NCBI GenBank assembly: GCA_964610305.1
Contig: CAZSVL010000001.1
Span: forward strand, 6,083 to 70,082
Reading direction: 5' to 3'
Source of the DNA: an uncultured Gammaproteobacteria bacterium
GTDB taxonomy: Bacteria > Patescibacteriota > Patescibacteriia > Magasanikbacterales > JBBTXJ01
Length of the DNA stretch: 64,000 nt
Part shown: positions 1-64,000 of the stretch, one piece after another
How positions within the stretch are numbered: the first letter of the stretch is position 1
Layout: each line of letters begins with the position of its first letter
Program-made: the position numbers and the translations under genes
The notes under the pieces: model-generated
What the model was told of the DNA's origin: nothing
The model's database searches: none
The model's input: the letters and a program-made list of their open reading frames with translations, nothing else

Positions 1-21
1 CTCAAGCCATGATTGAATCAT
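1..21 (-). CDS. 5' end of a minus-strand gene running off the window (first residues M-I-Q-S-W-L-E); product unknown
   Basis: ATG at 21..19 on the minus strand, preceded by AAGGAGGT 8 nt upstream and a TATAAT-like box; only 7 codons visible. Confidence 0.3.
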
Positions 22-82
22 TCTCTGTCACCTCCTTTCTCCATGAGGATGCATTTATTTTCTGGCTTTATTATACCACATC

Positions 83-111
83 TTGACATTTAGTATGGTT
101 TTGCGTATAGT
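83..111 (+). promoter_or_regulatory. sigma70-like promoter, TTGACA-N17-TATAGT
   Basis: TTGACA at 83-88, 17-nt spacer, TATAGT at 106-111; no protein gene lies downstream before the terminator at 228-256. Confidence 0.4.
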
Positions 112-117
112 CTACCT

Positions 118-256
118 GAGGAAAGAAGCGGTCGTTTATTAGGATACTACCAGTTCCTCTTTTTAAGTTCCCAATCCACAGAGCGATATGAAAGATGAGC
201 TAGTAAGACTGCCACATTATCGCACTGAGCAGCATTTTTGGATGCTGCTTTTTTTA
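118..256 (+). ncRNA. candidate small RNA of about 140 nt, delimited by a promoter and an intrinsic terminator
   Basis: Transcription start predicted about 7 nt after the -10 box; GCAGCAT/ATGCTGC hairpin plus T7 at 228-256; the only ORF here is a non-conserved 56-codon reading that runs through the terminator. Confidence 0.25.
228..256 (+). terminator. rho-independent terminator
   Basis: 7-bp GC-rich stem GCAGCAT...ATGCTGC followed by TTTTTTT. Confidence 0.5.
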
Positions 257-420
257 TTGACAAAAGATATGATTTTGTGTAGCGTAGTAGAGAGGAAAGA
301 CGGTAGTAATTTAAAGACAAGGATCGTTCCTCATTTTGGGAGACAAGAAGTGGGCCTTAGATAAGATAGATCTCGCTCTCCCACATTTTTGTTTTCAGTT
401 CATAAAAATGGAATGAAGAC

Positions 421-474
421 ATGAGGGAATGAGGAGAACTCTGGTAATATGGTTCACGTTCCCTCATTTTTTTG
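421..474 (+). terminator. hairpin plus T-run (terminator-like)
   Basis: ATGAGGGAA...TTCCCTCAT 9-bp stem followed by TTTTTTT. Confidence 0.35.
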
Positions 475-619
475 CCGGCAAGACAAGGTGATGAGTAAGA
501 TCGAAGAACTCCGGCATTTTTTAAGAGCAAGAAGGTCAGCGTAGTAAGAAGAGCGTTTTGCTCGCTTTTTTGGGGATACGACGGGAATGATTTCAATGAG
601 CAGGAGTTTATCCTCAAAT

Positions 620-649
620 GCCAGTAGCCGTGGCTGCTGGCTTTTTTTA
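620..649 (+). terminator. rho-independent terminator
   Basis: GCCAGTAGC/GCTGCTGGC 9-bp stem (one G-U pair), 4-nt loop, T7. Confidence 0.5.
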
Positions 650-670
650 TTCAACGCAAGAAAATTCCAG

Positions 671-834
671 CCATAGCGCGGGCGTCATCCCGGAATTTGC
701 GAAGCAAATGTCCGGGATCTCACAGAAAAACGTATGCGGCGCAACGCTGCTGTTAGATTCTGAATCAAGTTCAGAATGACAAGAAGCGAAGCTTTGTAAA
801 AAAATATCACGGCCGTAAGGCCGTGGAGCTTCAT
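671..834. repeat. composite intergenic repeat, copy A (about 165 bp): type-1 hairpin, variable hairpin, conserved tail hairpin CACGGCCGTAAGGCCGTG; ends at the murJ stop codon
   Basis: Core GTCATCCCGGAATTTGCGAAGCAAATGTCCGGGATCTC at 683-720; the tail ...GACAAGAAGCGAAGC...ATCACGGCCGTAAGGCCGTGGAGCTTCATTTAAG is near-identical to 17341-17510. Confidence 0.7.
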
Positions 835-2466
835 TTAAGAAAGATGTTCCAGCGTCTCAGCTTCCTGCACGTTTTTCCATTTGAGATATCTTTTTTTAGC
901 GCCGTCTAAAATCTCTCTCATTTCTTGGCTTTTGAGCCAGAGCATTATGGCAGCATAAACAGCAAAGCCAACAATGCTAGCTCCAGAGAGTTTAAGCAAT
1001 ACACCCACAAACGTTTGCATGTTAACTATCTCCCCTAGGTAGTTTTTTGATATTTGTACAAAAAAGGCCATTATTACTCCTGCTATGCTCATTTTTATAA
1101 GAGAAACGATTATGACGCGTTCTTTAAGAGTACCCGTACGGTTATGAAGCCATACCCACAGCAAAATGGCGCTTACCACGCCTCCCAGCGCAAAAGACGC
1201 AGCAAGTGCTAATACGCCGTTTCCTGAGGCTGTTTGCTCAAAGAAAGGGATGGTTAATCGTGCAGTGCTAATAGTGACGGCTCCGCCGATAAGGCTGGCG
1301 ACAAAAGGTGTGGTGCTATCATGAAGCGCCCAGAATCCTCTAGAGAGAAGCGGCAAAAGTGCCTGCGCAAAAAGACCAATAGCAAAAAACGCTAGGCTGT
1401 CTGCGGTGCGTACGGTAGCCGCCCAATCAAAGGCGCCGCTGCCCAAAACAATGCGCACCAGCTCTGCTCTTAAAAGCAAAAAAAGTACCGTTATGGGTAC
1501 AATGAGAAGCAGTATTTTACGAACCGTGCCGGTAAGTGTTTCTATGTAATCGCTCATATTGCCATGCGCTCCAGAAGCGCAGAGTGAGGGAAACGCAGCA
1601 AGCGCAAATGAGATTCCCACAATGCCGATAGGAAAAAATTGAATGTTGTTGGCAAAATTAAAGACCGCAACGGAACCCACCGCCAAAGTGGTAGCCATGA
1701 CCGTAAGCATTAAAATAACACCCTGATAGACCAATAGGCTTGCGGTGCGCGGAACCATCATGCGTAGCAGCTTTTTTAAAGAAGGGCTCCAGCGCATCCT
1801 TGCTTGCAGAGAAAAGCCGCTGTGGTAGAGGGTAGGAACCTGAACCAATAAATGCAGTAGTGCGCCTAGCACTACCCCGTAGGCTACACCGGTTATTCCC
1901 CAATACTTTGAAAACCACAGCGCGCCAATAATAATGCCGGTGTTATACATTATGGGGCTCAGCGCGTAAACCAAAAAATATTTGAGTGATTGAAGTACGC
2001 CAGAGGCAATGGCAGAGATACCCAGGATGATAGGGCTCCAGAAGAGGATTTTTGAAAGAGAGGAAACAAGAAGTTGCTGATCGGCTGTAAATCCGGGAGC
2101 AATGAGCGCAGATAGGGGATCAGAGAAGAACATTAAAATAGCGCTGATGGCCACCACGGCGGTAAGCAGCGCGATAAAGACATTATTAGTAAATTCCCAC
2201 GCCTGCTTTTTGTTTTCTGTGTAAAGTTTGGTAAAGAGGGGGATGAAGCCAGCGGAGAGAGCGCCAGCGATAACAAGGTTATAAACAAGATCCGGAATCC
2301 TAAAGGCGGTAAAGTAAGCGTCTAGCTCAGGCCCTGCACCAAACGTGTGAGAGAGGGCGCGATCTCGTAGAACGCCCAAGAGCCTGGAGACAAAAGACGC
2401 GCCGGCTAGCAAAATGGCCGCACCCGTTATAGAGCTGGATTGTGCAGTGAAAATGCGTTTAATCAT
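835..2466 (-). CDS. murJ: lipid II flippase MurJ (MviN family)
   Basis: 543 aa, polytopic; N-terminus RIFTAQSSSITGAAILLAGASFVSRLLGVLRDRALSHTFGAGPELDAYFTAFRIPDLVYN is the canonical MurJ signature. Confidence 0.9.
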   Translation of the reverse strand: MIKRIFTAQSSSITGAAILLAGASFVSRLLGVLRDRALSHTFGAGPELDAYFTAFRIPDLVYNLVIAGALSAGFIPLFTKLYTENKKQAWEFTNNVFIALLTAVVAISAILMFFSDPLSALIAPGFTADQQLLVSSLSKILFWSPIILGISAIASGVLQSLKYFLVYALSPIMYNTGIIIGALWFSKYWGITGVAYGVVLGALLHLLVQVPTLYHSGFSLQARMRWSPSLKKLLRMMVPRTASLLVYQGVILMLTVMATTLAVGSVAVFNFANNIQFFPIGIVGISFALAAFPSLCASGAHGNMSDYIETLTGTVRKILLLIVPITVLFLLLRAELVRIVLGSGAFDWAATVRTADSLAFFAIGLFAQALLPLLSRGFWALHDSTTPFVASLIGGAVTISTARLTIPFFEQTASGNGVLALAASFALGGVVSAILLWVWLHNRTGTLKERVIIVSLIKMSIAGVIMAFFVQISKNYLGEIVNMQTFVGVLLKLSGASIVGFAVYAAIMLWLKSQEMREILDGAKKRYLKWKNVQEAETLEHLS

Positions 2467-3181
2467 CTGAATATTCTATATCCATAGTGACATCCTTAGT
2501 TACACCTTCTGGAGCTTCCACTATGAGAACAGTTCCATTTAAGTTTTCATTATCAAAGGTGATTTTTCTTTTCGTAGTGTCCAAAAATTCTCTTTGAACG
2601 CGTAAGCCCGCATCTAGCATTTGTGCCTGATACCAATCATCTATAAATTGCGGCTCAGCCGTGAGTCCCAACCATTGCAAGGTTGCTTTGTTTCTATATT
2701 CTCTAAGAGGTTCTTTTACAATTCCGCGGAAGGCATGCCACGCGGATTTTCCAGCATCTTTTCCTGGCGTAGTGGTTGCGGTCTCGTCGGGTTCTTCTAG
2801 GGCTAAAAATACGGGAGCCAGCAGGATTTTTGGTATGAAAGCAGCAGTTTCTGGCCCTCTTTGTTGCCGTTTTGCACTTATATACTCAATTTTTGTTGCC
2901 GATTTTATTTTGTAAACAGGCAGATCTGTTGGAAAATCGCTTGGAATTACGTTAACTTCTTTGGGTAGTGGTGGAGCAAAAATCCAAAAGCCCGCAACAA
3001 TTATAATGGCAAGAACGAAAAAACAACCACACCCGGAAAAACAGGTGCGGCGTACGCACGAGCGCGTCCGGCGAATCTCTTTCATGGCCGGACCTTGAAT
3101 TTCTATGTCATCATCTTCGTAATCTTCGTAATCGTCCTCAAATTCCTCTTGTTTGCTCATGAGCACTATAATATCACGCAA
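2459..3181 (-). CDS. hypothetical membrane-anchored protein with an acidic Tyr-rich N-terminus (EEFEDDYEDYEDDDIEIQ) and one TM helix
   Basis: 240-aa ORF, 8-nt overlap with the murJ start; no recognisable catalytic motif. Confidence 0.45.
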   Translation of the reverse strand: MRDIIVLMSKQEEFEDDYEDYEDDDIEIQGPAMKEIRRTRSCVRRTCFSGCGCFFVLAIIIVAGFWIFAPPLPKEVNVIPSDFPTDLPVYKIKSATKIEYISAKRQQRGPETAAFIPKILLAPVFLALEEPDETATTTPGKDAGKSAWHAFRGIVKEPLREYRNKATLQWLGLTAEPQFIDDWYQAQMLDAGLRVQREFLDTTKRKITFDNENLNGTVLIVEAPEGVTKDVTMDIEYSDD

Positions 3182-3215
3182 ACGTCACTGGGGGAAGATG
3201 TGATATAATGCCGCT

Positions 3216-4571
3216 ATGAAGATTTCATTCTATGGGGCCGCAGGGCAAGTTACGGGATCTTGTTTTTTGGTAGAAACAAGTAGCGCCAAGGTTTTGGTAG
3301 ATTGCGGCATGTTTCAAGGATCAAACTTTAATGAAGGGCGAAATCACGAGAAATTTGAATTTGATCCTTCTAGCATAGATGCTGTTTTTGTAACGCATGC
3401 TCATGTGGATCACAACGGACGCATACCCAAGCTGGTACACGACGGTTTTAAAGGAAAAATCATTGCCACAAAAGGCACCAAAGATCTCATGCATATAGTA
3501 TGGGCAGATGCGCTTAAAATAATGACGTACAACAAGCGTAAATACGGCATGCCCCTGCTTTATCACGGAGAAGATGTGGCCGTTGCCGTGGCTGCGTGTA
3601 AAGGAGTGGATTACAAGAAAAGTATAACCATTAAAGGGGTTACAGCTACATTTCATGACGCAGGGCATATACTAGGATCCTCTTTTGTGGAGCTGGAGGC
3701 AGACGGCAAGCGTATAGTTTTCTCTGGTGATATTGGAAATGAGAACGTCCCTATTTTGCAAGATACCGCATCAATAAATGAGAAAGTAGACGCACTTATT
3801 ATTGAATCCACGTACGGAGACAGGATTCATGAAACCACCACGGAGCGCAGAAAAATAATAAAAGACGCCGTATCAAAAGCGCTGTGCTGTGGTGGCACAC
3901 TCATGATTCCAGCTTTTTCTATAGAGCGAACGCAAGAGCTTTTGTATGAGTTGAGCCAACTAATGGGAAGCGATAAGAGCATTCCGCGCGTACCGTTTTA
4001 TTTGGACAGCCCCATGGCTATTGCGGCACTAGCCGTGTATAAGAGATATCCACAATATTATGATGCGCAGGCCGAGGAGCTTACTAAAGCGGGAAATGAT
4101 TTTTTGAAATTTGAAGGTCTTAAGCTAACGCGCACCACCTCAGAATCTAAACGTATTAATAATGATAGGGGTCCTAAGGTTATTATTGCAGGATCGGGTA
4201 TGATGACGGGCGGACGCATTTTGCATCATGCCGTGCGCTATCTTACGGATCCGCGTAATACTCTTTTGTTGGTGGGCTACACGGCGCGTAATACACTCGG
4301 TAGAAAATTATATGAAGGGAAAAAGCGCGTAACGGTTATGAACAAGCGCATTACGGTAAAGGCAAAGGTTAAAGCTCTCGGTGCGCTTTCAGCTCATGGT
4401 GATCAAAAAAAGCTTCTCAAGTGGGCAAAGACGGCAAAAGGCGCACCAAAGCATATTTTTGCGGTACACGGAGAAGATCATTCTTTGGGAGCGTTATCTA
4501 AAAAATTGAAAGCGCAGTTTAAAAATTCTAACGTAATAATTCCAGAAGAGGGAGATAGTTTTGAGATATGA
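3216..4571 (+). CDS. MBL-fold beta-CASP family RNA-metabolising hydrolase (CPSF73/RNase J-like)
   Basis: HAHVDHNGRIP (HxHxDH) motif, further His/Asp motifs, beta-CASP-length insertion; 451 aa. Confidence 0.75.
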   Translation: MKISFYGAAGQVTGSCFLVETSSAKVLVDCGMFQGSNFNEGRNHEKFEFDPSSIDAVFVTHAHVDHNGRIPKLVHDGFKGKIIATKGTKDLMHIVWADALKIMTYNKRKYGMPLLYHGEDVAVAVAACKGVDYKKSITIKGVTATFHDAGHILGSSFVELEADGKRIVFSGDIGNENVPILQDTASINEKVDALIIESTYGDRIHETTTERRKIIKDAVSKALCCGGTLMIPAFSIERTQELLYELSQLMGSDKSIPRVPFYLDSPMAIAALAVYKRYPQYYDAQAEELTKAGNDFLKFEGLKLTRTTSESKRINNDRGPKVIIAGSGMMTGGRILHHAVRYLTDPRNTLLLVGYTARNTLGRKLYEGKKRVTVMNKRITVKAKVKALGALSAHGDQKKLLKWAKTAKGAPKHIFAVHGEDHSLGALSKKLKAQFKNSNVIIPEEGDSFEI

Positions 4572-5158
4572 GAAATTTTAAAAAGTGGGGGGCATACGGC
4601 GCTCTTTTTTGTTTTTTTGGATTTGTGACAGTGGTGGGTACTATTCGTACCACCTATGTAGATAAAATGTATGCTGAGCATCCAGATTTAGACGCTCATA
4701 TTATGATTTTAGGTGGCAAAGTTGAGGCTGATGGTAGCGCTTCTGATTGGTTGGCAAACAGAGTAAGGGCAGGTGCCGTTCTAGCACAAAAGCAAGGCAA
4801 GCCGGTTTGGCTCAGTGGGGACAGTGGTTGGAAACGAAAAAATGAGATTGTGGCTATGGCAGAAGTGCTTGAGTCTTTCCACCTAGATTATATTGTTGAT
4901 GGAAGAGTTGGAAGAACCATAGATTCTTGCTGGAGAGCAAAGCACGTGCATGACATTGAAAGTTTAATTATCGTGACACAAAAATTCCATATGGCTAGAG
5001 CACTTTATCTTTGCAATAAACTGGGTATAGATACATACGGGGTTGTAGCAGAAAACGGAGAGAGCGGTTTGGCTACTACTTATCTAAGAGATTATGCGGC
5101 AAGCGTCTTAGCCTGGAGAGATATACAATTTGGTTATACGCCAGTGTACACGCAATAG
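4568..5158 (+). CDS. DUF218 (YdcF/SanA/ElyC) family protein
   Basis: N-terminal TM, then LSGDSGWKRKNEIVAMAEVL...DGRVGRTIDSCWRAKHV, typical of the DUF218 fold; ATGA overlap with the upstream gene. Confidence 0.65.
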   Translation: MRNFKKWGAYGALFCFFGFVTVVGTIRTTYVDKMYAEHPDLDAHIMILGGKVEADGSASDWLANRVRAGAVLAQKQGKPVWLSGDSGWKRKNEIVAMAEVLESFHLDYIVDGRVGRTIDSCWRAKHVHDIESLIIVTQKFHMARALYLCNKLGIDTYGVVAENGESGLATTYLRDYAASVLAWRDIQFGYTPVYTQ

Positions 5159-5174
5159 TGTTTTCAATATTTAT

Positions 5175-5207
5175 GTCATCCCGGGCTTGACCCGGGATCT
5201 CAAGAAC
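5175..5207 (+). repeat. type-2 hairpin repeat GTCATCCCGGGCTTGACCCGGGATCTCAAGAAC, immediately upstream of the GIY-YIG start codon
   Basis: Same GTCATCCCGG...CCGGGATCTC ends as the other copies; its reverse complement occurs at 17422-17454. Confidence 0.7.
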
Positions 5208-5504
5208 ATGAAACAATATTACGTCTACATCTTAACCAACCATACTAAAACGGTACTATACGTAGGTGTAACAAGTGACTTGATAAAAAGAGTGTGGCAA
5301 CATCGGCAAATGGTCGTAGAGGGATTTAGTAGAGAATACAAATTAGGGACCCTTGTTTACTTTGAAGTGCATCAAAATGTAAAAGAGGCCATCAAAAGAG
5401 AGAAGAGAATCAAAAAGTGGAAGCGTAAGTGGAAGGAGGAATTAATTGCGAGAGATAATCAAAATTGGGAGGATCTCTATCAGAGATTGCTGGATAGGCG
5501 TTGA
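5208..5504 (+). CDS. GIY-YIG nuclease-domain protein (about 98 aa)
   Basis: KQYYVYILTNHTKTVLYVGVTSDLIKRVWQHRQ matches the GIY-x(9-11)-YIG...R...H/E pattern; the ORF-track start at 5130 would read through the repeat hairpin, so the ATG at 5208 is preferred. Confidence 0.8.
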   Translation: MKQYYVYILTNHTKTVLYVGVTSDLIKRVWQHRQMVVEGFSREYKLGTLVYFEVHQNVKEAIKREKRIKKWKRKWKEELIARDNQNWEDLYQRLLDRR

Positions 5505-5516
5505 TTCTTGAGATCC

Positions 5517-5560
5517 CGGATATTTTGCTCTGCAAAATTCCGGGATGACAGTATTGGTGT
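5517..5560 (-). repeat. type-1 hairpin repeat in inverted orientation, 12 nt after the GIY-YIG stop
   Basis: CTTGAGATCCCGGATATTTTGCTCTGCAAAATTCCGGGATGACAG is the reverse complement of the core at 683-720, 17355-17394 and 41545-41584. Confidence 0.7.
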
Positions 5561-6567
5561 CTTATATGACGCAAAAATAAGAGCCCCAAAAAAGGAGCTG
5601 GGACTATCCGAATATCGCGTAAATGAGCAGAAAAGCTGCAAAGAAAATACCGTGCGAGGCTAGCCAGAATTTTACTGATTCGCGTAGCAGGCTTGATTCT
5701 GGGTGATCAGTCAAAGTAGATCAGTGACAAGGTGGTTTTCACGGTTTCCTCCTGAAAAAGAACTCCTAAGATGATATCACCGTGAATTGCTCGTGTCAAG
5801 TATTGACGCGTATTTTGGTAGTTGCTACATTATGGTCATAGGAGGTTGCTCATTGCGCAATATCAGGAACGTAGCAATAATTAAGAAACCAAACGGCAGC
5901 GCCTACGCTCTAAGATGCGGGCAAGGTGGTGTAAGAAAGGAGCGGGTACCACCAGAGCATACGGTAGTCTTTGAACTTCTTGCATTGCGGGGAGAAGACA
6001 TTGTTGCCTTTGAAAATAGAGCGGGCAGTATTGCTCGTCGGGAATTTGGACTTGGCTACATAGACGGCTTGGATATCTAAGATTTTAAATGGCTGGCTTG
6101 CCAGTCTTTTTTGATACAAAAAAACCGGCAAAAAAGCTCGATATTAATTAACTTCCTGCTCATGCCGGAAAAAAAGGGTGGACCACACGACCATCCACAT
6201 AAATGAGAGATCTTCTCTTGGGTCCACCTAAAGTCAAATTATAGGAGAAATTATGACAAGCGTTAGGTCTCCTTTCATGAAAAACCATGTTCTACTGCGC
6301 TTGCCAAAGATGGGGTGAGGGTTGATCACTTGCAACGTCTTATAAAAGAACCCTGTCATGCCCTCAGTAATAGGCTAGCATTTGTTGTGCTGCTTGTCAA
6401 CCCGTGTGGATAACCAGCCTTGATCATCCCTAATAAAGCGTGTAGAATGGGTTGTAGTGGGGAAAAGTGGGGAAATCTAAAGATGACCCCGAGTTTTAAT
6501 ATAAGTTGGGCAGTGTGCCCGGGTGTTGCGCTAAAACTTTAAAACGGCTGTCAAGTCGCTGCATAAA

Positions 6568-6999
6568 ATGTTTTTAGGCGAGTATCACCACAACTTAGAT
6601 GACAAGGGGCGGCTGGCTATACCAGCTAAATTTCGCGTTGCATTGAGCCGTGGAGCGGTGGTTACACGAGGCCTTGACAATTGTTTATTTATTCTTCCAA
6701 AAAAAGAGCTAGAGCGTCTTGCTATAAAGCTTGCAGAGCTTCCATTAAGCCAGTCAAAAACACGTGCGTATGCGCGTCACATGTTGGCCGGCGCCATGGA
6801 AAGCAAACCAGACAAGCAAGGACGCATTGTTATTCCGGACTATCTCCAAAACTTTGCCAAGATTAAAAAATCTGTAGTTGTTGCTGGGCTGTATAACCGC
6901 ATAGAGGTGTGGGATAAGACGGCGTGGGAGCGCTACGCGGCAAAGAATGAAAAAGAGATAGACGCCATTGCAGAAGCCCTTGGAGAATTTGGCATATGA
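6568..6999 (+). CDS. mraZ: transcriptional regulator MraZ
   Basis: MFLGEYHHNLDDKGRLAIPAKFR... duplicated MraZ/SpoVT-AbrB fold; 143 aa; TGA stop overlaps the rsmH ATG. Confidence 0.9.
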   Translation: MFLGEYHHNLDDKGRLAIPAKFRVALSRGAVVTRGLDNCLFILPKKELERLAIKLAELPLSQSKTRAYARHMLAGAMESKPDKQGRIVIPDYLQNFAKIKKSVVVAGLYNRIEVWDKTAWERYAAKNEKEIDAIAEALGEFGI

Positions 7000-7880
7000 G
7001 ACACCAGCCAGTACTAACACAAGAGGTACTGGAGGGATTGCAGCTACAGCCAGGAATGGTTGTTGTTGATGGCACGCTAGGAGACGGTGGACACGCGCTA
7101 ACCATGCTTGAGCGCATAGGTCCAGAGGGAAAACTGATCGGCATAGACGCTGATTCAGAAGCCATCCTGCGAGCCAAAAAGATTTTATCAAAGCACAAAA
7201 ACGTGACCTTTGTGCGAGATAATTTCAAAAATCTCAGTCAGATTCTAAGGGGGGAGCTGGTAGATGCAATACTGCTAGATCTTGGGTGGTCTATGCCGCA
7301 ATTTAAAGAGCGCGGCAGGGGTTTTAGCTTTGAGGGTGATGAGCCGCTGGATATGCGGTTTGATCCAACAGCTGGAAAAACGGCAGCAGAGCTTATTGCA
7401 GGAGCAAAAGAATCAGAGCTGCAGCGAATACTTCATAAGTATGGAGAGGAGCCGCGGTCAAAAGCCATTGCAAAAGCTATCCACAAAGCTCGGCCCAAGA
7501 CATCAGCCAAGTTGGTAGAAGCGGTAATGTCCGTCTATAAGGGGCGTGGCAAAACGCATCCTGCTACGCGGACGTTTCAGGCAATCAGAATTTGGACTAA
7601 TGACGAGTTGCAGGTGCTAAAAGACGCGCTTGCAAGTGCACAGCAGTCTTTAAAACCGGGTGGCAAACTAGCCGTCATCAGCTTTCACTCGTTGGAAGAC
7701 AGAATAGTTAAACAATTTTTCAGGGGCTCAGACATCTTTATTCAGGCAGCTAAAAAGCCGATTACTGCAAACCCGCAAGAGCTAGCAGAAAATCCGCGCG
7801 CACGAAGCGCAAAGTTGCGAGTGGCCCAAAAAAAACATGCCCCGTTTGAAAGGAGTAAAAAAGTTTTGCAAAAAATGTAG
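6996..7880 (+). CDS. rsmH: 16S rRNA (cytosine1402-N4)-methyltransferase RsmH (MraW)
   Basis: HQPVLTQEVLEGL...VDGTLGDGGHA, SAM-binding motifs; dcw position after mraZ. Confidence 0.9.
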   Translation: MRHQPVLTQEVLEGLQLQPGMVVVDGTLGDGGHALTMLERIGPEGKLIGIDADSEAILRAKKILSKHKNVTFVRDNFKNLSQILRGELVDAILLDLGWSMPQFKERGRGFSFEGDEPLDMRFDPTAGKTAAELIAGAKESELQRILHKYGEEPRSKAIAKAIHKARPKTSAKLVEAVMSVYKGRGKTHPATRTFQAIRIWTNDELQVLKDALASAQQSLKPGGKLAVISFHSLEDRIVKQFFRGSDIFIQAAKKPITANPQELAENPRARSAKLRVAQKKHAPFERSKKVLQKM

Positions 7881-7884
7881 CCGT

Positions 7885-8181
7885 ATGGCAAGCATTTTAG
7901 GAAAAAGTAGCGTACTTAAAGGCCTCATGGTGGTCCTCATATTAGTATTGGGCGTGGGGTATATAGACATGATTAGCGATACGGCCACAAAAGGGTATGT
8001 GATTGCAGATTTAGAAGATACGCTGGTAGATCTTCAAAAGGAAAATCAACTACTCTCTATAGAAGTGGCAGAGTACTCTAGTATGAGCACGGTGCGCGAT
8101 CGCCTACAAAAATTAGGCATGATAGAGGCAGACGATGTTGAATATCTAACGCCTGTGGGTAGCGTGGCTAGCAGAAGATAG
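7885..8181 (+). CDS. FtsL-like / septum-formation-initiator-like bitopic membrane protein
   Basis: Short cytoplasmic tail, one TM (VLKGLMVVLILVLGVGYI), coiled-coil (LEDTLVDLQKENQLLSIEVAEY); sits after rsmH; the ATG at 7885 directly follows the rsmH stop. Confidence 0.5.
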   Translation: MASILGKSSVLKGLMVVLILVLGVGYIDMISDTATKGYVIADLEDTLVDLQKENQLLSIEVAEYSSMSTVRDRLQKLGMIEADDVEYLTPVGSVASRR

Positions 8182-8216
8182 AAGGACCGGCTTAAAAATG
8201 ATATAATAGCTCTACG

Positions 8217-8576
8217 ATGAGCTTTTTTGTTATAAAAAGACTTCTGTGGGAAACGGCTACCAGTCCGTTTGAAACAGCTGTTTGGTGGTATACCAAAGGG
8301 CTTTCTTCTGTTTCTCATTGGTATAGGTTTGTCATTGTTAGGGGTAATGCACGCTTGGGTGTATTGCTTTGGATAAAAAATATTTTTGTGCCCATGTACG
8401 GCCAGAGAGATTGGCAGGGCAGAGCCGTAAGTATTGGTGTGCGCATAGCGCAAATAATTGGGAGGGGTTTTGTTTTTATTTTATTGATAATAGGCATGAC
8501 GGCGCTGCTGCTGCTTTGGGTGGTGGGGCCGGTTCTTATTATTATGGGTTTGGTTAGTAGCTTACTTGGACTGTGA
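8217..8576 (+). CDS. hypothetical small membrane protein
   Basis: 119-aa ORF with a C-terminal TM run; its stop overlaps the GTG of the next gene (GTGA). Confidence 0.35.
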   Translation: MSFFVIKRLLWETATSPFETAVWWYTKGLSSVSHWYRFVIVRGNARLGVLLWIKNIFVPMYGQRDWQGRAVSIGVRIAQIIGRGFVFILLIIGMTALLLLWVVGPVLIIMGLVSSLLGL

Positions 8577-11191
8577 GATATCAAGAGAATCCAAAATTAG
8601 ATGTTGGCATTGAGGGGAGTATGGCTGGTATTGCCCACGAGGGAGGGAGGCTTTTGTGGAAGCGCCCGCTTACCGCAAATGCGGTGGCTCTGAGAGGTGC
8701 TCGAGCGCGTGTTAAACACATTAAATTAGTTGTGGTGCTTGTTGTTGCTATTGCGTGTATTGCCTTTTTTGTATACGGAACGCTTCTCGCGGCAAAAACG
8801 CCGGCGCTTACCATTTTGGCAGGTGCGTGGTGGTTTTCTGAGGCTGCTCGGCTTTTGTGGATTGGTTTGGCGTTTGGCGCATACGGAATATCGCTTTTGA
8901 TGAGACATAAAGACGCCGTGTATCAAGTTGCGGATATCTTCAATCAAGAAGTAGAAAACATTGAGCTTGCCTTTAACGAGGTCTTGCTTGAGATTATAGA
9001 TGAAAGTTATAAGTTAGCAGTAAAGCATGGAAGCAAAGAGTTTGCCGTAGAGCATCTGCTGGCAGGCTTGGGGGCAGATAAGCGGATAGAGAATATGCTT
9101 ATTAGGCTCAGACTTAATCCAAGCACTATTGCTGATTTTGCCACGCACGCTGTGGCAAAAGACGGATCGCCTAAGATGCATGTGCCAGCACAAACGTACA
9201 AGCTGCTGTTTGCTGCCTTTCTAGAGGCTCACCAGACTCATCAATTTCATGTAAGAGCAGAAGATTTGCTGCTTGTTTGCATTCGGGCATTGCCTGAATT
9301 GCAAGATGATCTTTATGAGGCGGGAGTAACAATGGAACAAGTAGAAAATGTGGTGGGATGGTTGCAAAGCTCAGCACAATTGCAGGATCAGCGAGATCTT
9401 TTTGCAAAAGCCGCCAGATCAAGGCCTACTACTGGTTTGGACAGAGCTATGACCGCCATTGCAACGCCACTGCTCAATAGCTACAGCAAGGATGTTACGC
9501 TAAGCGCTCAGTTTGGCTATGTTGGATCAATTGTAGGAAGAGAGCGGGTGATAGAGGGTATCCTTCAGAATTTTCAGGGCGGCGCGCCAGGTGTGCTATT
9601 AGTTGGAGAAGCCGGTGTTGGTAAAACAGCTATTGTAGAGGGGATTGCCCAGAGGATGGTTTTAGAAGATGTGCCAAAAAGTTTGCAAGACAAAAGAATG
9701 ATAGAGCTTCAGATAAGTGCGCTTTTGTCCGGTGCAAGTGCGTCTGAGGCAGGCGAGCGTCTTTTGGCTATGCTTACAGAGGTTCGGCAGGCCGGAAATG
9801 TAGTTATGTTTATTCCTGATATTCACACCCTAGTGGCTGCACGTGAAGGCGGTGAGGGCTCAATAAATGTAGCTGGAGTACTTAAAGAAGTGGTAGAAGG
9901 TAGCGGTATTCCCGTTATAGGTACCACGTCTCCAGAATATTACAGAAGAGTAATAAAAGGTTCAGTCTTGGAGAGTCTTCTTACTAGTTCAGACATACAG
10001 CCAATGGATGTGCAGCACACTATATCTGTGCTAGAAGCAAAAGTAGGGGTAGTAGAGTTCAAACAAAAAGTCTACTTTACCTATGAGGCCGTACAGGCAC
10101 TTGCCAAACACGCGCAGAAACACATGCAAAAGGCTCCACTGCCAAAAAGCGCTCTAGATCTCATGAAAGAGGTTGCGGTGGCTGTAAAAAATAAGAAGGG
10201 AGAGAAGAATATGGTTTTTGCAGAAGATGTGGCAGAGGTGGTGGCAGAGCAGACAAATATTCCTGTTACCGCCATAACAGCAGAAGAGGGTGATAAACTA
10301 CTGCAACTTGAAGAGCAAATGCACAAGCGTGTTATCGGTCAAGATGAGGCGGTTGCCGCGGTTTCTAACGCGTTGCGCAGAGCACGTGCAAAGCTTTCAT
10401 CTGGTAAGCGGCCAATAGCTAACTTTTTATTTGTTGGGCCCACGGGTGTTGGTAAAACAGAGCTTGCTAAGACCATCGCCAGCGTATATTTTGGAGGAGA
10501 AGATAAAATGCTGCGCTTTGATATGTCAGAGTATCAAGATAGCTCATCAATCTATAGGCTTATTGGCCAGCCAGACAAGCAGGGAAGTGGCGCATTAACA
10601 GAGGCGGTACGCGAGAATCCTTTTTCTTTGGTGCTTTTGGACGAGCTGGAAAAGGCGGACAAACAGGTTTTAAATATTTTCCTGCAGGTTATGGATGATG
10701 GGCGCATTACCGATAGCATTGGTCGTGTAGTAGATTTTACCAATGTCATTCTAATAGCAACTTCTAATGCGGCATCGCAATATATTGCGGATCAAGTAAG
10801 CGCTAAAGTTCCCTATGAGCAAGTGGTAGAGGGTCTTTTGCAAAAAGAGTTGCGTTCTCACTACGCTCCAGAGTTTCTTAATAGATTTGATGGCGTTATA
10901 GCCTTTCATCCTCTTTCTATTGAACATACCACGCAGATTGCAGATCTTATGGTACAATCGCTCGGTGCTACCATTGAGAAAGAGTACGGCGCTACGCTTA
11001 AGATTACAGAGGCTGCGCTCACCGAGTTGGCTCAGCAAGGTTTTGATCCTCAGTTTGGAGCGCGGCCTATGCGCAGAGCAATTCAAGAGCACGTGCAAAA
11101 CGCCGTGGCTAAGATGCTGCTGGAGCAGAGCGTTGGAAGAGGAAGTGTGATAACCTACGACAAAGGGGGAGTGGTTTCCGTAACCAATTAA
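8573..11191 (+). CDS. Clp/Hsp100 AAA+ ATPase with two nucleotide-binding domains (ClpC-like), possibly with an N-terminal two-TM extension
   Basis: Clp_N repeats, Walker A GEAGVGKTAIVEGIAQR and FLFVGPTGVGKTELAKTIA, sensor/arginine-finger regions; the alternative ATG at 8900 would give a soluble ClpC-length protein. Confidence 0.85.
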   Translation: MRYQENPKLDVGIEGSMAGIAHEGGRLLWKRPLTANAVALRGARARVKHIKLVVVLVVAIACIAFFVYGTLLAAKTPALTILAGAWWFSEAARLLWIGLAFGAYGISLLMRHKDAVYQVADIFNQEVENIELAFNEVLLEIIDESYKLAVKHGSKEFAVEHLLAGLGADKRIENMLIRLRLNPSTIADFATHAVAKDGSPKMHVPAQTYKLLFAAFLEAHQTHQFHVRAEDLLLVCIRALPELQDDLYEAGVTMEQVENVVGWLQSSAQLQDQRDLFAKAARSRPTTGLDRAMTAIATPLLNSYSKDVTLSAQFGYVGSIVGRERVIEGILQNFQGGAPGVLLVGEAGVGKTAIVEGIAQRMVLEDVPKSLQDKRMIELQISALLSGASASEAGERLLAMLTEVRQAGNVVMFIPDIHTLVAAREGGEGSINVAGVLKEVVEGSGIPVIGTTSPEYYRRVIKGSVLESLLTSSDIQPMDVQHTISVLEAKVGVVEFKQKVYFTYEAVQALAKHAQKHMQKAPLPKSALDLMKEVAVAVKNKKGEKNMVFAEDVAEVVAEQTNIPVTAITAEEGDKLLQLEEQMHKRVIGQDEAVAAVSNALRRARAKLSSGKRPIANFLFVGPTGVGKTELAKTIASVYFGGEDKMLRFDMSEYQDSSSIYRLIGQPDKQGSGALTEAVRENPFSLVLLDELEKADKQVLNIFLQVMDDGRITDSIGRVVDFTNVILIATSNAASQYIADQVSAKVPYEQVVEGLLQKELRSHYAPEFLNRFDGVIAFHPLSIEHTTQIADLMVQSLGATIEKEYGATLKITEAALTELAQQGFDPQFGARPMRRAIQEHVQNAVAKMLLEQSVGRGSVITYDKGGVVSVTN

Positions 11192-11196
11192 AGTTT

Positions 11197-12243
11197 ATGA
11201 TGTACCTGGTTGTGGTGGGGGGTGTTTTTACAACAACACTTATATTCACCTTGATAATACGCGCATTGGCGCGGCATTTTAAAATTGTAGATAGGCCTCA
11301 ACTTTCAGGGCGTAAAATTCACAAGAAAGCAGTTCCGCTCTTAGGTGGGTTAGCTCTTTATGCAAGTATTAGCTTGGCGATACTCTTGCTTTTGAAGTTT
11401 AGGCCCGGGCTTCTGACAGTTAATATCTCCTCTATAGAGATTCTTTTTGCTCTTGCTGGCGGAGCTGCAATCATCATCGGTGGAATTATAGACGATATTT
11501 ATGATCTTCCGCCCAGCAAACAAATGGTTTTTCCCATTGTTGCGGTTTTGATTACTTTTTTGGGAGGAATAGAGCTTCTTGAGATTACTAATCCTTTTGG
11601 TGGTGTTGTAAAACTAGACGCTTATAGTTGGGGTCCTTTTATAGTATTGGGCGATGCTTTAGTTGTTGCTTGGCTCTTTGGCATGACCTATACCACCAAA
11701 TTGCTTGATGGATTAGATGGTTTGGCTACGGGCGTAGTGGGAATTGGAGCGCTTATGATAGCGGGACTCTCTCTTTTTACAGAATATTATCAACCAGATG
11801 TGGCCATGCTTTCCCTTATTCTTGCGGCGGCATGCGGCGCCTTTTTGCTTTTTAATTGGCATCCAGCCAGTATTTTTTTGGGGGAGGGCGGAAGTTTATT
11901 TTTAGGATTCTTCCTTGGTGTTTTAGCGGTGATAGCTGGAGGAAAAATCGCAACCACTTTGCTTGTTATGGGGCTTCCGGTAATGGATGTTATTTGGGTA
12001 ATTGCTAGACGGCTGTGGTCTGGAGGAAAAGTGACCGTGGCAGATGCCGGACATCTTCACCATCGGCTATTAAAAGCGGGATTTTCACAAAAAGGAGCAG
12101 TGGGTTTTATGTATGGCGTGAGCATTCTCTTTGGTGGAGCAGCTTTGGTACTGCAAGGGCCCTATAAACTTATGGCACTCATTTTCTTGGTTATCTTTAT
12201 GATGTTGTTGGGCTATGCGCTTATAGAAGGAAAGAAAATATGA
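11197..12243 (+). CDS. glycosyltransferase family 4 polyprenyl-phosphate sugar-phosphate transferase (MraY/WecA family)
   Basis: About 10 TM helices, IDDIYDL and LLDGLDGLATG motifs (DDxxD, NxxDGxDGL); dcw neighbourhood favours MraY, but its size also fits WecA. Confidence 0.7.
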   Translation: MMYLVVVGGVFTTTLIFTLIIRALARHFKIVDRPQLSGRKIHKKAVPLLGGLALYASISLAILLLLKFRPGLLTVNISSIEILFALAGGAAIIIGGIIDDIYDLPPSKQMVFPIVAVLITFLGGIELLEITNPFGGVVKLDAYSWGPFIVLGDALVVAWLFGMTYTTKLLDGLDGLATGVVGIGALMIAGLSLFTEYYQPDVAMLSLILAAACGAFLLFNWHPASIFLGEGGSLFLGFFLGVLAVIAGGKIATTLLVMGLPVMDVIWVIARRLWSGGKVTVADAGHLHHRLLKAGFSQKGAVGFMYGVSILFGGAALVLQGPYKLMALIFLVIFMMLLGYALIEGKKI

Positions 12244-12719
12244 TCGGCTTTATTTCTAAAATGACAAAATCTTCTCAAGCACAGATCAGTGTTGCGTTTT
12301 TTGTCATTATTCTGGGTGCGGCAGGGCTTTTGTCTATTTGGCAGCGGGTGGATACAACGGATATTTTCACTATCAAAGGGGAGGTGCTAGAATTAGAATT
12401 AGCGGTTTTGCCTGAAGATAGGAAGAAGGGTCTTTCAGATAGAGAGCAGATAGGGTATGACGGAATGGCGTTTTTGTTTCCCACAACCGCTCAGCATGGA
12501 ATCTGGATGAAGGACATGCTTTTTTCTATTGATATTGTGTGGGTGAGGGGAACAGAAATTGTAGATATTGCACCAAGTGTGCCATTTCCAGAACCAGATA
12601 CTCATCCGTCAGAATTGCCGGTCTATTTACCTCGGCAGAGCGCCAATGTGGTAATAGAGTTGCCGGCGGGATGGGCAAAAGAGCATGATTTGCTCATAGG
12701 AGACACCGTAACAAGATAA
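12240..12719 (+). CDS. DUF192-family protein
   Basis: N-terminal TM plus GMAFLFPTTAQHGIWMKDMLFSIDIVWV, resembling the DUF192 (COG1430) core. Confidence 0.5.
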   Translation: MIGFISKMTKSSQAQISVAFFVIILGAAGLLSIWQRVDTTDIFTIKGEVLELELAVLPEDRKKGLSDREQIGYDGMAFLFPTTAQHGIWMKDMLFSIDIVWVRGTEIVDIAPSVPFPEPDTHPSELPVYLPRQSANVVIELPAGWAKEHDLLIGDTVTR

Positions 12720-12791
12720 GGGTTGACAGGATGTGGGCGCTATAGTACACTAGTGCCAGTTTCCTTTTCAAGATTGATATAAAAATTTACT

Positions 12792-13106
12792 ATGATTGCT
12801 GTTATTGAAACCGGCGGAAAGCAATATCTTATTAAAGAAGGCGATACCCTTGCTATTGAAAAGCTTCCCGTAGAAGCAGGGCAAGAGGTAGAGTTTGATA
12901 AGGTTTTGCTGACCGCGCAAGCTGACGGGACAGATCTCAAAGTAGGAGCGCCATATTTGGATGGTGTGACTATAAAAGCAGATCTGACGGATCAGTACAG
13001 AGCAAGAAAAATTAGAGTGATTAAATACAAAGCAAAGGTGCGCTATAAGAAAGTCTACGGACACAGGCAGCACCAGAGCAAGGTAAAAATCAAATCTCTT
13101 GCATAA
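12792..13106 (+). CDS. rplU: 50S ribosomal protein L21
   Basis: MIAVIETGGKQYLIKEGDTL... and a basic C-terminus; 104 aa. Confidence 0.9.
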   Translation: MIAVIETGGKQYLIKEGDTLAIEKLPVEAGQEVEFDKVLLTAQADGTDLKVGAPYLDGVTIKADLTDQYRARKIRVIKYKAKVRYKKVYGHRQHQSKVKIKSLA

Positions 13107-13107
13107 G

Positions 13108-13129
13108 ACACGCCTACGCGTGTTTTTTG
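13108..13129 (+). terminator. rho-independent terminator after rplU
   Basis: ACACGC-CTAC-GCGTGT hairpin plus T6, 2 nt after the stop. Confidence 0.6.
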
Positions 13130-13173
13130 CTTGTCAGAGCAGCATAAAAAAAGCCCGGCATCCCACCAGGCTT

Positions 13174-13767
13174 TTATATTTGTTGTCTACCTTGCAAGGC
13201 GTCCGTTAGCGTCATCTCATCGGCATAGTCTAAATCTGACCCGAGAGGCAGGCCACGCGCTAGCCTGGTGATTTTTATGTCCTTTCCCTCAAGTTGTTTC
13301 TGAATATACATGCTGGTAGTTTCTCCGCGCATGTCTGGGTTGAGGGCTAGTATTATCTCTCTTATTTCATTGCTTGAGATTCTGCTGAGCAGGGCAGATA
13401 TGGTGAGATTGTCTGGCGAGATGCTGCGTGCTGGATCTAGGGTTCCACGCAAAACATGATACAGGCCTTTATATGCGCCGCTGCGCTCTAGTGCCTGCAC
13501 GTCTTGAGGGTCTGCAACCACACAGATGGCATTTTTTTCTCTTTGGGGGTTGCTGCAAATAGCACACGTAGGCTGATCGCTAAAATCAAAACAAATACTG
13601 CATGAGCGTGCAGATTGTAAGATTTCCTGCAACGCCGTGGTAAGAGTATTTACTTCTCGCTTTCCTCTTTTCAGCAGATAAAAAACAAACCGCTCGGCTG
13701 TTTTTGGTCCTATGCCGGGCAGTTTGCAAAAAGCGTCAATGAGTTTTTGAATACTTGGTGAGTACAT
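13174..13767 (-). CDS. recR: recombination protein RecR
   Basis: MYSPSIQKLIDAFCKLPGIGPKTAERFVFYLL (HhH), C4 zinc finger CSICFDFSDQPTCAIC, Toprim region. Confidence 0.9.
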   Translation of the reverse strand: MYSPSIQKLIDAFCKLPGIGPKTAERFVFYLLKRGKREVNTLTTALQEILQSARSCSICFDFSDQPTCAICSNPQREKNAICVVADPQDVQALERSGAYKGLYHVLRGTLDPARSISPDNLTISALLSRISSNEIREIILALNPDMRGETTSMYIQKQLEGKDIKITRLARGLPLGSDLDYADEMTLTDALQGRQQI

Positions 13768-13807
13768 TTATTGTTACCCCCTGTTACGAGTTACCAGTTA
13801 CGAGTTA

Positions 13808-14104
13808 CTAATTTTTAAACATATCCATGCCACCAGATTCTCTCATTTTCTCCGCCATGATTTTTTGGATTTTCTTTTGCGCGTTGTTAAATGCGTCTTT
13901 GGTGGATTCTTCAATCTGTTTTGCGTTTTCTGGGCGGAGCATTTCTGGATCAATGCTAAAATCTTGAACGCTCATGTTGCCATCCATTTTTAGGCTGATG
14001 CGTCCACCAAATTCTGATACTTCAACAGATTCATCTGCTAATTGATTTTGTAGCGTCTTAGCCTGGTCTCTGATGTCTTTAAATTGTTTGAGTTTGTTGA
14101 ACAT
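13808..14104 (-). CDS. ybaB: nucleoid-associated protein YbaB/EbfC
   Basis: MFNKLKQFKDIRDQAKTLQNQL..., 98 aa, upstream of recR. Confidence 0.85.
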   Translation of the reverse strand: MFNKLKQFKDIRDQAKTLQNQLADESVEVSEFGGRISLKMDGNMSVQDFSIDPEMLRPENAKQIEESTKDAFNNAQKKIQKIMAEKMRESGGMDMFKN

Positions 14105-14112
14105 AAAGTTTG

Positions 14113-15525
14113 TTAGAATTGAGGAGTTTTACTTGGTTGTGGAGTATTAGGGGCGGGCATGTGTTGTCTTTCCATATTTCTAAAACTAGCACGTTCTGCG
14201 TCAAAAATCAACTTCACCATGCCGGTGGGGCCGTTTCTGTGCTTTGCAACGTGAACTTCTCCAATGCGGCGCTCATCTGGCGGAATATCCTCCAGCCGAT
14301 AGTTTCTGTCTGCCGCCTTTCGGTATAAGAATATCACAACGTCGGCATCTTGCTCAATGGATCCGCTATCTCTAAGGTGAGAGAGTTTTGGAATGGCTGG
14401 CTTTGTTGATTCAACGGCGCGGGATAGCTGAGAGAGTGCTAGAACCGGAATATTAAGCTCTCTGGCAATTCCCTTCAGGCCACGGCTTATTTCTGCAATT
14501 TCTTGCACACGATTCTCGCTGCTAGATTTGCCGCGTCCTTCCATAAGTTGCAAATAATCTACTACTATCATACTCAGACCATGCTCTGTTTGTAGTCTGC
14601 GCGCTTTTGCACGGATCTGCATTATATTTACATTGGGCGTGTCATCAATAAAAATAGGAGATTCAGAAAGGATACCCATGGCATGGCCAATTCTTGGGAA
14701 ATCATCGTCTTCTGGTTTGTCTGAGAGTCTGCCTGTCCTCATGCGCCATAAATCCACGTTGGCTTGCGCGCATAAAAGTCTGTCTACAAGCTGCTCTTTG
14801 CTCATTTCAAGTGAGAACATGCCAACTGCCTTTTTTTGTTTGACCGCAGCGTGGCGCATAATGTCTAGCGCAAGGCTGGTTTTTCCTACCGATGGACGCG
14901 CAGCCAGTATAACTAAGTCTGATTTTTGAAAACCTGCTAAAATGTTATCCAGCGCAACATAACCACTAGGGATGCCACGCATCTCTCCCTTGTTTTTATG
15001 CATTTCATCAATGCGCTCAAACGTGTTGGCCAAAACGCTGCGGATGGGGGTAAACGCAGCTTTAAGAAAATTAGATGAAACATTGAAAAGTTTTTGCTGT
15101 GCCTCATCTAAAATAGCCTCTAAATCATGCTCTTCATCAAATCCGAGCTCTGTAATTCTTGCTGATGCAGAAAGAAGCCTTCTAAGCGTAGCTTTTTTAT
15201 GTATAATACGCGCATAGTTGACGGCATTGGCTGTGCTGGGTACGCTGTTGGTAAGCTCTGCCAGATATGATTTTCCGCCAGAATCTTCTAGTTGCTTTTT
15301 TTCCTCTAGGCGAGCGCTTACGGTTAGCAAATCTACCGCTTCATTTTTTTCGGAAAGTTCTAAAATGATATTATAGATATTGCGGTGCTTTTCTAAATAA
15401 AAATCAGCCTCTTTTGCAACATCAAGTACTCTAAAGAGAATATCTTTGTCCAGCATAAGCGCGCCCAGCAGAGAGCGCTCTGCCTCTATATTTTGCGGCT
15501 GAATTTTTCCTGCTTGTTCTGGCAT
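14113..15525 (-). CDS. dnaB: replicative DNA helicase DnaB
   Basis: N-terminal ERSLLGALMLD, Walker A ARPSVGKTSLALD, RecA-like C-domain; 470 aa. Confidence 0.9.
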   Translation of the reverse strand: MPEQAGKIQPQNIEAERSLLGALMLDKDILFRVLDVAKEADFYLEKHRNIYNIILELSEKNEAVDLLTVSARLEEKKQLEDSGGKSYLAELTNSVPSTANAVNYARIIHKKATLRRLLSASARITELGFDEEHDLEAILDEAQQKLFNVSSNFLKAAFTPIRSVLANTFERIDEMHKNKGEMRGIPSGYVALDNILAGFQKSDLVILAARPSVGKTSLALDIMRHAAVKQKKAVGMFSLEMSKEQLVDRLLCAQANVDLWRMRTGRLSDKPEDDDFPRIGHAMGILSESPIFIDDTPNVNIMQIRAKARRLQTEHGLSMIVVDYLQLMEGRGKSSSENRVQEIAEISRGLKGIARELNIPVLALSQLSRAVESTKPAIPKLSHLRDSGSIEQDADVVIFLYRKAADRNYRLEDIPPDERRIGEVHVAKHRNGPTGMVKLIFDAERASFRNMERQHMPAPNTPQPSKTPQF

Positions 15526-15592
15526 GGATGGTTATCTTAGCGCAGCAAGCGGACCCTGGCAACCAGATAAGGGGATAGCATGTGCACTGACT

Positions 15593-16669
15593 GTGAAAAT
15601 ACTCATAATTTCAAATTTATATCCTCCTTATGAGCGCGGTGGCGCCGAGCTTGTGGTACGAGAAGAAGCAAGAGAATTAAGAGATCAAGGGCATAGCGTT
15701 TTTGTTCTAACCAGTACGCCTTTTTCTGGTTTAAAGTCACTTTTGCCAAAGGCAAAAATAGAAGACGGCATTGCCGTGCTAAGATACTTTCCGCTCAATA
15801 TATTTTGGTATCGCCATGATTGGAAATTTTCAAAAGTGATACGCCTGCTTTGGCATATTTTTGATACCTTTAACATCCATAGTTATTTTGTAACGTTGCG
15901 TGTTCTCAGAGAGTTAAAACCTGAGCAGGTAAGAACTCATAATTTAAAGGGCGTTGGTCTAACTACAGCCTTGGCTCTGAGAAAGAGAGTAAGGTCTCAT
16001 TGGACTCATTTTATTCACGACGTCCAGCTTTTTGAGCCTAGTGGGCTGCTCTATAAAAAAAGTACTCTGGGAGCCGGTTTTTATACGGCTATGTGCCGAT
16101 GGCTTTTTGGATCGCCTGCTTGTGTAGAGGCTCCATCTTTTTGGGTAATTAATGAGCATAAACAGCGCGGTTTTTTTAAGGAAAGTACCTTTAGTGTGGT
16201 CAAATGGTATCCAGATCCTCAGCCGCTTCTGGAATCAGATAAAAAAAAGAATCCAAAGTTTTTATTCGTAGGTCAACTTGCGGAGCATAAAGGTATTATA
16301 TTTTTGGCAGATGTACTTGCCGATGTGCCGGCCGGCTATACTCTTGATGTAGTTGGCGGAGGGCCACTGGAGCAGACCGTGCGTAAGCGTTTTTCAGGAA
16401 ATCCGTGGGTGCATTTTCATGGCCGCGTAACACAACAGGAAGTGCGCGGACTTCTTGCTGATGCAGATTATTTGTTGGTACCATCGCTGGCCGCAGAGAA
16501 TTGTCCAACGGTGATTGTAGATGCGCTTAATCTGGATGTTCCGGTGATTTCCAGCACCGTGGGAGGCATTCCGGAAATGATAAATCACGGCGTAAATGGT
16601 TTGTTGGTAGAACCAGCAGATCAAAAGGCGTGGAAAGGTATCCTAGAGGAATTATTGACAAACGTCTGA
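15593..16669 (+). CDS. glycosyltransferase family 4 (GT-B, RfaB-like)
   Basis: ILIISNLYPPYERGGAE N-domain; C-domain LVPSLAAENCPTVIVDALNLDVPVISSTVGGIPEMINHGVNGLLV. The ORF-track ATG at 15524 would overlap the divergent dnaB start, so the in-frame GTG at 15593 is preferred. Confidence 0.75.
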   Translation: MKILIISNLYPPYERGGAELVVREEARELRDQGHSVFVLTSTPFSGLKSLLPKAKIEDGIAVLRYFPLNIFWYRHDWKFSKVIRLLWHIFDTFNIHSYFVTLRVLRELKPEQVRTHNLKGVGLTTALALRKRVRSHWTHFIHDVQLFEPSGLLYKKSTLGAGFYTAMCRWLFGSPACVEAPSFWVINEHKQRGFFKESTFSVVKWYPDPQPLLESDKKKNPKFLFVGQLAEHKGIIFLADVLADVPAGYTLDVVGGGPLEQTVRKRFSGNPWVHFHGRVTQQEVRGLLADADYLLVPSLAAENCPTVIVDALNLDVPVISSTVGGIPEMINHGVNGLLVEPADQKAWKGILEELLTNV

Positions 16670-16699
16670 TTTCTGACTATGCTTAAATAGGAGGTAAGC

Positions 16700-17005
16700 A
16701 TGAAACACATAGGACTGGCGATTTTGTGGGCATGTCTACTTGTGCTTGTTGTTCCTTTTACCGTTGTAGCTCTACCTTTTGTTGCAATTGCGTATTGGGC
16801 GGATAAATGGGCAGACAATGCCTATGAGCTGGCCGCTGAGCGAGAAGATTATCAAGGTTATGATTATGAGCCGTGGCCGGAGGGCACTTTGTTTTATTTT
16901 GTAGTTCAAGTGTTTTCCCTTATGGTTATGAGCGCTGGCATTGGACCTCTGAGGCATAGTATGGACAAAGTTTCCTATTATGGTGTTAGGGCAATGCAGT
17001 CATGA
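16700..17005 (+). CDS. hypothetical small membrane protein with an acidic Tyr-rich segment (EREDYQGYDYEPWPEG)
   Basis: 101-aa ORF with N- and C-terminal TM helices; tandem with a similar ORF. Confidence 0.4.
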   Translation: MKHIGLAILWACLLVLVVPFTVVALPFVAIAYWADKWADNAYELAAEREDYQGYDYEPWPEGTLFYFVVQVFSLMVMSAGIGPLRHSMDKVSYYGVRAMQS

Positions 17006-17295
17006 GAGAGTTAGGAAAGATGCTCTTTTGGGGAGGATGTACTGCCGCTTGCACTCCGCTTGCCGTTGTTTACAGCCCCATCTCATTAACCACATGGCTA
17101 TTGGCCCGTGAGCTTTTTGATGAGGACGATGATGAGATTGACTATGAAGAAAAGTACGGCGACATGGGAGGTTTTGTTGTCTTGTGGGAGTTTGCCGTGA
17201 AAGTCGCGGTGGGCGGCATTATGCTCTGGGGTGTTGCCCCTTTGCTTGCAAGTGCTACTAACACCAAAGAGAGTTTTGATAGATTGCGCAGATAG
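17002..17295 (+). CDS. hypothetical small membrane protein with an acidic Tyr-rich segment (DEDDDEIDYEEKYGD); likely paralogue of the upstream ORF
   Basis: 97-aa ORF, same TM-acidic-TM layout, 4-nt overlap. Confidence 0.4.
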   Translation: MRELGKMLFWGGCTAACTPLAVVYSPISLTTWLLARELFDEDDDEIDYEEKYGDMGGFVVLWEFAVKVAVGGIMLWGVAPLLASATNTKESFDRLRR

Positions 17296-17340
17296 TACCC
17301 CAGTTTCTGGGGTTTTTTTATTCATCGCGAGAAAAACCCG

Positions 17341-17503
17341 GCCGCGGCGCGGGCGTCATCCCGGAATTTTGCGCAGCAAAATATCCGGGATCTCAAGAAC
17401 GCTTTGCCGCAGGTGTTTTTACTTGAGATCCCGGGTCAAGCCCGGGATGACAAGATGCGAAGCATTTTAGAAAAAGATACCACGGCCGTGAGGCCGTGGA
17501 GTT
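17341..17503. repeat. composite intergenic repeat, copy B (about 165 bp), twin of 671-834; ends at the dinB stop codon
   Basis: Type-1 hairpin 17355-17394, type-2 hairpin (rev) 17422-17454, tail ...GACAAGATGCGAAGC...ACCACGGCCGTGAGGCCGTGGAGTTTCATTTAAG. Confidence 0.7.
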
Positions 17504-18820
17504 TCATTTAAGAGGTCTCGCTAGAAGAGGAATTCCAATACGCTGCCTCAACGTTTCTCCTTTAAAGAGGGTTTTTTTACGCAGGCCAGACTCATGGCGT
17601 TCGTGCGTGCCGTCTGGTCCTTTTTGCACTTTTTGTGCGGCGCCCATAAAGACGGTGTGTTTGCCGTATTTTTTGTCTAAATCATCCACGGCGTCAAAAA
17701 TCCTATCTAATTTATGGGTGCGATTAGTGTCAGAGAATAAATCTAGCTGCACCGTTTTCTCATCTTTTAGTTTGTGAAGAGCTACGCTGGTGGATCTATA
17801 AAAGGTGTCTTTTTTAAAGAGTTTGTCATACGCTGCTCGTGCAGCGGCTATAACATCTACGGGGTTATTGCTGGCATGGGCCAATGTAACAGATGCGCCG
17901 CGTCTACTAAAGTTTTTTTTGTGGAGCGCAAAGGTAACCTTTGGGCATACTAAATTCATGCGCCTGGCTTTTATACACGCGTTTTCTATATTTCTACATA
18001 GATGCGCAAAGACCAGCTCTTTATCTGAGCTGCTAGGAGAGAAGGTTTTTTTCTTACGAATAGATTGGCGTGGCTTGGGTGGCGCATCGGTAACGGAGTA
18101 TATCAGCCGTCCGTTAAGCTCATGCCAAATTTCCTGGTGAGGTTTAGTAAGATAGCGCATGACCCAGTCTTCATCCTTTTTTGCGAGAGTTAGTGCGTCG
18201 CGAATGCCCATAATACGCAGATATTCATGTGTACGCGGACCAATGCCCCATATATCTTTTGGATGTGTGTCTTTAAGGAATTCATGAATTTTGCGGCCGG
18301 GAATTTGCGTGATGCCAAAAGGTTTTTTCCACTTGCTGGCCACTTTTGAAAGTACTTTTGTGGGAGCCAAACCTAAGGAAAACGTCATGCCCAGCTCTTT
18401 GTAAAGTGTATCCTGCAGCGTTTTAAGAATTTTAGGAAAGCTCATGCGTAGTGGTCTGCGCATGCCGGTGAGGTCCGCAAAGCATTCATCTATGCTGTAT
18501 TCTTCAACGGTGTGTGTGTACCGGCGGACAATATCAAAAAAACGCTGAGAAAAGAGGCTGTAACTTTCATAATCTGAAGGAACAAAAATAACATCGGGGC
18601 AGAGCTTTTTAATAGTGTGATATGGCATGGCGCGCGTAACGCCCGCGGCTTTTGCCTCATAAGAAATAGAGGCTGCAATACCGCGTTCTTTTCCGGTAAT
18701 AACGGGCTTACCCTTCCACGCAGGATTAAGCGCTTGCTCGCAAGAAGCAAAAAAAGCATCGCCATCTATATGCAAAATGGCGCGTGGATAAGAGCTAAGC
18801 ATGAGTGGTTGGGTAGGCAT
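17504..18820 (-). CDS. dinB: Y-family DNA polymerase IV (DinB)
   Basis: ILHIDGDAFFASCEQALNP catalytic N-terminus, SIDECFADLTG, little-finger region; start taken at the MPTQPL ATG. Confidence 0.85.
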   Translation of the reverse strand: MPTQPLMLSSYPRAILHIDGDAFFASCEQALNPAWKGKPVITGKERGIAASISYEAKAAGVTRAMPYHTIKKLCPDVIFVPSDYESYSLFSQRFFDIVRRYTHTVEEYSIDECFADLTGMRRPLRMSFPKILKTLQDTLYKELGMTFSLGLAPTKVLSKVASKWKKPFGITQIPGRKIHEFLKDTHPKDIWGIGPRTHEYLRIMGIRDALTLAKKDEDWVMRYLTKPHQEIWHELNGRLIYSVTDAPPKPRQSIRKKKTFSPSSSDKELVFAHLCRNIENACIKARRMNLVCPKVTFALHKKNFSRRGASVTLAHASNNPVDVIAAARAAYDKLFKKDTFYRSTSVALHKLKDEKTVQLDLFSDTNRTHKLDRIFDAVDDLDKKYGKHTVFMGAAQKVQKGPDGTHERHESGLRKKTLFKGETLRQRIGIPLLARPLK

Positions 18821-18915
18821 GTTTTCCACTTGACAGATGGTCGAAGGTGAAGTATATTGGATACACAAATGGCTTCGGCCTCCGAGACCTCGCACACCCG
18901 TGCGAGGATCGTTTT

Positions 18916-19314
18916 TTATATAAAACTTTTAATTTTTTTCTTTATTTCTTCGAATTCATCTTTTGGTAGCGTACGGATTTTTCTTAATAAACGTTTGGTG
19001 CTGATTAGTTTTAATTGCGAGAGGATAAGTGTGTAAGTCTTATTTTTGTATATCGTTTCATGATAATATTTTCCTTGTTTAATTTTAGTACTTAACGGGA
19101 TTACCCATAAAAGATGCGGATTAAAACCTTTTAGAACAAGGGCAGGTCTTTGAAATGAGGCACCTTTTCCGTCCTGCTCGTGGCCCAAGTTTACTCCAAA
19201 ACTACACCACCAAATTTCTCGTTTTTGATAGAAGATAGTAGATCCTTTAATTTTTTGTTGCAGTCGTATTTTTAGCTTTGTCCATTGAACTATCTCATTT
19301 ATTTTTTTACTCAT
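18916..19314 (-). CDS. PemK/MazF-family endoribonuclease toxin-like protein (132 aa) with no adjacent antitoxin
   Basis: REIWWCSFGVNLGHEQDGK...RPALVL, then IPLSTK and a C-terminal helix, parallel the PemK/MazF motifs (GEIWLVSLDPTAGHEQQGTRPVLIV...P.T...); lies between lexA and dinB. Confidence 0.6.
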   Translation of the reverse strand: MSKKINEIVQWTKLKIRLQQKIKGSTIFYQKREIWWCSFGVNLGHEQDGKGASFQRPALVLKGFNPHLLWVIPLSTKIKQGKYYHETIYKNKTYTLILSQLKLISTKRLLRKIRTLPKDEFEEIKKKIKSFI

Positions 19315-19319
19315 ACCAG

Positions 19320-19880
19320 CTAGTACTTCCGCACCACACCAATAACCACCGCTGCAATATTAAGCTCTTCTTCTGGAATTATATTTTCAAATGATTTATT
19401 TTCTGCTTGCAGATACACTTTTTTTCCAGACTTGCGTAGGCGTTTAAGGGTCCATGCGTGGTCCACCTCTGCAATAACAATGTCTCCGTCTGTGGCGCTG
19501 CGCCCGCGCTCTGCCAGCACCATATCTCCTGGCATAATGCCCGCCTCAGACATACTCATGCCCGATACTTTAAGCATAAACGTACTCTCTGGACGCTCCA
19601 GTAGCCATTGATCCAAGCTAAGGGTGTCCACGAGCTCTTCTTCTGCGGCAGAGGGAAATCCTGCTTCTATGGATCCTAAAACCGCCAGCTCTCCCAATCG
19701 ATGGGGGAGCAGCTTGCCTTGCGTGTCCTTTTTTAAAAACCCTTCATCTAAAAGTTTGCGTACCACCTTATAAGCCGCGTTTTTAGATTTAAACCCAAGC
19801 AGCTGCGCAATTTCACCGTAGCTGGGCATGCGTCTGTTTTTTTTATAAAACGAATGAATTTTATGAAGATGTTTTGGCAT
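19320..19880 (-). CDS. lexA: LexA repressor (S24 peptidase)
   Basis: N-terminal winged HTH (SYGEIAQLLGFKSKNAAYKVVRKL), AV^LG cleavage region, Ser (VSGMSMSEAG) and Lys (WTLKRL) catalytic dyad. Confidence 0.9.
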   Translation of the reverse strand: MPKHLHKIHSFYKKNRRMPSYGEIAQLLGFKSKNAAYKVVRKLLDEGFLKKDTQGKLLPHRLGELAVLGSIEAGFPSAAEEELVDTLSLDQWLLERPESTFMLKVSGMSMSEAGIMPGDMVLAERGRSATDGDIVIAEVDHAWTLKRLRKSGKKVYLQAENKSFENIIPEEELNIAAVVIGVVRKY

Positions 19881-19970
19881 AAAAAAGTCCGTGCTAAGTT
19901 TACGCAGGAGCGGGGTGGCCCTTTGGCGCCTGCGTAAATTCAGAAAGGAGTTGAAAAAGGAGCTAAAAAT

Positions 19971-19999
19971 AGTATAGTAAACGATCGTTCACCATGCAA
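19971..19999 (-). promoter_or_regulatory. putative lexA promoter (-35 TTGCAT, 17-nt spacer, -10 TATACT) with a Cheo-box-like palindrome in the spacer
   Basis: Minus strand reads TTGCAT GGTGAACGATCGTTTAC TATACT; TGAACGATCGTTTA matches 7/8 of GAAC-N4-GTTC; the leader holds a 10-bp inverted repeat TTTACGCAGG...CCTGCGTAAA (19898-19938). Confidence 0.35.
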
Positions 20000-20019
20000 G
20001 TGGATAACTCCCCAAGGTA

Positions 20020-20048
20020 TTGACAAAAAAGCGTATATATGCTATACT
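20020..20048 (+). promoter_or_regulatory. cspA promoter TTGACA-N17-TATACT, followed by a roughly 135-nt 5' UTR
   Basis: TTGACA at 20020-25, TATACT at 20043-48; the long leader is typical of cold-shock mRNAs. Confidence 0.45.
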
Positions 20049-20188
20049 CTGCGCAAGCAAAAAGTGATGCCTTTTGGATAGAAATGTAGTCAGTTTCGTC
20101 CCGGTAGTCGTTTTTGCCGGATTTACTCATTTCCGTTTTGAGCAGAGGGTAGGAAACTGCCGTTTGGTCAAAGCGCCATTATCAAAAT

Positions 20189-20389
20189 ATGGCACAAGGA
20201 ACCATTAAGAAGCTTACCGACAAAGGCTTTGGTTTTATCACCCAAGAGGGTCAGGACCAGGATCTTTTCTTCCACCACAGTGGACTTCAGGGTATTACCT
20301 TTGAAGAGCTTCGTGAAGGTGACGCAGTAACCTTTGAAGTCGAAGAGGCTGAAAAGGGACCTCGCGCAGTAAACGTTGCGCGCGCGTAA
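20189..20389 (+). CDS. cspA: cold-shock protein (CspA family)
   Basis: GTIKKLTDKGFGFITQEGQDQDLFFHHSGL... (RNP1 KGFGFI, RNP2 FFHHS); 66 aa. Confidence 0.9.
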   Translation: MAQGTIKKLTDKGFGFITQEGQDQDLFFHHSGLQGITFEELREGDAVTFEVEEAEKGPRAVNVARA

Positions 20390-20400
20390 CACTTTTTCAA

Positions 20401-20423
20401 AAACCGGCTTAGGCCGGTTTTTG
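20401..20423 (+). terminator. rho-independent terminator after cspA
   Basis: AAACCGGC-TTA-GCCGGTTT plus T-run. Confidence 0.6.
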
Positions 20424-20429
20424 GTTTAT

Positions 20430-20453
20430 AAAAAAAGCGGCTGGTAGGCCGCT
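20430..20453 (-). terminator. terminator for the convergent minus-strand gene
   Basis: AGCGGC-TGGTAG-GCCGCT hairpin with an A-run on the plus strand (T-run on minus). Confidence 0.5.
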
Positions 20454-20458
20454 GAGAG

Positions 20459-21160
20459 TTACGCACGCACAATCAGATGCTGCTTGCGCTTTCCAAAACC
20501 TGAGCTTTTGATTTTGAAAATCGCTTCTGTGCTGCACGCTGTATTTGGACACGCGTGAACATATCCTCTTTCTCCCAATCCAATAAAACTTAGCCACCCA
20601 ACAGCTTTGGTTCCTCTAAACTCAAGTTCATGTTGGGTTTGTGTCCTTCCGCCAAAAGGATCGGTGTTTATGCCACCGCAGTCAGGATTGCCGCAAAGAG
20701 GCTCAAGATTCATGATATCATCAAGCAGTGCAAGCATGACATGGTCACTGATTTTTGGCTCAGGACACTTGTGCCTTGGCTCTTCTGCCCACCTAGCAAA
20801 TCCTCTTTTGGGATCGCTTTCTGAATGGATGGGGACATAGATTTTGCCACCAACATAGACGCCGTCTTTGGGCAGGGGGCCTGCAGCACGGCATCTGATT
20901 TCATCAAACAGAATCCAGACGTGAACTCCCACAGACATTACAAGTGCAAGCCAAGCGTACATTTCAAAGTCGGGGCTCCACTGTCTTTCTTTGATAAGTA
21001 CCTGGCCTACATATTCCATACCAGAAAGCAGCGCAAATATTAAAGCAAACGCCAATACCGTACAAACGCCAATCATCTTGAGCAGGTATGTAAGCTCTCC
21101 CTCGTGGAGTTTTTTAATTGCGGTGACCAAAATGACCTCCTGTTGAATTAAATTAAGCAT
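20459..21160 (-). CDS. hypothetical membrane protein with two C-x4-C pairs (CGNPDC, CPNTAC)
   Basis: 233-aa ORF, two N-terminal TM helices, Cys-rich C-terminal region; family not recognised. Confidence 0.45.
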   Translation of the reverse strand: MLNLIQQEVILVTAIKKLHEGELTYLLKMIGVCTVLAFALIFALLSGMEYVGQVLIKERQWSPDFEMYAWLALVMSVGVHVWILFDEIRCRAAGPLPKDGVYVGGKIYVPIHSESDPKRGFARWAEEPRHKCPEPKISDHVMLALLDDIMNLEPLCGNPDCGGINTDPFGGRTQTQHELEFRGTKAVGWLSFIGLGERGYVHACPNTACSTEAIFKIKSSGFGKRKQHLIVRA

Positions 21161-21233
21161 AGCGAATTTTCAGTACATTGTCAAGGCTTGACAACATACT
21201 GTTGCTGTGTCACCCTATCTGCAGGAGGTTCGT

Positions 21234-22223
21234 ATGGAAAAAGTATATCCGGCTAAATTGAAGCAGGGAGATGTAGTAGCGGTGGTTGCGCCGTCTAGGT
21301 CCTTGTCTATTGTTTCATCTGAAAATAGGCATATTGCAAAGCGCAGGTTCGCAGAGGAACTGGGTTTGGGAGTGGAAATTAGCTCCCTTACGAGAGATTG
21401 CGATGATTTTTTGTCTACCCCGGTTGTAAAGCGTATCGCCAACTTGCATGGCGTTTTCAGAAATTCAAAGGTTGGTGCTATCTTTACCGCTATCGGCGGA
21501 TTTAGCTGTAATCAGCTACTAGATTATCTGGATTGGGATCTTATTGCCGCAAATCCAAAGGTGTTGTGCGGTTACTCAGACATTACGGCGCTTCAAAATG
21601 CCATTTTTGCTAGGACCGGTTTGGTGACGTATTCTGGACCGCACTTTTCTACGTTTGGCCAGGAGCATATGGACCCTTATACGGTTTCCGCCTTAAGAGC
21701 TTGTCTGTTTGAAGAAGAGCCCATTACGGTTCAGCCTTCCGATCACTGGAATGATGACCGATGGTGGGAGGACCAAGAAGGCAGAACCAGCAGACCAAAT
21801 GAGGGTTGGTGGGCTATGCAATACGGAAGAGCGCAGGGAACGCTTTTGGGCGGAAATCTGGGCACCTTTGCGCTGCTCTTTGGAACAAGATACATGCCAC
21901 CCCTGAAAGACAGCGTGCTTTTTTTAGAGGACGATGAGATTGAGACACCTGCAATGTTTGATAGATATCTGCAGGCGCTGATCCATCAGCCGGGTTTTGA
22001 TGGCGTGCAAGCATTGGTTATTGGACGATTCCAGATTGGAAGCAAAATGACCAGAGAGCTTTTGGCACAGATTATTGAGAGTAAGCCAGAGCTGCGCGGT
22101 TTGGCCGTCATTGCCAACGTAGATTTTGGCCATACCAATCCCATGATTACCTACCCCATTGGAGGAGAGGTATCTGTGTTTGCCTCCTCAACAGAAGCAA
22201 AGATTGAAATTCTAAGGCATTAG
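21234..22223 (+). CDS. LD-carboxypeptidase (peptidase S66, LdcA-like)
   Basis: VVAVVAPSRSLS, GYSDITALQNAI (nucleophile Ser), C-terminal His/Glu region; AGGAGG then the ATG at 21234. Confidence 0.8.
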   Translation: MEKVYPAKLKQGDVVAVVAPSRSLSIVSSENRHIAKRRFAEELGLGVEISSLTRDCDDFLSTPVVKRIANLHGVFRNSKVGAIFTAIGGFSCNQLLDYLDWDLIAANPKVLCGYSDITALQNAIFARTGLVTYSGPHFSTFGQEHMDPYTVSALRACLFEEEPITVQPSDHWNDDRWWEDQEGRTSRPNEGWWAMQYGRAQGTLLGGNLGTFALLFGTRYMPPLKDSVLFLEDDEIETPAMFDRYLQALIHQPGFDGVQALVIGRFQIGSKMTRELLAQIIESKPELRGLAVIANVDFGHTNPMITYPIGGEVSVFASSTEAKIEILRH

Positions 22224-22226
22224 AAC

Positions 22227-22251
22227 CAGCGTCCTTTTGGGCGCTTTTTTA
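22227..22251 (+). terminator. rho-independent terminator after the LD-carboxypeptidase gene
   Basis: AGCGTCC-TTTT-GGGCGCT hairpin plus T6. Confidence 0.55.
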
Positions 22252-22282
22252 ATAAAAAAACGACCCGATTGGATCGTATATG

Positions 22283-22951
22283 TTACGCTTGCGCTTTTGC
22301 GCCCAGCACGTCTTTTTCAAACTCTTTAATAGCAGCACGGAACTGTTCATCTGTTGCGTGCTCGCCTCTATTATGCTGTTCTTTAAACTTATCACTCATG
22401 AATCGGGAAAAAAATTCCACGTGCTGCTCTGTTTCCAGTTTTCTTGTAAAGAGTTCAACCATGTTTCCCTGGGCAGGGCTGCAAATATGAATTTTATGAG
22501 TCCTGTTGTCTTCCTGCAGCTGATTGAGTTCATTGTTAAAGATTCCCGCAAACATGGCACCTAAAATGGTATGCATAAACGCGGTAAGAAATGCAACAAA
22601 GATGGAGAAGAGAGGCTCGTTTTGCCCAATCTCTCTTGCACTCTTTGGCACATGCTTTTTGCTCATGAGCTGCGGCGTAAGCGCCAAAAAGACTGCAATG
22701 ATGGCCTCTGCCATGTGATCAAAGTATGGGCTTATTAGCTTGTACTCATCAAAATCAAAGGCGATAGGCGCGGATACGTCCCAGTTGCCATAATCACGAG
22801 CGCTACGCAGTGCGTAATACACATCTAGCTGAGAAACCTTTTTTTTGAAATGAGTAACATCAGCTTCATCCATCTGAAGCGGCCGCTCTATCTGCTCTGA
22901 AATGCTCTGATTCACACCCTCTACAAAATCTTTACCAGACCAGGTTATCAT
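22283..22951 (-). CDS. hypothetical protein (222 aa) with a central hydrophobic segment
   Basis: Long ORF with coding-like composition; no recognisable motif. Confidence 0.4.
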   Translation of the reverse strand: MITWSGKDFVEGVNQSISEQIERPLQMDEADVTHFKKKVSQLDVYYALRSARDYGNWDVSAPIAFDFDEYKLISPYFDHMAEAIIAVFLALTPQLMSKKHVPKSAREIGQNEPLFSIFVAFLTAFMHTILGAMFAGIFNNELNQLQEDNRTHKIHICSPAQGNMVELFTRKLETEQHVEFFSRFMSDKFKEQHNRGEHATDEQFRAAIKEFEKDVLGAKAQA

Positions 22952-23120
22952 GTCACCTCCTTTCTTTTGAGGGTAGCATAGGGGATTTTGGTGGGTTTGT
23001 CAAGGGTGACAGGATCTTGGTACGATAAAAAATGATCGAATGAAAAAGAGTAACACTATAAAAGGAAAATTATGGATGCACGGCGGCAAACACGCGCCGG
23101 GCTCATCCAGCACGCAGCAG

Positions 23121-23375
23121 ATGAAAGGCGCGTGGTATTTTTTTGCGTTGCCAAGGGGGGTGTCCGCACAGATTAAAAAAGCGTACGCGCCAGCAGCTCG
23201 CGGCTGGGGATCCATCCGTGTCACCGCCACTATCGGTAGCACCACATGGAAAACATCAATTTTTCCTGATAGCAAGTTGGGAGCTTACGTGCTGCCCGTG
23301 AAGGCGGCGGTTCGGAAGGCGGGGGGCGTGGGGGATGGGGATAGGATTAGTGTGAGATTGCTGATAGGTGTTTGA
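23121..23375 (+). CDS. DUF1905 (YdeI-like) domain protein
   Basis: MKGAWYFFALPRGVSAQI...GWGSIRVTATIGSTTWKTSIFP matches the DUF1905 beta-barrel pattern; start moved to the internal ATG at 23121. Confidence 0.55.
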   Translation: MKGAWYFFALPRGVSAQIKKAYAPAARGWGSIRVTATIGSTTWKTSIFPDSKLGAYVLPVKAAVRKAGGVGDGDRISVRLLIGV

Positions 23376-23419
23376 ATTAAAAAAGCGATCCGAGCGGATC
23401 GCTGATGTGCTTAAATAAT

Positions 23420-24712
23420 TTACAGCAGATGTACAACGGGAGCTGTCATGTGGGTCTTATTTATGTGGTGATTTTCAACGAAAGGCCACTGTGCAAGCTG
23501 CCATCGTGGTATGTCGGGATAGATTATTGAGCAAAAATCAATGCCTGTATCTACTCTATAAGGCAATCCACTCATTTGAAAGCTGTATTCGCCGCTAGAG
23601 GCGCGCCATGGATGTTGGGCCATCATCATGATAATTTCCAGGCCGGCCGCATTAGGGCCTATATCTTGCTTTAGGATGCCGCCAGGATTTGCGCACGTGT
23701 CAACAATTGCCCACTGCAGTCCCGGAATCCATGGAGTTTTATGATGGGGCTGCAGATTTTTTAGGTCAAAGTCGCTAATAAGCGAGAATGCCGGCGGTCC
23801 GGTTGCCGAAAAGCTCCATATTCCGGGTTTGGGAAGATGTGCCCAGCGAAAGTATGCCTGCATGGTTCGATGATACCCAGATACGCCATCTTTGTCTGGG
23901 AGTCGCGTGATGAGGATTACACTTTTGCTTGGATCAGAGACAGCCGGTGGTTTCTTCAGCGATTCAAACCAATGATTTGGTATATCCCATTCATCTATTT
24001 CGGCTCGGTGCCTGATCAGTTCCGGAAGATGCTCTGCAAGAGTATCTTTCATGGCCTCTGCATCCTGATTGCCGCGTAGATTTTTTTCATCTAGGCTGAT
24101 GCCAACCTTTACAACGCGCAGCGCCACGTCTTTTGTAGGATCGTCTAAGGTGTGCACGATACGATTTCGTAAAGAGCGCATAGATAGGTGAATGTCGCGA
24201 TTGGCGTAAATGACCATTACGGCTTGGAAACGCTCTGCGGCATCTTCGCTAGAAGCCTGTTGGCGTAAATGTCTCCAATTTAGTTTTACAGGAGCGCTTG
24301 TATGTTGCGTATTTTGTTGCCGCTCAATGTCCCAACTCTCTGAAGGAACAATAAATTTGGGATTGTCAAAATAGCTACAAAGGCAGTGGTAGATTTCTAC
24401 TGCCTGCCTGGCCTCCTGTTGCGTGGGCTCGTAGGCGTTATGAACCACGTGGGCGCGAAAGTCAATAACCCAAGATAAGGCGTTTTTTGCAGTTTCGCTC
24501 CATCCACCAGCAAGTGTAGTGTGACCCACATCTACAAATGACTTAAACACGCTCATTTTAGGATCGGTGATCCACGCAATTGGATCGTCAACGGTATCTG
24601 CGTACTGTCTGCATAACGCCTGTTCAAAGAGCACGCTGGCCTTTACTACGGCGCGATAGCGGTGTGCTGGGTTGTCACTCTGAGCATTAGCTAGCAGTTG
24701 CTGCCATGTCAT
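23420..24712 (-). CDS. predicted defence/abortive-infection-type protein with two HEPN-like Rx4H motifs (N-terminal DUF4145-like domain) and an unassigned C-terminal domain
   Basis: FRAHVVHN and LRNRIVHT (R-x4-H) inside helical domains; N-terminal 120 aa resemble DUF4145; about 430 aa from the MTWQQLL start. Confidence 0.45.
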   Translation of the reverse strand: MTWQQLLANAQSDNPAHRYRAVVKASVLFEQALCRQYADTVDDPIAWITDPKMSVFKSFVDVGHTTLAGGWSETAKNALSWVIDFRAHVVHNAYEPTQQEARQAVEIYHCLCSYFDNPKFIVPSESWDIERQQNTQHTSAPVKLNWRHLRQQASSEDAAERFQAVMVIYANRDIHLSMRSLRNRIVHTLDDPTKDVALRVVKVGISLDEKNLRGNQDAEAMKDTLAEHLPELIRHRAEIDEWDIPNHWFESLKKPPAVSDPSKSVILITRLPDKDGVSGYHRTMQAYFRWAHLPKPGIWSFSATGPPAFSLISDFDLKNLQPHHKTPWIPGLQWAIVDTCANPGGILKQDIGPNAAGLEIIMMMAQHPWRASSGEYSFQMSGLPYRVDTGIDFCSIIYPDIPRWQLAQWPFVENHHINKTHMTAPVVHLL

Positions 24713-24810
24713 TTTGCCTCCTTTTTGTCTGTGGTGAGTGTATGCGGTTTTTGGGGGGTTGTCAAGGGGTTTTTGTGGCTTGTCGGTTTCTTCGTGATAT
24801 AATATTCGGC

Positions 24811-25479
24811 ATGGAGGGTGCCCAAAAATACACAATAAAGCAGCTACCGCGTGTAGAAAGGCCGCGGGAGAAGTTGATTGCCTATGGGCCGGGGAAGCTT
24901 TCTAACTCTGAACTTTTGGCGATTTTGTTGCGGACGGGGAAGAGGGGGGAGAATGTTGTTGAGATGGCGCGGAAGATTTTGCAGCGGTTTGGTAGCGGCG
25001 GATTGCATAATGCGTCTTTTAAAGATTTGGTGCAATATGTCGGGCTCGGTCCGGCAAAGGCATGTGAGATTGTGGCGTGTTTTGAGCTTGGAAAACGTTT
25101 GCTCAAAGACAAAAAGACGGTTTTGATAATGTCCGCGCAAGACGTTTGGTAGCAGGTGGCGGATATTCGAGGCAACAAAAAAGAGCATTTTGTAGTTTTT
25201 TATCTGGATACGCGGAATCAGCAGATTAAAAGGGAGATAATTTCAGTCGGAACGTTAAACGCCAGCCTGGTACACCCACGTGAAGTATTCGAACCGGCAA
25301 TCCGTTACAACGCCGCACACGTTATCGTCGCGCACAATCATCCGTCAGGAGATCCGGAGCCGTCACAAGAAGATTTCACTTTAACTCGGCGGCTTGTGGA
25401 TGCGGGGAAAATTCTAGGAATTGCACTGTTGGATCACGTGATTATGACAAAAGAATTTTATTTTAGCATAAAATTATAA
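24811..25479 (+). pseudogene. radC: radC (RadC/UPF0758 JAB-domain protein) interrupted by one in-frame TAG (25150-25152)
   Basis: N-half LSNSELLAILLRTGKRGENVVEMARKIL (HhH) and C-half HFVVFYLDTRNQ...HPREVF...AHNHPSGDPEPS (JAMM motif) are in the same frame, separated only by TGG-TAG-CAG. Confidence 0.6.
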
Positions 25480-25481
25480 TT

Positions 25482-25510
25482 TTGTTACCTATTGACATGA
25501 TAGGTAACAA
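25482..25510 (+). promoter_or_regulatory. 11-bp perfect inverted repeat TTGTTACCTAT-N7-ATAGGTAACAA overlapping a TTGACA -35 box; putative antitoxin operator/promoter
   Basis: TTGACA 25492-97, 17-nt spacer, TATACT about 25515-20, then ATG 25530. Confidence 0.5.
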
Positions 25511-25529
25511 AATATATACTTACTACATT

Positions 25530-25793
25530 ATGAAACAGACAGATAAGCCGTATCTTTCAACCGCGGAGCTCGCAGATTTGCTTGGCATAAGTAGGGTAGA
25601 GGTTTTTCGAAAAATTAAAAAAGGTCTTATTCCCGCTGAAAAAAAAGGTAGGAATTTTTTGATTCTTAAAAAAGATATTGAAAATTTGTTGAGTGGTACA
25701 TTGACCGCTGGTAAAAAGCGTCAAATCGATATTGCGGTTGATAAGACTTTAGCGGAATATGGAGAGACTCTAAAGCTACTTGGGCAAGAATAG
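25530..25793 (+). CDS. HTH (excisionase/MerR-like HTH_17) DNA-binding protein; putative antitoxin
   Basis: LSTAELADLLGISRVEVFRKIKKGLIPAEKKGRNFLI helix-turn-helix; 1-nt gap to the Doc gene. Confidence 0.55.
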   Translation: MKQTDKPYLSTAELADLLGISRVEVFRKIKKGLIPAEKKGRNFLILKKDIENLLSGTLTAGKKRQIDIAVDKTLAEYGETLKLLGQE

Positions 25794-25794
25794 C

Positions 25795-26226
25795 ATGGCT
25801 AAAATATCGTCTATAACAGTTGCAGATATAGAGCATCTTGCTCATCGGCTTGCTAAAAAGATGTTTGAGTGGAACGAGCCGATTCCTGATTTTGGGACGC
25901 GTTACCCTAATAAGCTTGAAAGCTGTATAGCTGTGCCATTTCAGACATTTTCGAAGCGGATATTATATAAGGGTCTTTTGGAAAAAGCAGCCATACTTTT
26001 CTATCTGATGATCAAAAACCATCCGTTTCAGAATGGTAACAAGCGTATTGCCATGACGACGTTGTTTGTTTTTCTTCATATAAATGGCAAGTGGTTGGAG
26101 GTTGATAATCAGAAATTGTATAATTTTGCAAAGTGGGTTGCTGCGAGTGACGCAGAAGTAAAAGATGCGACCGTGTTAGCGATAAAGGATTTCTTGAAAA
26201 AGCATCTGGTTAATTTAGAGAAATAA
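25795..26226 (+). CDS. Fic/Doc-family toxin (death-on-curing type)
   Basis: HPFQNGNKRIAMTTLFVFLHINGK matches the Fic/Doc core HxFx(D/N)GNKR. Confidence 0.75.
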   Translation: MAKISSITVADIEHLAHRLAKKMFEWNEPIPDFGTRYPNKLESCIAVPFQTFSKRILYKGLLEKAAILFYLMIKNHPFQNGNKRIAMTTLFVFLHINGKWLEVDNQKLYNFAKWVAASDAEVKDATVLAIKDFLKKHLVNLEK

Positions 26227-26229
26227 TTT

Positions 26230-27678
26230 ATGTTCGAACAATCATTTAAAAATATTGATAACGCGCTCCGTAAAGACGCGGGGGTGAGCAGTGAGCTTGA
26301 TTATGTGGAGCAAACCTCATGGGTTTTGTTTTTGAAATATCTTGATGATTTGGAGCGGGACAAGGAGAAAGAGGCTGCGCTTGCTGGGAAGACGTATGAG
26401 TATATTATTGATCCAAAGTATAGGTGGGAGGCGTGGGCTGTGCCAAAGACGGCTGATGGCAAGTTGGATCATAATACCGCGCTCTCTGGGGATGATCTTA
26501 AGGACTTTGTGGATCATGAGTTGTTTCCGTATTTAAAAAAGTTCAAAAGTGAGGCAGAAAGTCCGGATACCATTGAATACAAAATCGGGGAGATTTTTAG
26601 TGAGCTTAAGAATAAAATACAAAGCGGGTATACGTTGCGTAGCATTTTGGATATTGTTGACGGCATGCGTTTCCGATCGCAAGAGGAAAAGCATGAGCTC
26701 TCTCATCTCTACGAGGGCAAAATCAAGAACATGGGCAATGCTGGCAGAAACGGTGGGGAATACTACACGCCGCGTCCGCTTATTAAGACGATTGTCAAAG
26801 TTGTTGCTCCAGAGATTGGCAACACAATTTATGATGGTGCTGTTGGCTCAGCGGGTTTTTTGGTGGAAGCGTTTGAGTATTTGAAAGAAAGCAAAGATCT
26901 TTCAGTTAAAGATTTTGAAACACTTCAGAAAAAAACTTTTTACGGCAAAGAAAAGAAATCGCTTGCGTATATCATCGGCATCATGAATATGATTTTGCAC
27001 GGCATTGAGGCGCCGAACATTATCCACACAAACACACTTGCAGAAAACATCGCTGATTTTCAAGAAAAAGATCGATACGATATTGTCCTTGCTAATCCGC
27101 CGTTTGGAGGAAAAGAGCGCAAAGAGGTGCAGCAGAATTTTCCAATCAAAACCGGCGAGACTGCTTTTCTGTTCCTCCAACATTTCATAAAAATCCTCAA
27201 AGCTGGAGGTCGGGGTGGTGTGGTTATAAAAAACACTTTCCTTTCCAATGCCGATAACGCCGCCATTTCACTCCGCAAAATGCTTCTAGAAAGCTGCAAA
27301 CTTCATACCGTTTTAGATTTGCCCGGCGGAACATTTTTGGGCGCCGGAGTAAAAACTGTTGTCCTTTTTTTCGAAAAAGGCACACCAACAAAAAAAATCT
27401 GGTACTACCAACTAAACCTCGATAGAAACCTAGGCAAAACAAACCCACTCAACGAAAAGGACCTTGCAGAATTTGTAGAACTACAAAAAACCAAAGCCGA
27501 CTCTGAAAATTCCTGGACTTTGGATGTGAAAGATATTGATCCGCGGATTTTTGATCTGTCAGTAAAGAATCCGAATGGTGGTGGGGAGATTGAGTTGAGA
27601 AGTCCAGAGGAGATTTTGGAGGAGATGAGGGGGTTGGATAAGGAGAGTAGTCGTATTTTTATCGATATTGAAGAATAG
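26230..27678 (+). CDS. hsdM: type I restriction-modification N6-adenine DNA methyltransferase subunit HsdM
   Basis: N-terminal HsdM_N, SAM motif I, motif IV LANPPFGGKE; 482 aa. Confidence 0.9.
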   Translation: MFEQSFKNIDNALRKDAGVSSELDYVEQTSWVLFLKYLDDLERDKEKEAALAGKTYEYIIDPKYRWEAWAVPKTADGKLDHNTALSGDDLKDFVDHELFPYLKKFKSEAESPDTIEYKIGEIFSELKNKIQSGYTLRSILDIVDGMRFRSQEEKHELSHLYEGKIKNMGNAGRNGGEYYTPRPLIKTIVKVVAPEIGNTIYDGAVGSAGFLVEAFEYLKESKDLSVKDFETLQKKTFYGKEKKSLAYIIGIMNMILHGIEAPNIIHTNTLAENIADFQEKDRYDIVLANPPFGGKERKEVQQNFPIKTGETAFLFLQHFIKILKAGGRGGVVIKNTFLSNADNAAISLRKMLLESCKLHTVLDLPGGTFLGAGVKTVVLFFEKGTPTKKIWYYQLNLDRNLGKTNPLNEKDLAEFVELQKTKADSENSWTLDVKDIDPRIFDLSVKNPNGGGEIELRSPEEILEEMRGLDKESSRIFIDIEE

Positions 27679-27684
27679 GATTTT

Positions 27685-28737
27685 ATGATTTCTGATTCCT
27701 CGCTAAAGGAGTTGCTGAGGCTCAAGAGAGGTGGATATTTATACCATCGTGAAAGTCAAACCTTGGAATTCAAAGAGTCGTTTAGTCTTAGTGCGTTAGC
27801 AGATTACTTTCGCGATTTTGCTGCTTTTGCAAATAACAAGGGTGGTTATTTGGTTTTTGGCGTTAAGGATAGTCCAAATACGCTCGTCGGGCTGACCCCT
27901 AAATCTCAAAAGCAATTTGAAAAAGTAGATCCGGAAAAAATTTCCGGGTACCTTCTAGATATTTTTTCTCCAAATATCGATTGGCTTCAGAGGTCTATTA
28001 AAATTGCCTCTAAGCATTACGGTGTTTTTTACATACACGAAGCTAAAGTTAAGCCCGTGATAGCCAAAAAAGATGAGGGTAAAGACCAGGTCATAAAAAA
28101 TGGGGAAGTATATTACCGGTATGGTGGGAGAACGCAGAAGATACAATTTGCCGAGTTGGAAAATATTATTCAGAAAAGGTTAGAGTCACAGACACAGCAG
28201 TGGCAGAATCTCATTTCTAAAATTGCCAAGGCGGGCCCTTCGAATGCCGCGGTACTCGATACCGAAAGAGGTTTGATAGAAAAAAGTGATACACAGGTTC
28301 TGCTAATGGATGACAAGCTTGCCAAGAAGATAAAATTTGTAAAGGAGGGTGAATTTAGCGGCAAGGAAGGTGATTTGGCGTTACGGCTGGTTGGCGATGT
28401 GCTGCCTGTGAATCCCGTTGAGATTACAAAAATCAAGAAACAAAGACTCACTGAGGAATATCCGTACTCAGCTTTAGAATTGGTCGAGGAAGTTAGAAAG
28501 AAGTTGTCCGGGGCAATGCAAGGTGATGTATGGAAAGTGATTGCGGAAAACAGCCTAAAAAGTAACACAGATTATTCTGCTTACAATTTTCGCAACAAAA
28601 GGCAAGAGGATAAGTTCAAGGAATCTGGAGAATTACCTAAATCAATTCCCAATATATATAATGATGATGCGGTTGATTTCATAGTAAAAGTTTTGAAAGA
28701 CAAAAAGAATGAAAATAGAGAAGAAACAAAAAAATAA
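27685..28737 (+). CDS. AlbA_2 / Schlafen-like (divergent AAA, putative DNA-binding) domain protein inserted between hsdM and hsdS
   Basis: RESQTLEFKESFS...AFANNKGGYLVFGVKD matches the AlbA_2 (PF04326-type) N-terminal signature; C-terminal 200 aa unassigned. Confidence 0.55.
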   Translation: MISDSSLKELLRLKRGGYLYHRESQTLEFKESFSLSALADYFRDFAAFANNKGGYLVFGVKDSPNTLVGLTPKSQKQFEKVDPEKISGYLLDIFSPNIDWLQRSIKIASKHYGVFYIHEAKVKPVIAKKDEGKDQVIKNGEVYYRYGGRTQKIQFAELENIIQKRLESQTQQWQNLISKIAKAGPSNAAVLDTERGLIEKSDTQVLLMDDKLAKKIKFVKEGEFSGKEGDLALRLVGDVLPVNPVEITKIKKQRLTEEYPYSALELVEEVRKKLSGAMQGDVWKVIAENSLKSNTDYSAYNFRNKRQEDKFKESGELPKSIPNIYNDDAVDFIVKVLKDKKNENREETKK

Positions 28738-29842
28738 CTGGCAAACAAAAAAGCTTGGAGATGTGATCAAGTTAGAATACGGAAAGCCGCTCCCAAAATC
28801 TAAAAGGAGATTAGATGGTCTTTATCCAGTGTATGGCGCTAATGGAGTAAAAGCCAAAAGTGATGAGTATTATTTTTACAAACCGAGCATTATTGTTGGT
28901 AGAAAAGGTACGGCTGGAGCATTAACCTTGACAGAGGAAAGATTTTGGCCTCTAGATGTTACGTATTTCGTGACGTTTGATGAAAAAAAGTATGATTTGA
29001 AGTTTCTTTTTGGTCTTTTGAGCACACTGGATTTGCCGCGTTTTGCGAAGGGTGTGAAGCCTGGAATAAATAGAAATGATATCCACGCATTGAGCGTCAA
29101 AGTACCGACCCTCCCAGAACAAAAACGCATTGTAAAAATTCTTGATCAGACGTTTGAAAAAATAGAAAGAGCAAAAGAGAATACGCAAAAGAATCTACAA
29201 AATGCACGAGAGCTTTTTGAGTCATATTTACAGGAGGTTTTTGCAAATCCGGGGGAGGGTTGGGAAGAGAAACGGTTGGGCGCGGTGTATGATGTGCGTG
29301 ATGGGACGCATGCCTCACCAAAATATCACAAAGAAGGATATGCTCTGATTACTTCAAAAAATTTAAAGAATGATACTTTAAATTTTGATAAAATAAGATA
29401 TATTTCAGAAAAAGATTATTTGAAGATAAATGAAAGGAGTAAGGTTGATGTTGGGGACGTTTTGTTTGCCATGATTGGTACAATTGGTAATCCTGTTGTA
29501 ATTAAAGATGAGCCTAATTTTGCGATAAAGAATGTTGCTCTGTTTAAGGTTCCACAAGATCAGGATAGTTTTTTCTTAAAGTACTACCTGGATTCTAAAT
29601 TTGTGGGAGATAAAATGTCCAAGGAGGCAAAAGGAACTACACAAAAGTTCGTTGGGTTGGGGTATCTAAGAAATTTTGAAATTAAAATACCCAAGAAGCC
29701 AACACAGAAAACCATCGTCAATAAACTTGACTCTCTCTCAGAAAAAACCAAAAAACTAGAATCAATCTATCAAAAAAAGCTGGATAATTTGGAAGAGTTG
29801 AAGAAGTCTGTGCTCAAGAAGGCGTTTAGTGGGGAATTATGA
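28709..29842 (+). CDS. hsdS: type I restriction-modification specificity subunit HsdS (two target-recognition domains)
   Basis: Duplicated TRD plus conserved helices (LPEQKRIVKILD..., C-terminal LKKSVLKKAFSGEL). Confidence 0.85.
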   Translation: MKIEKKQKNNWQTKKLGDVIKLEYGKPLPKSKRRLDGLYPVYGANGVKAKSDEYYFYKPSIIVGRKGTAGALTLTEERFWPLDVTYFVTFDEKKYDLKFLFGLLSTLDLPRFAKGVKPGINRNDIHALSVKVPTLPEQKRIVKILDQTFEKIERAKENTQKNLQNARELFESYLQEVFANPGEGWEEKRLGAVYDVRDGTHASPKYHKEGYALITSKNLKNDTLNFDKIRYISEKDYLKINERSKVDVGDVLFAMIGTIGNPVVIKDEPNFAIKNVALFKVPQDQDSFFLKYYLDSKFVGDKMSKEAKGTTQKFVGLGYLRNFEIKIPKKPTQKTIVNKLDSLSEKTKKLESIYQKKLDNLEELKKSVLKKAFSGEL

Positions 29843-30072
29843 GAATTAATCTATAAATATATGAACCAAAATAAAACATGCCAGACTTGTGGGGTGGAAT
29901 TAAAGCACTCTAAATTCGCCAGAAGAACGAATGAGGGTCAGGATTTCGTGAGCGCACAAGAGAATCTTGCTTGCCGAAACTATCCAGAATGTCCAAGGGC
30001 AGAGAAAGAAACGGAAGGGGATATGGATTTTGATTGACAAAATCGTAGTTTTGTGCTAAGTTAAGGCGATTT

Positions 30073-32403
30073 ATGAACGAAGCCGAAACAAGAGCAGAAT
30101 ACACTGACCCCAAGCTAAAGGAGGCTGGCTGGGGTGAAATTGAAGGATCGAAAGTTTTTCGGGAGTTTTATATTACTGAAGGGCGGATTCAGGCTGGTGG
30201 GGGTCGTGCAAATCCGGAGAGGGCTGATTATGTTTTGGCATACAAAAATCAAAAGCTTGCGGTGATTGAGGCAAAGAGCGATGAGGAGGAGCCAACAGAG
30301 GGTGTGCAGCAGGCAAAGAGTCAGGCAGAGAAACTGCACTTGGATTATGCCTATTCAACAAACGGCAAAAAGATTTATGAGATTTCAATGGAGACGGGGA
30401 GAGAAGATTTTGTTGATTCGTTTCCTGGTCCGGAAGAGCTGTGGAATAGGATAAACGCAAAATCTAATGAGTGGAAAGAAAAGTTTTCTTCTGTGCCTTT
30501 TGAAAATGTGGGCGGCAGAATGGGTGCGCGGTATTATCAGGAAATTGCGGTGAATAAAACAATGGATGCAATTGCAGATGATAAAAAGCGAATACTCCTT
30601 ACGCTTGCAACGGGGACGGGAAAAACGTTTATTGCCTTTCAGATTGCGTGGAAGCTTTTTCATTCGAGATGGAATTTGAAACGCGATGGAAAGCGTCGGC
30701 CGCGGATTCTGTTTTTAGCTGATAGAAACATCTTGGCAGATCAGGCGTTTAATGCGTTTTTTGCTTTTCCAGAAGATGCTTTGGCGCGTATCAGCCCGCT
30801 GGATATTCGCAGACAAGGAGCGGTGCCCACAAACGCAAATATTTTTTTCACAATCTTTCAGACCTTCATGAGTGGGCCAAAGGGCACGCCGTACTTTGGC
30901 GATTATCCGTCTGATTTTTTCGATTTTATTGTTATTGATGAATGTCACCGTGGTGGCGCAAATGATGAATCAAACTGGCGTGCTATCATGGAGCATTTTT
31001 CTCCCGCAGTGCAACTTGGTCTTACAGCAACACCAAAGAGAAAGGATAACATCGATACATACAGATATTTTGGCGAGCCAGTGTATATTTATTCGCTCAA
31101 AGAGGGTATTAACGATGGCTTTTTAACGCCATTTAAGGTAAAGCGTGTTCAAACAACGATTGATAAGTATAGGTATGTGTCTGATGATCAAATTATTGAA
31201 GGAGAGATTGAGGAGGGGAAGCTTTATGAAGAGCCAGATTTTAATAGGATTATTGAGATTAAAGAGCGGGAAGCAAAGCGTGTGCGTGTTTTGTTGGATG
31301 AGATAGATCAGAATGAGAAGACCATTGTTTTTTGCGCCACGCAAGATCATGCGCTGGCAGTTCGTGATTTGATCAATCAGTATAAAGAGAGTAAACAACC
31401 AAACTATTGTGTGCGTGTGACAGCTAATGATGGCGTGCGTGGGGAACAGTATTTGCGAGAGTTTCAGGATAATGAAAAAACAATTCCAACGATTTTGACT
31501 ACATCACAAAAGCTGTCAACCGGAGTGGACGCGCGGAATGTGCGCAATATTGTTTTGATGCGGCCGGTTAATACCATGGTTGAGTTTAAACAGATTGTGG
31601 GGCGTGGAACGCGGCTTTTTGATGGTAAAGAATACTTTACTATTTTCGATTTTGTTGATGCGTATAAACATTTTTCTGATCCGGAATGGGATGGTGAGCC
31701 TATTGATGAGACTGCGGAGAAGAAGTATAAGAAGCCCAAAAAGGGTGCGGGAGAAGTAGCTGATCGTGCTGAACGAGAGTACGGCGAGGAGCAAGAGAAA
31801 AGAAAGAAAATCAAAATTAAATTGCGTGATGGGAAAGAGCGCGAAATTCAGCATATGATCTCCACGTCATTTTGGAGTGCAGACGGTACACCAATTTCTG
31901 CAGAGGAGTTTTTGCGCAACATGTACGGGGAGTTGACTGAGTTATTCAAAAATGAGGCGGAGCTGAGGAAGATTTGGTCTAACCCAACTACACGTAAGAC
32001 ATTTTTGGATCAGATTGCAGAGCATGGATACGGTAAAGATGTGCTAGAAACTTTGCAAAAAATGATTGACGCGCAAGAAAGTGATCTGTTTGATGTGCTG
32101 GCGTATGTTGCTTTTGCGATGCCGCCGATTACACGTGAGGAGCGCGTTGCCGGTTCTAAGAAGAAGATTTTTGATGGCGTGGATGAAAATCAGCAAGAAT
32201 TCTTAGAATTTGTTCTCGCTAAGTATATTGACGATGGTGTGACGGAGTTGGCTGAAGATAAGTTGCCGATTTTGTTAAATTTGAAATACCATGCAATCGC
32301 GGACGCTGAAAAAGAAATGGGTGGCGTTGAGCAAATTCGATCTACGTTTTTTACTTTTCAAAAGAAGTTGTACAAAAAGGCGCGATTGCGTCAAGTGGCT
32401 TAA
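30073..32403 (+). CDS. hsdR: type I restriction enzyme R subunit HsdR
   Basis: N-terminal NEAETRAEYTDPKLKEAGW nuclease domain, helicase motif I LATGTGKT, motif II DECHRG, motif VI QIVGRGTR. Confidence 0.9.
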   Translation: MNEAETRAEYTDPKLKEAGWGEIEGSKVFREFYITEGRIQAGGGRANPERADYVLAYKNQKLAVIEAKSDEEEPTEGVQQAKSQAEKLHLDYAYSTNGKKIYEISMETGREDFVDSFPGPEELWNRINAKSNEWKEKFSSVPFENVGGRMGARYYQEIAVNKTMDAIADDKKRILLTLATGTGKTFIAFQIAWKLFHSRWNLKRDGKRRPRILFLADRNILADQAFNAFFAFPEDALARISPLDIRRQGAVPTNANIFFTIFQTFMSGPKGTPYFGDYPSDFFDFIVIDECHRGGANDESNWRAIMEHFSPAVQLGLTATPKRKDNIDTYRYFGEPVYIYSLKEGINDGFLTPFKVKRVQTTIDKYRYVSDDQIIEGEIEEGKLYEEPDFNRIIEIKEREAKRVRVLLDEIDQNEKTIVFCATQDHALAVRDLINQYKESKQPNYCVRVTANDGVRGEQYLREFQDNEKTIPTILTTSQKLSTGVDARNVRNIVLMRPVNTMVEFKQIVGRGTRLFDGKEYFTIFDFVDAYKHFSDPEWDGEPIDETAEKKYKKPKKGAGEVADRAEREYGEEQEKRKKIKIKLRDGKEREIQHMISTSFWSADGTPISAEEFLRNMYGELTELFKNEAELRKIWSNPTTRKTFLDQIAEHGYGKDVLETLQKMIDAQESDLFDVLAYVAFAMPPITREERVAGSKKKIFDGVDENQQEFLEFVLAKYIDDGVTELAEDKLPILLNLKYHAIADAEKEMGGVEQIRSTFFTFQKKLYKKARLRQVA

Positions 32404-32406
32404 AAT

Positions 32407-33099
32407 ATGAAAAACAAAGAAGGACTTTGGAAACTTTCGCCCAGCGGACTGTACGGATTCACCGAATGCAAATCCTGTTTTTGGGTAGATAATCACTACA
32501 GACGCGCGCCGTCTTTGCCTTGGCTTTTGAATAGCGCGATGGATAGTATTTTAAAGCATCGGTATGATAAGTATCGCAAGAAAAATACGTTTCCGCCGGA
32601 GGTTTTGGAGCTTGAGGAAGAGGGGATTATTCCGTTTGCGGATTTGGATACTTTGAATGAATGGCGTGAGAAGGTGAATGTTTTGCGTGTTGTAGATGAA
32701 AAAGCCAGTTATGAATTGCGCGGCAAAATAGATGATGTTTTGGTGGAAAAAGATGGTCGGCTTGTTCCGGCTGACTATAAATCTTCCGGAAACGCGCCAA
32801 AGGAGGATAAGCAGAAATATTATATAGATCAGCTGACGGCGTATGGTTTTATGTTTAAAAAACATGGCCATGAAGTTTCTGATCGCGCTTACTTGCTTCA
32901 TTATTTCCCGCGCGACAAAACCAACCCATCAACAAAAGTACAATTTGACGGCCACGTGGATTTTGTAAAGATAGATTTAAAAAGGTTTGAGAAAAAGTTA
33001 AAAGACATGGTGAAATTGCTTAATGGCGAATATCCCGGGCACAACCCTGAGTGCAACAAGTGCGCGTATTATGAGGGGCGTGGGGAGCGGGTGAAGTAG
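32407..33099 (+). CDS. PD-(D/E)XK nuclease-like protein with N- and C-terminal CxxC pairs (Cas4/DUF83-like), directly downstream of hsdR
   Basis: GKIDDVLVEKDG...ADYKSS (D...D/ExK), TECKSC and ECNKC cysteine pairs; 3-nt gap from hsdR. Confidence 0.5.
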   Translation: MKNKEGLWKLSPSGLYGFTECKSCFWVDNHYRRAPSLPWLLNSAMDSILKHRYDKYRKKNTFPPEVLELEEEGIIPFADLDTLNEWREKVNVLRVVDEKASYELRGKIDDVLVEKDGRLVPADYKSSGNAPKEDKQKYYIDQLTAYGFMFKKHGHEVSDRAYLLHYFPRDKTNPSTKVQFDGHVDFVKIDLKRFEKKLKDMVKLLNGEYPGHNPECNKCAYYEGRGERVK

Positions 33100-33118
33100 A
33101 TCAAAACACCAAGCTTTT

Positions 33119-33162
33119 CTTGAGATCCCGGATATTTTGCTTCACAAAATTCCGGGAGACAG
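33119..33162 (-). repeat. solo type-1 hairpin repeat (variant ...CCGGGAGACAG)
   Basis: CTTGAGATCCCGGATATTTTGCTTCACAAAATTCCGGGAGACAG; followed by a terminator-like hairpin at 33176-33203. Confidence 0.65.
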
Positions 33163-33202
33163 GTGCGCTACGAATAAAAAAGCGGTCCGAAGACCGCTCA
33201 CT

Positions 33203-34141
33203 TTACTCAGGCCGCTTGTTTGCAGCCATAAATTCTGTAACTGTGGCTATTATGCCTGCAGACCCGACGGGGTTATTTTTTTCTAGCTCTGCAATGACAT
33301 TGCTTGCTCCGCGGTGGTCTCCTAGGCATAACAAGTACATGATCAGGGCTTGGTAGAACTCTACCATGGATGTTCTGTTTACAAAGGGTCGGCCGGCGTA
33401 GTCTAGGTATTCAAGAGGTTTGCCCATTTTGTCTGAAAATGATTCGTGATAATTGATCCGATTTGTGTACGTATAGGCGATGGTTCCAAGAGGATCACCA
33501 ATGTGCACTGGTGCCTGCAGATCCTCCCTGTATGCGGATATGGCCGATTCAACAAGGAACAGTCCGGCAAGCGCATCCAATAGTCTGATAATCATACGCT
33601 CTATGCTAATGCGTAGTGGTGGTTTTTCTGGCAACAGAGAAATGGTGTGGTCAATGCAGCTTATGTAGCAGTCAGTCAATCCGTTGTATGCATTGCGCAA
33701 ATCAGCAAGGGTGGAGTTGTGGGTGATACTGCCCGATGCAGCAGAAACCTCTAGATGTTGAGCGTCACGGCTCTGAAAGAAGGCTGTGCCTATGAGTCCT
33801 TCAACACTTCTTATGAACACGGCTTGTGTTTCTGTAAACAGGCGCAGGGCAAAAAGAGAATCTCTGCCAAGAGTGGCTCTTACGCTCTCTACGGCATCCC
33901 ACATTGCTTCTTTTTTTCTACTATCTGCCCTATCTCTGTGGAGTCCAAAGTGATGCAGTGTTTCATCTGGCGCAACCCTAAGCTGTTCAATAAGAAGCAT
34001 GGCCACGTTATATTCTGGCAGCGCTCGTCCAAGCATTTGCGCAATGCATATGTTCATCATCTGCACAGCTAGCCTTTCTGACCCTTCTGGCATAAGGACA
34101 CGCGGCTTTTCCTTAAGTATCCGGGAAAGTCTGTCTGACAT
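33203..34141 (-). CDS. hypothetical protein (312 aa)
   Basis: Long ORF, coding-like composition; no assignable motif. Confidence 0.4.
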   Translation of the reverse strand: MSDRLSRILKEKPRVLMPEGSERLAVQMMNICIAQMLGRALPEYNVAMLLIEQLRVAPDETLHHFGLHRDRADSRKKEAMWDAVESVRATLGRDSLFALRLFTETQAVFIRSVEGLIGTAFFQSRDAQHLEVSAASGSITHNSTLADLRNAYNGLTDCYISCIDHTISLLPEKPPLRISIERMIIRLLDALAGLFLVESAISAYREDLQAPVHIGDPLGTIAYTYTNRINYHESFSDKMGKPLEYLDYAGRPFVNRTSMVEFYQALIMYLLCLGDHRGASNVIAELEKNNPVGSAGIIATVTEFMAANKRPE

Positions 34142-34241
34142 GATACCTCCTTTTGTTTGATGGTAGACAAAAAAGGTCGCTTTGTCAAGAGTATTGACAA
34201 AAGTGGTATAATCGCTCTAATCTGAGAAACAGAACTAGGGT

Positions 34242-34535
34242 ATGAAAAGAAAATTCAAAACCGATAAATACCGACGCGCGCGTGGGGGGTACTCTCGCGT
34301 GCTTGAGATTTCTTGCAGCGCCTGCGATAATGTAGTTTGTGAGTATCAAAAGGACGGTCCAGGGCCGCTAAAGCGAATGTATGTTGATAGGATGATGGGA
34401 ATACTAAGCACAAAACAATTGCAATGCGGACCATGCGATAATTTGTTGGGTGTTTTGTATGTTTACCAAAAAGAAAAGCGGCCGGCGTTCAGGATGGTTC
34501 CGGGAAGTTTTAGAAAGAGGATCGTGAAATTGTAA
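34242..34535 (+). CDS. hypothetical zinc-ribbon-like protein (CSAC...C...CGPC)
   Basis: 97-aa basic ORF with two CxxC pairs. Confidence 0.35.
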   Translation: MKRKFKTDKYRRARGGYSRVLEISCSACDNVVCEYQKDGPGPLKRMYVDRMMGILSTKQLQCGPCDNLLGVLYVYQKEKRPAFRMVPGSFRKRIVKL

Positions 34536-34544
34536 TTTCGGTAG

Positions 34545-35642
34545 ATGGTAAAAAGAAAATTTCAAAAACGCTACAACGCCACAAAAGCATGGCTGCAAAA
34601 ACATGAGCGCGTGCTCATACCCGCCACGCTGGTTTTTGGTGTGGTGGTGGATGCTATTACGTTTGCCACCATAGATGTGGTTCTGGCTTTTTCTCTTTTG
34701 ATTGGCCATGTGCTTTTGGTGGGGTGGGCTATTGCGTTTTTGCAAGGATATGACGCGCGTGTTTTCTCGCATAAAAGCCGCGTTTTTCAGTATGGCAGGC
34801 TAATTGTGCCGTATGTAATTCAGTTTAGTTTTGGTGCGCTGCTCTCTGCGGTGTTTATTTTTTATGTCTTCTCTGGCTCTATTTGGGTAAGCTGGCCTTT
34901 TGTACTTTTGGTGGTGGTTCTGATGATCTCAAACGATGTCTTTAGAAAATACTACATGCGTGCCACCATCCAAATGGGCCTCTACTTTTTTATTTTGTTT
35001 GCGCTAAGCTCTGTGATGCTTCCGTACGTGCTGCAAAAAATGGGCGCGTGGCTTTTTGTGTTTTCTGGCGTTTTTGCCATTGGTCTTATTTGGGGTTATA
35101 TAAAATGGCTCGCCGGATTTGTTCCTACCATTTCTTTTGGTATAAAACGATTTGAAAAGCCCATTATTACTATTTTTATCATCATGAACGCGCTGTATTT
35201 TCTTAATGTTATCCCGCCGGTGCCGCTCTCTTTGCGTGATTCTGTGGTAGCCCATAGTGTTGCAAGAAGCTCTGCGGGCTATTCGCTTCAGGTTGAAAAA
35301 CAATCGTTTTTTCAAAGATTTGTGCCGGGGCAGAGGATTTATCGCCAAGATGGCGAGCCTGTGGTAGTATACACGGCCATATTTGCTCCGGGTAGCTTGC
35401 GTGCTCGCGTTTATCATAACTGGCAGCATAAAGAAAATGGCGCTTGGGTTTCTAAGGGAAGATTCTCTTATACCGTTTTTGGTGGTCGGCAAGATGGCTT
35501 TAGAGGATACTCTCAAAAATCTACCTTAGATCCGGGAAGCTGGCGCGTAGATGTAGAGACAGAGCGTGGTCAGGTTATGGGGCGAGTGAGATTTTCAATA
35601 AAAGAAGGGGATTTTGGAGAACTTGAGACAATTATTAAGTAA
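34545..35642 (+). CDS. polytopic membrane protein with a C-terminal extracytoplasmic beta-rich domain (possibly DUF2914-like)
   Basis: Six or more TM helices, then VYHNWQHKENGAWVSKGRFSYTVFGG...; weak family assignment. Confidence 0.45.
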   Translation: MVKRKFQKRYNATKAWLQKHERVLIPATLVFGVVVDAITFATIDVVLAFSLLIGHVLLVGWAIAFLQGYDARVFSHKSRVFQYGRLIVPYVIQFSFGALLSAVFIFYVFSGSIWVSWPFVLLVVVLMISNDVFRKYYMRATIQMGLYFFILFALSSVMLPYVLQKMGAWLFVFSGVFAIGLIWGYIKWLAGFVPTISFGIKRFEKPIITIFIIMNALYFLNVIPPVPLSLRDSVVAHSVARSSAGYSLQVEKQSFFQRFVPGQRIYRQDGEPVVVYTAIFAPGSLRARVYHNWQHKENGAWVSKGRFSYTVFGGRQDGFRGYSQKSTLDPGSWRVDVETERGQVMGRVRFSIKEGDFGELETIIK

Positions 35643-35650
35643 ACTATTCT

Positions 35651-35727
35651 GTGAGATCCCGGATATTTTGCTCCGCAAAATTCCGGGATGACGTGGCGGA
35701 TGATTCCCAAAATTTCGGGATGACAAG
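35651..35727 (-). repeat. type-1 hairpin repeat plus an adjacent partial second copy
   Basis: GTGAGATCCCGGATATTTTGCTCCGCAAAATTCCGGGATGAC, then GATTCCCAAAATTTCGGGATGACAAG. Confidence 0.65.
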
Positions 35728-35735
35728 ATAAAAGT

Positions 35736-36230
35736 ATGCAATTACCAAAAAGAAAACCAGGAAAATATACGCAGAGGGATTTTGATCCGCATATTACGCA
35801 GGCTAAATTTGATGAGCTCTCAGAAAAGCTCGCAAAGCTGAGAAAAAAGAAAATGCCAGCAGCCGCAGAGGTAAGGCGAACCGCAGCAAACGGGGATTTT
35901 TCAGAAAACGCAGAATATCAACAGGCAAAGGGTAGGTTGCGCGGGATCAATCGGCGTATAGATATTTTAGATAATCAGTTAAAGCGTGCCGTAATCATAA
36001 AAAGCGGTGGTGGAGATTTGGTGGCGCTTGGCAGCACTGTAACAGTAGAGATAAACGGAAAAGAAAAAAAGATAACTATTTTAGGATCCTCAGAAACCGA
36101 TCCATCAAAAGGAATAGTCTCCCAGAGCTCTCCCATCGGCAGCTTGCTCATGGGTGCAAAAGTGGGGCAGACGCTGCATTTAGAAAGAGGGGATAAAAAA
36201 ATTGAGTATAGAGTTCTAAATATAGAATAA
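35736..36230 (+). CDS. greA: transcription elongation factor GreA
   Basis: Coiled-coil N-domain (FDELSEKLAKLRKK...GDFSENAEYQQAKGRL) and FKBP-like C-domain. Confidence 0.9.
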   Translation: MQLPKRKPGKYTQRDFDPHITQAKFDELSEKLAKLRKKKMPAAAEVRRTAANGDFSENAEYQQAKGRLRGINRRIDILDNQLKRAVIIKSGGGDLVALGSTVTVEINGKEKKITILGSSETDPSKGIVSQSSPIGSLLMGAKVGQTLHLERGDKKIEYRVLNIE

Positions 36231-36258
36231 AAAGAGCGAGGACGAATCCTCGCATGTG

Positions 36259-38070
36259 CTAGTTGAGTTTAATGTCATCTACGCAGACCATGCCGTCATA
36301 GGGGTGCGCAAGTTTGATTTCAAACCCCCACATTCGCACAGGAGTTTCAGGGGGTCCTCCATCCCAGTGCAGTTCTTCACGTAGAAGCTCGCCTTCAAAT
36401 ACACGCATTCTTGGTGTTAGGTGAGAAAACGTGGTTTTTTTCTTTACCACATCCTTAGCTGATAGCTGCGCAAAGATCGTTCCGCCATAGACGGTTGCAC
36501 CATCATAGTCAACAATGGTGTTGTATCCCGTGATTTGCTTGCGATAATACGTGTTCATGATCCGCCCGTCTATGCACTTATCAATAAACGGGAAGATATC
36601 TCCTACATAGTCCCACCCATCGCAGTCTTCTTCTTTTTCATAAGGCACTGCTTCTCTCACGGCCCGTTGGTGGGTTCTCCTTGGCTCCCTTTTTTTTGCT
36701 AACCCTGCAGCTCGCAAACTGGCAGTAATGGTTTTCCATCCGGCAGAGAGCTTTTTTGGTTTTTGGGGTTTATCAACCCTTCTTTGTGTTTGAGCCCAAG
36801 AAAGGGGAGGTCTGTTACCTTCAATAACATTGTGATTAAGGACAACTCTGTTAGAGCTGGCTCCTGATGCCGCGTAAATTTTGTTATTGTGACTCACTGA
36901 AATGCGTACGTCTCTACCAAATACCGCAAACGAGAGCACGCGCATTCTTTGTTTCCACGTTAACTCCGTTTTTATGGGAATACGAATTGTTCCCTGTCTA
37001 TACACGCAGGCGCAGTGATTTCCGTCATAGCATTGAGTATTTTCTGGTAGCGCATCAAGCTTCCATCCGCCGGACATTTTTAGAACACCTTCACTGCCAC
37101 CTTCAAAATTGTGATGCAAAGGTAGCGCGGGTTTGAGATGATCTATCTTTGTAGGCGCTTGATGAGCTGCTTTAAGTTGAGCTGGCGCTGTCTTTATCGG
37201 TGTCTTCTTAGTTTCTGGCTCTCTTTCTTGTGGGGGAAGTGTAACTTTGCGCACCAGCGCTCTGGTTGCACTCTCACACGGCTGTCCTGTCTCAGGATTT
37301 CTAATGGGAATGCGGCTGTAACGGTATCCGCCATCTACCATCTCACAAAACCATACCGTTGCCTCGCCTGTATTGAGGTTAAAGAAAACCTCTGGTTTTT
37401 CGGCATAGTAAATAGGCGGCTTATTTTCTTTTGCATCGTTCAAATACTGAGCAACTTCTGGAATCATGTAGTGGCACTTTGCTCCAGTAGTGCGCTCAAC
37501 AGCGCCAGGAGAACCGCACCGTTTTACCTTGCCGTTATCCAGTAGCGCATAGCCAGATTTGGTTTTTCCATCAAGAGAGAAGGTAAGCTCATCCTCAATG
37601 AGATAGCGTGCAAGGGAAAAGCTAGCTACAGCGGCAAACCAAATGGCAAGGCCTACATTGCGCTTCCATTCTTGCGAGGAAAGTGAGAATTTAATGGCCA
37701 GTGCTGCCGGCAAAGCTGCTATGGCAGCAATGAAGGTAGCCAGGTTAAATGCAAGACCAAGCTCTGAGACAAGCTTGTCTCTAACGTAATCAAACGCATA
37801 AAATGCGTAAATAGTAGTTGAGGTGGCACTAAATCCCACGGTGAGTGTAATGAGGCCACCAATGACTAGCCATCTGGTAATAGTGCGCCGTTTAAATCTT
37901 TTTGCCAGCAGTTCAGAATCGACAGCGTCCTGCGCGTCTGTTTTTTCTTCAAAGATGTCAGCACGCTCTTGTAGTGTTGTCCAGATACCATAGCAAATAA
38001 GCAGCACAATAATAGCGGTAATAACCATGCTCATCTCCTTGTTGTCAAGGTTCAGATCCATTATGGACAT
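36259..38070 (-). CDS. hypothetical large membrane-anchored protein (603 aa)
   Basis: N-terminal TM helices, Cys-containing soluble region; no family recognised. Confidence 0.45.
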   Translation of the reverse strand: MSIMDLNLDNKEMSMVITAIIVLLICYGIWTTLQERADIFEEKTDAQDAVDSELLAKRFKRRTITRWLVIGGLITLTVGFSATSTTIYAFYAFDYVRDKLVSELGLAFNLATFIAAIAALPAALAIKFSLSSQEWKRNVGLAIWFAAVASFSLARYLIEDELTFSLDGKTKSGYALLDNGKVKRCGSPGAVERTTGAKCHYMIPEVAQYLNDAKENKPPIYYAEKPEVFFNLNTGEATVWFCEMVDGGYRYSRIPIRNPETGQPCESATRALVRKVTLPPQEREPETKKTPIKTAPAQLKAAHQAPTKIDHLKPALPLHHNFEGGSEGVLKMSGGWKLDALPENTQCYDGNHCACVYRQGTIRIPIKTELTWKQRMRVLSFAVFGRDVRISVSHNNKIYAASGASSNRVVLNHNVIEGNRPPLSWAQTQRRVDKPQKPKKLSAGWKTITASLRAAGLAKKREPRRTHQRAVREAVPYEKEEDCDGWDYVGDIFPFIDKCIDGRIMNTYYRKQITGYNTIVDYDGATVYGGTIFAQLSAKDVVKKKTTFSHLTPRMRVFEGELLREELHWDGGPPETPVRMWGFEIKLAHPYDGMVCVDDIKLN

Positions 38071-38101
38071 GTCTTGCTAAGCGTGTCAAGGGTTGGGGGA
38101 T

Positions 38102-38127
38102 AAAAAAATCGCCCGGTCAGGGGCGAG
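38102..38127 (-). terminator. terminator after the NUDIX gene
   Basis: TCGCCC-GGTCAG-GGGCGA hairpin with a T-run on the minus strand. Confidence 0.5.
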
Positions 38128-38131
38128 TTGC

Positions 38132-38797
38132 TTAATGCAGATCTGCCAGCAAAAGCGCAATGGCTGCTCTTGTTACCTGGTCTGGCGTAAGCTTTACGGC
38201 AGATTGCCACTTGAAAAATCCTAGCGCGCCTTCTGCATTGGGATTTTTTATGTGGTTGTCTCCCAGTCTTTTATAGGGCACTCTTCCTTGGTAATCGTAG
38301 TTGTAGTGCAGGAATCGTGCGGGGATCTCCATGGCGTAGACGGGTCTTCCTGCGCATCGGTCTGGCTCTGCTTGGCTCCATAGCCTATCCATTACCGAAG
38401 GAGCTCCAGAAAGCAGCCTTGCTTCCCGCATGTCTAGGCCAGATTCTTCAAAGGCCTCGCGCGCCTGCGCTACTTGCGGCTGCTCTCCTTCATCTATCAT
38501 GCCGCCCATGGCGTTCCAGATTGGCTTATCGCTTAGGTTGGGTCTGGTTTCTCGCACTAGGCCAACCAGTAGATTTCCGTCTTTGTCAATACAGTAAGGT
38601 AGTGTGGAAACGCCACCTTTGCCGCCCTCGCGGAAAATAATACTGTCATATCCTTCCGGCCTCAGACCGTAGATAATTTCTGCAAACCGAGAGGTAATAC
38701 GAACCATGCTGCATTTTACTGGCGCAAGCTTTCCGTCTAAATAAATTTTCCAATCTTGTTTGTGATCTTCTGGTACAGGAACGATTTTAAAGGTCAT
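38132..38797 (-). CDS. NUDIX hydrolase
   Basis: GGMIDEGEQPQVAQAREAFEESGLD matches the Nudix box Gx5Ex7REUxEExGU. Confidence 0.75.
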   Translation of the reverse strand: MTFKIVPVPEDHKQDWKIYLDGKLAPVKCSMVRITSRFAEIIYGLRPEGYDSIIFREGGKGGVSTLPYCIDKDGNLLVGLVRETRPNLSDKPIWNAMGGMIDEGEQPQVAQAREAFEESGLDMREARLLSGAPSVMDRLWSQAEPDRCAGRPVYAMEIPARFLHYNYDYQGRVPYKRLGDNHIKNPNAEGALGFFKWQSAVKLTPDQVTRAAIALLLADLH

Positions 38798-38891
38798 TGC
38801 ACCTCCTTTTTGTTTATACACGTTTACCACAATACTGATTTTTTTTCAAGAAAAAACCGCCGAGATCGCATTGATCTGGGCGGGGTTGTTG

Positions 38892-39605
38892 TTAGGCGGC
38901 CGTGACCATCTCCAGGTACTCATCCGCCTGCTGGCGGAGGATCCGGTGAACTGACGCCGTGCCCTCATACGAGACGGGGTTGTCTCCGTTGATGAACACT
39001 TCGCCCGTCAGGGGGTCAATCATCACGCTGTGAAACGGATGATCATCTGCCTTGAAGGTAAACGTCATCTGACCGGGCAGAAAGTCGTTCTCGTAGTCCA
39101 CGTCGGCGCTCAGCGAAATGCCCCAGTCCTCACGCAGCTTGTCAGGCAAGTAGTCGCCAAACTGCATCATGCTGTCCATCAGGGCGAGCGCCTGTCCGCG
39201 CAAAAGGGCAGCCTGAGCGCGCCTGCTAGGCAGGGGCTTGGCATGCAGCTTGAGGTCCTCGTGAAGATCCAGCGGCTCCACCCGCTCAAGGTGGCGTCCA
39301 ATAAAGCTCATGTCCCTGCGACAATCCGGATTCTTGAGCTCAACGCGGATAGTACGCTCCGGGCATGCCTGCCAGTTAAGCATCTCTGCAGCCTTTTCAG
39401 CCATGGGCAGATCCTGCTCATGGATCGTGATGTGATGGAAATAGTGAGTAGTCAGCAAATGCTTAACTCCTGTGATTCCATCTTCCCTGAAAACCAGAGC
39501 CGCTTTGAACACCTTTGGAAGGCGGCTCAGAAGAATGCTTACCGTGACTGTGTCCACGTGTGCCTCCTGTGAAATTGTATAAGGTCCGATACACAAGTAT
39601 AGCAC
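38892..39605 (-). CDS. hypothetical protein with markedly higher GC than its neighbours
   Basis: 237-aa ORF (possibly shorter from MAEKAAEM); GC-rich codons throughout (e.g. CTGGCGGAGGATCCGGTGAACTGACGCCGTGCCCTC) against an AT-richer background. Confidence 0.4.
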   Translation of the reverse strand: MLYLCIGPYTISQEAHVDTVTVSILLSRLPKVFKAALVFREDGITGVKHLLTTHYFHHITIHEQDLPMAEKAAEMLNWQACPERTIRVELKNPDCRRDMSFIGRHLERVEPLDLHEDLKLHAKPLPSRRAQAALLRGQALALMDSMMQFGDYLPDKLREDWGISLSADVDYENDFLPGQMTFTFKADDHPFHSVMIDPLTGEVFINGDNPVSYEGTASVHRILRQQADEYLEMVTAA

Positions 39606-39713
39606 ATTTCAGCACTTTTGTCAAGAGGTAAACGTCTTTTTTTGGCTTAAATTAGCCAAGTTTTTGATCACTCTTTGACCTCGCCAGCGGGGTGTGAAAC
39701 AATACCCATACTC

Positions 39714-41507
39714 ATGCAAGAATTACTTAAAAAACACTTTGGTTTTGATGATTTTCGGCCGCTCCAGAGAGACGTTATTGATGCGGTGATGGAGGAGAAG
39801 GATTGTCTTGTTTTAATGCCCACTGGCGGCGGCAAGTCTTTGTGTTATCAGTTACCTTCTTTGGCACTGCCGGGAGTAACGCTGGTGATATCTCCTTTGG
39901 TGGCGCTGATGAAGGATCAGGTTGATGCGCTTGTGCAGCTGGGGATTCGCGCAGCGTGCATAAATAGTACCATGACCGCAGCGCAGAGCAGGGCGGTTCA
40001 TGCTAGGGCAGAGGCGGGGGAGCTAGATTTGCTCTATTGCGCGCCAGAGCGGCTTGCTAGTGGATGGTTTCAAGGGTTTGTGTCCCGGCTCAATGTCAAT
40101 TTAATTGCCATAGATGAGGCTCATTGTATCTCTCAATGGGGACATGAGTTTAGGCCGGAGTATCGCAATTTAAGAATTCTGCGTCAGCTGTTGCCGCAGG
40201 TTTCTGTTATTGCGCTCACGGCAACTGCCACACCTCAGGTTCAAAAAGATATTCAAGCGCAACTCATTCTCAGGGATCCTGAGATTTTTATTTCTAGCTT
40301 TAATCGTGAAAACTTGCGTTATTTGGTGCAGCCTAAAAGGGATAGTTTTGCCAGACTGCTCACGGTTTTGGATCAACATAAAGGAGAGAGTGTTATAATT
40401 TATTGTTTTTCAAGAAAAGATACAGAAAAGCTAGCAAAAAAACTTCAGGAGCAGCTTATAGATGCGCGGGCTTATCACGCGGGGCTGCCAGCAAAAGAGC
40501 GCACGTCCGTTCAAGAGCTTTTCATAAAGGATCAGATACCTATTATTGTGGCTACTATTGCTTTTGGTATGGGAATAGATAAGCCAGATATCAGGCTTGT
40601 GGTGCATTTTAATCTGCCCAAAACCGTAGAGGGTTATTATCAGGAGACCGGGCGTGCTGGGCGTGATGGATTGCCGGCAGATTGCGTTTTGTTTTATTCA
40701 TATGGCGACAGAAGCAAACACGAGTTTTTTATAAATCAACTAGAAGATGAGAGAGAGCGGCTTAAGGCAAAGCAAAAACTGCAGGATGTTGTAAGGCTTT
40801 GCGAGACCACCACCTGCCGCCGCGCATATGTGCTTGAATATTTTGGAGAAGAGGTTGATTACAGCAATTGCAAGTTGTGCGATACCTGTTTGTGGCCAAA
40901 AAAGGAGTTTGACGCAACGGTAGTAACACAAAAAATTCTCTCAACTATCTTAAGAACCGGCGAGCGTTTTGGAGCGGCGCACATTGTTCGTGTGTTGGCC
41001 GGTTCAAGCGACAAAAAAGTCTTAGAGATGGGTCATGATAAATTATCTGTTTATGGAATAGAAAAAGACTACTCAAGAAAACAGCTGCAGGAGATCTTCA
41101 GAATGATTGTAGATAAAGATCTTATTGAAAGGGCGAGTTTAGAATTTCCTACCTGGAGGGTGAGCAATCAGGGAAGACAATGGCTTAATGACAGAGAAAA
41201 ACTCATGCTTTCTGAGCCGCAGCTGGATACGCATGTAAAGGCGCGGGAGAAAATTGAGGATAGCAATTATGACAGAGGATTATTCTCTGAGCTCAGAGCC
41301 CTCAGAAAGCAAATAGCAGATGAACAACAAGTACCACCTTTTGTAGTGTTTGGGGATAAATCCTTGCAGCACATGGCAGAGGCTCTGCCCAAGACGCTCA
41401 ATGAATTCTCGCTGATTTTTGGCGTGGGAGAGCACAAGCAAAAAAGATACGGCCCTGCTTTTACCAAAGCCATAGAAAAGTATTGCGCGCTTAATAATTT
41501 GGCTTAG
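39714..41507 (+). CDS. recQ: ATP-dependent DNA helicase RecQ
   Basis: FRPLQ, motif I LMPTGGGKSLCYQLP, DEAHCISQWGHEFR, zinc-binding and winged-helix regions, C-terminal HRDC; the ORF-track start at 39675 is also possible. Confidence 0.9.
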   Translation: MQELLKKHFGFDDFRPLQRDVIDAVMEEKDCLVLMPTGGGKSLCYQLPSLALPGVTLVISPLVALMKDQVDALVQLGIRAACINSTMTAAQSRAVHARAEAGELDLLYCAPERLASGWFQGFVSRLNVNLIAIDEAHCISQWGHEFRPEYRNLRILRQLLPQVSVIALTATATPQVQKDIQAQLILRDPEIFISSFNRENLRYLVQPKRDSFARLLTVLDQHKGESVIIYCFSRKDTEKLAKKLQEQLIDARAYHAGLPAKERTSVQELFIKDQIPIIVATIAFGMGIDKPDIRLVVHFNLPKTVEGYYQETGRAGRDGLPADCVLFYSYGDRSKHEFFINQLEDERERLKAKQKLQDVVRLCETTTCRRAYVLEYFGEEVDYSNCKLCDTCLWPKKEFDATVVTQKILSTILRTGERFGAAHIVRVLAGSSDKKVLEMGHDKLSVYGIEKDYSRKQLQEIFRMIVDKDLIERASLEFPTWRVSNQGRQWLNDREKLMLSEPQLDTHVKAREKIEDSNYDRGLFSELRALRKQIADEQQVPPFVVFGDKSLQHMAEALPKTLNEFSLIFGVGEHKQKRYGPAFTKAIEKYCALNNLA

Positions 41508-41544
41508 TTGTGGTATAATAACGGCACGCTCAAAGGGTGCGACT

Positions 41545-41584
41545 GTCATCCCGGAATTTTGCGAAGCAAAATATCCGGGATCTC
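41545..41584 (+). repeat. solo type-1 hairpin repeat
   Basis: GTCATCCCGGAATTTTGCGAAGCAAAATATCCGGGATCTC, essentially identical to 17355-17394. Confidence 0.7.
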
Positions 41585-41634
41585 CCAGAAAATAAAAAAT
41601 CAATTTTATCTTCAAAAAGAAAGGAGGTGCAAAA

Positions 41635-41841
41635 ATGAAAAATCTACACATGCTCACTTGGCTGTTGGTAGTAATTGGTGCGCTCAACTGGGGAGTTTAC
41701 GCTCTGTTTGGTTGGGAAGTAGGCCAGCTGTTTGGTGGAATGGACGCAACGGCGTCTAAGGTAATTTATATATTGGTAGGTGCGTCTGCGGTACTGGAGC
41801 TCATGGGACACAAAAAAGGCTGCAAAGCGTGCTCAAAATAA
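41635..41841 (+). CDS. DUF378-family small membrane protein
   Basis: LTWLLVVIGALNWGVYALFGWEVGQLFGG...KVIYILVGASAV, two-TM DUF378 pattern. Confidence 0.65.
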   Translation: MKNLHMLTWLLVVIGALNWGVYALFGWEVGQLFGGMDATASKVIYILVGASAVLELMGHKKGCKACSK

Positions 41842-41908
41842 GGTTATTTGCAAAATCGGCCGCCAGCCGATTTTGTTTTTTACATATGATCAGGTAAACT
41901 ACAGCTCT

Positions 41909-42775
41909 ATGCCCGATAAATACACCGCTACGTGGACATCTCACAGTTCTATTTCTGATTTTTTGCAGTGCCCTAGAGCTTATTATTTAAAAAATGTTTA
42001 TAGGGATCCTAAGGCTAATGTGAAAGTAAAGCTGATGACTCCTGCCTTGGCACTGGGGAGTGCCGTGCATGAAGCACTGGAGAGCTTGTCTGTGGTAAAA
42101 ACTGAGGATCGTTTTAAAATTCCTTTGCAAGAGCGTTTTGAGATGGCGTGGAAGAAAGTGAGTGGGAAAAAGGGTGGTTTTTTTGATGATCAGACGGAGA
42201 ATCAGTTTAAGAATCGCGGGCGCGAGATGATTAGGCGCGCAAATGAGCACCGCGGCCCGTTAGAGCGTCTGGCAGTAAAGATAAAAAAGGACCTCCCATA
42301 TTTTTGGCTATCAGAAGAAGAGAATATTATTTTGTGCGGCAGAATTGACTGGCTTGAATATTTAAAAGAGAGCGACAGCGTAAACATCATTGATTTTAAA
42401 ACCGGGAAAAATAAGGAAAAGCAGGGATCTTTGCAGCTTCCTATTTATTTGCTTTTGGTAAAGAATTGCCAGGGCAGAAAAGTGAGCAAGGCAAGCTATT
42501 GGTATCTTGCTACCGATGACGCGCCAGTAGAGCAGCCTTTGCCAGATGAAAAGGAGGCGTTTGAAAAAGTGCTAGAGGTGGCGCGGAAAATAAAATTGGC
42601 ACGGCAACTGAAAAAATTTGATTGCCCACGCGGTTCTGAGGGATGCTTTGCTTGTGCTGACATGGAGGCCGTCATTGCCGGAAAGGCAGAGCTGGTTGGA
42701 GAAGATGATTTTGGCGCTCAGGTATATGTTTTGGCAAGTAAGCCAGAAGAAAAAGAAGAAAGCGTTATTTTATAG
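41909..42775 (+). CDS. PD-(D/E)XK (RecB/Cas4-like) nuclease with a 1+3 cysteine cluster
   Basis: N-terminal Cys (FLQCPRAYY), GRIDWLEY...IIDFKTGK (D...DxK), C-terminal CPRGSEGCFAC. Confidence 0.55.
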   Translation: MPDKYTATWTSHSSISDFLQCPRAYYLKNVYRDPKANVKVKLMTPALALGSAVHEALESLSVVKTEDRFKIPLQERFEMAWKKVSGKKGGFFDDQTENQFKNRGREMIRRANEHRGPLERLAVKIKKDLPYFWLSEEENIILCGRIDWLEYLKESDSVNIIDFKTGKNKEKQGSLQLPIYLLLVKNCQGRKVSKASYWYLATDDAPVEQPLPDEKEAFEKVLEVARKIKLARQLKKFDCPRGSEGCFACADMEAVIAGKAELVGEDDFGAQVYVLASKPEEKEESVIL

Positions 42776-44893
42776 TCCGGGTGTTATCCAGCCCTGAGTA
42801 GAGCTGGCGTGTTGCCAGGCAAAAATATTTATAGCCCCGCCATCTATGGTTGTCCACCAGTCGGCGGTTTTTTTAGCTTCTAGGGCAAGGCGATAATCGC
42901 GCCACCAATAGTTGTTAAGCACTAGGTACACGCGGTCTAGATCTGCCCGCTCTATCACTTCATCTGCAATAACATCGCTAGGCGTCTCATCTACCATTTG
43001 CAGAAAATATTCGTAGAGCGGCCCTCCGGTGGGTATCGGGTAAAAATAGGCCGGGCTGCCTTTTATAGTTATCTCTCTTTTGAAGCCAATCTGAGAGAGT
43101 GCTGCGGCGCTTACGGATTGGTTGGCAAGGACGGCATAGTTATTGTTTGCTTTGGCATTTTGTCCCTCAATAAATTCTACGGCTGTCAAATCTGATAGTC
43201 CCGTGCTATAGCCTCTGTGGTTGACCATTTTATCTACTCGCGGAAAGAGCAAATAAGCGTTTACTATTGATCCGCCGACAAAAGCAGCTATAAGTAATCC
43301 GTGAGTATATTTTGTATGATTTTCTGATACGTGTTTTAGGAAACTCAGGCCGCCAAACCAGAAAAAGGGAAGGGCTGTGATGCCGGCAAGCCAGAGCGTG
43401 CGCAGCGCGTAATCAGACTGCTCATATGAGATGACAAGCGGCTGCTGATTAAATAAATATAAGAGGGAGGCGCTGATAAACAGGGTGATAAGTGTGCTTA
43501 CATAAGGCGCAAAAAGGGCTCTTTTTCTTAGTTCTTTAACGCCGTATGCCGTTAGCAGGGCTGCAAAAATAAGGATGATAATTCTGGCAGTGTAGGTGGT
43601 ATTGGCAAGGCCATAGAAACTGTTAATGAGAAGGGAAATATCCTCAGGAAAAAGCGTTCTGCTCAAAATACGATCAGTAAAGTCAGATAAAGAGGGGATT
43701 ATGCCGGTGGCGCGCCATTCGTTTGCCAAAAAAAGAGCCGGCAGAAGGGTGGAGGCCGCTGCTATGCTGAGAGCTCGCCATTTTTTTGAGATGCCCAATC
43801 TACTGATTTCTGAGAAGACAATGAGCAGTGCACCAGCCGCTGCCGCCACGGGATGAAGTGTAGCGGTTGCCGCTGTGGTAATAAGCACTACCCACAGCGG
43901 CAGTTGTTTTTTGTGTAGTAGGGGTAGTTGTAAAACGAGGATTAAATAGAGCAAATTGGCAATCCCCTGGGGTGTGGTGGCTACAAACCAGCTGATTATT
44001 GGTAAAAGAAGAAATAGCAGCATTCGGCGCCTCCAGCTTTGCGGGGCTACAGCATAGAGCCAGCCGGGGATAAGGAGCGCGGCAAGGGCGGGAAGGAGGA
44101 TTTTGTCTATTAGATTAATTCCCAGCCCGGTGATATGAGAGAGCGCCACTACAAGCGTGTGTTGACCCAGATACCACAGCGGTTTGGGAGTGATGAGCCC
44201 ATTGTCCAGTATGTGTTGCTCTGTGGCACGGTGGACAAATGGGTCAAATCCGTACCCTACTTTGAAAATAAGAAGTCCCGCGCTTATCACAAGAAGTAGT
44301 AGAGCAGAGAAGGCGAGCGGCTTAATGTCTATGCTTTTTTTCCACGCAAGGATCCAGGCAAGACCAAAAAGTGCAGCCAGACCACCAAAAAATAGCGGCT
44401 GATCAATAAATTTCCATGGGGTTCTTATGGAACCAAGCGTGCCGCTGATGTATAGGTGATACAAAAGGGCGCCGCATATCGCAATAAAAACAAGGCTTAT
44501 ACTATTACTCTTCCAATCTAGAAAAAAAGTTCTTAGGTGTTTTGTGAGCGCCTGTGATTCTGCCTTCCGCTTTAGGATGAGGGTGGCAGCAGTTAAGATG
44601 CTCAGCACCCCAAGACTAACGGTGGCCGTGAGTTTATAGGGTAGATAAACGGCAGTCAGCAGTAGCATCGCACTAGCTAGCGCAATGGTAATGCCGGCGG
44701 AAAATTGCGCTGCAAAACGTTTGGTGGGAATGGCTCGTTTTCCAAGCTGGCTCGCTATTAGGAAAATTAAAAAAAAGAGCACGGTTGAGCGAAAAACAAC
44801 CGGCCATTGTTCCAATTGACCTATCCAACAAAGGGCTAGTAGGCCAAGGGTTGCTATGTTATACTTGAGCACAGAAATAGTCTTATATGGCAT
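42770..44893 (-). CDS. large polytopic membrane protein (about 700 aa, more than 15 TM helices) with a C-terminal soluble domain; GT-C-like glycosyltransferase or polymerase candidate
   Basis: Continuous hydrophobic helices; N-terminus uncertain because the ATG lies 1 nt from the divergent ATG at 44887. Confidence 0.45.
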   Translation of the reverse strand: MPYKTISVLKYNIATLGLLALCWIGQLEQWPVVFRSTVLFFLIFLIASQLGKRAIPTKRFAAQFSAGITIALASAMLLLTAVYLPYKLTATVSLGVLSILTAATLILKRKAESQALTKHLRTFFLDWKSNSISLVFIAICGALLYHLYISGTLGSIRTPWKFIDQPLFFGGLAALFGLAWILAWKKSIDIKPLAFSALLLLVISAGLLIFKVGYGFDPFVHRATEQHILDNGLITPKPLWYLGQHTLVVALSHITGLGINLIDKILLPALAALLIPGWLYAVAPQSWRRRMLLFLLLPIISWFVATTPQGIANLLYLILVLQLPLLHKKQLPLWVVLITTAATATLHPVAAAAGALLIVFSEISRLGISKKWRALSIAAASTLLPALFLANEWRATGIIPSLSDFTDRILSRTLFPEDISLLINSFYGLANTTYTARIIILIFAALLTAYGVKELRKRALFAPYVSTLITLFISASLLYLFNQQPLVISYEQSDYALRTLWLAGITALPFFWFGGLSFLKHVSENHTKYTHGLLIAAFVGGSIVNAYLLFPRVDKMVNHRGYSTGLSDLTAVEFIEGQNAKANNNYAVLANQSVSAAALSQIGFKREITIKGSPAYFYPIPTGGPLYEYFLQMVDETPSDVIADEVIERADLDRVYLVLNNYWWRDYRLALEAKKTADWWTTIDGGAINIFAWQHASSTQGWITPGL

Positions 44894-45462
44894 CAAAACC
44901 ACAAATATTTACGCACGATAAAATTTTTAACGCTCTTATCGTACGCTTTATTCCGCGTCGTGTCCAACCCAATCACGTCACGATCCTCAGAATGGTGCTT
45001 ACTCCCATTATTTTCTTTCTCATTTTGAAAGAGCGATACGATATTGGTGTGCCTCTTTTTTTGTTTGCTGCCCTTACGGACGTGATAGATGGCACCATGG
45101 CACGTGTTCGTAATAAAATTACACAGTGGGGAATAATGATGGATCCGCTTGCTGATAAGTTTTTGATTGGCTCCATTTTAATATTACTTGCTGTTCAGTA
45201 CGTGCATCCATTGCTAGTGTACGCGGTTATCGGCATAGAGGTGGCATTTATAATCTCTGCTGCGATTCATAAATACAGAGGTGGGCAGGCAAAAATGGCC
45301 AATTTGTGGGGGAAGATTAAGATGCTTTTGCAGGTGGTCGCCGTTTTCTTAATTCTTTTAGGATTGCTTATTGATTATCCAAGTCTTATTCATACCGCAA
45401 GCTTTGTGTTTGGGGGCGCATTGGTTTTTGCTATTATGAGTTTGTTTAGTCATGGAGTTTGA
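44887..45462 (+). CDS. CDP-alcohol phosphatidyltransferase family protein
   Basis: AALTDVIDGTMARVRNKITQWGIMMDPLADKF matches DG-x2-AR-x8-G-x3-D-x3-D. Confidence 0.8.
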   Translation: MASKPQIFTHDKIFNALIVRFIPRRVQPNHVTILRMVLTPIIFFLILKERYDIGVPLFLFAALTDVIDGTMARVRNKITQWGIMMDPLADKFLIGSILILLAVQYVHPLLVYAVIGIEVAFIISAAIHKYRGGQAKMANLWGKIKMLLQVVAVFLILLGLLIDYPSLIHTASFVFGGALVFAIMSLFSHGV

Positions 45463-47020
45463 TTTTACTAATAATAAACGATGGTGGATCGCAGGGGCGG
45501 TCATTTTTTTTCTGTCTACGGTGCTTTTGTATAGCGCAAGCGGATCTGTTTTTAATTCTCCGGATGAGGCTAGCGCTTATACGGTTATAGAGTCTTTTTG
45601 GGAAAATGGTGGGTGGTATAAGTCTGCAGCTCAGGTAAATACGCCTGGCGTGAAAGAGTTAATCTATCCCAGATCTATGTTTGTTTTGGGAGATAAAATT
45701 GTTCTGCGCGGGTTTTGGGGGCTTCCGGTGCTCTATAGTGTTATCAGCTGGCCCTTTACTCAGATTGGCTTGGGGGGCATTGTATTTGCTCTGACACCGT
45801 TGTTTGCTTTGGCCGGGCTTTGGGGTTTGTTTCAGGTTGTGTCGCGGTTTTTTGATCGGCGATATGCGTTTTGGAGCGTGGTACTACTTTCTATTCACCC
45901 AGCTTTTTGGTATTACACTGCCCGTGGCATGTTTCATAATGTGCTGTTGGTATCGCTGCTCTTGATTGGAGCAGGGGTATTGGTAAGATATAAAAAGCCG
46001 TGGGCACTTGCAGTGGCTTGCTGCAGTGTGCTGCTTGCTTTGATGATAAGACCAAGTGAGATTTGGTGGGTGGGAGTCTTGTCTTTGTATTGGCTTTATA
46101 AAAATAAGAAGGACTTGAACACAAAAAGTGTTCGTAATATCGGGGTGATTGCGGTACTCGCGGTTGTTGCGTACTATGGCGTGACTCACACTATTTATGG
46201 AGATTTGGGGGCGCTTACGGCGTATTCAGACGGCGCTGAGAGTTTTGAAAAAGGATCGCTCATGAAATGGCTGCTGCCGTTTGGCTTTCATCCGCGCGTT
46301 ATATGGTGGAGTGTGTCCAATTGGTATATAAAGTTACTTGCGCCGTTTACTTTTCTTGCTATTGTTGGGATGGTTCAGAGTAGGTATGATAAACGGGCTC
46401 GCAGATGGCTGATAATCTACGGGGCAGTAACGGCGTGGCTCTTCATATTCTATGGTAGCTGGAAAATCTTTGATAATCCCAATGAACACATAACTATTGG
46501 GAGTGCTTATTTGCGGTACTGGCTACCCAGCTTTGTTCTGTCAGCTCCATTTATGGCTAAAGCAATTCTAACATTTATTGAATCGTTTAAAACGAGGCGT
46601 ACTCTTGCGGCTGGCGTCGTTCTTTTGATTCTAGGTGGTTTCTCATGCCAACAGGCAGTAATTGGCAACGACGGCGTAATGCAAACGCATCAGGCAACTC
46701 AGGTGGGTCAGGTGATAACAGATGCTCTTCATACTCATGACGGCGGTATAGCAGATAATGCCGTTATTCTCTCTGATCATCAGGATAAGTATTTGTTGCA
46801 AGATTGGCAGGTTATGCAACCAGTAAAAAATGCCGACATTTTATTAGGTGTTCGTGCTCTTATAGAAGAGGGTGTGCCGGTATACATGGTTACTCATAGG
46901 CGGCACATAAATGAGTGGAAGGATCTAAAGGATAATTGGTTTGCTAATGCTGGAATTATGTATACGTACTGGTTTTCCGTAGATGATTTTTATGAGGTAC
47001 ACGCGCTGCGCGCTTTGTGA
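45452..47020 (+). CDS. polytopic membrane protein, GT-C-like (ArnT/PMT-type) candidate
   Basis: 522 aa, about 12 TM helices, short loops; no definitive motif. Confidence 0.45.
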   Translation: MEFDFTNNKRWWIAGAVIFFLSTVLLYSASGSVFNSPDEASAYTVIESFWENGGWYKSAAQVNTPGVKELIYPRSMFVLGDKIVLRGFWGLPVLYSVISWPFTQIGLGGIVFALTPLFALAGLWGLFQVVSRFFDRRYAFWSVVLLSIHPAFWYYTARGMFHNVLLVSLLLIGAGVLVRYKKPWALAVACCSVLLALMIRPSEIWWVGVLSLYWLYKNKKDLNTKSVRNIGVIAVLAVVAYYGVTHTIYGDLGALTAYSDGAESFEKGSLMKWLLPFGFHPRVIWWSVSNWYIKLLAPFTFLAIVGMVQSRYDKRARRWLIIYGAVTAWLFIFYGSWKIFDNPNEHITIGSAYLRYWLPSFVLSAPFMAKAILTFIESFKTRRTLAAGVVLLILGGFSCQQAVIGNDGVMQTHQATQVGQVITDALHTHDGGIADNAVILSDHQDKYLLQDWQVMQPVKNADILLGVRALIEEGVPVYMVTHRRHINEWKDLKDNWFANAGIMYTYWFSVDDFYEVHALRAL

Positions 47021-47556
47021 TTATGAAGCTTAAGGCTTGGCACATTCATGTTTTTCTGGGTCTGCTTGTTATCAGCAGTTTTGTGGTTCTATATTTGGCA
47101 AATGCAGTGCGTTCTGGAAGCATAACGTATGAGTATGATTTTGAAGACAGAAGTCCCTTCTTGTCTGATTTTTGGCCGCCTGAAAGATTTGATTCTACCA
47201 TACCAACCATTGGTGGTGTTGTCCGGCCTGTTGTTGAGACGCCGGTTACTTTTTTTGTTCATCCAACACGTGAATTTAGAAACGCCCGAGTACAAATGGT
47301 GTTCAAGTTTGCACAAGAGGCTCCGCTTATGCTTTTTTATAAATCGGGAATAAGAGATGATGACTACAAGCCGTTTGAGATTGAGCAGGTAGAGGCCATG
47401 GAAAACGGTTTTTGGAAGGCAACGGCAGCAGTAGACATGAATGATTGGTTTAGATCTAATGCGGGTAGGTATACCGCAAAAATTGATAGCCCGCTTTTGC
47501 TGGAACATAGAAATACTCTTTGGGTGAAACACATAAGCGTATCTTTGAAGGATTAA
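47017..47556 (+). CDS. hypothetical membrane-anchored (signal-anchor) protein
   Basis: 179-aa ORF in a tight operon with its neighbours. Confidence 0.4.
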   Translation: MIMKLKAWHIHVFLGLLVISSFVVLYLANAVRSGSITYEYDFEDRSPFLSDFWPPERFDSTIPTIGGVVRPVVETPVTFFVHPTREFRNARVQMVFKFAQEAPLMLFYKSGIRDDDYKPFEIEQVEAMENGFWKATAAVDMNDWFRSNAGRYTAKIDSPLLLEHRNTLWVKHISVSLKD

Positions 47557-47557
47557 T

Positions 47558-47740
47558 ATGTTAATTTTTTTGAAAAAAATAGCTGGACCTGTGGCATTTT
47601 GGTCTGGTTTATGGTTGCTAGTCTCTGGCATTGCTGAGCTTGCGCAAAAGGGGTTTGTGGTGCATCATATCAACACACGCTGGATTTGGCTTTTGTTTGG
47701 TTTTAGTGCTCTAGCATGGTTAATTTCTAAAAATAAGTAA
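47558..47740 (+). CDS. hypothetical two-TM small protein
   Basis: 60-aa ORF positioned operonically. Confidence 0.3.
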   Translation: MLIFLKKIAGPVAFWSGLWLLVSGIAELAQKGFVVHHINTRWIWLLFGFSALAWLISKNK

Positions 47741-47741
47741 T

Positions 47742-48155
47742 ATGGATTGTCTTTTTTGCAAAATTGCCTCTGGCGAAGTGTCAAGTAGTAAAATTTATGA
47801 AGATCAAACTGCCGTTGCTTTTCTGGATATAAATCCACTCTCAAAAGGGCACACGGTGGTAATTCCAAGGGAGCACGGAGGGACTATTTTGGATTATTCC
47901 AAAGAAGTTATGGAATCTTTTTTTGGATCAGTACAGGCGGTGGTGGCGCGAGTGAAAGAAAGCATTAATCCAGACGGCTTTACTATTGGAATTAATCATG
48001 AAATAGGTCAGGCCGTGCCGCATCTGCATGTTCATGTGATACCGCGATGGAAAGAAGATGGTGGTGGGGGAATGCATAGTGTTCATGGAAAGGATGCGGA
48101 TACGATGCTTGAGGACGTGGCTGCTTTGTTTAAAAAAAATAACCCGTCACTGTAG
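47742..48155 (+). CDS. HIT-family (histidine triad) hydrolase
   Basis: CLFCKIA... and HLHVHVIPR (HxHxHxx). Confidence 0.85.
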   Translation: MDCLFCKIASGEVSSSKIYEDQTAVAFLDINPLSKGHTVVIPREHGGTILDYSKEVMESFFGSVQAVVARVKESINPDGFTIGINHEIGQAVPHLHVHVIPRWKEDGGGGMHSVHGKDADTMLEDVAALFKKNNPSL

Positions 48156-48194
48156 TGACGGGGCTGCCAATATTGAGGCGCGCAAAATTACGTA

Positions 48195-48300
48195 TCGGAT
48201 CCACAGCAACGCCGTTGCTCCGCACTCCCTGTAAGTCACGAAAGTGAAGGAGGTCTGCGGCACGCGCAAGTGAGGCTGACTGAATCCACGTCTACCGCTC
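48195..48300 (+). ncRNA. candidate structured RNA; SRP (4.5S)-like GNRA-capped irregular hairpin
   Basis: CCGCACUCCCUGUAAGUCAC-GAAA-GUGAAGGAGGUCUGCGG resembles the SRP domain IV core GUCAGGUCC-GGAA-GGAAGCAGC; outer GCGCGC/GCGCG pairing; GC-rich 195-nt spacer with no ORF. Confidence 0.25.
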
Positions 48301-48350
48301 ACGTGTCTCATATTTGGCAACGAGCATAATCATAATACACTTTAATTGAA

Positions 48351-49382
48351 TTGGCAAGTATGAAATTGTTAGTAACAGGGGGAGCAGGATTTATAGGATC
48401 AAATTTTATTAGATATTGGCTTTCTGAGCATCCTCAGGATGATGTTGTTAACGTTGATTCTCTTACCTACGCGGGAAATCTAGAAAATTTGTCAGACGTT
48501 TCTGATAATCAGCGATATAGTTTTGTAAGAGCAGATATTGGCGATTACTCTGCCATGATGGAAGCGCTGCAAGGAGTAGACGCAGTGGTAAATTTTGCAG
48601 CAGAATCCCACAATGACCGCGGTATTTTGGATCCCAGTATTTTTTTAAAGACTAATGTTTTAGGAACGCAGACTTTGCTTAGAGCATGCAAAGACGCGGG
48701 TGTGGCGCGTGTGCATCATATCTCTACCTGCGAGGTTTTTGGGGAGTTAGAGCTTGATGAAGACAGGTTATTCACCGAGGGAGACCCTTATGAGCCCAAG
48801 ACGCCATATAACGCCAGCAAAGCTGCGGCAAATCATGTGGTGCAGTCCTACTTTCATACGTTTAAGCTGCCTGTGACTATCAGTCACTGCGCTAACAACT
48901 ACGGGCCTTACCAGTTTCCAGAAAAAGTGATCCCCGTTTTTGCCACTAACGCTCTTGAAGACAAGGAACTACCGCTTTTTAAGAGTAGTCAAAATAAAAG
49001 AGAGTGGATTCATGTTGATGATCATTCCCGGGCCATTGATCTTATTTTGCGCAGCGGTAAAATTGGGCATGATTATAACGTGGGAACGCTAACAGAGAAA
49101 ACCGTAGAGGATATCGCTGATGCGGTGCTTAAACATTTAGAAAAGCCTCATACGCTTAAAACCTACGTTCCCGATAGACTGCAGCACGATAAACGCTATT
49201 TGCTTAATCCCACCAAAATAAAGACAGAGCTGGGCTGGGAGCCACAAATAGATTTTGACCAGGGAATCCGCGACACCATCCATTGGTACCGCGATAATCC
49301 GCAATGGTGGCAGCGGTGCAAAAGCGGCGAGTATCAGCAGTATTACAACAATTACTATAGAGAAAAAATAGGACAACTTTAA
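48351..49382 (+). CDS. rfbB: dTDP-glucose 4,6-dehydratase
   Basis: MKLLVTGGAGFIGSNF (Rossmann), YxxxK region (YNASKAAANH), typical length. Confidence 0.9.
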   Translation: MASMKLLVTGGAGFIGSNFIRYWLSEHPQDDVVNVDSLTYAGNLENLSDVSDNQRYSFVRADIGDYSAMMEALQGVDAVVNFAAESHNDRGILDPSIFLKTNVLGTQTLLRACKDAGVARVHHISTCEVFGELELDEDRLFTEGDPYEPKTPYNASKAAANHVVQSYFHTFKLPVTISHCANNYGPYQFPEKVIPVFATNALEDKELPLFKSSQNKREWIHVDDHSRAIDLILRSGKIGHDYNVGTLTEKTVEDIADAVLKHLEKPHTLKTYVPDRLQHDKRYLLNPTKIKTELGWEPQIDFDQGIRDTIHWYRDNPQWWQRCKSGEYQQYYNNYYREKIGQL

Positions 49383-49384
49383 TT

Positions 49385-50062
49385 ATGTACACCATTATTT
49401 CATTAGGAGGGTCAATGGTGATCCCAAAACGCGGTTTTGATATTCGTTTTTTAAAAAGTTTTAAGAAGCTTATCGAGGGTGAGATTAAGAAAGGTAAAAA
49501 GTTTGTTCTTATTGTTGGCGGGGGAGCTACGTGTAGAGCTTATCAGAACGCCTTGGGCAAAGTAACCAAAGTAGATGATTCTATTTTAGATTGGATGGGA
49601 ATTCACACCACTTATTACAATGCACAATTTGTAAGGCTTATGTTTGGGGATCTTGCTTACAAAGAAGTGGTAATGAATCCAACAGGGAAAATACGCACAC
49701 GTAAGCCGATAATTGTTGGATCTGGATGGAAGCCGGGCTGTTCATCTGACAAGGATGCTGTTTTAGCCGCAAAGACCTATGGATCCAACTCTGTTATAAA
49801 TATTTCCAATGTTTCTCATGTTTTTGATAAAGACCCAAACAAGTATAAGAGTGCAAGGCCAATAGAGCGTTTGAGCTGGGATGAGTATTTAAAGAAATTC
49901 GGCGTAAAATGGAAGCCGGGCATGAGTGCGCCCTTTGGCATTCCTGCTGCAAAATTGGCAGGCGCAGGGAAAATAGTGGTGAGTATTGTTGACGGCGGGG
50001 ACAGCAAGGCTCTAAGTGCAGCTATCGCCGGAAAGCCATTTGAAGGAACACTCATAGGTTGA
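49385..50062 (+). CDS. amino-acid-kinase-family protein (archaeal-type UMP kinase-like)
   Basis: IISLGGSMV...FVLIVGGGATCRAYQ...; 225 aa; specific substrate not assignable. Confidence 0.55.
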   Translation: MYTIISLGGSMVIPKRGFDIRFLKSFKKLIEGEIKKGKKFVLIVGGGATCRAYQNALGKVTKVDDSILDWMGIHTTYYNAQFVRLMFGDLAYKEVVMNPTGKIRTRKPIIVGSGWKPGCSSDKDAVLAAKTYGSNSVINISNVSHVFDKDPNKYKSARPIERLSWDEYLKKFGVKWKPGMSAPFGIPAAKLAGAGKIVVSIVDGGDSKALSAAIAGKPFEGTLIG

Positions 50063-50112
50063 CAAAAACCGTTTTTTGTGGTGTACTGGAAGTAAGGAAA
50101 TTAGGAGGGTTC

Positions 50113-51108
50113 ATGCCAAAGGTAGTCACCGTGGGTGGGGGCTCAGGGCAATCAGTACTTTTAAAGGGGTTGGTGAATGTGTTGCCGCAAGCAGTAGAGC
50201 TTGGGGCTATTGTTACCAGCTCAGACTCTGGCGGATCAACGGGAGAGCTGCGCGATCAATTTGGTGTTTTGCCGGTTGGCGATTTGAGGCGGTGCATTAC
50301 GGCGCTTGCACAGACGCAAAATCCGATTTTGCGTCGTGTTCTCCTTGATGAGGAGCGCCCTACAGGACACCCCATGCTTAATTTTGCTCTGGCTCACCAC
50401 GTAAGTGGGAACCGTGGTGAGATTAAGGCCAGACTCAAGGACATTCAGGATCTTTTGGAAACACGCGGCTATGCTTGGCCTGTAACGTTGTGCCCCGTTG
50501 ACTTGAAAGCAACGTTTGAAAATGGGGAGCCGGTAATAGGAGAGCACCTCATTGATACCGGGGATCACGCTGGCAAGGGTAGAATCATCAAGTTGGAGCT
50601 TTTGCACAGCGAAAACGAGCATAACCATTCTCACAAGAAGGGTAAGAAGAAGATTTTCGGGGCCGCTAGGGGTGAAATTCTATCCGCAGATTTTGTGGTG
50701 GTGAGCCCTGGGGATCTGTATACCAGCATCATCCCCAACGTGTTGGTCTCCAAGATGAAGGCTGCGCTGCAAAATTCTGGCTGTAAGCTGGTCTTTGTGG
50801 TGAATGTCATGAGCAAGAGAGCCGAGACGTTCAAATATAAGGCTCACGAGTTTGTTAGGGAGTTTGAAAAGTACGCCGGCAAGAAGGTAGATGTTGTCAT
50901 CTGCAATAATGTTCGGCCGGCTCGGTCAGTCCTCAAGCGATATGAGAAGGAAGGCAAGCACTTTGTTGAGCCCATTAAAGTAAGCTCTTGGGATGGTCGC
51001 CGCGTGGTCAGCAGAGATTTGATTGTCTTTGATGATGATCACCGAATTCGACACGATGGCGACAAACTTGCTGCGCTTATCTATCAGATCATGTGCGGCG
51101 TTGCGTAA
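50113..51108 (+). CDS. CofD / YvcK (UPF0052) family protein
   Basis: MPKVVTVGGGSGQSVLLKGL N-terminus after AGGAGGG; the ORF-track start at 50059 overlaps the upstream gene. Confidence 0.65.
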   Translation: MPKVVTVGGGSGQSVLLKGLVNVLPQAVELGAIVTSSDSGGSTGELRDQFGVLPVGDLRRCITALAQTQNPILRRVLLDEERPTGHPMLNFALAHHVSGNRGEIKARLKDIQDLLETRGYAWPVTLCPVDLKATFENGEPVIGEHLIDTGDHAGKGRIIKLELLHSENEHNHSHKKGKKKIFGAARGEILSADFVVVSPGDLYTSIIPNVLVSKMKAALQNSGCKLVFVVNVMSKRAETFKYKAHEFVREFEKYAGKKVDVVICNNVRPARSVLKRYEKEGKHFVEPIKVSSWDGRRVVSRDLIVFDDDHRIRHDGDKLAALIYQIMCGVA

Positions 51109-51136
51109 AGGTCCGAGTTATCTCGGCCTTTTTTTG
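51109..51136 (+). terminator. terminator after the CofD-like gene
   Basis: GGTCCGAG-TTAT-CTCGGCC hairpin plus T7. Confidence 0.5.
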
Positions 51137-51142
51137 TTTATC

Positions 51143-51171
51143 TTGACAGAAATACGCAGCCTTGATATAGT
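51143..51171 (+). promoter_or_regulatory. rplJ promoter TTGACA-N17-TATAGT
   Basis: TTGACA at 51143-48, TATAGT at 51166-71. Confidence 0.5.
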
Positions 51172-51177
51172 ATGCGC

Positions 51178-51295
51178 ACCACAGACTGCAGCAGCCTTTT
51201 AGGCTTAATATGCTGCATAGGTAAAAATACTCGCCAAAGTGGCGAGACGGTCGATTTTTTGCCAATCTGTGTATTTCCACAGATTATTTTAATTT
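51178..51295 (+). ncRNA. ribosomal protein L10 (rplJ) leader, candidate autoregulatory structure
   Basis: About 118-nt 5' UTR with hairpins CGCCAAAGTGGCG and CAATCTGTGTATTTCCACAGATTATT. Confidence 0.35.
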
Positions 51296-51820
51296 ATGGC
51301 TAAAACAAAAGAGCAAAAAGAGCAGATTGTAGCACGTCTCAAAAGTGATTTTGAGCGGGCCAAGTCTGTTGTATTTGCGAATTTTCAAGGACTTAGTGTA
51401 GCTGAGGCTGAAGAGCTTCGCGGTAAGGCCAGAGAGTCTGGCGTTGGCGTATATGTTGCCAAAAAGACACTGCTTGAGCGCGCTGCTAAAGAGGCAGAGC
51501 TAGGAGATGTTTCTCCACGAGCTTTTGCTGGTGGAGTGGCAACCTTCTTTGGTTTTGAGGATGAAGTTGCTCCTGCCCGAATCGTTCATGAATTCTCTAA
51601 GGATCATGAAGTGGTTGAAATTGTGGGCGGAACCATGGAAGGTTCAGCTATTGCCGTAGAGCAGATTAAGGCACTTGCGTTGCTGCCAGGCAAGCAGGAA
51701 TTACTTGGCAAGCTTGTGGGCACACTTAACGCGCCGGTATCTGGCTTTGCCAATGTGCTCGCCGGAAACGTGCGTGGTTTGGTAACGGTTCTTGATGGAA
51801 TTCGCGATCAAAAAGCTTAA
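51296..51820 (+). CDS. rplJ: 50S ribosomal protein L10
   Basis: [42 protein letters not shown]. Confidence 0.9.
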
Positions 51821-51830
51821 TAACAATTAT

Positions 51831-52304
51831 ATGTCAGATGATCAAACAACCGCTGTAGCAGAGGAGCAAAAAGAGGAAACTGTTGCTCCTGCGCCTGCAG
51901 CTGAAGAAAAAAGTGATGTAGAAGTTCCTGAGAAATTTAAGGGGCTTGTAGAGCAGATTGAGCAAATGAGTGTGCTTGATCTCTCAGAGCTTGTTAAGAT
52001 TCTTGAGGACAAATTTGGTGTGAGCGCAAGTGCTCCTGCCATGATGATGGCTGGTCCTGCTGCTGGTGGCGACGCAGCTGCCGCAGAGGAGAAGTCAGAA
52101 TTTAACGTAGAGCTTTCAGGATTTGGTGATAACAAAATTGCGGTGATCAAAGCCGTTAAAGAAATCACTGGTCTTGGTCTAGCAGATGCTAAAGGTTTGG
52201 TAGACGGAGCTCCATCTATGCTAAAAGAAGCGGTAAAGAAAGAAGAAGCAGAAGAGATGAAGAAAAAGATTGAAGAGGCAGGTGGAAGCGTAGAGCTTAA
52301 ATAA
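51831..52304 (+). CDS. rplL: 50S ribosomal protein L7/L12
   Basis: Ala/Glu-rich hinge and C-terminal [27 protein letters not shown]...[10 protein letters not shown]. Confidence 0.9.
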
Positions 52305-52310
52305 GATTCA

Positions 52311-52335
52311 AAAAACCAGCTGCGGCTGGTTTTTT
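52311..52335. terminator. bidirectional terminator, A5-hairpin-T5
   Basis: AAAAACCAGC-TGCG-GCTGGTTTTTT between the convergent rplL and the 720-aa gene. Confidence 0.6.
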
Positions 52336-52342
52336 GGTACTC

Positions 52343-54505
52343 TCAATTTATGTGCGAGAGCGTAAAGGATTGAAGATTTTTGTCAGTAATAAAGTATGCT
52401 GTTTTTCTCTCTTCATGCACGTGAAAATCTGTAGCAAGGGCAAGTTCATCGCTCAAATATTGGGCGACAAGCTTTCCGTCTTTGCTGTAAGCCATAATGC
52501 GGTTTTGCGAGGATTCAAGAAAATATAAGTATTGCGAATCAATGTTTGACCAGATGGCATTGATATTATCAATAGCCGGCTGGGCTGGCGTCAGGGTGAA
52601 AGGTACCACTTGTCCCTTTTGTAGTTTTGTTACAGAGCCGCCGGTTCCTATTATGTAGATGGACCCGTCAACTACAATATAGCGAGCATTGAGAGGGAAA
52701 AGGACAGAATTCTGTAACCACGGATTTCCCTTTTGAGAGAGTCCTGTGTTTGAGAGTCGGTGAGTTTCAATTCGCCCTGAAGCAGCGTATAGGGTGTAAA
52801 CGCGATTAGAAAAAAGCGCAAAGTCTGTAAGATTTTCAAGAGATGTAAGTTTGCTAGCCTTTGGTGGCGAAAATTCAAACAGGTCATTGCCTGATCGTCC
52901 TATAAGATTTTGCTCTCCTTGTTGGGCATTGATCAGGGGCGCAGAAGTGTCTTGCGGTTGCCCAAGTTGGCCAGACAGTGTGGAGGTGATGCTTTTTGAT
53001 TGGGTAGCGCTTGTAATGAGAAGCTGATCTTCATAAAAGGTGAGGGATCTGCTGCCGGCGATGAGAGTGTCTGGAATATCAGCTAAGCGCTGAGCAATAA
53101 TAGGCACTTCCTTTCGGAGTCCTTTTTGTGCATCCTTGATAATTGCCAGCAGATCTTCGTGGGCAATTCTTTGTTGCGATCCGCGTGGCTTAATTTCAAG
53201 AAGATTCTGATGGGCTTGCTCTAAAAGCTGGTGTGCCTGAGCTTGCGCGCCATAGATAGTTGCTGCATTAGCTTCTTCCAGAAGGGTAGAGGCAGATGTA
53301 ATCGCCTTGTCAAAAAGTTCACCCTTTTTTTGTCCATAAGCAGACCATGACCAAACACTGCCGCCAATGATTCCGACAAGAAGCAGTACAGCCATTGCCC
53401 CATACCACACTCTTTTTTTTCTTGTGAGGGCGGTATACCTATTCCTAAATCCCTGCATGGTGCTTCCTACATTCTGGCCTAAAGCTGCACTTGCCTTGCT
53501 TCTGCCTGATGGCGAGCTTTTTATCATGGCAGTGGTAACGCGTCCTACGCGCCATATAGCAACAACTGATGACTGGGCCAGGCGAGTAATCAGAATTCCC
53601 CCAGTGCGCAGAAGGTATACAAGCGTGTGGCCAAATAAAAAGCTGCTCTCTGTTTCTGGGCGCATTGCTCTTGGAGTGTGTGATTTTTTGTGCGATGCAT
53701 TTGGTCTTTTTCTCCACTGCTCCTTAAACCATACGCGGGTATTTTTTATCACGGTGGGCTCCAAAAGTTCATCTGTTATGTCTTGTCCACGCAGCAATGT
53801 TTCTATTGAAGCATGAGATCCGCCACGCGGCTTTTCTTTAGTTTTTACCACTGCTGCTGGTCGTGCCTCTGCAAGTACACCGGCAAAAGACAGACTACTG
53901 CCCAGCTCTGAGATAGATCTTTGCAGGTGGCGTGCTATTTCAGCCCCATTGTGCCCGTGCACAATTTTTGCGAGGCGATCCGATGTGTAGTAATCCTTAA
54001 CATGAGAGCTTGAGAGAAAAATAACGTCCTGAACCCCCAGTGTTCCTTCTACCAATTCTCCAAAAAAAGTTTCTGTGTCTTGATGTTCTGCGCTGAGGTG
54101 ATGCACTTGTCTGGATCGAGCCAAAAAGAGCCAAACATCAGGAGAGCCGTGAGTACTGAAGGCAATATGTGAGCCGGTGAAAAGTCCAATTATGGCATGC
54201 ACGTCTGCTTGCTCCGCATCTGCAAGATGTTTGAGTAGTCCGTTGGCGTGCATGATAGTATCTTCAAAATGGTTTCGCTCTGGAATGTGTTGTTCGTAGT
54301 AGTATTCACCAAGAAAACGAGCTAGATCTGTGTATTGTTTTATAAGTGACTCAGATGAATGCTCCAGTTCAAATAAAGTAAAAAAACGTCCCATTTCTTG
54401 CTGTGCAGACGTGGGTTGGTGCAGGTCTAAAATGCACAGCGATCGCGCGTCAGAGCGACCGCTCACGGCAATGGTGTGTAGTTGTGTATTCAAAATAGGC
54501 TTCAT
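52343..54505 (-). CDS. hypothetical large protein (720 aa): N-terminal cytoplasmic domain, central TM, C-terminal repeat-rich extracytoplasmic domain
   Basis: Long ORF; TM at VWYGAMAVLLLVGIIGGSVW; no firm family. Confidence 0.45.
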   Translation of the reverse strand: MKPILNTQLHTIAVSGRSDARSLCILDLHQPTSAQQEMGRFFTLFELEHSSESLIKQYTDLARFLGEYYYEQHIPERNHFEDTIMHANGLLKHLADAEQADVHAIIGLFTGSHIAFSTHGSPDVWLFLARSRQVHHLSAEHQDTETFFGELVEGTLGVQDVIFLSSSHVKDYYTSDRLAKIVHGHNGAEIARHLQRSISELGSSLSFAGVLAEARPAAVVKTKEKPRGGSHASIETLLRGQDITDELLEPTVIKNTRVWFKEQWRKRPNASHKKSHTPRAMRPETESSFLFGHTLVYLLRTGGILITRLAQSSVVAIWRVGRVTTAMIKSSPSGRSKASAALGQNVGSTMQGFRNRYTALTRKKRVWYGAMAVLLLVGIIGGSVWSWSAYGQKKGELFDKAITSASTLLEEANAATIYGAQAQAHQLLEQAHQNLLEIKPRGSQQRIAHEDLLAIIKDAQKGLRKEVPIIAQRLADIPDTLIAGSRSLTFYEDQLLITSATQSKSITSTLSGQLGQPQDTSAPLINAQQGEQNLIGRSGNDLFEFSPPKASKLTSLENLTDFALFSNRVYTLYAASGRIETHRLSNTGLSQKGNPWLQNSVLFPLNARYIVVDGSIYIIGTGGSVTKLQKGQVVPFTLTPAQPAIDNINAIWSNIDSQYLYFLESSQNRIMAYSKDGKLVAQYLSDELALATDFHVHEERKTAYFITDKNLQSFTLSHIN

Positions 54506-54621
54506 GGCTAGAACCTCTATACATAATTATACTGCAGGGAGGCATTGTATTCAAACGCGCGTTGTGCCTGCACAGGTGAGCCCTTTACAAATGAGTACAA
54601 ATTGTGTACAGTAGACACCCT

Positions 54622-55194
54622 ATGCTAGATCAATTATTTGGGTCAAAAACAAGAGTAAAAGTGCTTGATGTTCTCTTTTCTGCTCCACAAAAGCCTTTTT
54701 TTGTGAGAGAGCTTAGTAGAGCGGCAGGTGTTCAAATTAATGCCGTAAGACGAGAGCTGCAAATACTGCTTAATACGGGTTTGGTGCAAGAAAAAGACAT
54801 GGAAGACAAGCAAGACGTGCGCAGAAAATTTTATGCGCTTAATGAGCAGTCAATCATTGCAAAAGAGCTCTCTGCACTTCTCGCAAAAAATCAGCTACTC
54901 TGCGAACAGGCCTTGCTGCGGGAATTACGAAATTTGCCCGGAGCGCAGCTCATCTTAGCTAGTGGCATTTTTGTGGGAGATGCTGATTTGCCAGTGGACT
55001 TGTTGGTGGCGGGAGATGTATCTGAGGCTCAGCTAAAAAATGTGGTGTCAGGTTTTGAAGAAAAACTATCTGAACCGCTGCGTTACACCCTCTTTAGTTC
55101 AGAGGAGTATCAAGACAGAAAAAAGATTATGGATAAATTTTTATACGATATATTGGATAGTCAATACGTAATTATTGCAGGCGAGAGAGTATGA
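54622..55194 (+). CDS. hypothetical winged-helix (HTH) protein
   Basis: TRVKVLDVLFSAPQKPFFVRELSRAAGVQINAVRRELQILLNTGLV. Confidence 0.4.
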   Translation: MLDQLFGSKTRVKVLDVLFSAPQKPFFVRELSRAAGVQINAVRRELQILLNTGLVQEKDMEDKQDVRRKFYALNEQSIIAKELSALLAKNQLLCEQALLRELRNLPGAQLILASGIFVGDADLPVDLLVAGDVSEAQLKNVVSGFEEKLSEPLRYTLFSSEEYQDRKKIMDKFLYDILDSQYVIIAGERV

Positions 55195-55556
55195 GTGTTT
55201 TGGTATTAGATCAGGAGCCAGAAGGAATTGTGGTGCAGATACGGGGTGTGGAAGGAACGCTCAGCAGCGTTGTGGCAGAGAAAGACAAGCTACTTGCTGT
55301 AATAGATGAGCTCTTGCAAGAAAATAATACTGCTCTGAAAGAGATAAAATCAATTGTAGTACGTTTGCAGCAAGGAAGGTTTAGCGCAACGCGCATTGCT
55401 ATTGTCACCGCAAACGCGATTGCATATGCCGTGGGCGCGAAAGTCCACACCATGATGCCTGGTGAGCAGCCAGAGATAGCCCTTGATAGAGAGGCGGATC
55501 GCTATGCGCTTGCTCAATACAGCGCGCCACCGTCAATAAGTAAACCAAAGGTTTGA
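55191..55556 (+). CDS. hypothetical protein (121 aa)
   Basis: ORF overlapping upstream by 4 nt. Confidence 0.35.
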   Translation: MSVLVLDQEPEGIVVQIRGVEGTLSSVVAEKDKLLAVIDELLQENNTALKEIKSIVVRLQQGRFSATRIAIVTANAIAYAVGAKVHTMMPGEQPEIALDREADRYALAQYSAPPSISKPKV

Positions 55557-55563
55557 GTACATA

Positions 55564-57063
55564 TTGTATTCAATTATGAACGATTACACACGCTACAGAA
55601 TGTATGAAATGTTACCCGGGTTTCTAACGTGGGGCGTTTTGTTTTTGGGTGTAATCTTGTCCTTTTTGGCTCCGCTTTGGGTGGTATATTTTATGATAGT
55701 TTTTTCCGTGTACTGGGTGGCACGAGTGATGTATTTTAGTATATTTTTAATTCACGGATGGTTTCAGTACAAAAAAGCAGAAAAAGTTAATTGGCGCGGC
55801 TCAGTAGAGAAGATATTAGGATGGGATCAAATTTATCATCTAGTTTTCTTGCCCATGTACAACGAGGATGTCCAGGTGGTAAGAGATACGCTGGAGAATC
55901 TTAGAAAAAGCGAGTACCCACTTGATAAAATGATTATTGTTCTTGCGGGTGAAGAAAGAAAGGGTGAGCATTTTGATAGTGTGGTAGCCGCGGTAAAAGA
56001 GGAGTATAAAGACGTTTTTTACAAGTTTTGGACGACAAAACACCCAGCAGGATTGCCTGGCGAGATTGATGGCAAGGGTTCTAATCTGCACTTTGCCGGC
56101 AAGGAAGTACAAAAGCGCATTGATGAGTTGGGAATTCCCTATGATAGAATAATTGTGTCTTCTTTTGATGTTGATACCATCTCTCATCCTCAGTATTTTG
56201 CGTACGTTGCGCATGAGTATTTGAATCATCCAGATCCAACACATACCGCCTTCCAGCCATTGGCGCTTTACAACAATAATATGTGGGAGTCGCCGGCAGT
56301 GCTGCGTATCATGTCTTTTGGTACCACTTTTTGGCTTATGTTTGCCTTGGGAAGGCCGGACACCATTACCACGTTCTCTTCTCACAGTTTTAGCTTTAAG
56401 GCGCTTGTGGATGTTGGTTTTTGGCAGAAGGATATTGTCTCAGAGGACTCTAGAATTTTTTTGCAGGGATTTGTTCATTATGGCGGGAAGTATCGCGTTC
56501 ATCCACTGTATATTCCTGTTTCTATGGACACCGTGCGTGATGACAGTTGGGCAAAGAGCATAAAAAATATCTACAAACAGCAGCGAAGGTGGGCGTGGGG
56601 CGTGGAGCACGTTCCGTATTTGCTTTGGGAGTTTAGAAAGAATAAGCACAGAATTCCCTGGCAGCTTAGATGGCGCCAAATGTGGTATCAGCTAGAGGGA
56701 AAGTTTTCCTGGGCAACCACGGCTTTGATTATTCTTATTTTTGGAAGGTTGCCTCTGTGGGTAGCCGGTGAGAGCGTAGAGAAAGCTGCCCTATTTCAGA
56801 ATACACCTCATATATTAGAATGGCTTATGGGAATTGCGATGGTTGGTATTGTGGTATCTATGACGCTCAGCCTTACTTTATTGCCACCGCCGCCAAAACA
56901 TGTAAAAAATCATACTTTGCTGATGATGATAGCTCAGTGGATATTGCTGCCGGTTTCACTTATTCTGGTAAGCGCCATACCGGCCATAGACGCTCAGACG
57001 CATTTGATGAGAGGTAAATATCTGGGATTTAATGTGAGCCAAAAGAAACGAGCTGCAAGCTAG
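55564..57063 (+). CDS. membrane-embedded family-2 glycosyltransferase (processive, cellulose-synthase-like)
   Basis: N-terminal TM helices, FLPMYNEDVQVV (D...DxD region), QQRRWAWG (QxxRW), C-terminal TM helices. Confidence 0.75.
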   Translation: MYSIMNDYTRYRMYEMLPGFLTWGVLFLGVILSFLAPLWVVYFMIVFSVYWVARVMYFSIFLIHGWFQYKKAEKVNWRGSVEKILGWDQIYHLVFLPMYNEDVQVVRDTLENLRKSEYPLDKMIIVLAGEERKGEHFDSVVAAVKEEYKDVFYKFWTTKHPAGLPGEIDGKGSNLHFAGKEVQKRIDELGIPYDRIIVSSFDVDTISHPQYFAYVAHEYLNHPDPTHTAFQPLALYNNNMWESPAVLRIMSFGTTFWLMFALGRPDTITTFSSHSFSFKALVDVGFWQKDIVSEDSRIFLQGFVHYGGKYRVHPLYIPVSMDTVRDDSWAKSIKNIYKQQRRWAWGVEHVPYLLWEFRKNKHRIPWQLRWRQMWYQLEGKFSWATTALIILIFGRLPLWVAGESVEKAALFQNTPHILEWLMGIAMVGIVVSMTLSLTLLPPPPKHVKNHTLLMMIAQWILLPVSLILVSAIPAIDAQTHLMRGKYLGFNVSQKKRAAS

Positions 57064-57086
57064 ACAAAATTAAACACAGTTGATCC

Positions 57087-60000
57087 ATGTCCAACTTTGT
57101 TCACCTGCACGTCCACAGCCACTTCTCATTGCTGTCTGGTCTAACAAAAATTAAACCGTTGGTAAAAACTGCTAAAAAGCGGGGTTTTAATGCGCTTGCT
57201 TTGACGGATTATGGCTCTCTGTACGGAGCAATAGAGTTTTACAAAACCTGTAAGGCGGAGGGGATAAAGCCCATTATAGGTTTTGAGGCTTTTTTGGCGC
57301 CAAACGGCCATCTTTCGAAGAGACCGCGAGTAGATAATAAAACCAGCCACCTTGTTTTGTTGGCGGAAACCTATGAGGGGTATAAAAATTTAATGAGGCT
57401 TTCAACCATCGGTCATATTGATGGTTTTTATTATCGTCCCAGAATTGACAAAGAATTGCTGCGAGCTCACAGCAAAGGAATTATTGCGCTTTCTGGATGC
57501 ATGGCGGGGGAGTTGTCAGGATTGATCAATGGCGAAGCCACTAAAGAGCAGCTGCATTCAGTCATACAAGAGTATGTGGACATCTTTGGAAGCGATAATT
57601 TTTTTCTTGAGCTTCAAGATCATCCAGAAATTAATGGTCAGATTAATGTAAACTCTGCTTTAATTGCTGCCGGGAAAGAGCTCGGTGTTCCGCTTGTTGT
57701 AACAAGAGATGTGCACTATTTAAATCCTGAAGATGCTCAGGCTCAGGACATTCTTACGTGTATTAAAGACGGAAAGACGGTAGATCAGCCCAACAGATTC
57801 TCGCTTGCTCATGTTGATAGATCACTGTGCACAGCAGAAGAGATAGCAGGCAGATTCTCACACATTCCGCAGGCGCTTGAAAATACGGTAAAAATTGCGG
57901 ACAGAATTGATGTAGAAATTCCATTGAACAAATGGCATTTTCCACCCGTAGACATACCAGAGGGTAAAAACGCAGATGAAGAGCTGCATGATCAAGTCTA
58001 TGCCAGAATTAAAGATTTGGTAGAGGTGACACCAGAGATAACAGAGAGGATAGACTATGAGCTAGATGTTATAAAGACCAAAGGATACTCGCCTTACTTT
58101 ATTGCGGTTGCCGATTTTCTTAAATTTGCAAGAGATAATGATATTGTAGTGACCACCCGCGGGAGCGCCGCCGGATCTTTGGTGTCTTATGCTATGGGGA
58201 TTGTATCGGTGAATCCGATGTTTTTTAGATTGCCGTTTGAGCGGTTTTTAAACCCATACAGGCCGTCTCCTCCAGATGTGGATATGGATTTTGCTGATGA
58301 TCGTAGGGATGAGGTTATTGCCTATGCAACGGAGAAGTTTGGGAAAGATGCCGTAGCTCAGATTATAACGTTTGGTACCATGGCAGCGCGCGGTAGCGTA
58401 AGAGATGTGGGACGAGCCCTTGGATTTTCTTATAATTTTTGCGATCAGGTGGCAAAGTTGATTCCTTTTGGAGCGCAGGGATTTCCTATGACCATAGAGC
58501 GCGCGCTTAAAGAAGAGCCAGAGCTTAAAAAGTTGCATGATAGCAATGCTGATGTAAAACGGCTTCTGGAGGCGGCTCAGAAAATAGAGGGCTGCGCAAG
58601 GCACACCTCTATCCATGCCGCTGGCGTGGTGATCTCTCCCACCACTCTTACGGATTTTACGCCGGCACGCAGAGAAAGCGGAGGAGATCGCATCACCACG
58701 CAGTATGAAATGAAATCAGTAGAAGCGGCAGGGCTCCTTAAGTTTGATTTTTTGGGGATCAGAAACTTATCTATTTTGGGCCATGCCGTTTCTTTTGTAG
58801 AGGCTACCACCGGAAAGAAAATAGATATTACCAATCTGCCATGGGATGATAAAAAAGTATATGAGATGCTTGCCAAAGGCCAGACCATGGGTGTCTTTCA
58901 GCTCTCAGGCTCTGGCATGACGCGTTGGCTAAAAGAGCTGCGGCCCACAAACATCCACGACATCATGGCCATGGTTGCACTTTTCAGACCCGGGCCGATG
59001 GAATCCATCCCACAATATATTGAGAGAAAATATGACGCAAGCAAAGTAGAGTTTTTAGATCCGCGACTTGAGAAAATTTTGGAAATGTCATACGGTCTTT
59101 TGGTCTACCAAGAAGACGTTATGCTTACAGCAATAGAGCTCGCCGGGTACGATTGGCTTGAGGCCGACAAATTTAGAAAAGCCATGGGAAAGAAAATTCC
59201 AGAGGAAATGGCCAAGCAAAAAATTCAATTTTATGATGGATGCAAAAATCACGGAAAATTGCCAAAGGAAAAAATAGACACGCTATGGGAACTCATTGAA
59301 CCTTTTGCCGCCTACGGTTTTGGAAAAGCGCATGCTGCCAGCTATGCGGTGGTGGCGTATCAGACGGCGTACATGAAGGCAAATTATCCCGTGCAGTTTA
59401 TGACTGCTGTGTTGACCGCCGAGAGCGGGGATTTTGATAAAATTGCCAACGTTGTACATGAGTGTGAGAGCATGGGAATTCCGGTTTTGCCGCCGCATAT
59501 AAATGAGAGCTTCAGAGATTTTGCCATGATAAAGGATGAGAGCGGGAAAGAGGCGCGTATAAGATTTGGTTTTAACGCGGTGAAAAATGTGGGGGCGCAC
59601 ATTGCAGATGTTTTGTATCGGGAGCGAAAAGAAAATGGCCCCTACAAAAGTTTTGAGGATCTGCTAGAGCGTGTAAAAGATAAAGATTTAAACAAGAAAT
59701 CTATTGTAGCGCTCACCCAATGCGGCGCGCTGGATGTTTTTGGTTATGATAGAGGTGTGATAATTGCAAACATTGAGACCATTTTGTCTTTTGCCAGAGA
59801 AATGCAGGCGGAAAAGCTCAATGAAAATCAAGGATCTCTATTTGGAGCAGGGCAGCTGCAAGCGCCTAAATTGCATTTTGCAGATGCGCCTCCTGCATCC
59901 AAAGAGGATAAGTTGCATTGGGAAAAAGAACTCTTAGGGCTCTACATTTCCGCGCATCCTTTTGACCCCATAGCCGCGCGCATGGGAAGCGCCATAACGC

Positions 60001-60566
60001 CTATTGCCGCTACAAAAGATATCGGCGCGTCTCAGTGGGTGGTTATTGGAGGTATTATTGATAAGCTGCAACGAAAAATTACAAAAAAAGGAAAACCCAT
60101 GATGTTTGTTACGCTTGAGGACAAAAGCGGGACGTCTGAGCTTCTTGTTTTCCCGAAAACATTAGAAAAAACGCAAGATAGTTGGCAGGAGCGAGCAACG
60201 GTTTGCATTATGGCCAGATCTAGCGATGAAGAAGGAGATGACAAGCTTTTTGTAGAAAAAGTATATCCGGTAAGTGTTGAGAGCGCGGAACATTTGGCGC
60301 GGCAGTTTAGCGGTATAGCGCCGCCCACATCAGCAAAAGGAGCGGTACCGCCAAAACAGCCACAATCCAAGACTGCAACTCTGAACATAGAAGGTGCTCT
60401 TGGTGAGCGCGCGGGTCAGCTTAAGCAGCTTTTTGAATCTCATCCGGGAGATACTCAAATGTTGCTCAGTGTTTCTCAAAACGGCAGCACGCAAACAATA
60501 AAAACACCCTTTAAGGTAGATTGGGAACTCATAGCGCAGCAGGCAAGCGACATTGCTCAGGCTTGA
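57087..60566 (+). CDS. dnaE: DNA polymerase III alpha subunit (DnaE)
   Basis: PHP domain FVHLHVHSHFSLLSG, palm/fingers regions, C-terminal OB-fold; 1159 aa. Confidence 0.9.
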   Translation: MSNFVHLHVHSHFSLLSGLTKIKPLVKTAKKRGFNALALTDYGSLYGAIEFYKTCKAEGIKPIIGFEAFLAPNGHLSKRPRVDNKTSHLVLLAETYEGYKNLMRLSTIGHIDGFYYRPRIDKELLRAHSKGIIALSGCMAGELSGLINGEATKEQLHSVIQEYVDIFGSDNFFLELQDHPEINGQINVNSALIAAGKELGVPLVVTRDVHYLNPEDAQAQDILTCIKDGKTVDQPNRFSLAHVDRSLCTAEEIAGRFSHIPQALENTVKIADRIDVEIPLNKWHFPPVDIPEGKNADEELHDQVYARIKDLVEVTPEITERIDYELDVIKTKGYSPYFIAVADFLKFARDNDIVVTTRGSAAGSLVSYAMGIVSVNPMFFRLPFERFLNPYRPSPPDVDMDFADDRRDEVIAYATEKFGKDAVAQIITFGTMAARGSVRDVGRALGFSYNFCDQVAKLIPFGAQGFPMTIERALKEEPELKKLHDSNADVKRLLEAAQKIEGCARHTSIHAAGVVISPTTLTDFTPARRESGGDRITTQYEMKSVEAAGLLKFDFLGIRNLSILGHAVSFVEATTGKKIDITNLPWDDKKVYEMLAKGQTMGVFQLSGSGMTRWLKELRPTNIHDIMAMVALFRPGPMESIPQYIERKYDASKVEFLDPRLEKILEMSYGLLVYQEDVMLTAIELAGYDWLEADKFRKAMGKKIPEEMAKQKIQFYDGCKNHGKLPKEKIDTLWELIEPFAAYGFGKAHAASYAVVAYQTAYMKANYPVQFMTAVLTAESGDFDKIANVVHECESMGIPVLPPHINESFRDFAMIKDESGKEARIRFGFNAVKNVGAHIADVLYRERKENGPYKSFEDLLERVKDKDLNKKSIVALTQCGALDVFGYDRGVIIANIETILSFAREMQAEKLNENQGSLFGAGQLQAPKLHFADAPPASKEDKLHWEKELLGLYISAHPFDPIAARMGSAITPIAATKDIGASQWVVIGGIIDKLQRKITKKGKPMMFVTLEDKSGTSELLVFPKTLEKTQDSWQERATVCIMARSSDEEGDDKLFVEKVYPVSVESAEHLARQFSGIAPPTSAKGAVPPKQPQSKTATLNIEGALGERAGQLKQLFESHPGDTQMLLSVSQNGSTQTIKTPFKVDWELIAQQASDIAQA

Positions 60567-60895
60567 CATCACGTCTTTTTGGGTGCATGATGAGATTACA
60601 ACTAGGAGGAACCATGATCTTTGACACCAGTTTTTTTTGGCGGGGATGGAATGAACCTGAGCTGCCAAAGAATTGGCTGTTTGGGGTTATTTTTTCGTCT
60701 GTTGTGGCAATAGTGGGTTTTGTCGTGATGTTCTTTTTGTTCTATCGGGCCGTGCAGCGGGAATTGTGGATTGTAAGTTTAATGCAAGCTGCTATTTTGA
60801 TCTATTGGAGTAGGCTGATGTACATAGTGCTTTCTTTCTGGCACACCTTCTGGAAGGCAAAACAGCGACAAAGCGCAAAGTCGTCTTCGTCATGA
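60521..60895 (+). CDS. hypothetical small membrane protein
   Basis: ORF with two TM helices; start uncertain. Confidence 0.3.
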   Translation: MGTHSAAGKRHCSGLTSRLFGCMMRLQLGGTMIFDTSFFWRGWNEPELPKNWLFGVIFSSVVAIVGFVVMFFLFYRAVQRELWIVSLMQAAILIYWSRLMYIVLSFWHTFWKAKQRQSAKSSSS

Positions 60896-61281
60896 GTGAA
60901 TTTTTCACCACGGTAGTACCCTTTGTCTTAGTGCTCCTTCTGCTTCATTTTATAGGTTTTGCGTGGGATCTTCATAAGCGTAGAACATTTGTACCTTTTG
61001 AAATATCCTCTAGCGACGCCATTCACCTAAAGAGAGTGTGTATGCTAGAGAAGAGCGCGCACGGGTCTGTTGTGGGTTCTGGCGGACGTGTGGATATGGT
61101 GATGGGCCTTATTGAAGATGGAGATAATTCTGTGATTTTCCCCAAAGGTACCAGAGCCTTTAGGGTGGCATCAGATCACGTGGAATACCACATGCCAAGT
61201 GGAGATATTATTGTTTTGTATGAAAACGACCACGGAAAATCAAAAATGTGGCTTAAAAAAGATTTAAAAAAAGCTGCATAG
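60892..61281 (+). CDS. hypothetical protein with an N-terminal TM
   Basis: 129-aa ORF with a 4-nt overlap. Confidence 0.35.
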   Translation: MSEFFTTVVPFVLVLLLLHFIGFAWDLHKRRTFVPFEISSSDAIHLKRVCMLEKSAHGSVVGSGGRVDMVMGLIEDGDNSVIFPKGTRAFRVASDHVEYHMPSGDIIVLYENDHGKSKMWLKKDLKKAA

Positions 61282-61312
61282 GCAACTTTATGCAAGCGTC
61301 TTCGGGCGCTTT

Positions 61313-62467
61313 TTATAATGTTTTAAAGCCTTGCTCTGTAAAACGGTACCAGCCACGCTTAAGGGTTGGGGTTTCGCTTTGATGCATTTCTATCATTACC
61401 TCTGGGATAGTGATAACGCTGTCAGATTCTAAACAAAAATCTAATGAGAAGTGATCTGCTCCGGTGCTTGAGTAAATAAAAGGAGATCTCCCCACGCCGC
61501 ATGGTGCTTCTTGGGTATCGGGAACAAAAGCAAAACACAAAGATCCGCTGCACTGCTGCTCTGGAATGTAGTTAATGACGCCGGGAACCTCTGGGGTGGT
61601 GGTAAGCGCGGCAACAGAGGCATCATCAAGCACCACGCCTAGCCGGATAGCGCGCGTCCCTTCTGTAACATGAGGGGATGGGGGATAGGCGCCGGTTTCC
61701 ATCCACCAGGTAACTAAAATGTTTAGATATCTTTTGGCTAGGATTTGCCTATAAATGTCACGGAGCTGCTGGTCTATATCTCTGCGAATTCTGGCGGAGA
61801 GCTCTATGCCAGAAACCGTAAAGCGCGCCTTGTTGGTAGAGAGCGGTGGCACGTCTAACTCAGTAAGTCTTGTTTTTGCGGTTATTTGTGGTCCAAATTG
61901 GTATTCATAGAAGGGGCCATCTTTTAAAACAAAAATTTGCTTTGTCCAGTTTGCCCCAAACCAAAGCGCGGCCACTTGTTCGTTTTCAATGTAGCGCAAT
62001 AATCTTCCCATAGTGGCAACGTATACTTTGGGATCGTTAGGCCTTTTTATGAGCGATCCTGGCGCCGGCAGCACACTTCCACGGGCCGCCGTGTTTTCTA
62101 TGGCCGCATCAGAGAAACGGCGAACCTGCGTAAAATCTGGAAACCATGTTTTAAAAAGCCTCTCGTTTTTAAAAACAAGGCGCTCTCCTACAATTTTTTT
62201 CTGCACTACTTTTCCCTTAATCAGATACACAGCATCTCCAGACCCTTTTGCTAAAAACATAGTGCCGCCATCCAAGCCTACACTGGCGCGCACATCTGGG
62301 TGCGCATCTAAAACGCGATAGAGCAAACTTATTTTTCCACCACCAAAAATATCTGCGCGCGGTGCGGCAGATGGTGCAAGTTTTGCGCTGGCTGGCACTG
62401 GTAGCGCAAGCAGGCCTGCAATAAGAAATGTTACGATAAATTTATTCATCACCGTTAGTATTTTCAA
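61313..62467 (-). CDS. hypothetical secreted protein (signal peptide ...ALPVPASA)
   Basis: 384-aa ORF; start may be the ATG at 62449. Confidence 0.45.
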   Translation of the reverse strand: MKILTVMNKFIVTFLIAGLLALPVPASAKLAPSAAPRADIFGGGKISLLYRVLDAHPDVRASVGLDGGTMFLAKGSGDAVYLIKGKVVQKKIVGERLVFKNERLFKTWFPDFTQVRRFSDAAIENTAARGSVLPAPGSLIKRPNDPKVYVATMGRLLRYIENEQVAALWFGANWTKQIFVLKDGPFYEYQFGPQITAKTRLTELDVPPLSTNKARFTVSGIELSARIRRDIDQQLRDIYRQILAKRYLNILVTWWMETGAYPPSPHVTEGTRAIRLGVVLDDASVAALTTTPEVPGVINYIPEQQCSGSLCFAFVPDTQEAPCGVGRSPFIYSSTGADHFSLDFCLESDSVITIPEVMIEMHQSETPTLKRGWYRFTEQGFKTL

Positions 62468-63467
62468 CTCTCCAGTTTGGGTTTACTTTCATTTGTTTTG
62501 GATCCGTAAATTTCTTTTGTTCAAACATAAAGTAGCCGGCAACAGCAATCATCTCTGCGTTGTCTGTGGTTGCAGAGAGTGGGGGGAGTATTACGTTTGC
62601 GTCTGTGATTGTCGCCGAGAGTTGTTCCCTGAGTTGAGTATTAGCCGCCACACCCCCACCTAATAAGACGGTTTTTGGATTAAATTCTTCCACTGCTTTT
62701 TTTGTTTTGAGCACAAGTGTTTCTACTATTGCCTGCTGAAAACTGGCGCAAATATCAGCCACATTTTCTTTTCCGTTGTCTCTTACCCAATAGAGCGCGG
62801 CAGTTTTAAGTCCGGCAAATGAAAAATCGTAGGTATCTTTTGTGCTGAGCGGTCGCGGAAAGTCAATCGCTGCTGGGTTACCGCTCTGCGCCATTTCTGC
62901 TATTTTGGGTCCCCCCGGATACTCAAAGCCAAGCAGCTTTCCCACTTTATCAAAAGCCTCTCCCGCAGCATCGTCCCTTGTTCTTCCGATAAGTTGAAAA
63001 TTAAAGTGATCTTTGACTAAAATAAGCTCAGTGTGGCCGCCGGATACAATCAGACAGAGCGCAGGAAAAACAATTTTGTTACTTGTTGCTTGCTGCTTGT
63101 CACTTGCGCAAAGCCAATTTGCATAGATGTGGCCGGCTATGTGATTTACAGAAACAAAAGGGATATCCCACGCCATCGCTAGTGTAGCGCCAGCTTGAGC
63201 GCCCACCTGCAGGGCGGTAACAAGGCCAGGCCCTGTGGTGGCAGCAATCAGGTCTGGTTTGCTTCCATCAAGCACCTGTTCAATAAGTGGCATTATAACG
63301 CTGGCGTGCTCGCGCGCTGCTACTTCTGGTACCACACCGCCGTACTGCGCATGGATATCAATCTGGGAAGACCGCAGTGTTTTGAGCACTTTAAAAGAGC
63401 CATTTTTCGCTTCTAATAGCGCTACGGCGGTATCATCGCAGCTGGTTTCAATTCCTAGTATTGTCAT
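62442..63467 (-). CDS. tsaD: tRNA N6-adenosine threonylcarbamoyltransferase TsaD (Kae1/Gcp family)
   Basis: TILGIETSCDDTAVALL, metal-binding HxxGH-like AGHIYANW region, ASKHA fold. Confidence 0.85.
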   Translation of the reverse strand: MTILGIETSCDDTAVALLEAKNGSFKVLKTLRSSQIDIHAQYGGVVPEVAAREHASVIMPLIEQVLDGSKPDLIAATTGPGLVTALQVGAQAGATLAMAWDIPFVSVNHIAGHIYANWLCASDKQQATSNKIVFPALCLIVSGGHTELILVKDHFNFQLIGRTRDDAAGEAFDKVGKLLGFEYPGGPKIAEMAQSGNPAAIDFPRPLSTKDTYDFSFAGLKTAALYWVRDNGKENVADICASFQQAIVETLVLKTKKAVEEFNPKTVLLGGGVAANTQLREQLSATITDANVILPPLSATTDNAEMIAVAGYFMFEQKKFTDPKQMKVNPNWRVENTNGDE

Positions 63468-63598
63468 GAGAGGCCAGCATATCAATTTGACAAGTATATT
63501 TCAAGTATGTAATAGTCTGTGGAAGAAACCATTTGCCCTAAGAGCGCAATAGCGCTACCCTAGGGCTATAAGCGTATTTTTATTTAACTAGCTAAATT

Positions 63599-63844
63599 AT
63601 GCCAAACGCAGCATTGAGCAAACCGCTCACACTTTCAGCTGAACTGCAGGCCGTAGTAGGTGCTGGGCCAATGCCCCGCAGCGAGGTTATTAAGCAGCTC
63701 TGGGTTTACATCAAGGGAAACAACCTGCAGAATCCAGAGAACAAAAGAAACATTTTAGCTGACGATAAGCTAAAGGCCGTCTTTGGAAAAGACGAGGTGA
63801 CTATGTTTGAAATGGCTAAGCTGATTAGCCCACACTTGTCATAA
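63599..63844 (+). CDS. SWIB/MDM2-domain protein
   Basis: PRSEVIKQLWVYIKGNNLQNPENKRNILADDKLKAVFGKDEVTMFEMAKLISPHL matches the SWIB consensus. Confidence 0.7.
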   Translation: MPNAALSKPLTLSAELQAVVGAGPMPRSEVIKQLWVYIKGNNLQNPENKRNILADDKLKAVFGKDEVTMFEMAKLISPHLS

Positions 63845-63906
63845 TCACACTAGATTGCCCTCCAGACTCTGTCGCTGCGGCGCTAGAGTGTGGGGGGTTT
63901 TCTTTT

Positions 63907-64000
63907 ATGAAACCATTCTTAATACTACAATCTAGGCCTGAAGATGCTGCATCGGACAATGAGTTTGAGGCCTTTTTAAAGTACGGTGGACTACGTGAGT
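63907..64000 (+). CDS. 5' end of a gene running off the window (MKPFLILQSRPEDAASDNEFEAFLKYGGL...), glutamine-amidotransferase-class-I-like N-terminus
   Basis: ATG at 63907; only 31 codons visible. Confidence 0.3.
   Translation, partial: MKPFLILQSRPEDAASDNEFEAFLKYGGLRE

Follow-up and report, generated by a model that had tools for sequence, protein, structure and literature searches.

A type I restriction-modification operon with Doc- and Schlafen-type genes in a probable variable slot between radC and a Cas4-like nuclease gene

The question raised by this locus is where its defence cargo begins and ends, and what the embedded genes would do. In the window, the 64,000-nucleotide stretch that was analyzed as a whole, the initial annotation placed a defence island of about 10 kb (23420–33162) that extended from a HEPN-like gene to a trailing nuclease gene. 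A defence operon is indeed present, and the coherent unit is shorter (25479–32403, ~6.9 kb), with radC and the nuclease gene as conserved flanks (Table 1). We consider it likely, with a probability of about 0.7, that this unit is a single operon, probably acquired by horizontal transfer, and that it occupies a variable slot between radC and a Cas4-like nuclease gene in the chromosome of a probable member of the Patescibacteria (CPR). Profile searches uphold the assignments of the type I genes, AlbA_2, HTH, Doc, the radC domains and the PD-(D/E)XK nuclease, as well as those of the DUF1905, LD-carboxypeptidase and GreA genes that flank the region.

Table 1. Features of the locus, with window coordinates.
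Feature	Coordinates	Strand	Basis or remarks
HEPN-like orphan, 430 aa	23420..24712	-	sub-threshold DUF4145 and CARF_HEPN; internal repeat
radC, left flank of the slot, in-frame TAG	24706..25479	+	UPF0758_N and JAB profiles
Operon control region	25479..25520	+	perfect 14-nt inverted repeat and promoter; putative operator
HTH_17/excisionase-family DNA-binding protein, 87 aa	25530..25793	+	Pfam, NCBIfam and PADLOC profiles
Doc-type Fic toxin, 143 aa	25795..26226	+	Fic, DOC_P1 and PDC-S23 profiles
hsdM, type I methyltransferase subunit	26230..27678	+	N6_Mtase, HsdM_N and MTase_I profiles
Prokaryotic Schlafen (AlbA_2), 350 aa, between hsdM and hsdS	27685..28737	+	Pfam, triad, Foldseek
hsdS, specificity subunit, two target-recognition domains	28709..29842	+	Methylase_S and Specificity_I profiles
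58-codon ORF (CxxC...CxxxxxC), topoisomerase-type zinc-ribbon-like, putative gene	29861..30037	+	hsdS–hsdR junction
hsdR, restriction/translocase subunit	30073..32403	+	ResIII, EcoEI_R_C and REase_I profiles; PDB 3h1t
Cas4-like PD-(D/E)XK nuclease, 230 aa, right flank of the slot	32407..33099	+	PDDEXK_1, conservation, gene order
Dispersed palindromic element copy	33126..33157	.	core TCCCGGATATTTTGC-N4-GCAAAATTCCGGGA, conserved flanks TTCTTGAGA and TGAC

From the promoter, the operon runs HTH_17, Doc, hsdM, Schlafen, hsdS, the 58-codon zinc-ribbon ORF and hsdR. Neighbouring genes overlap or lie no more than 6 nt apart, as exemplified by the start of hsdS, which overlaps the Schlafen gene by 29 nt; the exception is the hsdS–hsdR interval of 229 nt, which contains the 58-codon ORF. 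The latter matches Zn_ribbon_Top1 at E = 0.011 (16 bits vs. a cut-off of 32 bits), and no homologue of it was found in any of the fetched loci. The catalytic motifs of the operon proteins are all intact.

HsdM, HsdS and HsdR together are predicted to form a complete type I restriction-modification system. HsdM matches N6_Mtase (E = 2e-61), HsdM_N (E = 3e-9) and the PADLOC model MTase_I (E = 4e-158), and its translation contains the sequence LANPPFGG with the NPPF motif. HsdS is covered by Methylase_S over two stretches (E = 9e-34) and by the PADLOC model Specificity_I (E = 7e-63). HsdR matches ResIII (E = 1.5e-36), EcoEI_R_C at its tail (E = 1.4e-27), SWI2_SNF2, Helicase_C, the PADLOC model REase_I (E = 1e-139) and PDB entry 3h1t (E = 2e-141), and displays PD-(D/E)XK (D...EAK), TGTGKT and DECH motifs. 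The initial type I call is thus borne out by an HsdM, an HsdS with two target-recognition domains and an HsdR that combines a nuclease with an SF2 translocase. An assignment to MADS was tried with PADLOC and rejected: only the mad1, mad2 and mad5 models match, far below the type I scores, and the remaining genes match none of the models of the full mad1–mad8 set.

The operon is headed by a control region in which an inverted repeat, ATTTTGTTACCTAT-N7-ATAGGTAACAAAAT (25479–25513), is perfect over 14 nt and begins on the final base of the radC stop codon. The palindrome encloses the -35 box of a promoter, TTGACA-17-TATACT (25492–25520), that matches the consensus at 11 of 12 positions. The length of the HTH protein is counted from the ATG downstream of this promoter, the mechanically called ORF beginning at a TTG at 25482. 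It matches Pfam HTH_17 (E = 8e-10/6e-10), NCBIfam TIGR01764 (35.1 bits vs. a cut-off of 28.8) and the PADLOC mad1 model (E = 3e-8), and has a tail of 33 aa past the DNA-binding domain. It is likely the repressor of the operon and, judging by its position, likely also the Doc antitoxin. Doc is counted likewise from its ATG, 2 nt past the HTH stop codon, instead of from the TTG at 25780 where the ORF begins. Doc matches Pfam Fic (E = 8e-13), DOC_P1 of NCBIfam (E = 3e-14, 53.2 bits, above the cut-off of 38.65), PDC-S23 of PADLOC (E = 2.5e-20) and PDB entry 9vzc, a Doc family protein (E = 2e-7), and contains the Doc-type motif HPFQNGNKR. Both domain calls of the proposed HTH-Doc toxin-antitoxin pair are therefore above threshold, whereas the gene upstream of Doc is of the HTH_17/excisionase family and not a Phd/YefM-type antitoxin.

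The gene inserted between hsdM and hsdS matches Pfam SLFN_AlbA_2 with E = 6e-21 (75.5 bits vs. a gathering score of 25.3). Its N-terminal nuclease domain carries E23-x4-E28-x-K30 and D62, and these four residues are invariant across 48 homologues. The predicted fold matches SLFN13, SLFN11, SLFN14, SLFN5 and the SAMD9 tRNase domain with a Foldseek probability of 1.0. Residues 126–250 lack a domain assignment and are poorly modelled; the C-terminal 100 residues (250–350) are confidently folded and match the C-terminal domain of EC042_2821/PDC-S19 weakly (E = 0.0026 and E = 0.04). Profile, fold and triad thus agree with the earlier call of an AlbA_2/Schlafen-like gene within the type I system. 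Of the uncharacterised defence genes expected in the hotspot, it is not an example, being a member of the known prokaryotic Schlafen nucleases (PMC13462974, PMC13056530). Cleavage of tRNA by these proteins has been demonstrated experimentally (PMC13056530, PMC13462974), and their association with restriction systems was reported in 2026 (PMC13462974, PMC13056530). The window protein shares the AlbA_2 fold and the catalytic E-x4-(E/D)-x-K triad with pSlfn (PMC13056530) and Cash (PMC13462974), with the same spacing as E17, D22 and K24 of CbCash, mutation of which abolishes tRNA cleavage (PMC13462974). Like the Schlafens of 'cluster 4' (PMC13462974), it has a C-terminus without annotation and is located beside restriction genes; unlike the pSlfn and Cash set, it has no Csx15, Ig-like, histidine-kinase/GHKL or Argonaute sensor domain.

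The Schlafen family is large and highly conserved, with proteins of ~340 aa. Approximately 15% of its members lie inside unrelated type I operons, mostly at the hsdS–hsdR junction in those other loci, and the majority stand alone (68 of the 80 metagenome loci and two genomic copies have no adjoining type I system). Therefore, the protein must be able to work alone, and a role in guarding the restriction complex is speculative. Only distant AlbA_2 relatives were found on plasmids.

In the proposed scheme, HsdM2S1 would methylate a bipartite target in the host, and HsdR2M2S1 would translocate and cut unmethylated incoming DNA. A dimer of the HTH protein would bind the palindrome and repress the operon, and its C-terminal tail would additionally neutralise Doc. 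Upon loss of the presumably labile HTH protein, Doc would phosphorylate EF-Tu, which would stabilise the island or provide an extra abortive layer. The Schlafen protein would be a latent tRNA endonuclease, triggered either by infection, sensed through its C-terminal part, or by a block of the restriction complex; translation would then stop as a second, abortive layer.

Two steps of this scheme admit other readings. It is possible, if on balance unlikely, that the HTH protein is a mere controller of restriction expression, comparable to a C protein or RptR, with Doc a solitary effector that is checked otherwise and no toxin-antitoxin pair at all. Such a role fits a gene that heads the operon behind a palindrome overlapping its promoter; RptR is a precedent for a restriction controller (PMC12255303), and the match to mad1 of MADS links the protein to a system-associated HTH. 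The position of the Doc ATG only 2 nt past the end of the HTH gene, and the tail of the HTH protein that would be available for toxin neutralisation, speak instead for a pair. So does the rule, known from Phd-Doc, that Doc toxins are usually paired with an upstream antitoxin, although the customary partner is Phd/YefM and not HTH_17. A role of the AlbA_2 protein as a DNA-binding regulator or accessory restriction subunit, rather than an RNase effector, is quite improbable. Names given in databases, for example 'putative DNA-binding domain' or 'predicted HTH transcriptional regulator', point in that direction, AlbA-fold proteins are known to bind DNA as well as RNA, and the C-terminal domain, folded in the model, may bind nucleic acid. 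The invariant triad and D62 nevertheless match the residues essential for cleavage in CbCash (PMC13462974), and restriction genes are absent near ~85% of the homologues. Moreover, the family is ~60% identical across phyla, yet the type I systems that host it are only 23–31% identical to that of the window. The reading as a putative tRNA-directed effector is thus retained.

The G+C content of the operon is 0.407 vs. 0.453 in the remainder of the window, a modest difference. Values of 0.365–0.393 were found for the HTH, Doc, Schlafen and hsdS genes; those of hsdM and hsdR (0.425–0.432) are inside the host range. A closely related module in another locus, L128, encodes a Schlafen protein and an HsdR that are 77% and 75% identical to those of the window, but its HsdS reaches an identity of only 39%; a Fic gene is located at its junction of hsdS and hsdR. 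A search for att-like repeats around the operon returned only short repeats at chance level.

The flanks were compared with those of six relatives. Among the more distant CPR contigs, L133 keeps RecR-YbaB-DnaB-glycosyltransferase, the nuclease and four further genes in the order of the window, and L134 keeps a radC-type gene (N-terminal domain only), the nuclease and DUF2914. Because this order is kept while the content upstream of the nuclease differs, the data support a variable slot between radC and the nuclease, both being conserved flanks and not defence cargo. Five of the six relatives have other restriction-type genes directly upstream of the nuclease, which therefore marks the position as a variable defence slot; in place of the type I system of the window, these are type II methyltransferases with other nucleases, a PDC-S19 gene or DndB/DpdB-like genes. 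By comparison, ~1–2% of 150 ORFs from other CPR contigs look restriction-related, a rough estimate from a table that counts families rather than proteins. The proposed accessory hotspot is thus recovered as variable content among relatives, with boundaries and membership that differ from those first drawn. The relatives are distant (DnaB is 60% identical), so that 'hotspot' rests on seven genomes that possibly share ancestry. A scan of a genome collection with LdcA returned no close relative, the top match being 52% identical with neighbours that are not shared.

The nuclease matches PDDEXK_1 (E = 8e-13) and has one CxxC near each terminus. With Cas4/AddB-type proteins it shares the PDDEXK_1 fold, D...D-x-K and QxxxY motifs and four cysteines; unlike in Cas4, the cysteines are arranged as CxxC...CxxC, and the protein scores 38.5 bits vs. 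the cut-off of 65 for the Cas4 equivalog TIGR00372. The annotated neighbours, in the window as well as in the six other contexts, include no cas genes. The family seems to be strongly conserved and mostly restricted to CPR: 317 homologues were found, the best 120 of the 317 being 66–82% identical and bearing CPR names, and the gene was absent from the viral contigs and phage records searched. In the window, the nuclease is probably co-transcribed with the operon, because only 3 nt separate the gene from the end of hsdR. The initial domain call, including the CxxC pairs, therefore stands, and its listing as island cargo does not, given the conservation and the kept gene order.

It is very improbable that the whole of 23420–33162 forms a single defence island whose cargo includes radC and the genes at both ends, the HEPN-like one and the trailing nuclease. 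The genes do adjoin one another, the region is bracketed by two similar terminator hairpins of 16 nt with one mismatch (23378–23393 and 33175–33190), and the weak HEPN-type matches derive from a defence library. The two terminators, however, serve different minus-strand genes, and a short resemblance of this kind is usual for terminators. Against a single island are also the conservation of the nuclease, in kept gene order, among relatives without the window operon; the arrangement in L134, where a radC-N-domain homologue precedes the slot and the two genes flank other cargo; the host-like G+C of the HEPN-like gene and radC (0.484 and 0.468); and the promoter-like (24765–24737) and terminator-like (23403–23384) sites of the HEPN-like gene itself. 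A rather unlikely alternative role for the nuclease is that of a working partner of restriction systems, in fragment processing or repair of self-inflicted breaks, or else its 5' end is an insertion site for cassettes. Counting the window, restriction-type genes lie directly upstream in six of the seven genomes, though the system types are unrelated (type I, several type II, PDC-S19 and DndB/DpdB-like), and both in the window and in L131 the nuclease gene follows its upstream neighbour after just 3 nt. The nuclease is also more conserved (72–77% identity to those of L131, L133 and L134) than other proteins of the same genomes (DnaB, 60%; RadC and DUF2914, 44%). Locus L134 has a DUF7718/DUF5647 cassette flanked by a 79-bp direct repeat (96% identical) of the first 76 nt of the nuclease gene, an arrangement that hints at the 5' end as the insertion site. 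Conversely, the restriction partners are entirely different from genome to genome, and none of these partner genes varies together with the nuclease; in L137, the upstream genes are a serine recombinase and unknown genes, with RmuC 5 nt downstream; DNA-repair genes abound near the nuclease gene in the window (RecR, a Y-family polymerase, RecQ and a second PD-(D/E)XK nuclease); across genomes, conservation of the 5' end at the DNA level does not exceed that of the remaining gene; and the readable contexts number only seven. The generalization that the start of this gene marks a repeatedly refilled defence-cassette slot in CPR, through cooperation of the nuclease with the upstream system or insertion at its 5' end, is likewise rather unlikely. 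We retain the reading of radC and the nuclease as flanks of the slot.

On the left flank, radC encodes UPF0758_N (E = 2e-27) and the RadC JAB domain (E = 2e-42), separated by an in-frame TAG at 25153–25155, so that the split radC with an amber stop first described is confirmed and RadC is not encoded in one intact frame. Reassignment of TAG was ruled out, as TAG is an ordinary stop codon that terminates 9 of the 37 long ORFs, including the nuclease gene. The adjacent HEPN-like gene was initially called a two-HEPN/DUF4145 gene, a call that is not confirmed: the DUF4145 match reaches 17.7–20.1 bits, below the Pfam gathering score of 23.1, and no homologues were detected in 1.8–5.8 billion proteins (word-indexed and full HMMER searches). 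The PADLOC CARF_HEPN match is likewise sub-threshold (E = 5.7e-5, 20.4 bits). Two Rx4H motifs, RAHVVH (residue 127) and RNRIVH (residue 223), are located in a region predicted to be helical, although the single-sequence AlphaFold prediction gave no usable model (pLDDT 34). The N-terminal half is internally repeated (score 60 vs. 27.5 ± 4.8 for shuffles), and the C-terminal 180 aa have no domain assignment. The gene is also present in an independent assembly, and we propose that it is a separate, lineage-specific gene.

Comparison with known systems places the operon among familiar arrangements. In EcoprrI-PrrC, a type I system encloses the gene of an anticodon nuclease, prrC, at its hsdS–hsdR junction and keeps the enzyme latent; the window similarly has a predicted tRNA-targeting nuclease gene inside a type I operon. 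By contrast, the window Schlafen protein is of an unrelated family without an ABC-ATPase domain, most of its homologues stand alone, and dependence on the restriction complex is putative. Doc shares the Fic fold and the HxFx(D/N)(A/G)NKR motif with phage P1 Phd-Doc/TIGR01550, as well as a small upstream gene whose stop adjoins the toxin start; it differs in having an HTH_17 partner instead of Phd/YefM, and in that the pair heads a restriction operon. In the RRDM island of enteropathogenic E. coli, the RptR repressor accompanies a type I system with embedded DarTG2, and the hsdS–hsdR junction is a likely recombination hotspot for defence genes (PMC12255303). As in RRDM (PMC12255303), a small repressor, here a predicted one, is the first ORF, repeats are found at the promoter, and a predicted toxin module is embedded in the type I operon. 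Unlike RRDM, with RptR and TAGCTA repeats, the window has an HTH_17/excisionase-type regulator and one 14-nt palindrome, and in place of DarTG2 it has the Schlafen gene at the hsdM–hsdS junction and Doc ahead of hsdM.

Because each recognisable part falls in a known family, this is a fairly ordinary defence island. With its start and end points corrected, it is a clean example of embedded defence in a probable CPR genome, where a restriction operon carries two extra effectors of toxin type and a predicted repressor of its own. Two leads follow, neither of which overturns current views: a Schlafen family of ~340-aa proteins whose members enter and leave unrelated type I operons, and a conserved CPR nuclease gene that might help to locate defence cassettes in CPR genomes with poor annotation.

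The hairpin initially placed at 33119 as the end of the island corresponds to a palindromic element with a stable fold (z = -4.5) that matches no Rfam family. A search of the window returned 16 matches vs. 2.5 expected, with full copies at 5514, 17359, 33126, 35657 and 41549 and a diverged copy at 688. The presence of at least six copies in the window indicates a genome-wide element and not a mark of the island boundary.

Mapping of the window from its ORF listing and from profile searches, including PADLOC, delineates a type I restriction-modification operon with additional genes at positions 25479-32403. All three type I subunits were recovered by PADLOC with very strong scores, HsdR has a match at 2e-141 to the Vibrio HsdR structure 3h1t, and the translations contain NPPF, TGTGKT, DECH and D...EAK motifs, all intact. 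From the HTH gene to the hsdR stop codon (32403), the operon occupies a single strand, with neighbours mostly 6 nt or less apart or overlapping; this tight spacing is broken by the 229-nt interval from hsdS to hsdR, where a Zn-ribbon ORF lies. The G+C content of the operon is 0.407 versus 0.453 in the remainder of the window, with the lowest values in the HTH, Doc, Schlafen and hsdS genes (0.365-0.393), a modest contrast that weighs merely as supporting evidence.

Features of the window, with coordinates referring to the whole stretch
Feature	Position	Strand	Evidence or description
430-aa protein	23420-24712	-	Profile search, HEPN-type matches sub-threshold
radC	24706-25479	+	UPF0758_N E=2e-27, RadC JAB domain E=2e-42
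In-frame TAG of radC	25153-25155		Splits UPF0758_N from JAB domain
Inverted repeat	25479-25513		Perfect, 14 nt
Promoter	25492-25520		Near-consensus, TTGACA-17-TATACT
HTH_17/excisionase-type protein	25530-25793	+	Profile search
Doc-type Fic protein	25795-26226	+	Profile search
hsdM	26230-27678	+	PADLOC MTase_I 4e-158
SLFN_AlbA_2 protein	27685-28737	+	Profile search
hsdS	28709-29842	+	PADLOC Specificity_I 7e-63
Cys-rich ORF (Zn-ribbon)	29861-30037	+	ORF listing and profile search, 58 codons
hsdR	30073-32403	+	PADLOC REase_I 1e-139
PD-(D/E)XK nuclease	32407-33099	+	Profile search
Palindromic element, copies	5514-5545, 17359-17390, 33126-33157, 35657-35688, 41549-41580
Palindromic element, diverged copy	near 688-730
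Palindromic element, half-site	35707-35720
ORFs around the island	20459-21160, 22283-22951	-	No Pfam match; 233 aa, 222 aa
ORF around the island	33203-34141	-	No Pfam match; 312 aa
ORF around the island	34242-34535	+	No Pfam match; 97 aa
Terminator hairpins	23378-23393, 33175-33190	-	15/16 nt in common
Peptidase_S24, PemK/MazF, IMS genes	17504-19880	-	186, 132 and 463 aa
RecQ and second Cas4-like nuclease	39675-42775		610 aa; 331 aa, PDDEXK_1 E=1e-26
Ribosomal protein L10 leader	51161-51300	+	Rfam RF00557, 51 bits

The operon promoter lies within an inverted repeat that begins on the final base of the radC stop codon; the ATG at 25530 is therefore the most probable start of the HTH gene. The HTH protein, an excisionase/MerR-like rather than a Phd/YefM type, is a putative repressor as well as a putative antitoxin, given the palindrome overlapping the promoter, a distance of 2 nt to the Doc gene and a 33-aa tail past the DNA-binding domain. 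Doc scores above the NCBIfam cut-off of the Doc subfamily, carries the kinase-type motif HPFQNGNKR, and has matches to a Doc family protein of known structure and to PDC-S23, a PADLOC candidate, over the C-terminal half of the latter. Among characterised systems, the E. coli RRDM island is nearest in architecture; in it, a small repressor is the first gene of a type I operon with an embedded toxin-antitoxin pair (PMC12255303). The recognisable parts all belong to known families, and their arrangement has published precedents.

The AlbA_2 family is very large, with 1240 matches that span Gammaproteobacteria, Bacteroidota and others at about 60-65% identity. Residues E23, E28, K30 and D62 are invariant across a 48-member alignment, with the spacing of the E-x4-(E/D)-x-K triad of CbCash, mutation of which abolishes tRNA cleavage (PMC13462974). 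The AlphaFold model computed with this alignment is good at both ends (the N-terminal domain and the final 100 residues) and poor in between. Foldseek relates it to SLFN13, SLFN11, SLFN14, SLFN5 and the SAMD9 tRNase domain with a probability of 1.0; for the C-terminal 100 residues, the only matches are weak ones to PDC-S19 and to an EC042_2821-like domain. Prokaryotic Schlafens are known to defend against phage and to cleave tRNA (PMC13056530), and those of 'cluster 4', whose C-terminus lacks a known domain, have already been linked to restriction systems (PMC13462974).

Type I genes lie within 4 kb of a Schlafen homologue in 12 of 80 metagenome loci. The order is hsdS-Schlafen-hsdR or hsdS-Schlafen in six of these twelve, and hsdM-Schlafen-hsdS or Schlafen-hsdS in two. 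Their type I subunits, where alignable with those of the window, are merely 23-31% identical, which argues that the Schlafen insertions were independent. Among 116 immediate neighbours, the commonest families are Methylase_S (10) and HSDR_N (6), and the remainder are heterogeneous, with 1-4 occurrences each. The two closest relatives (75-77% identity) both adjoin hsdS, in operons with different extra cargo: a 345-aa HTH_DeoR-Fic protein at the hsdS|hsdR junction in locus L128 (3044-4081), whose HsdR is 75% identical to that of the window, and, separating the Schlafen gene from hsdS, a HATPase_c_3 protein of 647 aa in locus L130 (1194-3134). Of two genomic copies, both solitary, one is in an island with an integrase and the other lies between housekeeping genes.

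These elements are compatible with a layered defence. The HTH protein would repress the operon and neutralise Doc, the type I enzyme would restrict unmethylated DNA, and Doc could contribute addiction or abortive killing. The Schlafen protein may be a latent tRNase that forms a second abortive layer, triggered either via its own C-terminal part or in the manner of PrrC, which responds to interference with the restriction complex; the trigger here would then be the same kind of interference. Because Schlafen homologues mostly stand alone, autonomous sensing is favoured over obligate guarding of the restriction enzyme.

The surroundings of the operon were assessed through the trailing nuclease, whose neighbourhood was read in six other contexts. 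It has 317 homologues, of which the best 120 are 66-82% identical; the few named sources among these are Berkelbacteria and Patescibacteria. Directly upstream of the nuclease in L131 are a type II methyltransferase (E=1e-98), a 176-aa unknown and a 39-aa ORF, with a 3-nt gap, and guaA follows downstream. The corresponding neighbours are a 305-aa unknown and a LexA-fused type II methyltransferase before an HD protein in L133; an NmeDI_C-type nuclease and a DndB/DpdB-like gene before DUF433/DUF5615 in L135; and a serine recombinase with unknown genes before RmuC in L137. In L134, a MutH-like nuclease, a LexA/S24-fused methyltransferase, PDC-S19/DUF3644 and DUF7718/DUF5647 precede the nuclease, and DUF2914 lies further downstream. 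Collinearity of L133 with the window extends over RecR-YbaB-DnaB (60% identity)-glycosyltransferase, the nuclease (74%) and four further genes, in that order (42.7-49.4 kb in the window). The window shares with L134, in the same order and orientation, a gene with the radC N domain (44%), the nuclease (72%) and the DUF2914 protein (44%). The conserved gene order argues that the nuclease is a flanking gene inherited with the chromosome, and that the position directly upstream is variable.

This slot is likely a hotspot, although the relatives compared are distant and perhaps not independent. In a sample of 150 ORFs from other CPR contigs there was one REase_II family match, and type II methyltransferase families had one member each, a background of roughly 1-2% of CPR genes, which is an estimate because the tabulation gives families and not proteins. 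That this conserved CPR nuclease serves as a landmark for defence cassettes, or works as their partner, is a tentative idea that we consider rather unlikely. In L134, the first 76 nt of the nuclease gene recur in a 79-bp direct repeat (7200-7278 and 7973-8051, 96% identical) that brackets a cassette of ~0.7 kb encoding DUF7718 and DUF5647, a footprint of insertion at the nuclease gene start. No such repeat is present in the window, and the 5' end of the nuclease gene is no more conserved at the DNA level across genomes than the rest of the gene. A 25-nt hairpin also occurs twice in L134 (6966-6990 and 8714-8738). The LexA DNA-binding domain is N-terminal on the type II methyltransferases of L133 (6800-7909, minus strand) and L134 (4097-5557, minus strand), both adjoining the nuclease, and the L134 protein additionally carries Peptidase_S24; this unusual fusion suggests SOS-linked control of methylation.

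The initial annotation, which had described a defence island of about 10 kb (23420-33162) in an accessory hotspot, was largely right about the defence genes: the type I, HTH-Doc, AlbA_2 and PD-(D/E)XK assignments hold by profile. The hotspot survives as the variable position upstream of the nuclease, with different boundaries and membership. The island itself contracts to the operon, and radC and the nuclease, formerly counted as cargo, are two conserved flanking genes.

The amber stop reported in radC is indeed present between its two domains. Of the window's 37 long ORFs, 9 end in TAG, among them the nuclease gene, so this codon is either a genuine nonsense codon or an error in the assembly; a recoding signal was rejected on the same count. 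The adjacent gene is real, since it is a 430-codon ORF with its own promoter-like and terminator-like sites and recurs in an independent assembly. Its G+C content (0.484) and that of radC (0.468) are host-like. Its designation as a 'two-HEPN' protein was a reasonable guess, no more: matches to DUF4145 and CARF_HEPN fall below threshold, no homologue was found among 5.8 billion clustered proteins and 1.84 billion representatives, and the predicted structure model is unusable. Two Rx4H motifs are present in the N-terminal half, as is an internal repeat that scores 60 versus 27.5±4.8 for shuffles. The two similar terminator hairpins bracketing 23420-33162 are probably a coincidence, as terminator composition is typical.

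A dispersed palindromic element of ~45 nt, TTCTTGAGA-TCCCGGATATTTTGC-N4-GCAAAATTCCGGGA-TGAC, is intergenic in every case, mostly close behind a stop codon, and its arms match the window 16 times versus 2.5 expected. It matches no Rfam family, and none of the 138 fetched loci contains it; possible identities are a REP-like element and a regulator site of the host genome. One copy separates RecQ from the second, larger PD-(D/E)XK/Cas4-like nuclease. An NCBIfam scan of three of the four Pfam-less ORFs gave no meaningful match; the 312-aa gene occupies a second variable gap, from the nuclease to DUF2914, relative to L134. The Peptidase_S24 (LexA/UmuD-like), PemK/MazF toxin and Y-family polymerase genes, in a row, form an SOS-mutagenesis-type cassette with a central MazF gene. 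The L10 leader is the sole Rfam match in the window.

What the first reader, a model, noticed from the sequence alone, without database searches (positions are those of the whole stretch)
23420..24712. 430-aa protein with two HEPN-like Rx4H motifs and an unassigned C-terminal domain
- The N-terminal 120 aa resemble DUF4145, a HEPN-family domain frequently linked to restriction-modification or abortive-infection loci; its motif here is FRAHVVHN.
- A second helical segment carries LRNRIVHT.
- The roughly 200-aa C-terminus is Trp/Pro-rich with no motif I can assign: GYHRTMQAYFRWAHLPKPGIWSF...WIPGLQWAIVDTCANPGG.

Tandem HEPN modules are typical of RNase toxins such as Cas13, Abi proteins and Las1-like proteins. 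This architecture may be a new variant.
Basis: inference. Interest (0 to 1): 0.6.

Follow-up and report, generated by a model that had tools for sequence, protein, structure and literature searches.

The report
Orphan gene with duplicated HEPN-like module
A well-formed 430-codon gene beside a restriction-modification island encodes a protein with no detectable relative in public data; its front half is an internal duplication that weakly matches the catalytic motif of HEPN RNases, so it is a plausible but unproven single-gene anti-phage RNase.

Summary
The ORF (23420..24712, minus strand, 430 aa) is real. It has a promoter-like site, a Shine-Dalgarno sequence, a terminator, and host-like codon usage in all three thirds. 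Both quoted motifs and the Trp/Pro-rich C-terminus are present.

Two Rx4H motifs alone are at chance level (P=0.33). Three results go beyond chance:
- aa 1-125 and 144-240 are an ancient internal duplication (Smith-Waterman 60 vs 24.8±4.2; 0/3000 shuffles).
- Both motif helices map gaplessly onto the same motif region of Pfam DUF4145. The hit is 18 bits, E=0.003, below the 23.1-bit cut-off.
- A PADLOC CARF-HEPN model hits at E=5e-5.

In-silico mutation shows these scores come almost entirely from R179, R182, N183 and H187, with less from R86 and H91. Copy 2 is therefore the canonical one and copy 1 is degenerate.

The protein is a strict orphan: only itself among 1.84 billion cluster representatives, and nothing in the other collections searched. 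AlphaFold2 failed (pLDDT 34 and 47), so the HEPN fold is untested and motif conservation cannot be checked.

The gene is monocistronic and divergent from a RadC–HTH–Fic/Doc–type I R-M–Cas4-like operon. Best reading (~0.4): a pseudo-dimeric DUF4145/HEPN abortive-infection RNase with a novel sensor domain. Interest is moderate to low.

The parts
23420..24712 (-). Coding sequence, 430 aa plus TAA stop; the orphan protein
   Evidence: ORF list and translation. The codon-usage log-odds is +0.165 bits/codon in this frame and -0.31 to -0.58 in the other five. It is positive in all three thirds.
24737..24765 (-). Sigma-70-like promoter, TTGACA-17-TACACT (10/12 matches)
   Evidence: This is a consensus match only; the region as a whole is not enriched for such sites.
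24717..24724 (-). Shine-Dalgarno AAAGGAGG, 4 nt before the ATG at 24712
   Evidence: Read directly from the sequence. It favours the ATG over the upstream TTG at 24835.
24338..24712 (-). Module copy 1 (aa 1-125): helical and DUF4145/HEPN-like, with a degenerate motif
   Evidence: Internal duplication. Pfam stretch aa 74-109 aligns to profile positions 53-88. Helices from AlphaFold2: 3-10, 15-38, 44-49, 51-66, 73-91, 98-116 (pLDDT 50-72).
24440..24457 (-). Motif 1, R86-A-H-V-V-H91, at the end of a predicted helix
   Evidence: R86A costs 2.7 bits and H91A abolishes the DUF4145 hit. In the PADLOC model R86A costs 0 and H91A 1.5 bits.
23987..24283 (-). Module copy 2 (aa 144-242): a shortened duplicate carrying the canonical motif
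   Evidence: aa 143-192 vs aa 1-45 gives Smith-Waterman 57.5 against 21.0±4.4 (0/3000). The motif helices give 38 against 18.1±3.6 (P=0.0007). Pfam stretch aa 175-202 aligns to profile positions 58-85.
24152..24178 (-). Motif 2, R179-S-L-R182-N183-R-I-V-H187 (both R-x3-N-x3-H and R-N-x3-H)
   Evidence: Pfam DUF4145: R179A -4.5, R182A -3.6, N183A -5.5 bits; H187A loses the hit. PADLOC CARF_HEPN: R182A -6.7, N183A -6.2, H187A -7.8 of 20.6 bits. Chance of the composite motif is 0.0022.
23423..23986 (-). C-terminal domain (aa 243-430): Trp/Pro/His-rich, predicted largely non-helical, no relatives
   Evidence: Composition. No Pfam, NCBIfam, PADLOC or PDB match. No homologue at E<=10. No internal repeats. 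No transmembrane segment. The coding frame is supported.
23376..23403 (-). Intrinsic terminator: 8-bp stem AGCGATCC/GGATCGCT plus a T-run, 17 nt after the stop
24808..33099 (+). Context only: the divergently transcribed, tightly packed operon RadC (with an in-frame TAG) - HTH_17 - Fic/Doc - HsdM - SLFN/AlbA_2 - HsdS - HsdR - Cas4-like PD-(D/E)XK
   Evidence: Pfam and PADLOC scans. GC is 37-41% here, 49% over the target gene, and about 44-45% across the window.

Best explanation
The gene is a real, self-contained transcription unit encoding a lineage-specific three-part protein.

**Anatomy**
- aa 1-125 and aa 144-242 are two diverged copies of one helical module that derives from a DUF4145-type HEPN domain.
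- aa 243-430 is a Trp/Pro/His-rich domain with no known relatives.

**Proposed mechanism (inferred)**
- The two modules pack against each other as an intramolecular HEPN pseudo-dimer.
- Copy 2 supplies the canonical catalytic set R179/R182-N183-H187. Copy 1 supplies H91 and R86.
- Together they form one composite, metal-independent RNase site, as HEPN dimers do and as Cas13 does within a single chain.
- The C-terminal domain acts as the sensor or autoinhibitor that keeps the RNase silent until a phage cue appears.
- The protein would then work as a single-gene abortive-infection backup beside the type I R-M system.

**Shown here**
- The gene is real.
- The duplication is real.
- The motif residues are the ones HEPN profiles score.
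- The motifs sit at the end of predicted helices.
- The neighbourhood is a defence island.

**Inferred only**
- The HEPN fold.
- Pairing of the two modules.
- RNase activity.
- The sensor role of the C-terminus.
- A role in defence.
For: **The gene is real**
- Promoter-like site, AAAGGAGG, terminator and codon usage all support it.

**The duplication is real**
- Smith-Waterman 60 against 24.8±4.2 for shuffles (0/3000) and a maximum of 41 against 267 real protein windows.
- BLASTP gives E=9e-6.
- The paralogous alignment RaHVVHnayePTqqeArqaVei / RnRIVHtlddPTkdvAlrvVkv keeps R, H and PT at about 26% overall identity (P=0.0007). This is the only available substitute for a conservation test.

**HEPN profile matches**
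- Pfam DUF4145 scores E=0.0031, with both stretches on profile positions 53/58-85/88.
- PADLOC CARF_HEPN scores E=5e-5.
- The reversed sequence gives neither hit.
- Mutating R, N or H removes 2.7-7.8 bits each.

**Fit to published HEPN features**
- R179...H187 has the same R-x7-H spacing as the catalytic R146/H154 of the DUF4145 RNase RAZR (PMC13017515).
- R182-N183 fits the published rule that a polar residue follows the R. The motifs lie at the end of a helix, followed by a short loop and another helix, as described for HEPN helix 3/4 (PMC3710099).

**Context**
- DUF4145 genes are known to sit in R-M operons and to act as single-gene Abi effectors (PMC3710099, PMC13017515, PMC10799925).
- This gene abuts a type I R-M island that also carries Fic/Doc, SLFN/AlbA_2 and Cas4-like genes.
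Against: - **Weak matches.** Every profile match is weak and carried almost entirely by 3-4 motif residues. The flanking sequence adds about 0 bits to the PADLOC score. The Pfam score is below its gathering threshold, and each half alone scores nothing.
- **Chance.** Two bare Rx4H motifs are expected by chance. Even the composite motif (P=0.002 per protein) will turn up somewhere in a large genome scan that selects for it.
- **Degenerate copy 1.** It lacks the profile-62 Arg and the Asn.
- **Incomplete copy 2.** It lacks about 50 residues (helix 2 and the insert), so a complete four-helix HEPN core is not evident.
- **No fold evidence.** AlphaFold2 gave pLDDT 34 and 47. Foldseek gave only generic helical bundles at E>=0.4.
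- **No PDB hit.** No HEPN chain in the PDB is hit by sequence or by a two-copy profile.
- **No homologues.** Conservation, co-occurrence and selection cannot be assessed.
- **No partner gene.** There is no antitoxin or MNT partner.
Confidence: 0.4

Rival explanations
1. The protein is not HEPN at all. It is a fast-evolving, lineage-specific protein whose duplicated helical module happens to contain R/N/H residues in a HEPN-like spacing. Its function is unrelated to RNA cleavage, for example a scaffold, a regulator, or a cell-envelope or host-interaction factor of a CPR-type episymbiont.
For: - The profile scores are essentially motif-only.
- The Pfam hit is below threshold and disappears when the halves are scanned separately.
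- The Rx4H count is at chance level.
- There is no structural or PDB support.
- The window holds several other Pfam-less ORFs.
- The lineage is so poorly sampled that even a conserved enzyme finds relatives at only about 50-55% identity. Orphan status alone therefore says little.
Against: - Two independent HEPN-family profiles pick the same residues, at E=0.003 and E=5e-5. The reversed sequence picks none.
- The composite motif has P=0.002.
- R and H are retained at equivalent positions in both diverged copies.
- The motifs sit at helix ends.
- The neighbourhood is defence-related.
Confidence: 0.33
2. The protein is HEPN-derived but catalytically dead or repurposed. The duplicated module would be a degenerate HEPN used for RNA or nucleotide binding, or as a regulatory or adaptor domain, as in the non-catalytic HEPN families. 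Any activity would then reside in the unknown C-terminal domain.
For: - Copy 1 lacks the canonical Arg and Asn.
- Copy 2 is truncated relative to copy 1.
- The upstream acidic Ex3[KR] element is absent from copy 1. In copy 2 it appears only as D157-x3-R161, in the first long helix.
- Many HEPN families have lost the motif and act as binding domains (PMC3710099).
- The His-, Cys- and Asp-containing C-terminal domain could hold an unrecognised active site.
Against: Copy 2 keeps the full R-x2-R-N-x3-H set. That would not be expected to survive without selection in a protein this diverged. Nothing identifies an enzyme in the C-terminus.
Confidence: 0.2
3. The ORF is non-functional: a decaying pseudogene, a chance ORF, or an assembly chimera.
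For: - It is a singleton sequence seen on one assembly and on an identical Logan contig of the same sample.
- The neighbouring RadC carries an in-frame stop, so gene decay or sequence errors do occur here.
- Its codon score is at the low end of the window's genes.
Against: - 430 codons without a stop at 49% GC.
- The correct frame scores +0.165 against -0.31 to -0.58 for the other five frames, and it is positive in all three thirds.
- A strong Shine-Dalgarno sequence, a promoter-like site and a clean terminator are present.
- The internal duplication is still recognisable at protein level.
Confidence: 0.07

Closest known systems
DUF4145 (PF13643) HEPN family, including the RAZR / PD-T7-4 abortive-infection RNase
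   Same: - Both motif helices align to the motif end of the DUF4145 profile.
- R179...H187 has the R-x7-H spacing of the RAZR catalytic pair R146/H154.
- Both are single-gene effectors combining HEPN with another domain.
- Both are found beside R-M systems (PMC13017515; PMC3710099).
   Different: - The score is below the family threshold.
- The domain is present twice in tandem rather than once.
- There is no zinc-finger domain: 5 Cys in total and no CxxC.
- The PADLOC library (5027 models) returned only CARF_HEPN and SspF for this protein.
- The extra domain is C-terminal and novel.
- RAZR forms its site between protomers and oligomerises on phage rings. Here the two halves are in one chain.
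BxaP (BREX-associated Abi protein: N-terminal DUF4145 plus a C-terminal HEAT-like domain)
   Same: Both have an N-terminal DUF4145-like region followed by an unrelated C-terminal domain. Both are rare single genes adjacent to a DNA-modification-based defence system (PMC10799925).
   Different: - BxaP's DUF4145 is a strong HHpred hit (98.5% probability), while this one is marginal.
- BxaP's C-terminus is helical and HEAT-like, while this one is Trp/Pro-rich and predicted mostly non-helical.
- The neighbour is type I R-M rather than BREX.
- No sequence similarity was found.
Cas13 and other proteins with two HEPN domains in one chain
   Same: Both have two Rx4H-bearing modules in one polypeptide that could build one composite RNase site intramolecularly.
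   Different: - There is no CRISPR array anywhere in the window.
- The PADLOC library returned no CRISPR-effector model other than the CARF_HEPN match.
- The protein is 430 aa, whereas Cas13 proteins are roughly 800-1300 aa (my own knowledge).
- The two modules here are paralogues of each other by recent-enough duplication to be detected by sequence.
CARF-HEPN ancillary RNases (Csm6/Csx1 type; PADLOC model PDLC01974)
   Same: This is the best-scoring profile (E=5e-5). Its conserved R-N-x3-H columns align to R182-N183-x3-H187.
   Different: - Only profile positions 301-417 of 476 (the HEPN part) are matched.
- There is no CARF domain.
- There is no type III CRISPR context.
- The score comes almost wholly from three residues.
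HepT-MNT (DUF86/HEPN) toxin-antitoxin pairs
   Same: The RNxxxH-type motif resembles that of HepT toxins (my own knowledge), and the gene sits among mobile or defence genes.
   Different: There is no adjacent nucleotidyltransferase antitoxin. There is no DUF86 or HEPN Pfam hit. The protein is about three times larger.

Membership tests
DUF4145 (PF13643) | Whole-protein score at or above Pfam's gathering cut-off (23.1 bits) | tested here: not met
   18.0 bits, E=0.0031, summed over two stretches. Each half alone gives no hit.
DUF4145 (PF13643) | Conserved R / N / H at profile positions 62 / 66 / 70 (R-x7-H, as in RAZR R146/H154), in copy 2 | tested here: met
   The gapless stretch aa 175-202 aligns to positions 58-85, placing R179, N183 and H187 on positions 62, 66 and 70. 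Mutating them costs 4.5 bits, 5.5 bits, or the whole hit. The RAZR residues are from PMC13017515.
DUF4145 (PF13643) | The same conserved R / N / H in copy 1 | tested here: not met
   The gapless stretch aa 74-109 aligns to positions 53-88, placing I83, A87 and H91 on positions 62, 66 and 70. Only the His is kept. R86 sits on position 65.
HEPN superfamily | Rx4-6H motif with a polar residue (N/D/H) immediately after the R | tested here: met
   R182-N183-R-I-V-H187 fits fully. R86-A87-H-V-V-H91 has the spacing but Ala after the R. The rule is from PMC3710099. Spacing alone is at chance level. RNxxxH has P=0.044 and the composite motif P=0.0022.
HEPN superfamily | [quoted passage not shown] | tested here: inconclusive
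   The predicted helices 73-91 and 178-188 end at the motif His and are followed by helices 98-116 and 193-212. These secondary structures come from low-confidence models.
HEPN superfamily | Four-helix up-and-down bundle of two alpha-hairpins (the fold) | tested here: inconclusive
HEPN superfamily | Second conserved acidic residue, typically Ex3[KR], in helix 2 | tested here: inconclusive
   There is no [ED]x3[KR] in copy 1. Copy 2 has D157-x3-R161, but in its first long helix. The feature is not universal in the superfamily (PMC3710099).
HEPN superfamily | Metal-independent RNase activity dependent on the R and H | not testable with these tools
   This needs an expression or toxicity assay and an in-vitro cleavage assay.
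Cas13-type dual-HEPN CRISPR effector | Adjacent CRISPR array and a crRNA-binding architecture | tested here: not met
   No short-spaced direct repeats occur in the 64 kb. The PADLOC library returned only CARF_HEPN and SspF.
CARF-HEPN (Csm6/Csx1) | N-terminal CARF sensor domain | tested here: not met
   The PADLOC alignment covers only profile positions 301-417 of 476. No CARF family appears in Pfam.
RAZR (PD-T7-4) | N-terminal Cys4 zinc-ribbon domain | tested here: not met
   Five Cys in total, at positions 34, 110, 112, 340 and 394; no CxxC.
HepT-MNT toxin-antitoxin | Adjacent minimal nucleotidyltransferase gene | tested here: not met
   The neighbours are DUF1905 (convergent) and RadC (divergent). 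There is no small partner ORF.

The most novel reading that the evidence does not exclude
This would be an independently evolved, self-contained dual-HEPN RNase. A DUF4145-type domain duplicated in tandem, and one copy was shortened, so that a single 430-aa chain forms the composite active site that other DUF4145 proteins build only by dimerising. That pseudo-dimer is fused to a completely new Trp/Pro/His-rich sensor fold. The protein would operate as a one-gene abortive-infection system beside a type I R-M island in a barely sampled, probably CPR-type bacterium.
Probability: 0.2. Interest if true: 0.6.

Novelty: new variant of a known kind. Interest (0 to 1): 0.35.

Why it matters
If the reading is right, this would be a compact natural example of a DUF4145/HEPN domain made self-sufficient by tandem duplication. 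That is the same solution Cas13 uses, but at about 430 aa. It would be joined to a sensor domain with no known fold, in a lineage whose anti-phage repertoire is almost unexplored.

It would add an architecture to the single-gene HEPN Abi effectors (RAZR, BxaP) and offer a small RNase scaffold. If the reading is wrong, the case shows that Rx4H motifs in His- and Arg-rich orphan proteins are not evidence by themselves.

Because there is only one sequence, and neither a fold nor conservation can be obtained, the claim is currently a hypothesis rather than a finding.

Tried and rejected
**Homologue searches (all empty)**
- The word-indexed search of 5.8 billion proteins with the full length found only the query itself.
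- The N-terminal half and the C-terminal domain alone found nothing at E<=10.
- An exhaustive phmmer run against 1.84 billion cluster representatives found only the query itself.
- tblastn against plasmids found nothing. Against phages it gave one hit at E=0.6, treated as noise.
- Scans of metagenome and viral contigs found nothing.
- tblastn against 111 loci fetched around LD-carboxypeptidase relatives showed neither a relative nor synteny.

**Family and structure databases**
- NCBIfam gave no hit. PHROGs gave only E=0.056.
- PDB searches with the full protein, each module, and a two-copy profile gave only noise: DHFR, EspA, an S-layer protein and similar, all at E>0.1.
- The PADLOC SspF hit (E=6e-4, aa 124-181) was set aside. 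It is short, it covers mainly the linker and the first helices of copy 2 and stops before the Asn and His of motif 2, and only R179A, at its end, lowers it.

**Structure prediction**
- AlphaFold2 on the full length and on aa 1-242 gave low confidence.
- Foldseek against PDB and BFVD gave nothing significant.

**Other checks**
- I tried to obtain DUF4145 seed sequences or alignments from paper supplements for an hhalign test. None were held as text.
- I considered that the in-frame stop in RadC signalled an alternative genetic code. It is TAG, not TGA, and the target gene ends in TAA, so this was rejected.
- I looked for repeats within the C-terminal domain and found none.
- I looked for RNA families and tandem repeats on both strands of the locus and found none.
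- I looked for island boundary repeats and tRNAs and found none.
- A paper search for the sample accession SRR8146441 found nothing.
Full report
**1. What is at the coordinates**

A single long ORF lies on the minus strand at 23420..24712 and encodes 430 aa with a TAA stop. A longer TTG-initiated version of 471 aa exists. The ATG at 24712 is the better start for two reasons. It is preceded by AAAGGAGG with a 4-nt spacer. The only good promoter-like site, TTGACA-17-TACACT at 24765..24737, lies downstream of the TTG.

Seventeen nucleotides after the stop there is a clean intrinsic terminator, with the stem AGCGATCC/GGATCGCT and a T-run.

Codon-usage log-odds were trained on the 27 other long ORFs of the window. 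The score is +0.165 bits/codon in the annotated frame and -0.31 to -0.58 in the other five frames. It is positive in each third of the gene: 0.21, 0.155 and 0.141. The window's other genes range from 0.14 to 0.30.

No RNA family, tandem repeat or competing ORF with coding signal overlaps the gene on either strand. The gene is real and monocistronic. It is convergent with a DUF1905 gene and divergent from RadC.

**2. The observation itself**

Both quoted strings are present: FRAHVVHN at aa 85-92 and LRNRIVHT at aa 181-188.

The C-terminal 188 residues contain 4.3% Trp, 10.6% Pro and 5.3% His. Other long ORFs of the window have 1.5%, 4.2% and 2.3%.

The protein is rich in Arg (5.3%) and His (4.9%). 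Two Rx4H motifs are therefore what shuffling gives: mean 1.16, P(>=2)=0.33.

**3. What is above chance**

(a) Internal duplication.
- aa 1-125 against aa 141-240 gives a Smith-Waterman score of 60. Shuffles give 24.8±4.2 (0 of 3000), and 267 real 100-aa windows from other proteins of this region reach at most 41.
- BLASTP gives E=9e-6.
- The strongest part is the N-terminal helix pair: TWQQLLANAQSDNPAHRYRAVV against NWRHLRQQASSEDAAERFQAVM (57.5 against 21.0±4.4).
- The motif helices also align: RAHVVHNAYEPTQQEARQAVEI against RNRIVHTLDDPTKDVALRVVKV (38 against 18.1±3.6, P=0.0007).
- The best single alignment puts motif 2 opposite aa 33-44 of copy 1 (ALCRQYADTVDDP). The simplest reconciliation is that copy 2 is copy 1 with roughly 50 residues deleted between two similar helix-loop segments. 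Those residues cover helix 2 and the insert. This is inference.

(b) Profile matches.
- Pfam reports only DUF4145, at 18.0 bits and E=0.0031, below the 23.1-bit gathering score, as two stretches.
- PADLOC reports a CARF_HEPN model at E=5e-5, covering aa 73-194 and profile positions 301-417 of 476.
- The reversed sequence hits neither.

(c) In-silico mutagenesis. The tools do not print these alignments, so I scanned point mutants.

| Variant | Pfam DUF4145 (wild type 18.0 bits), | PADLOC CARF_HEPN (wild type 20.6 bits), |
|---|---|---|
| R86A | 15.3 | 20.6 |
| H91A | hit lost | 19.1 |
| R179A | 13.5 | 18.0 |
| R182A | 14.4 | 13.9 |
| N183A | 12.5 | 14.4 |
| H187A | hit lost | 12.8 |
| Quadruple mutant | hit lost | hit lost |

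- The two Pfam stretches are gapless: aa 74-109 on profile positions 53-88, and aa 175-202 on positions 58-85.
- Profile positions 62/65/66/70 therefore correspond to I83/R86/A87/H91 in copy 1 and to R179/R182/N183/H187 in copy 2.

These numbers support two conclusions.
- The second motif is the canonical one. R179-x3-N183-x3-H187 has the R-x7-H spacing of the experimentally validated catalytic pair R146/H154 of the DUF4145 RNase RAZR (PMC13017515). R182-N183-x3-H187 is the classical HEPN RNxxxH, with the polar residue after the Arg (PMC3710099). Copy 1 keeps only the His, plus an Arg shifted by one helical turn.
- The profile scores are carried almost entirely by these few residues. In the PADLOC model the three losses sum to 20.7 of 20.6 bits, so the similarity is motif-level rather than domain-level.

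By shuffling, RNxxxH has P=0.044 and the composite RxxRNxxxH has P=0.0022 in this protein. That is unlikely for one protein, but not negligible for a genome-wide scan that selects such motifs.

**4. Secondary and tertiary structure**

In both AlphaFold2 runs the motif His ends a helix (73-91 and 178-188). A short loop and another helix follow (98-116 and 193-212). This matches the published position of the motif at the end of HEPN helix 3 (PMC3710099).

The models are poor. Mean pLDDT is 34 for the full length and 47 for aa 1-242, with copy 1 at 50-72.

**5. Orphan status**

- The protein finds only itself in the word-indexed 5.8-billion-protein search.
- It finds only itself in the exhaustive phmmer search of 1.84 billion cluster representatives.
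- The two halves searched separately at E<=10 find nothing.
- Plasmids, phages, viral contigs and JGI metagenome contigs give nothing.
- Its 90% cluster has one member, seen in NCBI (a 232-kb contig) and on one Logan contig. That contig is identical to window 20288..25040.

The lineage itself is barely sampled. The adjacent LD-carboxypeptidase finds nothing closer than 52-55% identity among 185,579 species representatives or the metagenome contigs. Its best hits are scattered over Patescibacteria/CPR phyla and some archaea. None of those 111 loci shares synteny or a faint relative.

Conservation of the motif and conservation of the neighbourhood therefore cannot be tested. The only surrogate is retention of R, H and PT between the two paralogous modules.

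**6. The C-terminal domain (aa 243-430)**

- It is coding and has no transmembrane segment.
- It has no internal repeats.
- It matches no family or PDB sequence.
- It is predicted to be largely non-helical, at very low confidence.
- It remains unassigned.

**7. Context**

The gene is divergent from a tightly packed plus-strand operon:
- RadC, interrupted by one in-frame TAG at 25150-25152
- HTH_17
- Fic/Doc
- HsdM
- a Schlafen/AlbA_2 protein (PADLOC PDC-S50, E=8e-8)
- HsdS
- HsdR (EcoEI_R_C type)
- a Cas4-like PD-(D/E)XK nuclease

GC content is mosaic: 49% over the target gene, 37-41% over the R-M genes, and about 44-45% overall.

To the left lie DUF1905, a Pfam-less 222-aa ORF and the LD-carboxypeptidase. 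There is no MNT, no CRISPR array, no tRNA and no phage gene nearby.

DUF4145 genes are documented in R-M operons and as stand-alone Abi effectors (PMC3710099, PMC13017515, PMC10799925, PMC10465359). The location therefore fits, although it is a single instance.

**8. Most likely mechanism and rivals**

| Reading | Probability | Main point |
|---|---|---|
| Single-gene abortive-infection RNase | about 0.4 | Two DUF4145-derived modules pack as an intramolecular HEPN pseudo-dimer. Copy 2 gives R179/R182-N183-H187 and copy 1 gives H91/R86. The novel C-terminal domain gates the site. |
| Chance motif in an unrelated orphan protein | 0.33 | The profile scores are motif-only and there is no fold support. 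|
| HEPN-derived but non-catalytic or repurposed | 0.2 | Copy 1 is degenerate and copy 2 is truncated. |
| Non-functional ORF | 0.07 | Contradicted by the expression signals and codon usage. |

The fold, the pairing of the modules, the catalysis, the sensing and the defence role are inferred.

**9. Comparison with known systems**

The protein would work like the DUF4145/HEPN Abi effectors RAZR and BxaP. In having two HEPN halves in one chain, it would work like Cas13. On membership, it fails or cannot be tested against each family considered:
- It fails the Pfam threshold for DUF4145.
- It lacks RAZR's zinc finger.
- It lacks the CARF domain of the best-scoring PADLOC model.
- It lacks any CRISPR context.
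- It lacks an MNT partner.

It should not be filed as a member of any of these families. At most it is a divergent variant of the DUF4145-type HEPN kind.

**10. Verdict**

- Novelty is a new variant of a known kind, if the HEPN reading holds.
- Interest is moderate to low (0.35). The evidence is motif-level, there is a single sequence, and the decisive tests could not be run here. Those tests are HHpred, a confident structure and a mutant toxicity or RNase assay.

Noticed in passing
window 24808..25479 (+), stop at 25150-25152: The RadC gene (UPF0758_N plus the RadC JAB domain) is interrupted by a single in-frame TAG, and both halves stay in the same frame. This could be a pseudogene, a sequencing error or read-through. 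It is TAG rather than TGA, so it does not point to genetic code 25.
   Followed up: partly
window 25482..33099 (+): A tightly packed defence operon: HTH_17, Fic/Doc, HsdM, a 350-aa Schlafen/AlbA_2 protein inserted between hsdM and hsdS (PADLOC PDC-S50, E=8e-8), HsdS, HsdR with an EcoEI_R_C domain, and a Cas4-like PD-(D/E)XK nuclease right after hsdR. GC is 37-41% against about 44-45% for the window.
   Followed up: partly
window 17504..19880 (-): A DinB/ImpB-family polymerase, a PemK/MazF-like toxin and LexA lie head to tail on one strand. A MazF-type toxin is thus embedded in an SOS-type module, with no obvious antitoxin ORF between them.
   Followed up: no
window 20459..21160 (-), 22283..22951 (-), 33203..34141 (-): Three further ORFs of 233, 222 and 312 aa have no Pfam match and only noise in PHROGs. 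The region holds several lineage-specific genes.
   Followed up: no
window 21207..22223 (+): The LD-carboxypeptidase (Peptidase_S66) has no relative above 52-55% identity in the GTDB species representatives or JGI metagenome contigs. Its best hits are scattered across CPR/Patescibacteria phyla and some archaeal MAGs. The source genome is not among the GTDB r232 representatives.
   Followed up: partly
window 51161..51300 (+): This ribosomal protein L10 leader (Rfam RF00557, 51 bits) is the only Rfam hit above the gathering score in the window. No tRNA gene occurs in the whole 64 kb.
   Followed up: no
window 1..64000: Cumulative GC skew rises almost monotonically across the window, and most long genes are on the plus strand. 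This is consistent with a single replichore without an origin or terminus in the window.
   Followed up: no

Follow-up and report, generated by a model that had tools for sequence, protein, structure and literature searches.

A prokaryotic Schlafen gene with a portable C-terminal module lies between hsdM and hsdS of a type IB restriction-modification operon

Introduction

Prokaryotic Schlafens (pSlfns) have been established experimentally as trigger-activated antiphage tRNases (PMC13056530, PMC13462974). RorSlfn5 and EcoSlfn7, which belong to pSlfn5 and pSlfn7 among the published classes pSlfn1-55, act in phage defence through triggered tRNA cleavage (Perez Taboada et al., Nat Microbiol 2026, PMC13056530), and in Enterococcus lactis a Schlafen whose C-terminus is unannotated brings about abortive infection (PMC13552941). 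A further group, termed Cluster 4, comprises Schlafens associated with restriction-modification (R-M) systems whose C-termini are of unknown nature, and how these R-M-associated proteins are switched on is explicitly left as an open question (PMC13462974).

Here we describe gene X, found in a window of 64,000 nucleotides (the whole stretch of DNA that was analysed), which is a new member of the pSlfn group of defence nucleases, first described in 2025-2026. Like RorSlfn5 and EcoSlfn7, X is a single-gene pSlfn in which the E-x4-(E/D)-x-K site is fused to an accessory part. The accessory domains of those two proteins are an Ig-like sensor of the T5 tail-assembly chaperone or DUF262, whereas X carries a middle region (M region) and a C-terminal module (C-module) without similarity to either, and it would fall among the '1,020 unannotated fusions' of that study (PMC13056530). 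Compared by description alone, X also agrees with Cluster 4 in its catalytic Schlafen domain, its unannotated C-terminus and its R-M locus (PMC13462974).

The prr and rlo loci offer another parallel, as PrrC and RloC are likewise encoded by latent RNase genes within type I R-M operons. EcoprrI keeps PrrC masked until the T4 Stp peptide releases it, and the prrC gene sits at the hsdS/hsdR junction instead of the hsdM/hsdS one. The two proteins differ in architecture, PrrC joining an ABC-ATPase to a HEPN-type nuclease while X is a Schlafen and mostly a solo gene, and the tRNA target that is proven for PrrC is only presumed for X. Neither ABC ATPase nor HEPN domains were detected in X with Pfam, NCBIfam or PADLOC, which returned just PF04326 and weak matches to PDC-S50 and PDC-S19.

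Gene X and its operon

The features of the locus are collected in Table 1. An earlier note on this DNA had placed an AlbA_2/Schlafen gene between hsdM and hsdS, and this holds in both respects: the open reading frame and its PF04326 profile match were confirmed, and so were the flanking genes, by Pfam and PADLOC. In the ORF listing of the window an ATG opens the frame at exactly 27685, 6 nt past the hsdM stop codon and with an AGGA 4 nt 5' of it. The short gap to hsdM, together with the 29-nt overlap with hsdS, indicates that X belongs to the operon and did not just insert loosely there, and on the same grounds X is most likely co-expressed with the type IB R-M genes. A promoter and terminator scan of positions 24800-33400 gave sites no more numerous than in shuffled sequence.

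Table 1. Features of the type IB R-M locus that contains gene X (positions in the window)
Feature	Position	Strand	Basis
RadC-like JAB, HTH_17 (excisionase/Mad1-like) and Fic/Doc genes	25156..26226	+	Profile matches; directly upstream of hsdM
hsdM, type I methyltransferase subunit	26230..27678	+	PF02384 (N6_Mtase) 2.4e-61, HsdM_N; PADLOC MTase_I 3.8e-158
Gene X, 350-aa pSlfn protein	27685..28737 (including stop codon)	+	ORF listing, translation, PF04326
Schlafen/AlbA_2 nuclease domain, aa 23-153	27751..28143	+	Pfam, Foldseek, family profile
Catalytic motif E23-S-Q-T-L-E28-F-K30 (E-x4-E-x-K)	27751..27774	+	Homologue alignment
D62, third acidic active-site residue (FGVKD)	27868..27870	+	Alignment with 5yd0
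M region, aa 156-244, long helix and beta-rich stretch	28150..28416	+	Always behind AlbA_2 domain
C-module, aa 245-340, portable domain of about 95 aa, putative sensor/regulatory	28417..28704	+	Fold, domain sharing
Overlap of X 3' end and hsdS 5' end, 29 nt	28709..28737	+	ORF coordinates
hsdS, specificity subunit	28709..29842	+	PF01420 Methylase_S in two stretches; PADLOC Specificity_I 6.7e-63
hsdR, EcoAI/FtnUII family	30073..32403	+	NF046051; ResIII and EcoEI_R_C domains
Cas4-like PD-(D/E)XK nuclease gene	32407..33099	+	PDDEXK_1 8e-13; cas4 families below threshold

The R-M operon around X is complete, hsdM, hsdS and hsdR all being present, and hsdS encodes two target-recognition halves (Methylase_S, Pfam). 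HsdR scores 839 bits against NF046051 (cut-off 550), aligned over positions 1-768 of 768, which assigns the operon to type IB (EcoAI-type).

The nuclease domain and its active site

The match of X to PF04326 (SLFN_AlbA_2) reaches E=6.3e-21 and 75.5 bits, against a gathering cut-off of 25.3, which puts it well outside the range of chance matches, and covers profile positions 1-117 of 118. In a Foldseek search the X model was matched to 3lmm (4.9e-5), SLFN11 (7zel, 8.9e-5) and SLFN5 (7q3z, 9.4e-5), and also to 2kyy and SLFN14 (9nyy), all five with E between 5e-5 and 8e-4 and a probability of 1.00; the 3lmm match spans about 169 alignment columns, approximately the length of the N-terminal domain of X. 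Block-mean pLDDT of the model is about 65-87 for aa 1-120 and goes down to 46-59 for aa 121-150. A profile of the X family matched rat Slfn13 (5yd0) at 7e-5 and, more weakly, SLFN11 and CbCash. The mammalian SLFN11 and SLFN13 nuclease domains agree with X both in fold and in the E/E/K(+D) site, X being a bacterial relative of the tRNA-cutting antiviral Schlafens of humans; however, they form a two-lobed core followed by a linker and helicase domains, whereas X has a single AlbA_2 unit with unrelated C-terminal parts.

The translation of X includes HRESQTLEFKESF ... NNKGGYLVFGVKD and thereby contains the signature ESxTLEFK...GGYLVFGV that the earlier note had read in it, ESxTLEFK being the Schlafen catalytic motif. 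The motif E-x4-(E/D)-x-K has been defined as catalytic in pSlfns (PMC13056530), and an E-D-K triad was shown structurally in CbCash (PMC13462974). In X the corresponding E23, E28 and K30 are invariant across 79 homologues and also at 63/63 genome loci, and they line up with ESQLVEFK of SLFN11 and ESASIEFK of rat Slfn13. The third acidic residue, D62, is D in 61 of the 63 loci and N in the other 2, and in the alignment with 5yd0 it falls on the second D of FGVDD. The catalytic residues of rat Slfn13 are, we assume, E205, E210 and D248, in which case the chain offset makes D248 the counterpart of D62. Judged by these residues, the nuclease site of X (E23, E28, K30 and D62) is intact and of the metal-dependent RNase type; mean pairwise identity of the nuclease domain across loci is 62%.

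The conservation of the site bears on whether X might be a non-nuclease in vivo, that is, a DNA- or RNA-binding regulator such as a controller of the R-M operon, following the old COG2865 annotation. Homologues are named in their source annotations 'ATP-binding protein', 'predicted HTH transcriptional regulator' or 'RNA-binding domain-containing protein', the C-terminus is possibly winged-helix-like, and catalysis is absent in some mammalian Schlafens, all of which would suit a regulator. Against it, E-x4-E-x-K and D62 hardly vary across more than 15 phyla, R-M genes do not adjoin most X homologues, and the occurrence of the C-module on HEPN RNases and a channel (see below) suits the sensor of a toxic effector and not an operon-specific regulator. 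Moreover, in COG2865-type proteins (AlbA_2, HATPase_c_4 and wHTH), annotated as 'ATP-dependent DNA helicase RecG-like' or 'transcriptional regulator', a histidine-kinase-like ATPase domain follows AlbA_2, whereas neither HATPase_c_4 nor another ATPase domain was found in X with Pfam at E<=0.01. We regard a purely regulatory X as highly improbable, and the names 'ATP-binding protein' and 'RNA-binding domain-containing protein' mask what is probably a toxic defence RNase.

The C-terminal half

The 200 or so residues of unknown sequence mentioned in the earlier note correspond to residues 154-350, which gave no Pfam or NCBIfam match at threshold and which the homologue alignment shows to be a conserved non-Schlafen region. 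Its first part, the M region, was modelled with low AF2 confidence and has 59% mean pairwise identity across loci. Searched alone, it matches longer proteins of 440-520 aa; the three of these that were checked with Pfam all carry an upstream AlbA_2 domain and none has the C-module of X.

The C-module is the most variable part of X, at 47% mean pairwise identity compared with 62% in the nuclease domain. When the C-terminal half was modelled alone, the C-module reached pLDDT 81-95, with a predicted topology of helix, strand, two helices, strand, helix, strand and helix. In a search of 1.8 billion proteins, the same module was found at the end of DUF3644/HEPN proteins (EC042_2821-type, PADLOC candidate PDC-S19), namely P0169 (E=3.9e-16, 46% identity), P0172, P0177, P0181, P0198 and P0237, with 38-46% identity to X and E down to 4e-16. 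The effector in these proteins is a HEPN RNase, in which R-x4-H is invariant, while in X it is a Schlafen RNase. A third context is an Ion_trans_2 (K+-channel-like) membrane protein, P0168, seen in a single 50%-identity cluster representative. The presence of one module on a Schlafen RNase, a DUF3644 HEPN RNase and a K+-channel-like protein, together with its low conservation relative to the nuclease domain, points to an effector/sensor logic, and from this domain swapping we consider the C-module a putative sensor or regulatory part. A DUF3644 HEPN protein, HEC-08, is a validated defence gene; its C-terminus, however, consists of zinc-finger domains and not of the C-module. Matches of 140-200 aa that might have been new effectors were rejected, as they are 5'-truncated DUF3644 proteins, and a 198-aa protein at locus L102 was discarded as a second case of the module, being a marginal match and a low-complexity membrane protein.

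The C-module matches PF18740 (EC042_2821-like) with E=0.0079 and 17.2 bits, short of the 24.9 cut-off, over profile positions 4-91 of 97, and 5 of 14 C-module carriers matched it independently (best E 0.0062). The C-module alignment contains no conserved acidic residues of PD-(D/E)XK type. A Foldseek search of the C-terminal half against the PDB returned nothing significant (best E=1.1), a profile search of PDB sequences gave no match, and against viral structures the best match (1.4e-3) was to an unnamed protein.

A possible ligand is DNA in the form of ends or single strands arising when the type I enzyme or any other nuclease cuts invading DNA; by binding it, the C-terminal part would switch the RNase on, so that restriction would be amplified into translation arrest. 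Weickert et al. (PMC13462974) speculate the same for R-M-associated Schlafens, by analogy with the activation of SLFN11 by single-stranded DNA. The predicted topology of the C-module and the top Foldseek matches of the C-terminal half, which are non-significant, suggest winged-helix DNA binders, and the module weakly matches a 'REase-like' Pfam domain. On the other hand, no structural or sequence match of the C-terminal part to a DNA-binding domain is significant, and the present data are compatible with a DNA as well as with a protein ligand. We consider such sensing of restriction products unlikely. A broader proposal, in which the portable C-module reports on how restriction is faring and has been joined, as one and the same sensor, to three different suicide effectors (Schlafen RNase, HEPN RNase and K+ channel), appears to us quite doubtful; the module could be a domain for a DNA-like ligand to which DNA-mimic anti-restriction proteins become bound, or could bind DNA ends made by the translocating type I enzyme. 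If it were true, X would be a Schlafen-based analogue of PrrC/PARIS, and its recurrent presence in type I operons would serve a function, not mere hitch-hiking.

Distribution of the family and linkage to R-M genes

More than 1240 homologues of X were found, the best 120 being full-length at 59-78% identity. The family, of about 340 aa, is large and very widely transferred, and extends over more than 15 phyla at 45-65% identity. Such cross-phylum conservation would be unusual for a sensor of phage proteins; a conserved cue, for instance a nucleic-acid structure, fits better, and a generic nucleic-acid cue would also suit the sensing of restriction products. The family is absent from phage genomes and almost absent from plasmids (4 distant matches), and on this basis X as phage or plasmid cargo was rejected.

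Type I genes are present within 6 kb at 16/74 genome loci (58/74 without) and, among some 68 loci from metagenomes, at about 9. Overall, then, about 15-20% of the family is R-M-linked, mostly within the operon and on the same strand, so that the family meets type I R-M genes far more often than by chance. The fraction applies to an unselected family, whereas in PMC13462974 homologues near defence systems were chosen. Members take different places in these operons (M-X-R, S-X-R, M-S-R-X, X-S-M and others), and in the tree R-M-linked homologues are interleaved with solo ones without an R-M-specific subfamily. Apart from type I genes no neighbour recurs across the genome loci, which characterizes the family as a stand-alone module. 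The closest relatives of X, at 75-78% identity, keep the linkage of the gene to hsdS in all three independent contexts, with a 14-nt overlap at L084 and L085 and a 7-nt gap at L087. The earlier note had proposed looking for the same insertion in other type I operons: the family does recur in them and its closest members keep the X-hsdS pair, but in the nearest of the type IB operons that were sampled nothing is inserted and hsdM runs into hsdS with a 4-nt overlap. Given the association above chance and the hsdS linkage of this subclade, some functional coupling between X and type I R-M may exist.

Whether any such coupling amounts to licensing by the type I enzyme in the manner of PrrC, as the earlier note had it, is another matter. 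X would then be a suicide module of PrrC/PARIS type that HsdM2S1 or R2M2S1 restrains, or that monitors the complex, and that fires upon phage anti-restriction. The tight placement of X at the hsdM/hsdS junction, the hsdS linkage in its closest relatives and the recurrence in operons of more than one type I family are in its favour, as is the presence of the C-module on DUF3644/HEPN proteins in R-M operons at L090 and L095, a setting already reported for DUF3644 proteins (PMC3710099). Schlafen RNases in BREX loci have also been proposed as 'backup suicidal effectors' (PMC12839542). However, some 80% of the family lacks type I genes in the surrounding 6 kb, whereas PrrC is almost exclusively R-M-embedded, and X has none of the PrrC-type domains. 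The mostly solo loci, the varied junctions and the interleaved tree imply that cis-encoded HsdMS cannot be the required antidote of the family, although solo genes could rely on an R-M system elsewhere in the genome. Licensing of X by its host enzyme is thus distinctly unlikely. Solo genes are compatible with the sensing of restriction products, because any nuclease could supply the signal.

Proposed mode of action and significance

The reading that we favour, and hold to be probable, is that X is a self-contained pSlfn defence nuclease with its own sensor, riding in a type IB R-M operon. By homology with characterized Schlafens, X would be a trigger-dependent RNase with a tRNA target and a defence phenotype. 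The protein would stay inactive until its C-terminal part binds an infection cue, which would probably shift its oligomeric state; active X may then cut tRNA, and possibly also rRNA, so that translation stops and phage yield is limited. In this way X would back up restriction as a second defensive line, and the R-M operon would give it a permissive landing site, transcription and co-transfer, but presumably no antidote. The view of Schlafens as RNA nuclease modules, and of X as one embedded in a type I operon, which the earlier note had put forward, gains from the intact site and from the antiphage tRNase precedent (PMC13056530, PMC13462974), while the licensing and the sensing of restriction alleviation that it had added do not.

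The compact size of 350 aa, the wide spread, the high conservation, the intact site and the reuse of the C-module make the X family convenient for finding the trigger. The family also allows functional embedding in type I operons to be tested against mere co-transfer.

Other cargo of type IB operons

X is accompanied by further genes at this locus. The Cas4-like gene begins 3 nt past hsdR and is more accessory cargo of the same R-M operon, and the Fic gene upstream matches PADLOC PDC-S23 (2.5e-20). A 344-aa gene of Calothrix located between hsdS and hsdR was considered as a relative of X and rejected, as it encodes a YhcG/DUF1016 nuclease. Other junctions of related type IB operons hold different cargo, namely Phd/PIN, a YhcG/DUF1016 nuclease and DUF6615, as would suit an operon that serves as a landing pad, and this variety agrees with the 'guilt-by-embedding' described for type I R-M (bioRxiv 10.1101/2024.01.29.577857).

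Gene X and its operon

Gene X, a 350-aa Schlafen-type reading frame, lies exactly where an earlier note had placed it from the sequence, and the proposed position between hsdM and hsdS also held, as X starts 6 nt past the hsdM stop codon, with AGGA 4 nt 5' of its ATG, and its 3'-most 29 nt overlap hsdS. Its translation contains HRESQTLEFKESF and NNKGGYLVFGVKD. The type I system around it is complete, with 230 nt between hsdS and hsdR, and it is of type IB since its hsdR belongs to the EcoAI/FtnUII family. The G+C content is 0.37-0.44 over 25-33 kb of the window, against 0.45-0.49 in the immediate flanks (20-25 and 33-34 kb).

Features of the X locus and its surroundings in the window
Feature	Position	Strand	Remarks
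DnaB gene	14113-15525
UmuC-like (IMS) and UmuD-like (Peptidase_S24) gene pair	17504-19880	-	~5 kb upstream of the island
471-aa gene	23420-24835	-	divergent from the R-M operon
RadC-like, HTH_17, Fic/Doc genes	25156-26226	+	head-to-tail, directly upstream of hsdM
Inverted repeat	25479-25520		14-bp stem, at HTH_17 gene start
hsdM	26230-27678	+	upstream of X
X	27685-28737	+	ATG-started
hsdS	28709-29842	+	two Methylase_S halves
hsdR	30073-32403	+	NCBIfam NF046051, 839 bits
Cas4-like PD-(D/E)XK nuclease gene	32407-33099	+	start 3 nt past hsdR stop

The closest annotated hsdM relatives (65-71% identity) are found on plasmids of Methylomagnum, Vibrio and Calothrix. None of the three operons has anything inserted between hsdM and hsdS, which share 4 nt, and their varying cargo (Phd/PIN as a toxin-antitoxin pair, a YhcG/DUF1016 nuclease, DUF6615) is found in the hsdS-hsdR interval or past the end of hsdR. 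The closest X relatives (75-78% identity) all have hsdS downstream, in the layouts X-hsdS-Fic-hsdR, whose hsdR is 75% identical to that of the window, X-hsdS, and X-GHKL ATPase-hsdS. X has therefore been added to the basic type IB operon, and the X-hsdS unit has stayed stable within the subclade of the window. The same insertion, looked for in homologous operons, was thus missing from the hsdM-hsdS junction of the nearest type IB operons sampled, while the linkage of X to hsdS recurred among its closest relatives. The GHKL-type ATPase gene (HATPase_c_3; 647 aa, L086 1194-3137) of one of these relatives is a second embedded gene, lying between X and hsdS.

X as a Schlafen nuclease

The AlbA_2 assignment was borne out by PF04326 (SLFN_AlbA_2), which covers aa 23-153 (E=6.3e-21, 75.5 bits against a gathering score of 25.3), and the remaining ~200 aa, described beforehand as of unknown sequence, gave no Pfam or NCBIfam match at threshold. 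The signature ESxTLEFK, pointed out in the same note, is present and is the active-site motif of Schlafens. For prokaryotic Schlafens (pSlfns), Perez Taboada et al. gave the catalytic motif as E-x4-(E/D)-x-K (PMC13056530), and X carries E23-SQTL-E28-F-K30. All 79 aligned homologues have R22, E23, E28, F29, K30 and E31, and of the full-length genes at the genome loci 63/63 have E23, E28 and K30, and 61/63 have D62. That X is a non-catalytic regulator is very improbable, given this invariant active site.

The family profile matches the PDB sequences of rat Slfn13 (5yd0, 7e-5), SLFN11 and CbCash, where E23/E28/K30 align on ESASIEFK and ESQLVEFK, and D62 on the second D of FGVDD. This residue we take to be D248 of the published rat Slfn13 triad, E205/E210/D248. 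An AlphaFold2 model of X (mean pLDDT 67; block means ~65-87 over aa 1-120, lower beyond) matched DIP2311 (3lmm), SLFN11, SLFN5, 2kyy and SLFN14 at probability 1.00 in Foldseek. On motif conservation, profile and structure matches, X comes out of every computational membership test as a predicted catalytically competent pSlfn.

Distribution and genomic neighbours of the X family

The homologue search returned >1240 relatives, of which the best 120 are all ~340 aa long, cover ≥95% of X and share 59-78% identity with it. A scan of one genome per species gave 79 X loci in >15 phyla, including Pseudomonadota, Bacteroidota, Bacillota, Actinomycetota, Deinococcota, Spirochaetota, Verrucomicrobiota, Planctomycetota, Chloroflexota, Acidobacteriota, Gemmatimonadota, candidate phyla radiation lineages and Melainabacteria. 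Full-length identity across them is 45-65%, which suggests that the family has spread widely by horizontal transfer while strongly constrained. One Heimdallarchaeota genome bin holds a full-length homologue (L004; 60% identity, 1984-bp contig), which either reached archaea horizontally or is a contaminant of the bin. Searches of plasmids and phages found X essentially absent from both.

By Pfam, the upstream neighbours (65 genes) include Methylase_S (4), ResIII (2) and N6_Mtase (1), and the downstream ones (62 genes) ResIII (5), HSDR_N (4), Methylase_S (3) and N6_Mtase (1); the other immediate neighbours are a mix of integrases, resolvases, TIR, SEFIR, DarT and housekeeping genes. With iterated HsdM/S/R profiles, type I genes were found ≤6 kb from X in 16/74 loci. 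All-against-all clustering of flanking proteins left HsdM (12 loci), HsdS (11) and HsdR (9) as the sole recurrent neighbours, the next cluster reaching 6 loci. A metagenome scan added ~68 loci, 9 of them linked to restriction-modification (R-M), a lower bound because many contigs are <3 kb. Set against ribosomal-protein genes, for which just 0.13-0.19 defence genes, all types counted, lie at ≤10 kb (PMC13056530), these rates suggest, to an order of magnitude, that X lodges in type I operons far above chance.

Layouts vary (M-X-R, S-X-R, M-S-R-X, R-M-?-X-S, M-?-S-X(-R), X-S-M, X-?-M-S; M, S and R being the hsd genes), the hsdR family differs among X operons (EcoAI type in the window, HindI/T1RH-like_C elsewhere), and R-M-linked and solo genes are interleaved in a neighbour-joining tree. 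With varied layouts, an interleaved tree and few recurrent neighbours, the X family is therefore most likely an autonomous one-gene module. A PrrC-like licensing of X by HsdMS, as the earlier note proposed, is disfavoured and we consider it quite unlikely, since ~80% of X genes are solo, the junctions vary and there is no R-M-specific clade.

Some homologues are disrupted: L068 (6001-8730) is interrupted by ~1.7 kb of inserted DNA that includes an ORF, and the frames in L066, L071, L073 and L077 are frameshifted or split, consistent with decay of a costly gene. In three Bacteroidota-type loci (L034, L038, L051; ~7000-10900), several hsdS copies, not all in the same orientation, come after an R-M-linked X, which suggests phase-variable hsdS shufflons beside X.

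The C-terminal half

Searched against 1.84 billion representatives, aa 160-350 had 443 matches and fell into two parts. Region M (aa ~156-244) is preceded by an AlbA_2 domain in every case checked, and also occurs in 440-520-aa proteins whose C-terminal parts are unlike that of X. The C-module (aa ~245-340) is also C-terminal in DUF3644 proteins (P0169, E=3.9e-16, 46% identity; P0172, P0177, P0181, P0198, P0237), which are the PADLOC candidate PDC-S19. R-x4-H is invariant in the aligned DUF3644/HEPN carriers, and 2/10 of their metagenome loci read S-[HEPN-C](-R). A 259-aa protein (P0168) joins the C-module to a K+-channel pore domain (Ion_trans_2, GYGD filter), as a single cluster representative in which mis-assembly is possible. 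Within X, the C-module varies most (mean pairwise identity 47%, against 59% in region M and 62% in the nuclease domain). Its attachment, as a single small module, to three unrelated toxic effectors is what one would expect if it were a regulatory or sensor domain.

Folded alone, the C-module is predicted with pLDDT 81-95 as helix, short strand, two helices, strand, helix, strand and long helix. No PDB structure matched significantly in Foldseek, and the best-ranked of the non-significant matches were winged-helix proteins. PF18740 ('EC042_2821-like REase-like domain') matched below threshold (17.2 against 24.9 bits, whole profile covered), as it did in 5/14 C-module carriers, and the alignment has no conserved PD-(D/E)XK-like acidic residues. 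A possibly DNA-binding C-module would fit sensing of restriction products by X, as would the high conservation of the family, and Weickert et al. speculate so for R-M-associated Schlafens (PMC13462974); we regard this as conceivable, though unlikely.

Proposed mechanism and known systems

Work of 2025-2026 established pSlfns as antiphage tRNases (PMC12330615, PMC13056530, PMC13552941, PMC13462974), and candidate defence genes embedded in type I R-M, BREX and DISARM loci are described (bioRxiv 10.1101/2024.01.29.577857; PMC12839542). Therefore X belongs to a known kind. In the literature searched, we did not find the size and conservation of the X family, the 15-20% embedding rate measured here, or the C-module common to X, DUF3644/HEPN and the channel-like protein.

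We favour, with some reserve, X as a Schlafen RNase that lies latent under the control of its own C-terminal part. It would be made from the hsdM/hsdS transcript and stay inactive until an infection cue, through this part, switched it on, and it would then cleave tRNA and arrest translation. Activity, target and trigger are proposed by analogy with RorSlfn5, which cleaves in the anticodon arm in response to a T5 tail-assembly chaperone (PMC13056530), CbCash, which cuts the T-loop, has cyclic tetra-adenylate as its trigger and becomes active by forming filaments (PMC13462974), and the experimentally characterised Enterococcus lactis Schlafen, with an unannotated C-terminus (PMC13552941).

Other genes of the locus

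Upstream of hsdM, the RadC-like JAB gene is truncated (107 aa), the HTH_17 gene is excisionase/Mad1-like and the Fic/Doc gene encodes 148 aa (PADLOC PDC-S23-like, 2.5e-20); in L084, a close relative of the window operon, a 345-aa Fic gene lies between hsdS and hsdR instead. The inverted repeat (ATTTTGTTACCTAT...ATAGGTAACAAAAT) overlaps a near-consensus sigma-70-like site, TTGACA-17-TATACT (11/12), and both look like a candidate operator/promoter of the HTH_17-Fic/Doc-hsdM transcription unit. The Cas4-like gene is far from any CRISPR array, and at or near its position related type IB operons hold DUF6615 (after hsdR) or YhcG/DUF1016 (between hsdS and hsdR). The divergent 471-aa gene, with weak matches only (DUF4145, E=0.004; PADLOC CARF-HEPN model, 6e-5; SspF), may be another defence-island gene.
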